A stretch of DNA of 18,822 nucleotides from Ignavibacteriota bacterium (GTDB taxonomy: Bacteria > Bacteroidota > Ignavibacteria > UBA10030 > UBA6906): the NCBI GenBank assembly GCA_963801355.1, contig CAWDEM010000002.1, positions 1 to 18,822 on the forward strand, given 5' to 3'. The position numbers and the translations under genes were made by a program. Below, one piece after another: positions 1-18,822 of this stretch (within the stretch, counting starts at the first letter, position 1; each line of letters starts with the position of its first letter). Under the pieces are notes generated by a model. The model was not told where the DNA came from. It did no database searches and saw nothing but the letters and a program-made list of their open reading frames with translations.

Positions 1-13
1 CACTGTTCGTACA

Positions 14-1216
14 ATGAGTCCACCTCTCACCGGTCTCCCGATCAGCAGGATGGGGAACTTCAAGATCGTTCTCCTGTTGCTCGCGTCGCTGTTCGTGATT
101 GCGTTGCTGTTCTACTCGCAGCGTCTCACGGATCAACTCCTCGCGCGCGAAGGTGAGGTTGTCGCCCTTTACGCGCGGTCGCTGGAATACGTCGCAAACA
201 ACGATCCGGCCGCGGGGGATTTGAGTTTCGCCTTCGAAGTGATCCGGACCATCGACTTCCCCATCGTGCAAACCGACGCCCGGAACAATCCGATTTACTG
301 GAAGAACATTGACGTAGATACCGCGGCACTTGCACCTCTCGACCGTGAAGCATTGTTCCGCGATTTGATTGCCACCATGGACCGGGGTCACAAGCCGATC
401 CGTGTGGCCATCAATGACACGCTCGTGTTGAACTACTTGCACTACGGGGAATCCGCCCTCATCCGCCAGTTGCGCTGGCTTCCCGTGAGTGAAATCGCAC
501 TCGCCACGATCTTCATCGTCATTGCATACCTTGGTTTCAGCACCATCAAGAGGAGCGAACAGAGCAACATCTGGGTGGGAATGGCCAAGGAAACCGCACA
601 CCAGCTTGGCACGCCCCTCTCGAGCATCATGGGGTGGATGGAACGGATGCGCGAGGATGCACAGTCCGAGCCACGCCTGGTGGATACGATCACGGAGATG
701 GAGCAGGATGTCAACCGTTTGAACAAGGTAGCTGCGCGGTTTTCCAAGATCGGTTCAAAACCAGACCTGCACGAAGAATCGTTGACGGAAGTTCTGGAGG
801 GGGTGATTAGCTACATAGGGAAGCGGATACCGAAGGCAGGCAAGAAGGTGGATCTGCTCATCGAAACGCCCGGCACGTTCATTGCACCGATCAACCGCGA
901 GTTGTTCGAGTGGGTGATTGAAAATCTGATGAAGAACGCCCTGGATGCATTGGAAGGGGCGGCGGGGAAGATTTCATTTTCGATCAGCGAGTCGGGACGG
1001 TGGACGGTTCTGGACGTCACAGACACCGGCAAGGGGATCGATCCCAAGCTTCACAAGGAGATTTTCCGTCCGGGATACAGCACAAAGAAACGCGGTTGGG
1101 GACTCGGTTTGACGCTCTCAAAGCGGATCATAGAGGAATACCACAAAGGCAGGTTGTACGTCAAGCAGAGTGCGCCGGGGATGGGAACGACGTTCAGGAT
1201 ACGGCTGCCGCGGTAG
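14..1216 (+). CDS. Membrane-bound sensor histidine kinase (HisKA + HATPase_c); no cognate response regulator adjacent in this window
   Basis: Two TM segments (IVLLLLASLFVIALLFY; IALATIFIVIAYLGF), H-box ETAHQLGTPLS, N-box ENLMKNALDA, G1 DTGKGI, F-box IFRPGYSTK, G2 GWGLGL. The start could be ATG 14 or ATG 50. Confidence 0.93.
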   Translation: MSPPLTGLPISRMGNFKIVLLLLASLFVIALLFYSQRLTDQLLAREGEVVALYARSLEYVANNDPAAGDLSFAFEVIRTIDFPIVQTDARNNPIYWKNIDVDTAALAPLDREALFRDLIATMDRGHKPIRVAINDTLVLNYLHYGESALIRQLRWLPVSEIALATIFIVIAYLGFSTIKRSEQSNIWVGMAKETAHQLGTPLSSIMGWMERMREDAQSEPRLVDTITEMEQDVNRLNKVAARFSKIGSKPDLHEESLTEVLEGVISYIGKRIPKAGKKVDLLIETPGTFIAPINRELFEWVIENLMKNALDALEGAAGKISFSISESGRWTVLDVTDTGKGIDPKLHKEIFRPGYSTKKRGWGLGLTLSKRIIEEYHKGRLYVKQSAPGMGTTFRIRLPR

Positions 1217-1375
1217 TCCTTGCGAGGAGCGCTTCTCAGCGACGAAGCAACCTCATCTTTCATTGCGCGGCCCGCGAGCCCCATTGGGGCTTCGCGGGCC
1301 GATGCATTCCTACCTGTCCTTGCGAGGCCCACTATAGTGGGCCGAAGCAACCTCACCCTTCAAGCAATCTCACCC
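1216..1375 (+). repeat. REP-like palindromic repeat cluster 1 (3 units plus a partial unit)
   Basis: Units of the form GTCCTTGCGAGG-[variable hairpin]-CGAAGCAACCTCA at 1216-1255 and 1316-1355. A degenerate unit at about 1259-1312 has a 15-bp GC hairpin (1268-1301). A partial CAAGCAATCTCACCC lies at 1361-1375. The cluster sits between convergent genes. Confidence 0.88.
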
Positions 1376-1376
1376 T

Positions 1377-2246
1377 CTAATTCAGCACCACCACCAGATA
1401 CTGGTCTCTCCAGAACTTATTCGGTTCCAGTATCTGCAAGTCCGATCCATTCTCATCAGTTGCAGTAGTAGCAAAGAGTTCCGCGTTGCGACGGGGGAGA
1501 ATTTCATCAACCGTGCCTGCAACGTGAATGGTCTGGTCTTTGGTCCTATCAAGCGGTGTGAAAACGGTCGGATCTGCAGTAGGTGCCATCACCGTTGTCG
1601 AACCGAGGAGCCCCCAGAGGAACCCGCCCTCTTCATCAATGACCCCCTTGGCTTCCAGTTCGTCTCGTGTACCGACGATGTAGAAGACCTTGTTCAACAG
1701 CTGCGTCTGCTCGGTCAACTTATTGTCCTTTTCGGCAATAGTTGCGATCTTCTCGGCAACCGTCAGCTCCAGGCCCTGCACCTTGCCCTGCAGTTGTGCA
1801 ATCGCCTGCTCGCGTTCTGAAATCGTATTGCGCAAGTTGACGATGAGCGTATCCAGTCCGGCAATCTTCACTCCCAGAGAACGTACCCTCGCCTGGAGAT
1901 TACTGATACGTGTCCGGCTGTCCTTGAGTGCCGCACCGACATCCTGGATGTTGTCAAGCAGCTGTTTCCGGCTGTCGAGATTTACCTGTTTGGCCTCTAC
2001 GCCCTGAGCGCGACGTGTGAGGGTTCCTTCCTTCACGCGTGATTTCTCGAGGTCAGTGTAGATATCATTGATCTCTTTCATGACCCCTTCGAGGTAGGCA
2101 TCCCGCTCGGTAAGAAGTTTCTGTACGGATTCCCGGTCGGACTGGACCTGCGACAACTGCTGCTGCAGGGCCTCTTCCTTTGCTTTATCCGAGCATCCAA
2201 CAACAAGCAACGAGCAAAGCGCAACGATTGCGATTGTCGTTTTCAT
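1377..2246 (-). CDS. Coiled-coil lipoprotein (289 aa), Bacteroidota-type, possibly related to Cbp1-like surface proteins
   Basis: ATG at 2246 is preceded by TAAGGAG. Signal peptide II/lipobox MKTTIAIVALCSLLVVG-C, long heptad region, and C-terminal globular domain NKVFYIVGTRDELEAKGVI...GGFLWGLLG. The ORF-track start at 2462 is a spurious extension. Confidence 0.85.
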   Translation of the reverse strand: MKTTIAIVALCSLLVVGCSDKAKEEALQQQLSQVQSDRESVQKLLTERDAYLEGVMKEINDIYTDLEKSRVKEGTLTRRAQGVEAKQVNLDSRKQLLDNIQDVGAALKDSRTRISNLQARVRSLGVKIAGLDTLIVNLRNTISEREQAIAQLQGKVQGLELTVAEKIATIAEKDNKLTEQTQLLNKVFYIVGTRDELEAKGVIDEEGGFLWGLLGSTTVMAPTADPTVFTPLDRTKDQTIHVAGTVDEILPRRNAELFATTATDENGSDLQILEPNKFWRDQYLVVVLN

Positions 2247-2480
2247 GGTATTCTCCTTATGGTGTATTCCGTTGTTCACTATGGTCAGGGGCACCGAGGG
2301 TAAAGAATTCCGCGTGCTGCCTCCCACCAGAGCCTCTCGAACTCTCCCGCACGTGGCAGCACGCTGGAATTCATTATAAACGTACGGAATGCCGGGGGAG
2401 GGTACAATCGGGGGGAGTATGTATATGCGGACTAGGGTAAATGATGTAGAGAGATAATCCACAATTTTAAGCGTGACTGA

Positions 2481-3410
2481 TTACAGTAGCTTGTCAATAA
2501 CCTCATTCTTCAAAAAAGTACTAAACTTTTTTGTGCCTCTGCCATTAAGATGATCGTTGTCCCGAAAATCATCGAATTCGAACCTGCTATCATAGAAGTA
2601 ATTGAAGCATCTGGCTGAATGCTGTTCGGCTATCCTGTTAATTGTATTGGTCATCAGTTCATAGTTACTCTTTGTTATGTGCTCGTAATATGTTTTGTAA
2701 ACTGGAGTTATGACAAAGGCAATTTTGATGTGTCTTTTGTTCAGCATGTCAGCCATTTCATTTAGTGTGCCAATATTGAAATCAAGGAGATCGTCTCTCA
2801 TAAGCCCCTCATGAAGAGCAACCCTTTGCTTCCCATTTCTATCATCAACCCTTTTCTCAATACTTGGTACTTTGTCCGGCAGAGATTGGTGGCCGTATTC
2901 ATTTATGTCCATCTGAGGAATATGGCGCAAGGTGTAGATAACTCCGAGAGGCCCATCCCACAAGAAAAGGGCACTATGCGTCCTTAAGTCGAAAACCGAT
3001 GCAGAAGCATCTGCTTGTACGGCCATATACAACGAATAGTAAGGACATCGCCACGATTCTGAAATTGAAGGGAGATCTGTTTTGAGAGAAAGATAGGAAA
3101 TTGGAAGAATTACCATTTTGACGTTCCTGCATTCGGGCAAATACTTCAACAACACTCTGTAGTCTTGGTATAGACACTGACTGGAATTGGCAAAGTTGAA
3201 AGCTTCTCGTCCAAAGAATTGCGGGTCTATTCCCAGATTCGAATATGATGAACCCATTACCAACACTTCAATTGCGTTCTTCTTCTTTTCGAAATAGTAG
3301 ATCTTGGTGCTATATGTCGTAGGTATCCTGCGTGCAAGTAGTTCGAACACGATTGCCAGTGTGACTACCGGCAAGAGCACCAACACGATTTTGAATATCA
3401 GTTTCGTCAT
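2481..3410 (-). CDS. Membrane-anchored SGNH-like acyltransferase (DltD/AlgJ-like partner of the MBOAT)
   Basis: N-terminal TM anchor, GSS nucleophile motif (VMGSSYS) and C-terminal DxxH motif (FRDNDHLN). Directly downstream of the MBOAT gene. Start is ATG 3410, or TTG 3416 overlapping the MBOAT stop. Confidence 0.75.
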   Translation of the reverse strand: MTKLIFKIVLVLLPVVTLAIVFELLARRIPTTYSTKIYYFEKKKNAIEVLVMGSSYSNLGIDPQFFGREAFNFANSSQCLYQDYRVLLKYLPECRNVKMVILPISYLSLKTDLPSISESWRCPYYSLYMAVQADASASVFDLRTHSALFLWDGPLGVIYTLRHIPQMDINEYGHQSLPDKVPSIEKRVDDRNGKQRVALHEGLMRDDLLDFNIGTLNEMADMLNKRHIKIAFVITPVYKTYYEHITKSNYELMTNTINRIAEQHSARCFNYFYDSRFEFDDFRDNDHLNGRGTKKFSTFLKNEVIDKLL

Positions 3411-3412
3411 GG

Positions 3413-4870
3413 TCAAAACTGAAAATAGATGAAGCTTTTGGGAGCAGAATACTGCGCGAGTAAGAATGTGAGCAAAATGAGAGTACTGTATACAAGATAT
3501 CTACGAGAAGCAGTCAGTCGGTTCAAATCGTTGATGCCGTCCTGTCCAAAGCATTTGGTGGCAAGGAGTACATAAGAAAAAGGTATGATTACAGCCGTAA
3601 GAAGAAGTCCAGAGTTGCCTTGTGACAGCAAAAAATCAGACCAGAGCCCTGTTTGACCACCGAGCATATTCGACAACACATACCCCGCATCTGTGAGGTT
3701 ATTTGCTCTAAACAGCACCCAAGCAAGACTCACGAGATTGAACGTCACGATTATCTGCCATGCTTTCAGGAGTTTGGTTTTTTCAATCCTCATGGCTTTA
3801 TGGAGCTTCTTCTTGTAGGGTCTGTAAAATACTGAGCATGCCAAATACACGCCATGCAGCCCGCCCCAAAGGACGAAACCCCAACTTGCACCATGCCAGA
3901 GTCCTGAAATCAGAAATGCTACAACAAGTGCTATGGCTGTGCCCCCGTTCTTCCAATCGCGCCACTCCATCTGTAGCGGCTTAAAGATGTATCCAAGAAT
4001 CCAGCGGGAAAAGGTAATATGCCATCGTCTCCAGAAATCAACTACTGATGTAGCAAGGTAGGGACTGTTGAAGTTCTGGGTCAGATTGATGTTGAAGAGC
4101 CTCGCACTTCCCAGTGCCATATCTGTATAACCGGAGAAGTCCATGAAAATCTGGAAAGCGTAGGCATAGGTCGCCAGCAATAGAGGCAGACCGGTGAAGG
4201 CGTGGACATTGTTGTAAACGGTATCAACGTATAGACCAAGGCGGTCAGCAATCACTACCTTCTTGAAAAGCCCCCAGGTAAACAACAGCATTCCAAAGCG
4301 CATGTTGTCATAGTTGAACTCATATTTGCACTTGAGCTGTGGGATCAGATCGCCTGCCCGTTCGATTGGACCTTGGAGCAATCTTGGAAAGAAAGCCAGA
4401 TACAAGAAAAAGTAACCGAAATGGCGCTCCGGCTTCCCTGTGTCGAGATAGATGTCAATGAGATATGATATAGCCTGGAAGACATAGTAGGACACTCCAA
4501 TGGCAACGAATGACTTCACCGGCTCAATGTGCGCTTCCAACGAAAGGAGGGCAGAAAGTGCTTGCAGATTCTCCGAAAGAAACTGCAGGTACTTCATGGC
4601 AACCAGCGTCACTATATTGACCGCAATACCACTCCACAACAAGGCACGCTTCGCCTTGGTTGATTCTGCGTGAGCGATCCATATCCCAAACCCGAAGGTC
4701 GTCATCGCCACCTCTGCCAACACCACAAGGAGATATGGTAAGTCCAGGGCAGCATAGAATACTATGCTTGCCGCCAGCAGGACAGCCCAACGTACGCGCT
4801 GACTTACTGAGTAGAACACCAGGTAAACGAGTGGCAGGAACAGAAAGTATTTGAGCGAGTTGAAGGGCAC
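3413..4870 (-). CDS. MBOAT family O-acyltransferase (AlgI/DltB-like)
   Basis: Motifs GVSYYVFQAISY, DFSGYTDMA, NFNSPYLATS..DFWRRWHITFS, SGLWHGA (catalytic His) and C-terminal FIYFQF; multi-TM. Likely start is GTG 4870 (xPFNS is a typical N-terminus); the track gives TTG 4894. Confidence 0.95.
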   Translation of the reverse strand: MPFNSLKYFLFLPLVYLVFYSVSQRVRWAVLLAASIVFYAALDLPYLLVVLAEVAMTTFGFGIWIAHAESTKAKRALLWSGIAVNIVTLVAMKYLQFLSENLQALSALLSLEAHIEPVKSFVAIGVSYYVFQAISYLIDIYLDTGKPERHFGYFFLYLAFFPRLLQGPIERAGDLIPQLKCKYEFNYDNMRFGMLLFTWGLFKKVVIADRLGLYVDTVYNNVHAFTGLPLLLATYAYAFQIFMDFSGYTDMALGSARLFNINLTQNFNSPYLATSVVDFWRRWHITFSRWILGYIFKPLQMEWRDWKNGGTAIALVVAFLISGLWHGASWGFVLWGGLHGVYLACSVFYRPYKKKLHKAMRIEKTKLLKAWQIIVTFNLVSLAWVLFRANNLTDAGYVLSNMLGGQTGLWSDFLLSQGNSGLLLTAVIIPFSYVLLATKCFGQDGINDLNRLTASRRYLVYSTLILLTFLLAQYSAPKSFIYFQF

Positions 4871-4883
4871 GAGTCTGTGCTGT

Positions 4884-5120
4884 TCAGGTGGCAATCCTGG
4901 CGCGGATGCTGTTCAACAGATCCCCAACATTTCTGAATGTCACGAGCTCTTTTTGAGAAAATTCAATATCGAATCTGGATTCGATCGCCACGATCAGATT
5001 GACGTGCGAAAGGGAATCCCATCCATCGATGTCGTTAGCAGTCATGTCAGGCGTAATCTTGATATCCTCGTCTTCAAACACTTCACAAAAAACCTTGTTC
5101 AGTCTTTCCAGCAGTTCCAC
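4884..5120 (-). CDS. Acyl carrier protein (DltC-like, stand-alone)
   Basis: 78 aa, acidic, with phosphopantetheine site GWDSLSHV. GTG start with a GGAGG RBS embedded in the end of the upstream ligase gene. Confidence 0.93.
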   Translation of the reverse strand: MELLERLNKVFCEVFEDEDIKITPDMTANDIDGWDSLSHVNLIVAIESRFDIEFSQKELVTFRNVGDLLNSIRARIAT

Positions 5121-5122
5121 GG

Positions 5123-6745
5123 TTAGTCCTCCAGTGTGGATAAGTCTCCGGCGTCCTGGCCCAGGTAGCGAGCCTTTAATACTCGCCGCATGATCTTGCC
5201 GCTTTGGTTTTTGGGTATGCTGTCAACAATAATGATCTCTTGCGGCGTTGCGATGGATGAGGCTCTGTTGCTGATATGAAGTCTGATTTTCACTTCGAGC
5301 TCCTTGCACCAGGTGAATTGCCTATGGAGTTGGACGAATGCGACCACCTTTTCATACAGCAGTTCATCTGGTGCACCGATCACACCGGATTCAGCAACCT
5401 CTTCGATTTCCAAAAGGGCGCTTTCGACCTCGAAGGGACTAATCAGGTGCCCGGCGGTGTTGATGACATCATCACTACGTCCTTTGAACCAGTAGTGGCC
5501 ATCATCATCTCGAACTGCTGTGTCACCGGTGTAGTAGTACCCTCCCTTGAACTTGGAGTTGTATGCTGATTCGTTGTTGAGGTAGGTGACAAACATGGAA
5601 GGCCAGCCGGTCTTGAGACAGAGGTTGCCTTGCCTGTTGTTGTCAAGCAACGCTCCATCATCGCCGATGATGGCAGGCTCAATGCCGTTCAGCGGTGTCC
5701 CCATTGAACCGGGGCGAATTTCAAGTCCTGGACGGTTGGTGACCATGATGCCGCCGGTTTCAGTCTGAAACCAAGTGTCGTAGATGTCTTTGCCGAGCGT
5801 GGTCCGTGCCCAGGTGATGACTTCGGGGTTGAGTGGTTCACCGACGCTGAATATGTGCCTGAGGGCACTCAGGTCGTAACGCCTGAAAAATGCTGCATCT
5901 TCTCGCATCAGCATGCGGAGTGCCGTCGGGGCTGAATACCAGATAGTAACAGCTTCACCCTGCAAGAGATCAAACCAACGTCTGGCATCATAGCCACCAC
6001 CATAGTGGATCTGAGTAACGCCCAGACTCCAGGGACCGATGATGCCGTATGATGTACCGGTTACCCAGCCTTGGTCTGCCGTACACCAGAAGATGTCTGA
6101 TTCATCGAGATCCAACACTTCACCTGCTGTCCTGCTCAGGTGCAGAATGCTTCGATGGACATGCAGGACACCCTTGGGCTTACCGGTGGAACCGGAAGTG
6201 TAATGAAGTACCGATGGGGTATCGGGCCCGGTCGGCAGTGCAGCAAAATCCTGAGAAGCCTCACGCATGAGTGCTGGATAGCTGAGGGTGTCTGCTGATA
6301 GGTGTTCCGGGATATCGGTAACAAGGATGTATTCCAGGGATGGAATCTGGTCTCGAACCCGTGTGATCTTCCTCAGCAGACTATTCTTTGTGACTATCCC
6401 TCTAGGTTTGGCGTCACTCAGGCGGTCCAGGATGGCGTCATCTCCAAAGTTCGAAAAGAGGGTTCCACAGACGACCTGCAGTTTCAATGCACCCAGGAAG
6501 CTGAAGAACTGTTCGGGTGTTTTAGGCAGGAAGGTGAACAGAGTATCGCCGGCCATGAAGCCGAGCGACTGCAAGGCATCTGCAAACCGGTTTGACTCAC
6601 GGTCAAGATCATTGAAGGTATAGTCGGTCCTCTCCTGATTGGCGGATATCCAGCGGAATGCAACCTTCTCCCCACGTCCCAGTTCACACTGCTGACGGGT
6701 GCAGATGTGGCCGATATTGTACTGGTTGTTCTGTATTGGGTTCAT
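5123..6745 (-). CDS. Acetate/short-chain acyl-CoA (or acyl-ACP) ligase, AcsA-like adenylate-forming enzyme
   Basis: Motifs HYTSGSTGKPKG, DTWFQTETG, YYTGD, GRSDDVI, PFEVES and PKNQSGKIMRR. Start is ATG 6745 or TTG 6769. Confidence 0.93.
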   Translation of the reverse strand: MNPIQNNQYNIGHICTRQQCELGRGEKVAFRWISANQERTDYTFNDLDRESNRFADALQSLGFMAGDTLFTFLPKTPEQFFSFLGALKLQVVCGTLFSNFGDDAILDRLSDAKPRGIVTKNSLLRKITRVRDQIPSLEYILVTDIPEHLSADTLSYPALMREASQDFAALPTGPDTPSVLHYTSGSTGKPKGVLHVHRSILHLSRTAGEVLDLDESDIFWCTADQGWVTGTSYGIIGPWSLGVTQIHYGGGYDARRWFDLLQGEAVTIWYSAPTALRMLMREDAAFFRRYDLSALRHIFSVGEPLNPEVITWARTTLGKDIYDTWFQTETGGIMVTNRPGLEIRPGSMGTPLNGIEPAIIGDDGALLDNNRQGNLCLKTGWPSMFVTYLNNESAYNSKFKGGYYYTGDTAVRDDDGHYWFKGRSDDVINTAGHLISPFEVESALLEIEEVAESGVIGAPDELLYEKVVAFVQLHRQFTWCKELEVKIRLHISNRASSIATPQEIIIVDSIPKNQSGKIMRRVLKARYLGQDAGDLSTLED

Positions 6746-6884
6746 GGCAGCATCGTGTCTTTGGAACAACGACCACCCACCATTGCGTGCGCGAATGCTG
6801 AGGCAGACTTGTCTCTTCTCAGGCCTTCGCTACTTGATGCAGGGATGATGCTTCCGGCACTGAAGGAAACAACGCCGGGAACAT

Positions 6885-6922
6885 AAAAGGAAGGGCCTCC
6901 CCATCTTTCGGACGGAAGAGGC
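6885..6922 (-). terminator. Terminator/attenuator-like hairpin in the leader of the acylation operon
   Basis: Minus strand GCCTCTTCCGTC-CGAAA-GATGGGGAGGC (11 bp with G-U pairs and one bulge) followed by CCTTCCTTTT. Confidence 0.45.
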
Positions 6923-6972
6923 TTTAGCTTTTTTTCCCCCCGCGTCTCTCCCCGAGGACGTTCTATGGAGTA

Positions 6973-7001
6973 AAGTTAGCACCGTGACTTAGCATAATCA
7001 A
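6973..7001 (-). promoter_or_regulatory. Putative sigma70-type promoter for the acylation operon
   Basis: Minus strand TTGATT (7001-6996), 17-nt spacer ending in TGC, then TAACTT (6978-6973), giving an extended -10 TGn. Confidence 0.45.
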
Positions 7002-7331
7002 GACAAATCCATGCAGAGGCTTTCAACTTGACAGGGTAACGTGAGTCCCGTCACAAGTTCGATTCAGCAGGTGTGCGTGGAGTCATCCCACTGTTAGACT
7101 GGGGGTGAATAACCGTCGCACTTTTGGGCTCTGAACCGCATTCAGGTTCGTGGATTATGAAGCATCTTCGCGCGAATTGAGGGGAGAAGTGAGGCTCCCT
7201 TGCTTTTGGTGAAGTAGCATGGTAACTTCTTCGCAAAGCTGAATAGTCTCGAATTCAGGGCAGAGTATTACGGACTTCACTGTCCCTGATCTGAGACAGC
7301 TCACGACTTCGATAACCGCTTGGAGGCAATC

Positions 7332-7604
7332 ATGAAATTGCGCGTTGGAGCATTGGGGCTGGCTCATGGTATCATGTGGGGAGTAGGGGTGTTTGTGGCA
7401 ACTCTCTTGTCCATCCAGTTTGGGCGGGGGGAAACAATTCGGACCCTTTCATTCATCTTCCCCGGATACGATTGGAATATCGGTGGGGCTTTTCTGGGAT
7501 TGTTGTGGGGCTTCGTCGATGGTTTTGTCGTTGGGGCATTGATTGCGTGGCTGTACAACACTTTCTGCAAAATGCTTTACAAATCTGAAACTTTCGTAGC
7601 GTGA
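7332..7604 (+). CDS. Small 2-3 TM membrane protein (family commonly annotated as bacteriophage holin)
   Basis: GGAGG at 7322-7326 before ATG 7332. Pattern ALGLAHGIMWG...FPGY...GAFLGLLWGFVDGFVVGALIAWLYN. Confidence 0.8.
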   Translation: MKLRVGALGLAHGIMWGVGVFVATLLSIQFGRGETIRTLSFIFPGYDWNIGGAFLGLLWGFVDGFVVGALIAWLYNTFCKMLYKSETFVA

Positions 7605-7643
7605 AGTGACAATGTTGTTTTGGGCACAGTTTCAGCAGCATTT

Positions 7644-7673
7644 GCCCCGACTTCGTGCCGGGGCCTTTTTTTT
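7644..7673 (+). terminator. Rho-independent terminator
   Basis: GCCCCG-9 nt loop-CGGGGC followed by C and 8 Ts, 40 nt after the stop at 7604, between convergent genes. Confidence 0.8.
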
Positions 7674-7712
7674 GCAGTAGCGTTACCAGTGAGAGCACAT
7701 GATTGTGGAGAA

Positions 7713-8387
7713 TCAGGTGTTCCCCACAAGTCCAAGTCTTATGGCGTGCCTCACCAGTCCAGCTGTCTCGTGAATGTCCAATTTTTGCATGATATTTGCC
7801 CGGTGTGTATTGACGGTGCGGAAGCTCAGGAAGAGCTGGTCGGCGATCTGCCGGTTTGTGTACCCGAGTGCAATCAGCTTCAGTACCTCTGTCTCGCGTT
7901 TTGTCAACTGTTGGCCCGGTGCCGACGCGGCTGGTTGTTCAGCCGGCGGTTGTTCCATTGCACGCTTAATGAAGCTCTCCACGATGATATTCGAGATTCC
8001 CGGACTGAAGAACCGCTCACCCGATACTGCTGAATCAATGGCCTTGAAAATATCCCTTTTGCCGGCATTCTTCAGCACATATCCGCTTGCTCCAGCACGA
8101 AGAATCTGATAGGCGTATTCCTCATCTTCATGCACCGTCAGAATCACCACTTTCACGTCTGGGAGACGTTCTTTGATAATCTTCGTGGCCGCAATACCGT
8201 CGAGGTTCGGCATGGAGATATCCATGATCACCACATCCGGCTTTGTCTTCTCGGTCATACGCACGGCTTCTTCACCATCCACTGCCTCCCCCACGATTGA
8301 ATAGTCCGGCGACGTACGCAACAGCGCCCGGAGCCCGCTCCTCACAACATCATGATCATCAGCAATGAGAATCCTGGTTTTGGACAT
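7713..8387 (-). CDS. NarL/FixJ family response regulator (REC + LuxR HTH)
   Basis: Motifs IADDH, DVVIMDISMP (phospho-Asp), VILT, GYVLK; HTH region LTKRETEVLKLIALGYTNRQIADQLFLSFRTVNTHRANIMQKL. Confidence 0.96.
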   Translation of the reverse strand: MSKTRILIADDHDVVRSGLRALLRTSPDYSIVGEAVDGEEAVRMTEKTKPDVVIMDISMPNLDGIAATKIIKERLPDVKVVILTVHEDEEYAYQILRAGASGYVLKNAGKRDIFKAIDSAVSGERFFSPGISNIIVESFIKRAMEQPPAEQPAASAPGQQLTKRETEVLKLIALGYTNRQIADQLFLSFRTVNTHRANIMQKLDIHETAGLVRHAIRLGLVGNT

Positions 8388-8427
8388 TCTGCTCCTCGGT
8401 CAATATTCACATTCTGTACACGTTACC

Positions 8428-8462
8428 GTCCTTGCGAGGCCTGAAGGGCCGAAGCAACCTCA
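8428..8462 (+). repeat. REP-like palindromic repeat, single unit
   Basis: GTCCTTGCGAGGCCTGAAGGGCCGAAGCAACCTCA. Same family as 1216-1375; lies between the kinase and its response regulator. Confidence 0.88.
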
Positions 8463-8494
8463 CACTCGATCTCTTACCACAGCACCCAACACTC

Positions 8495-10288
8495 TCATTC
8501 TTCACTCGCCACGGGAAGCGTCACGGTGATCGTCGTGCCCCGATCAGGCCCGCTGTCGACGGCGAACGATCCGCCCAGCAACTCCGCACGTTCCCGCATG
8601 CCAAGCAATCCAAAGCCATGTCCTTCAGCATGCATGCCGGCCATGTCATTGCGTACAATCCCCTGTCCGTTGTCGTGGATGCACAATTCCAGCGATGCGT
8701 TTTGCCGTGAAAGATGGATTTCCGCCGCTGTGGCATGCGCATGCTTGGCGATATTCGCTAATGCTTCCTGGGAAATGCGGTAGAGGGCAATCTCTGAGTC
8801 ACCAGGGAGATCCGTGGGAATACCCTCGGTACAATGAATACTGGTGGCAATGCCCTGGCGCTTTTCGAAATCTTTCGCCAGGAGCCGGAGTGCCGTCACA
8901 AGGCCGAAGTCATCAAGCACGCTCGGACGGAGGTTCGAAGAGATCCTCCGCACCTCCGCGATTGACCGGTCCAGTTCCTCCCGCACATCCCGCAGCTGCT
9001 TCGCCATCTTGCGGTCACCCGGTGCACCTTCTTCTTCCAATACTTCCACGCGGAACTTCATTCCGCTAAGTCGCTGGCAGAGGTCATCGTGAAGCTCCCG
9101 TGATATGCGGGCCCGCTCTTCTTCCTGTGCCCGCTGCATGGATGACGCAAAACGCCTGAGTCCTGCAATTCGCTCCTGTTCAGCCTTCTCGACCTGCTCG
9201 ACCATCGCGTTGAACCTGTCACCCACAAGCCGCAGTTCGTCCCTTCCGGTCAAATGCACTTTCTGCGACAGGTCTCCTTTTCCAACCTTCTCCATCACCG
9301 ACATCAGGTGTGCCAACGGCTTCGTGATGCTGCGCGTCATCCAGATCCCGGCGAGTGTGCCGAAAATCAGACTGATACCAAGCACTCCAAGAATTGTGTT
9401 GTTCGTGGTACGTCCTGCGACAAGAAGTTCGTCTTTTGTACGAGTCAGGTTGAGCTCCGTCCGCGTCTGTACCCGTTCGTTGAGCGTCGAAGCCAGACCT
9501 CGATACGAATCCATAAACGCATCCAGCTGCGACCGCCGGGCTTTCTCCGAATCAATGAGGGTGCGGGCAAGGCGCAGGCCGTCAGCGGACCGCTGCTGCA
9601 GTTCTGTGGCCGAGCGTTTCTCCTCGGCGGAGAGCAGAACGACCCGGTGGACGCGCAGGAACTCCGAGAACTGCTTCTCGGCGATGCTCAGCTGGTCTGT
9701 GAATTTGCCTTCCCCCGTCAACATATAATCACCCAGACTTTTGGCCAGCGCATTCATCTGCACCTGCATTCCGAGTGCAACCTGGAGCCGGCGGTAGGCG
9801 ATGGGGTCGGTTACACTAATGGAACCGAGAATGCGGTCCGATAGCAGCGCGTCGATAGCCTGGAGCTCATCACGCAGTGCATTCAGATCTCTCACTTGCA
9901 CGTCACGCAGGCGTACCTGCTCAAGCGCCGCATCGTGAAATCTGACAATAGAGTCCTGCAGGTCTGACCTTAGACCAGCGAAACGCGCAAGTGCCGCGAC
10001 GCCCGCTGCATCCTTCCGGCTGCTGTCAAGCCCCTTCGGATCTCGTTCTGGTGCACCGAGCAACCGGTGGTCTCCCGTGGCAGAGTAGGCAAGTGTGGCG
10101 AAGGCCGTTTCGGCGAGGTAGTTTTCGATGGCATAGACTGCAGAGTTGACGGGCTCCCGCACCTGTGTCAACTCTTCAAGTTTGTCGTTTACTGCGCTCG
10201 TTTGGGTAAACGACACCAGGCCGATCAACACACACAGCACAAGGAGCACACCGATGCCCAGCCCGAGTTTCGCTCCGATGTTCAGCAT
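8495..10288 (-). CDS. Sensor histidine kinase, HisKA_3 (NarX/UhpB type) with helical periplasmic sensor and HAMP
   Basis: TM1 LGLGIGVLLVLCVLIGLVSF, TM2 ILGVLGISLIFGTLAGIW, HAMP ITKPL..DELRLVGDRFN, H-box EERARISRELHD, QEALANIAKHA, DNGQG, GFGLLGMRERA. GGAGG lies 9 nt upstream of the ATG. Confidence 0.95.
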   Translation of the reverse strand: MLNIGAKLGLGIGVLLVLCVLIGLVSFTQTSAVNDKLEELTQVREPVNSAVYAIENYLAETAFATLAYSATGDHRLLGAPERDPKGLDSSRKDAAGVAALARFAGLRSDLQDSIVRFHDAALEQVRLRDVQVRDLNALRDELQAIDALLSDRILGSISVTDPIAYRRLQVALGMQVQMNALAKSLGDYMLTGEGKFTDQLSIAEKQFSEFLRVHRVVLLSAEEKRSATELQQRSADGLRLARTLIDSEKARRSQLDAFMDSYRGLASTLNERVQTRTELNLTRTKDELLVAGRTTNNTILGVLGISLIFGTLAGIWMTRSITKPLAHLMSVMEKVGKGDLSQKVHLTGRDELRLVGDRFNAMVEQVEKAEQERIAGLRRFASSMQRAQEEERARISRELHDDLCQRLSGMKFRVEVLEEEGAPGDRKMAKQLRDVREELDRSIAEVRRISSNLRPSVLDDFGLVTALRLLAKDFEKRQGIATSIHCTEGIPTDLPGDSEIALYRISQEALANIAKHAHATAAEIHLSRQNASLELCIHDNGQGIVRNDMAGMHAEGHGFGLLGMRERAELLGGSFAVDSGPDRGTTITVTLPVASEE

Positions 10289-10427
10289 CTTCTCATGCCT
10301 CCGTTCTCACACAAAGGAACGCAAAGTATGGCAAAAGACCAAACGAATTGAGAGGTACGGCGGATTTGAAGAGCTTGAAAATTCTTCGTACCCTATGCCA
10401 ACTGAATCTCAGACCCGGAGGATACCT

Positions 10428-10703
10428 ATGAACACCGCCACGCACGCTGCAACCGCAGCGGTCGCCCAGGCCATCAAAGCCTCGGGCGCCATCGTGAAGA
10501 TTTCCCCTGAAGGCTTCAAGGCATTGCTCCAGCGGGCGAAAGAACCCCTGGTCATAGTCTCTCAGGGCGGCCTGATTTCGAAGAAGTTTGAGTATCTGAT
10601 GGGGTACAAAGGACTTGTTTTCTTCACGAGCTCGAAGGAACAGTTTGGTTTTACATCAGGAGTGGAGCTCGTCACCGCCGAGAAGATCTGGATACCGGGC
10701 TGA
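10428..10703 (+). CDS. Small hypothetical protein (91 aa)
   Basis: GGAGG at 10417-10421 then ATG 10428. Protein-like sequence AAVAQAIKASGAIV...YLMGYKGLVFFT...KIWIPG. The track start at 10146 overlaps the kinase on the opposite strand. Confidence 0.8.
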   Translation: MNTATHAATAAVAQAIKASGAIVKISPEGFKALLQRAKEPLVIVSQGGLISKKFEYLMGYKGLVFFTSSKEQFGFTSGVELVTAEKIWIPG

Positions 10704-10755
10704 GGACGATTCGTTATTGTGTTATCTGACACCTGAACTCGGGATCTCCCCGGCT

Positions 10756-11406
10756 ATGCAAGAAAATTCATCGTCCGTGAAGCCTATTCCTCTCATCGCT
10801 CCTGAGCCCATCGATCCTGTGGCCCGGTACGTTCCTCTCATCCTGCGCCTGTTGCTCTATGTTTTCCTGACCTGGTTCCTGATCGAGGCCATCCCGATCT
10901 TCTATTCGTATGATCCGAACGAAGCCTGGCCGCGTCTCGTCTGGATATTCCGCACATTTACATTCCTGCCTCTCCATGAGGGAGGGCACGTTCTCTTCAT
11001 GTTCTTCGGCAAGACACTCCATGCGCTGGGTGGATCATTCTGGCAGATCATGTTCCCGCTCCTATGGTTCATCATTGCGTTGAAGCAGCGGTCGCAGGTC
11101 GCCCCCTTCCCTCTTTTCTGGGTGGGAGAAAATATGATGGACGTGAGTCTCTATATCCGTGACTCACAGGACATGATACTGCCGCTGCTCGGCGGGCACA
11201 AATCTGGGCACGACTGGCATTTTCTGTTGACGAGGTGGGACCTCATTGATTCCTGTCAGGAGGTGGCGGATGTCATCTATTTCGCGGGGGTAATTATCTC
11301 TATTGTGGGAATTGTCGGCGGGATTATCTGGGCGTCTGTGGCGTTCTATCGATCAGGAAAACCTGCGGAGCCGGTATCCATACTTCACAAACGGAAGAGC
11401 GATTGA
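10756..11406 (+). CDS. Integral membrane protein with HExxH motif (M50-like Zn metalloprotease fold)
   Basis: 4-5 hydrophobic segments, LHEGGH near a TM, and a downstream GHDW motif. Start ATG 10756 is inferred. Confidence 0.75.
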   Translation: MQENSSSVKPIPLIAPEPIDPVARYVPLILRLLLYVFLTWFLIEAIPIFYSYDPNEAWPRLVWIFRTFTFLPLHEGGHVLFMFFGKTLHALGGSFWQIMFPLLWFIIALKQRSQVAPFPLFWVGENMMDVSLYIRDSQDMILPLLGGHKSGHDWHFLLTRWDLIDSCQEVADVIYFAGVIISIVGIVGGIIWASVAFYRSGKPAEPVSILHKRKSD

Positions 11407-11433
11407 CTTCAGTCAATCAGCTATAGACAAACG

Positions 11434-14202
11434 TCAACCGTTTTCTCCAGCAAGCCTGGCAATCTGCAGCAGATAGAACCGCAACCGGTCCTGTTGCACC
11501 GGATTCAGCGCCTGTTCCTCGATCGATGCGATCCGTTCCACTTCCTTCATTGCCCGTATGATCGTTGCAGGCACCTCCATCTGACCTTCCGCTGCGATGT
11601 TCAGATATTCCACTGCAGCAGCAAGGAACTGCCGCATCTCATCATCGCCACGCGTGACTCGGAAATACGACGTAAGCGCCGAAGGCAAACGCACATCGCG
11701 CGACGCCAACTGGAAATCACGCGGTTGCAGTTTCGACGAAATCGAATAGAGCGCCACGGCCAGCTCAACAAACGATTCAACACGCTGGAAGACCGGATGC
11801 TCAAGCAATGCCCACGCACGCGAACGCCAGAACCGGATCTCCTCCGGAATCCTGAGCAATCCCCCTACATCCTTCAACCAGGCCTGCTCAATCGACCCGT
11901 CAATCATCTCCTGCAATCGCTGCAGGTTCGTGTTGAACAGATCCGGCTGTAGTAACACCGCCAGGTCCGGGCGAAGTGTGGGAAGCAAAGCAGGTTTGAA
12001 GCCGGCCGGTTCGAAAAAGTCACCCACATCGATACCATGTCTGCGCAGCAACTCCTGCTGGAACAGAGGAATGTACTTCGCCATTGCATCCACGTCTTCG
12101 CGCAGCGCAATGAGGGCTGAGTTTCCTGCTGGGAAGGCCCGTTCGAGTGTCTCCAGGTGTTCAACGCCATGATAAAGCCGTAGTGTTTGAAGGATTTCGT
12201 AAACTGGCAGATGCGGAAAAATCCGATCCGCCAAAAACGTCTCCGGATCTCCCTCCACCGATTCCCGGTGTGCAAAGGCATCCAACGCACGGAAGAGTCC
12301 GACAGTCAGTTGGTTGATTCCTAGAACCGCCGTCTGCGCTTGATTGTGTGCGATTGCGCGCAGCAGACTCCCGTACCGCGCGAAGGGAATGGTCTCCGCA
12401 ATCCGCTCGAGTATGCGGTTGCCCTCCTCTTTGACCGAGTGTCCGGGGCGCACTGTTGGCCTGTCACGAAGCGGCGGGGTTGTCCGCGCAATGAAGTACG
12501 AGATAACATGCAGGCCCACCACATCTTCCTCGCGACCGTAGAGAATCTGCCGGAAGTTCTCAGTCAGTACTTCCAGAAATCCATCCAGCGCCTTGCTCTG
12601 TGCGCCAACGGTGAGCCGTTCAAGCGTTTGTTCTCCGCGTCTTGTACTCTTGAAGCGGCTCTGTGCAAACTCCTCGCAGGCCCGGACAAGGTCACCGCGG
12701 TGTTTCTCTTGCTGTTTTGCAATGTGATGCAGCAGTTGAGTTAGATCGTGTACAGGAATGTGCCTGACCCGCTCGGCTATTGCACTCTGGAAGGTTCGCA
12801 GGTCTCCGCCCGAAAAGACACCCTGCATCGGCGTAGTTGCATAAAGCGTGCTCCTTCGCGTCGAAGCCCGCAGTCCCATGGCAAACCGCCGTGACGAGTT
12901 TTCGGATTGTATAAACGCCGGCGTGCCGCTCACCTCACCGTAGTAGCCTCCCTGCCGCTGCATAGGTTCGCCGCTTCCCATCTTCAGCCGCACGTGATCG
13001 GCAAGGCCCCGTTCCCCAAGCCAGTGCATCAGCTCGAACTTTGCCTGCCGGTACATCCGCGCGGCGGGTGTCTGACCCACATTCTGACTCAGATCGGAAC
13101 CTGCAATAAACACCTCGGCAATCATCTCTCCAAAACGGTCACGGGTTTCCTGGTTCAGCCTCCTGCTCTGAAGCGCATGCTCCCACAGTTTATTCAGATA
13201 TCCCGTCAGGCCCCGCACCGCCTCCACGTCTTCAAAAAGCGGGATCAGCCAGACTGAAGGGAGAACGAGATCCGGGTGGTCGCGAAGCGCATGTTCGCGC
13301 CGCGCATGGAACTTCCGATCCAGAGCAATCAGGGCCTCCGGCCGCGACGACATGCTTACCTGGAATCCCAATACGAGTCCCGGATTGCCATATTCTGCTC
13401 CGATCTCGTTGATCTCGGTGATATTGAACACCGTGGTATCAATGGCAAACTGGTCCTGTGCTGTCACCATGTTCTGCTGAATGCGCGGCGTAATCACAAT
13501 GCGTTGGAGAAGATCGCGATAGAGAACCGCCTCACGGAGCAGCGCCGGATCACCGATATTGCGCTGCAGTGCAGGAATCAGTCCGTGCAACTCCTTGCGG
13601 AGCCGTTTGTTGAGACTTCCGTAGGACTCAAGTGCCTCACGCCGTTTCCGGCGCAGCTCCAGCATCCGCCGTTCCAACCTGTCATTGTGATGCCAGAGCG
13701 TGGTAACCGGATCGCTTGCTACGTGAAGCGACATGCCAATGCGCCGCAGGCGTCCCGCTTGAGCATAGAACGGCAGAATTCCGCGGTACCGCCGTTCGAG
13801 CTGGTGCGTCAGCCCGGTGATTTCATTGAGCAGGTGAACAAAATGGCGCGACTTTGCCTGCAGCTGCTCCATCTCGACCTGCAATTCCGGCGAAATCCGC
13901 ACTGTCCCGTCCCGTTCCATAAGCATCCTGAGCAGCCGCGACATCCGCTGGACATTTTGCATCAGCACAGACCCGACAAGGTTGTGCCCCTGTCCGGAGG
14001 GACGGTTGCTCCCGTCCCAGTCTCCCCAGAACGAGAGAAACGTCGGCGGCAATCCCGCACCTTCGATCTCTCCGCAGAGCTCTGCGGCGATGTGAGCGTC
14101 GAGATCAATGATGACCTCCTCGGCTTCTCCGCTTGACGTAATCGCGACATTGAGCCCGAGGAATTCATTTACGAGGTCGCGGGCTACCCTGGAGAGCTGC
14201 AT
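11434..14202 (-). CDS. Divergent phosphoenolpyruvate-carboxylase-like protein, C-terminal part (probably the frameshifted continuation of the upstream ORF)
   Basis: PEPC-like motifs in the canonical order: SFWGDWDGSNRP, WLIPLFED, FIAGSD, GSGEPMQRQGG, TFQSA, SLLRAIA, and C-terminal IARLAGENG. Confidence 0.72.
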   Translation of the reverse strand: MQLSRVARDLVNEFLGLNVAITSSGEAEEVIIDLDAHIAAELCGEIEGAGLPPTFLSFWGDWDGSNRPSGQGHNLVGSVLMQNVQRMSRLLRMLMERDGTVRISPELQVEMEQLQAKSRHFVHLLNEITGLTHQLERRYRGILPFYAQAGRLRRIGMSLHVASDPVTTLWHHNDRLERRMLELRRKRREALESYGSLNKRLRKELHGLIPALQRNIGDPALLREAVLYRDLLQRIVITPRIQQNMVTAQDQFAIDTTVFNITEINEIGAEYGNPGLVLGFQVSMSSRPEALIALDRKFHARREHALRDHPDLVLPSVWLIPLFEDVEAVRGLTGYLNKLWEHALQSRRLNQETRDRFGEMIAEVFIAGSDLSQNVGQTPAARMYRQAKFELMHWLGERGLADHVRLKMGSGEPMQRQGGYYGEVSGTPAFIQSENSSRRFAMGLRASTRRSTLYATTPMQGVFSGGDLRTFQSAIAERVRHIPVHDLTQLLHHIAKQQEKHRGDLVRACEEFAQSRFKSTRRGEQTLERLTVGAQSKALDGFLEVLTENFRQILYGREEDVVGLHVISYFIARTTPPLRDRPTVRPGHSVKEEGNRILERIAETIPFARYGSLLRAIAHNQAQTAVLGINQLTVGLFRALDAFAHRESVEGDPETFLADRIFPHLPVYEILQTLRLYHGVEHLETLERAFPAGNSALIALREDVDAMAKYIPLFQQELLRRHGIDVGDFFEPAGFKPALLPTLRPDLAVLLQPDLFNTNLQRLQEMIDGSIEQAWLKDVGGLLRIPEEIRFWRSRAWALLEHPVFQRVESFVELAVALYSISSKLQPRDFQLASRDVRLPSALTSYFRVTRGDDEMRQFLAAAVEYLNIAAEGQMEVPATIIRAMKEVERIASIEEQALNPVQQDRLRFYLLQIARLAGENG

Positions 14203-17032
14203 CGTGCGATGCCTCCCTGCCGCGAATCATCTCGTGCAGTATCGCATCAAAGGAAGCTTCAGTCCGGATGGAGTACATCTGCGTCGGATGCACCGTACGA
14301 TCGAACAACCGGTGTGTGAATGCCTCCTCCCGGCGCTTCAAGGAATCCTTGTAGAATTCCTTCTCCAGGCTGCGCGCAAGTGTCTTTCCATTGTCATTCC
14401 GCGCCAGCGCGCAATACTCTTCGGCAAGGGATAGGCGGTCCATGTACCGTTGACGGAACACCGCGATACGTGCAGGTAAGAATTCCTTCAGCAACAGTTG
14501 CCGCGCGTGCTCTTCGTGCAGGTCTTCCTGAAGCGGCGTGCGTATCGACGAAGCTTCTTTCTCAACCAGCCCGGTAACTATGTCTTCCAATGTCTTCCAC
14601 GCATATGATGCGTGATCCGCAGGAGCCTTTGTACGTACGGAGGTGTAGGAAGTGCGCCTGTACTGCGCCGACTCTTCGGCGATGATACGATTGAGATCAA
14701 TGAGCACACGTCGCGTTTTGTTCTGCAGAACCGTCGCCGGGTCCGTGCCGCCGAGTGTCAGACGGAATGCTTTTCTGCCGGTGTCAAAGCCCTTCTCGGT
14801 TCTCGCAAATGTCGAAAGCGGAACCATTCCGATCCCCTGTCGTGCAAGCCCCGAACCGACCCAATCAAGCGACAGGCCTGCAGGAAGTTTGTCGATGATC
14901 ATCAGGGGATACATGCTTCCTGTGGGGGGCTCGATGTGAATCCCGAACGGATTTCTGTCGGCGGGAAGGTTGCGCAGAGCCGAGGTCAATGCCTCCATCC
15001 GTTCATACAGGAGAGTATTCCTCAGCCTCCAGTATGCGCGCGTCGTCTCCAGGGAATTGCGATAGAAGAGATACGAGAGAAGAATCGCCCCCGTGTTCGG
15101 TCTTATTGAAGAAAGAATCGCGCAGAAGCGCTCACGAAGGGCTGCATCCCTGATCTCAACAACCGAGAGCCTTGCACCGGCCATGCAATCGGTTTTGGAC
15201 ATCGAATGCACCGTTACAAGCCGGCTTGCCTGTCGTGAAGTCAGGCCGCCCGTCGCTACCTGTTCATCCGCAATCTGACGCAATGTCGGGATTTCCGGTA
15301 GATCCGTCAACGGCGCTACGTTCTGGTAGGAAAGATCGTCAATCACGGTGATCTCCTTCCCCAGCAACTTCTGCAAGAGCTCCTTGACGGTGGCAATCTT
15401 GAAGACCCTTCCGGTGGCGTTGTGCGGGTTGTTCAGGACCACTGCACCATGGTTGCTCCATGTTGCATCGCCGCGCAGGCGCTCCTCCACTGCATTCACA
15501 ATACCATCCCCGTCCAGATCCAGGTCCGCCGTGAGAGGTACAGCGTACGTCGCCGGGAAGCAATGCTCGTATGTCCAGCTCAGATCCGGCATCACCACAT
15601 CTGTGATTCCGCAATGGAAGCCCAGCAGACTCAACGCCGTTCGTGCTGAGCCGCTCACAACAATACAGCTGCGCTGATCATACTCCGGGTGGTGCCGGAC
15701 AAAGGCAGCAATCAACGACTGCTCCAGATCGGTATGCCACTGCGGATCATTAACGTTAGCCGCCAGGGTGTTCACAAGTTCCCGCGGGTCATAATGCAGG
15801 AAGTGATCGAATGGCAGGTCCGGCATGTGTGCCGGAACACTTTCCAGAATGCGGTTGACCCGTGCATCGATTCCTGCCAGTGCAACGCTGAGCCGTTGTT
15901 CGTGTACGGCAAGCAGTGACTCGACTCTCCTTCCAATCTGTCCGCTTGCCTGCAGAAGCGCTTGCTCGCCGCCTGTGTTAAATCCCGGGGCTTCAAGCGG
16001 CGGCTCAACGGTGAGCGGAGCATAATCTGGCTCTGCGACTCCATGTGGTGTATGATGCTCCAGCAGATACGTGAGCAGTTCCACTTCCGACGCAGACGGG
16101 GTCCCTTTCAGTTGAAAATGCAGAGTCTCGAGCAGTTGGAGGTACTCGGCATTTCCGGCGACGAAGATAGTCGAGAGGGCGGCCAGCCGGGGGGAAAAAA
16201 TGCCCGGCGTAAGAAACCGGATCACGCGGTCAATCAGTCGGGCCTCACGGCCGAGAGAGAGGTGATTGGGCGCATCATTCACTTCGACAAAGAAGATAGG
16301 CGACGCGAGGCTGAGCTGACGGAGTGAGCGGCGCGTTTCCTCGTTCGTGATCGCACCAAGGACAAGGAACAGCGGCCGGGATGGCGCTTCTGTTGTCGTT
16401 GCACGCACACGGCTGAGCGCACCATGTTCATCATCCGGAAGTGTCTCGAACTCCAGGCCGTTGAAAGACTTTATGTGCGGTGGGAGATCAACACGAAACA
16501 GCAGGATTTTTGCAGGCAATGTCGCAAGGAATGCCGAGAGCGCATGGAAGAATACACGGAGCGTTTCGATGCGTCCCCCGGACGCGAGTATGATTTCGCG
16601 GTGCTCCGAGGCCTTGCCGGTGTCATACACGAGAGGCTCCTGTTGTTGCTGGAGCCAGTTGCTGAATGCGAGTACCAGCGAGGGCGGTGTTGCACGCGCA
16701 AAACCACCGCGGGGAAGATATGGTGCGCTTTTGCGGACCAGGTTTACAAACAGATCGAACAGAGGACGGTCCGTATCGGGCCAGTCCAACGCCTGCATCA
16801 TTTTCTCAGGGAATTCATCTGTAAGCTCCTCATCACGTATGGCAAGTCCGGTGATCGCCCTGAGGTATGCCGAAGAGAGACGTGTTTCCTGAACGGGGTT
16901 ACCGATGTGGAAATTCACACGGTCTTCGGGCGCGACGGCCGCGGCAGCTGTGGTCTCGCTGATCTCGGAGACCTTCGCAGCCCTTGTGGGCTTGAGTCGA
17001 AAAACGGTATTGAGGGCAGAAGTGGTCGTCAT
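14165..17032 (-). CDS. Class I/II PLP-dependent aminotransferase (double domain) fused to the start of a PEPC-like domain
   Basis: Motifs LNNPHNATG, VIDDLSY, HSMSKTDCMAGARLS (PLP Lys at 15194-15196), GSMY and AFRL. C-terminal RTVHPTQ resembles PEPC TAHPTE. Start ATG 17032 was chosen because ATG 17149 overlaps the SPFH gene. Confidence 0.85.
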   Translation of the reverse strand: MTTTSALNTVFRLKPTRAAKVSEISETTAAAAVAPEDRVNFHIGNPVQETRLSSAYLRAITGLAIRDEELTDEFPEKMMQALDWPDTDRPLFDLFVNLVRKSAPYLPRGGFARATPPSLVLAFSNWLQQQQEPLVYDTGKASEHREIILASGGRIETLRVFFHALSAFLATLPAKILLFRVDLPPHIKSFNGLEFETLPDDEHGALSRVRATTTEAPSRPLFLVLGAITNEETRRSLRQLSLASPIFFVEVNDAPNHLSLGREARLIDRVIRFLTPGIFSPRLAALSTIFVAGNAEYLQLLETLHFQLKGTPSASEVELLTYLLEHHTPHGVAEPDYAPLTVEPPLEAPGFNTGGEQALLQASGQIGRRVESLLAVHEQRLSVALAGIDARVNRILESVPAHMPDLPFDHFLHYDPRELVNTLAANVNDPQWHTDLEQSLIAAFVRHHPEYDQRSCIVVSGSARTALSLLGFHCGITDVVMPDLSWTYEHCFPATYAVPLTADLDLDGDGIVNAVEERLRGDATWSNHGAVVLNNPHNATGRVFKIATVKELLQKLLGKEITVIDDLSYQNVAPLTDLPEIPTLRQIADEQVATGGLTSRQASRLVTVHSMSKTDCMAGARLSVVEIRDAALRERFCAILSSIRPNTGAILLSYLFYRNSLETTRAYWRLRNTLLYERMEALTSALRNLPADRNPFGIHIEPPTGSMYPLMIIDKLPAGLSLDWVGSGLARQGIGMVPLSTFARTEKGFDTGRKAFRLTLGGTDPATVLQNKTRRVLIDLNRIIAEESAQYRRTSYTSVRTKAPADHASYAWKTLEDIVTGLVEKEASSIRTPLQEDLHEEHARQLLLKEFLPARIAVFRQRYMDRLSLAEEYCALARNDNGKTLARSLEKEFYKDSLKRREEAFTHRLFDRTVHPTQMYSIRTEASFDAILHEMIRGREASHDAALQGSPRPRK

Positions 17033-17045
17033 GAGCCCCGAGAGA

Positions 17046-17087
17046 TTCAACTTTGAGTTCTGAACTGAGAACTCAGAGTTTGGAATT
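17046..17087 (-). repeat. Six degenerate tandem heptamers containing an inverted repeat
   Basis: Minus strand AATTCCA AACTCTG AGTTCTC AGTTCAG AACTCAA AGTTGAA. Inverted repeat TGAGTTCT (17054-17061) / AGAACTCA (17068-17075). Confidence 0.55.
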
Positions 17088-18041
17088 CTTTTTTTGATAC
17101 GCCGCGATAGCCCCCTGCACGAACGTATGGAACATCGCCAGTAGATCATTTCCTTGCACTGTTTCCCCAGGAGAAAGCGACACCACCGTGCGTGCGTTCT
17201 TCAGAGACTGGCTTGCCTCTGCGAGGCGTGCCGCCTGGGGTGTGAGCAGCAGAAGTTCGGGACTCTCCTTCAGCAATCGCATTTCTTCCTTTTCAAACTC
17301 AAGCTGTTTCTTCTTCAGCGCAAGTTCATGTGTTGTCCGTGTTTCGGCCAACATGGCGTCTTGTTCAAGTTCAGACTTCTTGAGATCGTAACGTTTCAAA
17401 GCGAGTTCATGTTCGAGGAGTGCAACCTCTTCGTCCGCCTTCACACGCGCCCTGGCTTCGGTGATGCGGGCTTGCTGGTTCAACGTTTCTGTCTGCTCGA
17501 GAATCCTTGCATGCTCGCGTTGACGCATTGCTTCGGCAATCTGTGTGTTCACCGGCTCAAATGAAGTGATAGCAAGATTTACGATCTCGAGACCGAGCGC
17601 GTTATTGATGTCTTTGAACCGTTGCTGGAGATGCACACGGAGCCCGTCCGAAGATAATTCTTCGATCCCTCTCGCTTCCGTATATTCTTTTGCGTATCCC
17701 AGGAGGAGTGTTTCAAGTTCCTTGCCGGCTCTCGCGACCGAGCCGGCTGTCCAGCCGCCGGCGCGTACGAGGGAGGCGAGGTGGCTCATCGATGCTGCGA
17801 CGGTCACGGCGATCTTGAAGCGCACATCCAGGTTTCCTTTCGCGGATCCCTCGATGGTTTGCGTGAACGAGTGTGCGGTGCGTGTAATGGGAGTGCTGAA
17901 ATGCCGGGGGTAGAAGCGCCCCTTGCGGATGCCGACGCCGTCGTGTGTTTCATACACCACGATTTGATCGGGTTTGCGGAACCGGTACTCGAAGAGCACT
18001 GCCGCTATGATAAGCGCGCCAATGATCAGGGCGAATTCCAT
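17073..18041 (-). CDS. SPFH/band-7 (flotillin-like) membrane protein
   Basis: AGGAGG RBS at 18050-18055, N-terminal TM, FRKPDQIVVY, band-7-like LGLEIVNLAITSF, long E/A/R/K-rich coiled coil. Confidence 0.75.
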   Translation of the reverse strand: MEFALIIGALIIAAVLFEYRFRKPDQIVVYETHDGVGIRKGRFYPRHFSTPITRTAHSFTQTIEGSAKGNLDVRFKIAVTVAASMSHLASLVRAGGWTAGSVARAGKELETLLLGYAKEYTEARGIEELSSDGLRVHLQQRFKDINNALGLEIVNLAITSFEPVNTQIAEAMRQREHARILEQTETLNQQARITEARARVKADEEVALLEHELALKRYDLKKSELEQDAMLAETRTTHELALKKKQLEFEKEEMRLLKESPELLLLTPQAARLAEASQSLKNARTVVSLSPGETVQGNDLLAMFHTFVQGAIAAYQKKNSKL

Positions 18042-18097
18042 GGGGTAATCCTCCTAGGGGAGCTAAATTATAGCCGATCTGGCATCAAATCGCAACA

Positions 18098-18215
18098 GTC
18101 CTCGCGAGGAGCGCTCTCAGCGACGAAGCGACCTCGCTGTCCTTGCGAGTGGCGCCTCGTCGCCGCGAAGCAACCTCACCGTCCTCGCGAGGCCCGAAGG
18201 GCCGCAGTGACCTCG
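18098..18215 (+). repeat. REP-like palindromic repeat cluster 3 (3 tandem units)
   Basis: Units at 18098-18136, 18139-18178 and 18181-18215 share GTCCTYGCGAG...CGMAGYRACCTC with variable inner hairpins. Confidence 0.88.
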
Positions 18216-18822
18216 TCGTTGAAGATCCCATCAAACATCGGCCTTGTGAGCTTTCCCGTGAACGTGTTTTGCTGACTCGGGTGGTATGAGGCAATGAACG
18301 TCAGATCGCCGAAAACGTACATGGCGCCGTGGGCAAACCGGGGCATGGAGGAAATGGCGATCCGGCCGGCGTCACGGTAGGCTCTGATCGCCGCCTCGAA
18401 TCCGACTTTCCCCAAGCCGACGACAACCTTGACGTTCTTCAGAAGGGCAAGTTCCTGGAGAAGGAAATGACGGCACGACGAGATTTCGGCCGCGGTGGGT
18501 TTGTTCTGGGGAGGAGCACAGCGGAGTGTTGCGGTGATGTAGCAACCCTTCAGCCGGAGTCCGTCTTCGCGGTGCACGGACTCCGGCTGATTGGCAAAAC
18601 CTGCATGGTGGAGGGCACGGAAGAGCCAATTGCCGCTCTCGTCGCCGGTAAACATCCGACCGGTGCGGTTTCCCCCGTGGGCTGCAGGAGCCAGGCCCAC
18701 GAGAAGCAACCACGCGTCGGGATCGCCGAAGCCGTTGAGCGGCTTCCCCCAGTACTCCTCGCGGGCAAAGCGGCGCACCTTCTCTGCTGCGGTCGACTCG
18801 CGCCATGCAACGAGCCGGGGGC
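18176..18822 (-). CDS. udgB: Uracil-DNA glycosylase family 5 (UdgB-like), 5' end outside the window
   Basis: The frame is open to the window edge (PRLVAWRE). Motifs GLAPAAHGGNRTGRMFTGDESG, RCAPPQNKP and SYHPSQQNT. Confidence 0.92.
   Translation of the reverse strand, partial: PRLVAWRESTAAEKVRRFAREEYWGKPLNGFGDPDAWLLLVGLAPAAHGGNRTGRMFTGDESGNWLFRALHHAGFANQPESVHREDGLRLKGCYITATLRCAPPQNKPTAAEISSCRHFLLQELALLKNVKVVVGLGKVGFEAAIRAYRDAGRIAISSMPRFAHGAMYVFGDLTFIASYHPSQQNTFTGKLTRPMFDGIFNDEVTAALRASRGR

Follow-up and report, generated by a model that had tools for sequence, protein, structure and literature searches.

The question raised by this locus is what an interrupted gene of almost 1,900 codons encodes, and whether its product could carry PEP and bicarbonate through to aspartate within a single chain. 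In the window, which is the whole 18,822-nucleotide stretch of Ignavibacteriota DNA that was analysed, a reading made from the sequence alone had proposed one joined gene with a class I/II PLP aminotransferase in its N-terminal half and a PEP carboxylase (PEPC)-like region behind it. As called, the locus consists of two overlapping minus-strand ORFs in different frames, 14165..17149 (994 aa) and 11434..14202 (922 aa). Since the starts of homologues correspond to a Met at 17032, the gene runs from 17032 to 11434, and its 5,599 nt agree with the 1,866 codons plus 1 nt counted in the sequence-only reading. Its layout is as follows:

11434..17032, minus strand: whole interrupted gene, 1,866 codons and 1 extra base, the counterpart of single ORFs of ~1,866-1,872 aa in relatives
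14165..17032, minus strand: upstream frame (ORF1 from the conserved Met), with both aminotransferase-fold domains and the initial ~150 residues of the PEPC-like domain
14202..14202, minus strand: single extra base (A on this strand) that causes the frameshift, placed by alignment with the sister copy, by contigs of two relatives and by the single frame of 13/13 other loci
11434..14202, minus strand: downstream frame (ORF2, 922 aa), the rest of the PEPC-like domain

ORF1 stops at a TGA (14165-14167) 12 codons beyond the frameshift, and the ATG of ORF2 (14202-14200) arises from the inserted base. By alignment, this base is missing in the sister copy, which lies at the end of contig C8 of the same assembly, and in contigs of two relatives from runs X2 and X3, which leave out one base at 14202; the comparison with these runs informs only on the parts of the stretch that they cover. 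Both halves share one frame in the sister copy and in all 13 other loci examined, so that the joined gene of the sequence-only reading is indeed a single gene product in relatives. Here one inserted base splits it, and this base stems from a very recent mutation or from an error of assembly. A real frameshift, which would make this copy a recently inactivated duplicate or strain variant, or else a form split into two polypeptides, falls just short of an even chance against an assembly indel error, and the matter is independent of the question of function. The inserted base lies outside any homopolymer (CACG[A]TGCAG on the minus strand), it gives rise to an ATG right at the junction, with AGGGAGG 9 nt upstream of that ATG, and the contig is a separate version of the locus, 88-96% identical to the other copy (C8 end and C3 start), which reads open across the site. 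Gene copies are also interrupted in G003, G004 and G017, and at least 19 of the 120 mid-length relatives listed are C-terminal-only ORFs on contigs of more than 50 kb; however, the other truncated ORFs break at varying points (607-1,325 aa), which is what occasional sequencing errors would produce in a gene of 5.6 kb. The dN/dS of 0.065 between ORF2 of the window and the sister copy likewise speaks against a real frameshift, since it gives no sign of relaxed selection. A search of sequencing runs with the words of 13700-14700 turned up no run from the source sample: none contained at least half of them (best share 0.13), and no RNA run containing them was listed.

The gene belongs to a sizeable family. 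With 7,998 proteins scored, 704 in the long length class reach E<=1e-3, and the family falls into 196 representative clusters at 50% identity. The 120 family proteins listed measure 1,765-1,900 aa and carry PF00155 as their sole Pfam domain, and the 150 matches listed from a phmmer search of ORF2 against 1.84 billion representatives are all family members or fragments. The full-length homologues of about 1,850 aa that had been called for thus exist as more than 700 database proteins of ~1,870 aa with the same architecture, and their database labels are aminotransferase or hypothetical, as had been predicted of automated pipelines. Among the genomes sampled, the gene is confined to the window's own class of Bacteroidota, and database relatives are labelled Ignavibacteria, Melioribacteraceae and Calditrichota. 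The sequence-only reading knew of no characterised PEPC-aminotransferase fusion, and none is described in the literature searched; in an excerpt of a 2020 review of the PEP-pyruvate-oxaloacetate node, only four PEPC types appear and a fused form is not mentioned (PMC8100219).

The protein is made up of three parts, namely a degenerate aminotransferase-like domain, a complete class I/II PLP aminotransferase domain and a divergent PEPC homologue of ~1,080 residues, and both this architecture and the homologies behind it are regarded as virtually certain. The features of the first ~790 residues are:

16013..17032, minus strand: N-terminal aminotransferase segment, then the degenerate aminotransferase-like alpha/beta domain without the PLP lysine (residues 1-340)
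16895-16915, minus strand: NFHIGNP, N-terminal segment
16703-16723, minus strand: PYLPRGG, N-terminal segment
14663..15787, minus strand: catalytic class I/II PLP aminotransferase domain (residues ~416-790), assigned by PF00155, invariant PLP residues and fold
15410-15433, minus strand: NNPHNATG, aminotransferase domain
15326-15340, minus strand: DDLSY, aminotransferase domain
15170-15205, minus strand: SMSKTDCMAGAR with Lys613 (SMSK..AGAR), aminotransferase domain
14747-14767, minus strand: FRLTLGG, aminotransferase domain

An aminotransferase with an intact cofactor site had been claimed for this half, and each line of evidence upholds it. PF00155 matches ORF1 residues 464-803 with 54.3 bits (cut-off 19.7, E=1.6e-14), and N538, D566, Y569, K613, R621 and R757 do not vary among 38 sequences; these include the Schiff-base Lys of S-x-S-K (K613), the D-x-x-Y pair (D566, Y569), the Asn of N-P-x-N (N538) and the phosphate-binding Arg (R621). 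Profile searches of the PDB matched aminotransferases, 3b46 and 3ezs among them, and the alignments pair the NPHN, DD..Y and SK..R motifs. The predicted model of the first ~790 residues (pLDDT 88.6) is placed by VIA at Z=28-30 to class I aminotransferases, with LysN as the best match (2egy_C, Z=30.2, 379/396 residues aligned) and with LysN, ACC synthase, AspAT and KAT tied within 1 Z. The best NCBIfam matches reach 16-26 bits against cut-offs of 290-650 and are spread over DapC, CobD, PatB and AspAT types.

Residues 1-340 form a seven-strand alpha/beta pattern in the predicted model, and H42, I43, G44, P46, Y105, G109 and G110 are invariant in the family alignment. An internal hhalign comparison of this degenerate domain gives P=0.0056; its ESM features lie at 0.94 to PF00155 clusters, which serves as a lead only. 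In the VIA alignment of the model to aminotransferases, residues from position 5 take part together with 416-787, an arrangement that suggests an intramolecular pseudo-dimer or an insertion.

The remaining residues, which received no label from the domain models, constitute the following feature:

11437..14662, minus strand: PEPC-homologous TIM-barrel domain, crossed by the frameshift (residues ~791-1866)

Searches with sequence say little about this domain. PF00311 has no match at E<=1 on ORF1 or ORF2 and none anywhere in the genome, the PF14010 cut-off is not reached, Pfam and NCBIfam searches of the C-terminal part and a phmmer search of ORF2 against the PDB gave nothing significant, and a six-sequence C-terminal profile run against the PDB found only a globin (E=0.83). 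In the PDB profile search, the sole non-aminotransferase enzyme to surface was the PEPC 3odm, at E=0.39 in the PLFE region. The ESM features of ORF2 are nearest to PEPcase clusters (0.86), again a lead only. A direct hhalign comparison with 28 PEPCs is collinear over 749 columns at P=9.8e-4, with a probability of only 21.8%; as controls, a reversed PEPC profile gave P=0.052 and the N-terminal half P=0.25.

The AlphaFold model of the C-terminal domain (pLDDT 85.1, pTM 0.87) was compared by Foldseek, a check proposed in the sequence-only reading, and all 24 matches listed (ranks 1-48) are PEPCs, the best at E=1.2e-11, with 66 matches at E<=1e-3. A second look with VIA gave 3odm_D at Z=20.0 (rmsd 3.5 A, 486/526 aligned, 15% identity) and the plant and E. 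coli PEPCs at Z=16.7-19.9 with 536-663 residues aligned, starting close to the domain's N-terminus and running to the last residue, followed by the next family at Z<=13.7 with ~220-260 aligned. An independent scan of 48,161 chains was also headed by the two PEPC representatives (Z=17.9, and 16.6 for 3odm_A), with generic TIM barrels at 13.4 or below. The model has the eight-stranded barrel, the large helical superstructure and the buried C-terminal Gly of the PEPC fold, and the alignments extend to model residue 1075/1076. Judged by its predicted structure, then, the C-terminal domain of ~1,080 aa is genuinely homologous to PEPC, though very divergent; the homology is well supported and sustains the PEPC-like assignment first made from motifs.

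Every one of those motifs was located within 11434-17032 in the order given at the time. The positions in the PEPC-like domain are:

14279-14296, minus strand: TVHPTQ, aligned to TAHPTE
13999-14031, minus strand: FWGDWDGSNRP, W..D..P motif
13474-13491, minus strand: TPRIQQ, PEPC-like domain motif
13348-13362, minus strand: QVSMS, SM motif
13228-13245, minus strand: IPLFED, PLFE motif
13093-13110, minus strand: FIAGSD, G.SD motif
12946-12978, minus strand: GSGEPMQRQGG, G.G...R.GG motif
12784-12801, minus strand: LRTFQS, PEPC-like domain motif
12445-12468, minus strand: RDRPTVRP, RP..R motif
12349-12363, minus strand: LRAIA, LRAI motif
11437-11448, minus strand: terminal GENG, C-terminal Gly

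The hhalign comparison pairs TVHPTQ with TAHPTE and also the W..D..P, SM, PLFE, G.SD, G.G...R.GG, RP..R and LRAI motifs, and the named residues are invariant or nearly so in 41 family members of 35-80% identity. In E. coli PEPC, the Glu of PLFET and the Asp of GYSDS bind the metal, and active-site roles are ascribed to Glu506, Asp543, Arg396, Arg699, Arg713 and mobile loops; the His of TAHPTE is presumably His138. Measured against this site, the family keeps the catalytic His (DRTVHPTQ, invariant in the 41 sequences), both metal ligands (PLFE and AGSD, invariant and aligned), three Arg and the C-terminal Gly, which is preceded by Asn or Ser in 41/41 members, the 28 PEPCs ending in (N/S)TG. In the AlphaFold model the motifs follow predicted strands 121-124, 210-215, 389-396, 433-437, 472-477, 517-521, 559-563 and 622-625, which puts the motifs for His, Glu, Asp and Arg at the C-terminal end of one predicted barrel strand after another; pLDDT is low in the loop after strand 7 and in the stretch immediately behind RDRPTVRP (742-749).

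The glycine-rich loop of PEPC, FHGRGGxxGRGG, is replaced in the family by KLGSGEPMQRQGG; in the hhalign alignment its His becomes Leu and its first Arg becomes Ser, with the second Arg and flanking Gly in correspondence. SDSxKD becomes SDLSQQ, in which the Lys is a Gln, and TEQGE becomes (R)TxQS, or RTFQS. Given the loss of the loop His and first Arg, the SDSxKD Lys and TEQGE, the bicarbonate chemistry may be altered, and because the replacements are as invariant within the family as the PEPC residues are in PEPCs, the site is remodelled rather than decayed. For E. coli PEPC, part of one published account lists His138, His579 and Arg587 as important for catalysis (PMC11832675).

The surroundings of the gene supply a partner:

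17073..18041, minus strand: SPFH/Band-7-like partner gene, 322 aa, with hydrophobic N-terminus and coiled-coil tail, conserved upstream

Its stop lies 40 nt ahead of the giant gene start, and it is directly upstream on the same strand in all 12 loci with upstream sequence; by position, the giant gene is co-transcribed with this membrane-scaffold gene. The window protein scores 18.1 bits against the PF01145 cut-off of 23.6, PF01145 matches 9 of 11 orthologues at E<=0.1 (best 2.3e-8), and a PDB profile search found no SPFH structure. A promoter-like site upstream of this gene (18095-18067) occurs at chance frequency, with 3 found and 3.6 expected. A defence-system interpretation was set aside when PADLOC returned 0 matches for ORF1, ORF2, the SPFH gene and a 263-aa neighbour, and Rfam detected no RNA family within the window. 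Three observations go beyond the sequence-only reading: the degenerate first domain, the conserved SPFH partner gene, and the finding that the contig duplicates, in divergent form, a locus of which an unbroken copy also exists.

It had also been proposed to check whether carriers of the giant gene lack canonical ppc. Among 31 close relatives, canonical PEPC is present in 1 and the giant gene in 11; in the phylum sample (families f1-f18), PEPC is present in 1/9 carriers and 8/27 non-carriers. Since ppc is missing in carriers and non-carriers alike and does not track the giant gene, the comparison fails to discriminate, and genomic complementarity was dropped as uninformative. Archaeal-type PEPC sequences were not found in the phylum either, as the 18 PF14010 matches among 151 genomes all fall within PF00311 genes as cross-hits. 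The genome encodes ATP-PEPCK, so a PEPC is not needed.

Taken together, the best, if still tentative, explanation is that a frameshift interrupts this copy of a conserved ~1,866-codon gene, whose product fuses an aminotransferase to a PEPC-like barrel and would take PEP through oxaloacetate to aspartate. In the proposed mechanism, PEP and a divalent metal would be held in the barrel by the Glu, Asp and Arg residues that the family keeps, and the enolate would be carboxylated with bicarbonate with the help of the conserved catalytic His and the remaining loop Arg. Glutamate or another amino donor would then allow the fused aminotransferase to turn the unstable oxaloacetate into L-aspartate. The barrel is probably a catalytic, PEP-using domain. 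The exact route from PEP and HCO3- by way of oxaloacetate to aspartate is plausible, but is held with less assurance than the catalytic role. More doubtful is the fullest version of the idea, in which a third class of PEPC, fused to an aminotransferase pseudo-dimer on a membrane SPFH scaffold, would fix bicarbonate onto PEP and release aspartate without free oxaloacetate in Ignavibacteria-type bacteria that lack canonical ppc.

A rather unlikely alternative, yet the strongest on the question of function, is that the barrel acts on PEP or a similar phospho-enol/2-oxo acid without carboxylation. Bicarbonate-independent or abortive hydrolysis of PEP could yield pyruvate and then alanine through the aminotransferase, or the enolate could attack another electrophile, so that the aminotransferase would receive a different 2-oxo acid as its substrate. 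In favour of this, the family keeps the metal ligands, the His and several Arg, the invariance of KLGSGEPMQRQGG, SDLSQQ and RTFQS marks a remodelled site, and the next-best structural matches belong to the PEP/pyruvate TIM-barrel superfamily (malyl-CoA lyase, CLYBL, pyruvate kinase, malate synthase). Against this, the retained His corresponds to the residue that is reportedly, after the title of Terada and Izui in 1991 (listed in PMC11832675), essential for the carboxylation partial reaction, and only PEPC shares similarity over the whole chain, down to the buried C-terminal Gly.

It is improbable that the PEPC-like domain has no catalytic role and serves as a sensor or scaffold, one that binds PEP, aspartate or malate to regulate the aminotransferase or docks the SPFH protein, and that the protein is functionally just an aminotransferase. 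Such a role would fit the curated models, which recognise the aminotransferase part only, the partner gene at 12/12 loci, and the ligands of known PEPCs: aspartate and malate are effectors or competitors (PMC8100219, PMC3586729), and aspartate competes with PEP in the archaeal type (PMC8100219). The catalytic-type His, Glu, Asp, Arg and terminal Gly nevertheless remain unchanged in 41 sequences whose identity falls to 35%, the low dN/dS points the same way, and metal ligands with a general-base His are not expected to persist in a pure binding domain. Chance resemblance, with the C-terminal half an unrelated helical or TIM-barrel protein, could draw on the failed sequence searches and the low hhalign probability, but it is contradicted by three structural searches that place PEPC first by 3-6 Z units over 486-663 residues aligned end to end, as well as by a collinear motif alignment scoring above its controls, and is hardly tenable.

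With the carboxylating fusion as the preferred reading, ~1,080 residues of a widespread protein that now stand without annotation acquire a candidate role. If the domain is an active carboxylase, a textbook CO2-fixing enzyme would gain a deep third lineage and a natural coupling of carboxylase to transaminase that avoids free oxaloacetate, and metabolic reconstructions of Ignavibacteria-type MAGs now scored without PEPC would change. Should the reaction prove to be another one, an active site so altered and yet invariant would point to new PEP-dependent chemistry.

Among known systems, the class I/II aminotransferases (PF00155; LysN 2egy, AspAT 1bjw/2gb3, KAT 3b46, ACC synthase 1iax) share the fold, the PLP residues and the carboxylate Arg motif with the giant protein, which differs from them in the ~300 residues of a further aminotransferase-like domain in front, degenerate and without the lysine. 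Bacterial and plant PEPCs (PF00311; 1jqn from E. coli, 3zge from Flaveria, 5vyj from maize) have the whole-chain fold in common with the C-terminal domain at a similar size (~1,080 here, ~880-970 aa there), whereas identity is only 11-16%, PF00311 does not match, and the domain sits behind ~790 residues of aminotransferase-fold domains. The archaeal-type PEPC of Clostridium perfringens (PF14010; 3odm) is the best single structural match, but the domain is twice as long, is fused and has no PF14010 match. The C-terminal domain forms a lineage of its own, the third next to Pfam PEPcase and PEPcase_2.

The window is the entire contig C2 of a 4.8-Mb genome in eight contigs, and across it the giant gene occupies two long minus-strand open reading frames in different frames with a 38-nt overlap, ORF1 at 14165..17149 (994 aa) and ORF2 at 11434..14202 (922 aa). 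Because the homologues start at the Met at 17032, the span first read from the sequence is exact: 17032..11434 covers 5,599 nt, which makes 1,866 codons with one base left over. In BLASTP comparisons with intact relatives, the ORF1 match ends at about residue 982-983, the ORF2 match begins at residue 2, and the two adjoin on the homologue with no gap. The additional base, an A on the minus strand, sits at 14202 (CACG[A]TGCAG). It is missing from a sister copy of the locus (88-96% identical) that lies partly at the end of contig C8, partly at the start of C3, and keeps a single frame throughout, and relatives' contigs from two public runs also have one letter fewer at 14202. The halves are in a single frame at 13 of 13 other loci examined. 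The base lies outside any homopolymer and gives rise to the ATG of ORF2. With dN/dS at 0.065 for ORF2 against the sister copy, the frame break would be either an assembly error or a very recent event. Copies broken by a TGA or by changes of frame also occur in genomes G003 (C308), G004 (C7:16434-19197) and G017 (C108:27980-30656), and at least 19 of 120 listed mid-length relatives are on record as C-terminal-only ORFs on contigs of >50 kb. As the latter vary in length (607-1,325 aa), sporadic indels would fit them better than a conserved split. Together, the interrupted copies and C-terminal-only ORFs could reflect long-read indel errors or recurrent decay of a 5.6-kb gene.

The N-terminal half is a class I/II PLP aminotransferase with an intact cofactor site, as the sequence-only reading had proposed. 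PF00155, the class I/II aminotransferase model, matches ORF1 at 464-803 (E=1.6e-14; 54.3 bits, the cut-off being 19.7), and a profile of the family matches aminotransferases among solved structures (3b46 at E=5e-10), with NNPHNATG, DDLSY and SLSK..AGAR lining up with their cofactor-binding motifs. Across 38 sequences, residues N538, D566, Y569, K613, R621 and R757 do not vary. When window residues 1-820 are modelled with AlphaFold (pLDDT 88.6), the fold matches are class I aminotransferases at Z=28-30, with LysN at the top (2egy_C; Z=30.2, rmsd 3.1, 379 of 396 residues aligned). Since the LysN alignment covers model residues 5..787 while the Pfam-positive domain spans only 416-787, N-terminal residues must take part in the fold match. 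Residues ~130-310 of the model form a seven-strand alpha/beta domain whose alignment with the catalytic domain is weak and collinear (hhalign P=0.0056) and whose language-model features lie nearest PF00155 clusters (0.94, 25 of 30 matches), a lead only; there is no lysine at its Schiff-base position. This region is read as a degenerate first aminotransferase-like domain that may pair with the active domain as a pseudo-dimer within one chain. The one active site of such a pseudo-dimer would then draw on the invariant HIGNP and PY.PRGG motifs.

The C-terminal half is recognised by none of the curated sequence models (Pfam, NCBIfam) and by no phmmer search against the PDB. Its relationship to phosphoenolpyruvate carboxylase (PEPC) emerges from a model of residues 790-1865 of an intact, 94%-identical homologue, folded with a 41-sequence alignment (pLDDT 85.1, pTM 0.87). 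Foldseek against the PDB gives 66 matches at E<=1e-3, and PEP carboxylases fill 24 of the 24 rows shown (ranks 1-48; best E 1.2e-11). A second look with VIA aligns archaeal-type PEPC 3odm_D over 486 of 526 residues (Z=20.0, rmsd 3.5 A) and plant and E. coli PEPC over 536-663 residues, to the last residue of model and chains (Z=16.7-19.9); CLYBL, malyl-CoA lyase, pyruvate kinase and malate synthase come next, at Z <=13.7 over ~220-260 residues, the barrel alone. In a Foldseek-independent scan of 48,161 representative chains, the two PEPC representatives come out on top (Z=17.9 and 16.6), followed by generic TIM barrels (Z <=13.4). When the giant family is compared with 28 canonical PEPCs translated from PF00311 (PEPcase) loci, the profiles align collinearly over 749 columns, 17-907 against 33-919 (P=9.8e-4); in control comparisons, a reversed PEPC profile reached P=0.052 and the N-terminal half of the family P=0.25. 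The aligned motifs are as follows.

Motifs paired in the profile alignment, giant family first and PEPC second
DRTVHPTQ, with TAHPTE
FWGDWDGSxRP, with SWIGxDRDGxP
QVSMS, with IISM
IPLFED, with VPLFET
FIAGSDLSQ, with MLGYSDSxKD
KLGSGEPMQRQGG, with FHGRGGxxGRGGG
RDRPTVRP, with SRPxxR
LRAIxHN..Q, with LRAIPW..Q

At these motifs, the family residues vary little or not at all among 41 sequences. Active-site residues of TIM barrels are expected at or just after strands, and the aligned motifs fall at or just past predicted strands 121-124, 210-215, 433-437, 472-477, 517-521 and 559-563; by our own reading of the model only, TPRIHQ would follow strand 389-396 and LRTFQS would lie at strand 622-625. 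Failure to model as a PEPC barrel had been named beforehand as one result that would overturn the proposed fusion enzyme. Given the Foldseek, VIA and 48,161-chain comparisons and the collinear motifs, the domain does model as a PEPC barrel at the level of fold and topology.

Within that fold, the active site is partly kept and partly replaced. His138, His579 and Arg587 have important roles in E. coli PEPC catalysis (PMC11832675). We take His138 to lie in TAHPTE, and His579 and Arg587 in FHGRGGxxGRGG. By alignment, the equivalents of His138 and Arg587 are invariant in the giant family, while Leu takes the place of His579 and Ser that of the first loop Arg. Also kept are the PLFE Glu and SD Asp, presumably metal ligands, and the Arg of RP..R and of LRAI, presumably phosphate ligands. 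The SDSxKD Lys and the TEQGE acidic residues are replaced. Since the substitutes are themselves invariant within the family, the PEPC-like site looks remodelled, not decayed, in agreement with the low dN/dS.

The most likely mechanism, put tentatively, is a putative two-step route in which the PEPC-like domain would carboxylate PEP to oxaloacetate and the fused aminotransferase would transaminate the oxaloacetate to aspartate. The NCBIfam matches and structural neighbours of the aminotransferase domain point to no single substrate type. A different PEP-dependent reaction of the PEPC-like domain is a less likely alternative, and a non-catalytic role is less likely still.

Among known proteins, the giant family is sizeable. 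A word-indexed search limited to long proteins (7,998 scored) returned 704 at E<=1e-3. The 120 matches listed are 1,765-1,900 aa long, with 57-94% full-length identity to ORF2, and come from Ignavibacteria, Melioribacteraceae, Bacteroidota and one Acidobacteria label. PF00155 is their sole precomputed Pfam domain and their names are aminotransferase or hypothetical, so the labels foreseen for this protein are those found among these 120. Single-ORF genes are present in the 94%-identical relative (L011 3781..9378) and in a cultured Melioribacter strain (cluster of P0116). Searched exhaustively with phmmer, 1.84 billion cluster representatives yielded 196 clusters at E<=1e-3, and the 150 listed are giant-family members of 1,691-1,947 aa or fragments. 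The source labels of mid-length relatives also include Calditrichota; a few that read Chloroflexota or archaea may stem from errors in binning. The gene is present in 11 of 31 close relatives and, in a sample across the phylum, in 10 of 151 genomes, all from families with listed rows labelled with the same family, order or class.

The window genome has no PF00311, PF14010 (PEPcase_2) or PYC_OADA match and encodes an ATP-dependent PEP carboxykinase. Canonical PEPC is found in 94 of 151 genomes of the whole phylum sample and is rare across the order (1 of 31 relatives, a non-carrier of the giant gene). Over all of families f1-f18, window genome excluded, it occurs in 9 of 36 genomes: 1 of 9 carriers and 8 of 27 non-carriers, at most a weak trend given that the genomes are related. 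Genome G148, the only one with both among the 10 giant-gene genomes of the phylum sample, has them ~100 kb apart on one contig (C6:478717-481425 and 583086-586274). A missing ppc, suggested at the outset as a point to check, is no argument for the proposed function.

The surroundings of the gene comprise the following features.

Other features of the window
14-1216, another kinase, two-component gene downstream of the giant gene
2481-3416, minus strand, DltD-like protein, dlt-like cluster
3413-4894, minus strand, MBOAT, dlt-like cluster
4884-5120, minus strand, carrier protein of 78 aa with a GWDSL motif, dlt-like cluster
5123-6769, minus strand, AMP-binding ligase, dlt-like cluster
7713-8387, LuxR-type response regulator, two-component gene downstream of the giant gene
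8495-10288, HAMP/HisKA_3 histidine kinase, two-component gene downstream of the giant gene
10615-11406, plus strand, ORF of 263 aa, convergent, ending 28 nt from the giant-gene stop
17073..18041, minus strand, SPFH/Band_7-like gene of 322 aa, directly upstream of the giant gene
18176-18778, minus strand, gene of the uracil-DNA glycosylase superfamily (PF03167, E=1.6e-27), upstream of the SPFH gene

The SPFH gene is the sole neighbour conserved beyond the genus, being directly upstream and on the giant gene's strand in 12 of 12 loci with upstream sequence (45-95% identity). Pfam Band_7/SPFH is matched by 9 of 11 orthologues (best E=2.3e-8), the window's copy falling below the cut-off. From this gene order, the pair looks like a two-gene operon, and we hypothesise a putative physical association of the giant enzyme with an SPFH membrane scaffold. 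A TTGCGA-17-TATAAT site (10/12) lies at 18095-18067 on the minus strand, just upstream of the SPFH start; it would fit one transcript for both genes, with promoter-like matches in the region at chance frequency (3 found, 3.6 expected). At locus L012 of genome G018 (7690-10017, plus strand), the SPFH homologue's frame extends for 775 aa and enters the giant gene out of frame with it, which may be a lost stop or sequencing error.

The two-component genes beside the giant gene are conserved within the genus only. Neither Pfam nor PADLOC matches the 263-aa ORF, whose sole relative among the compared loci is at same-genus L011. The whole window (1-18822) is a separate, 88-96% identical version of C8:3011987-3025578 plus C3:3-4062 in the same genome. 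It represents either a strain-variant contig that ended up in this genome's bin or a large duplication. The two histidine-kinase genes have tandem duplicates on C8. The four-gene dlt-like cluster (2481-6769) is missing from the C8 version, is lower in G+C (0.41-0.50 against ~0.56) and resembles an island for O-acylation or D-alanylation that was inserted.

A full-text literature search, including Ignavibacterium and Melioribacter central metabolism, found no description of the giant family or of a PEPC-aminotransferase fusion, in keeping with the initial view that none has been characterised. The Melioribacter roseus genome paper, in its accessible portion, lists Pyc, Mae and Pck and mentions no aminotransferase. 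The part of a review available to us distinguishes four PEPC types (archaeal-type, bacterial, plant bacterial-type and plant-type), describes aspartate inhibition of the archaeal type, competitive with PEP, and mentions no fused form (PMC8100219). Given the fold and motif match, the departure from PEPC-family HMMs and from the PEPC glycine loop, and no fused form in the literature searched, the C-terminal domain is filed as a new fused variant of the PEPC homologues. The chain ends offer a last comparison: the PEPCs finish in (N/S)TG, and the giant family finishes in a Gly preceded by Asn or Ser in 41 of 41 members.
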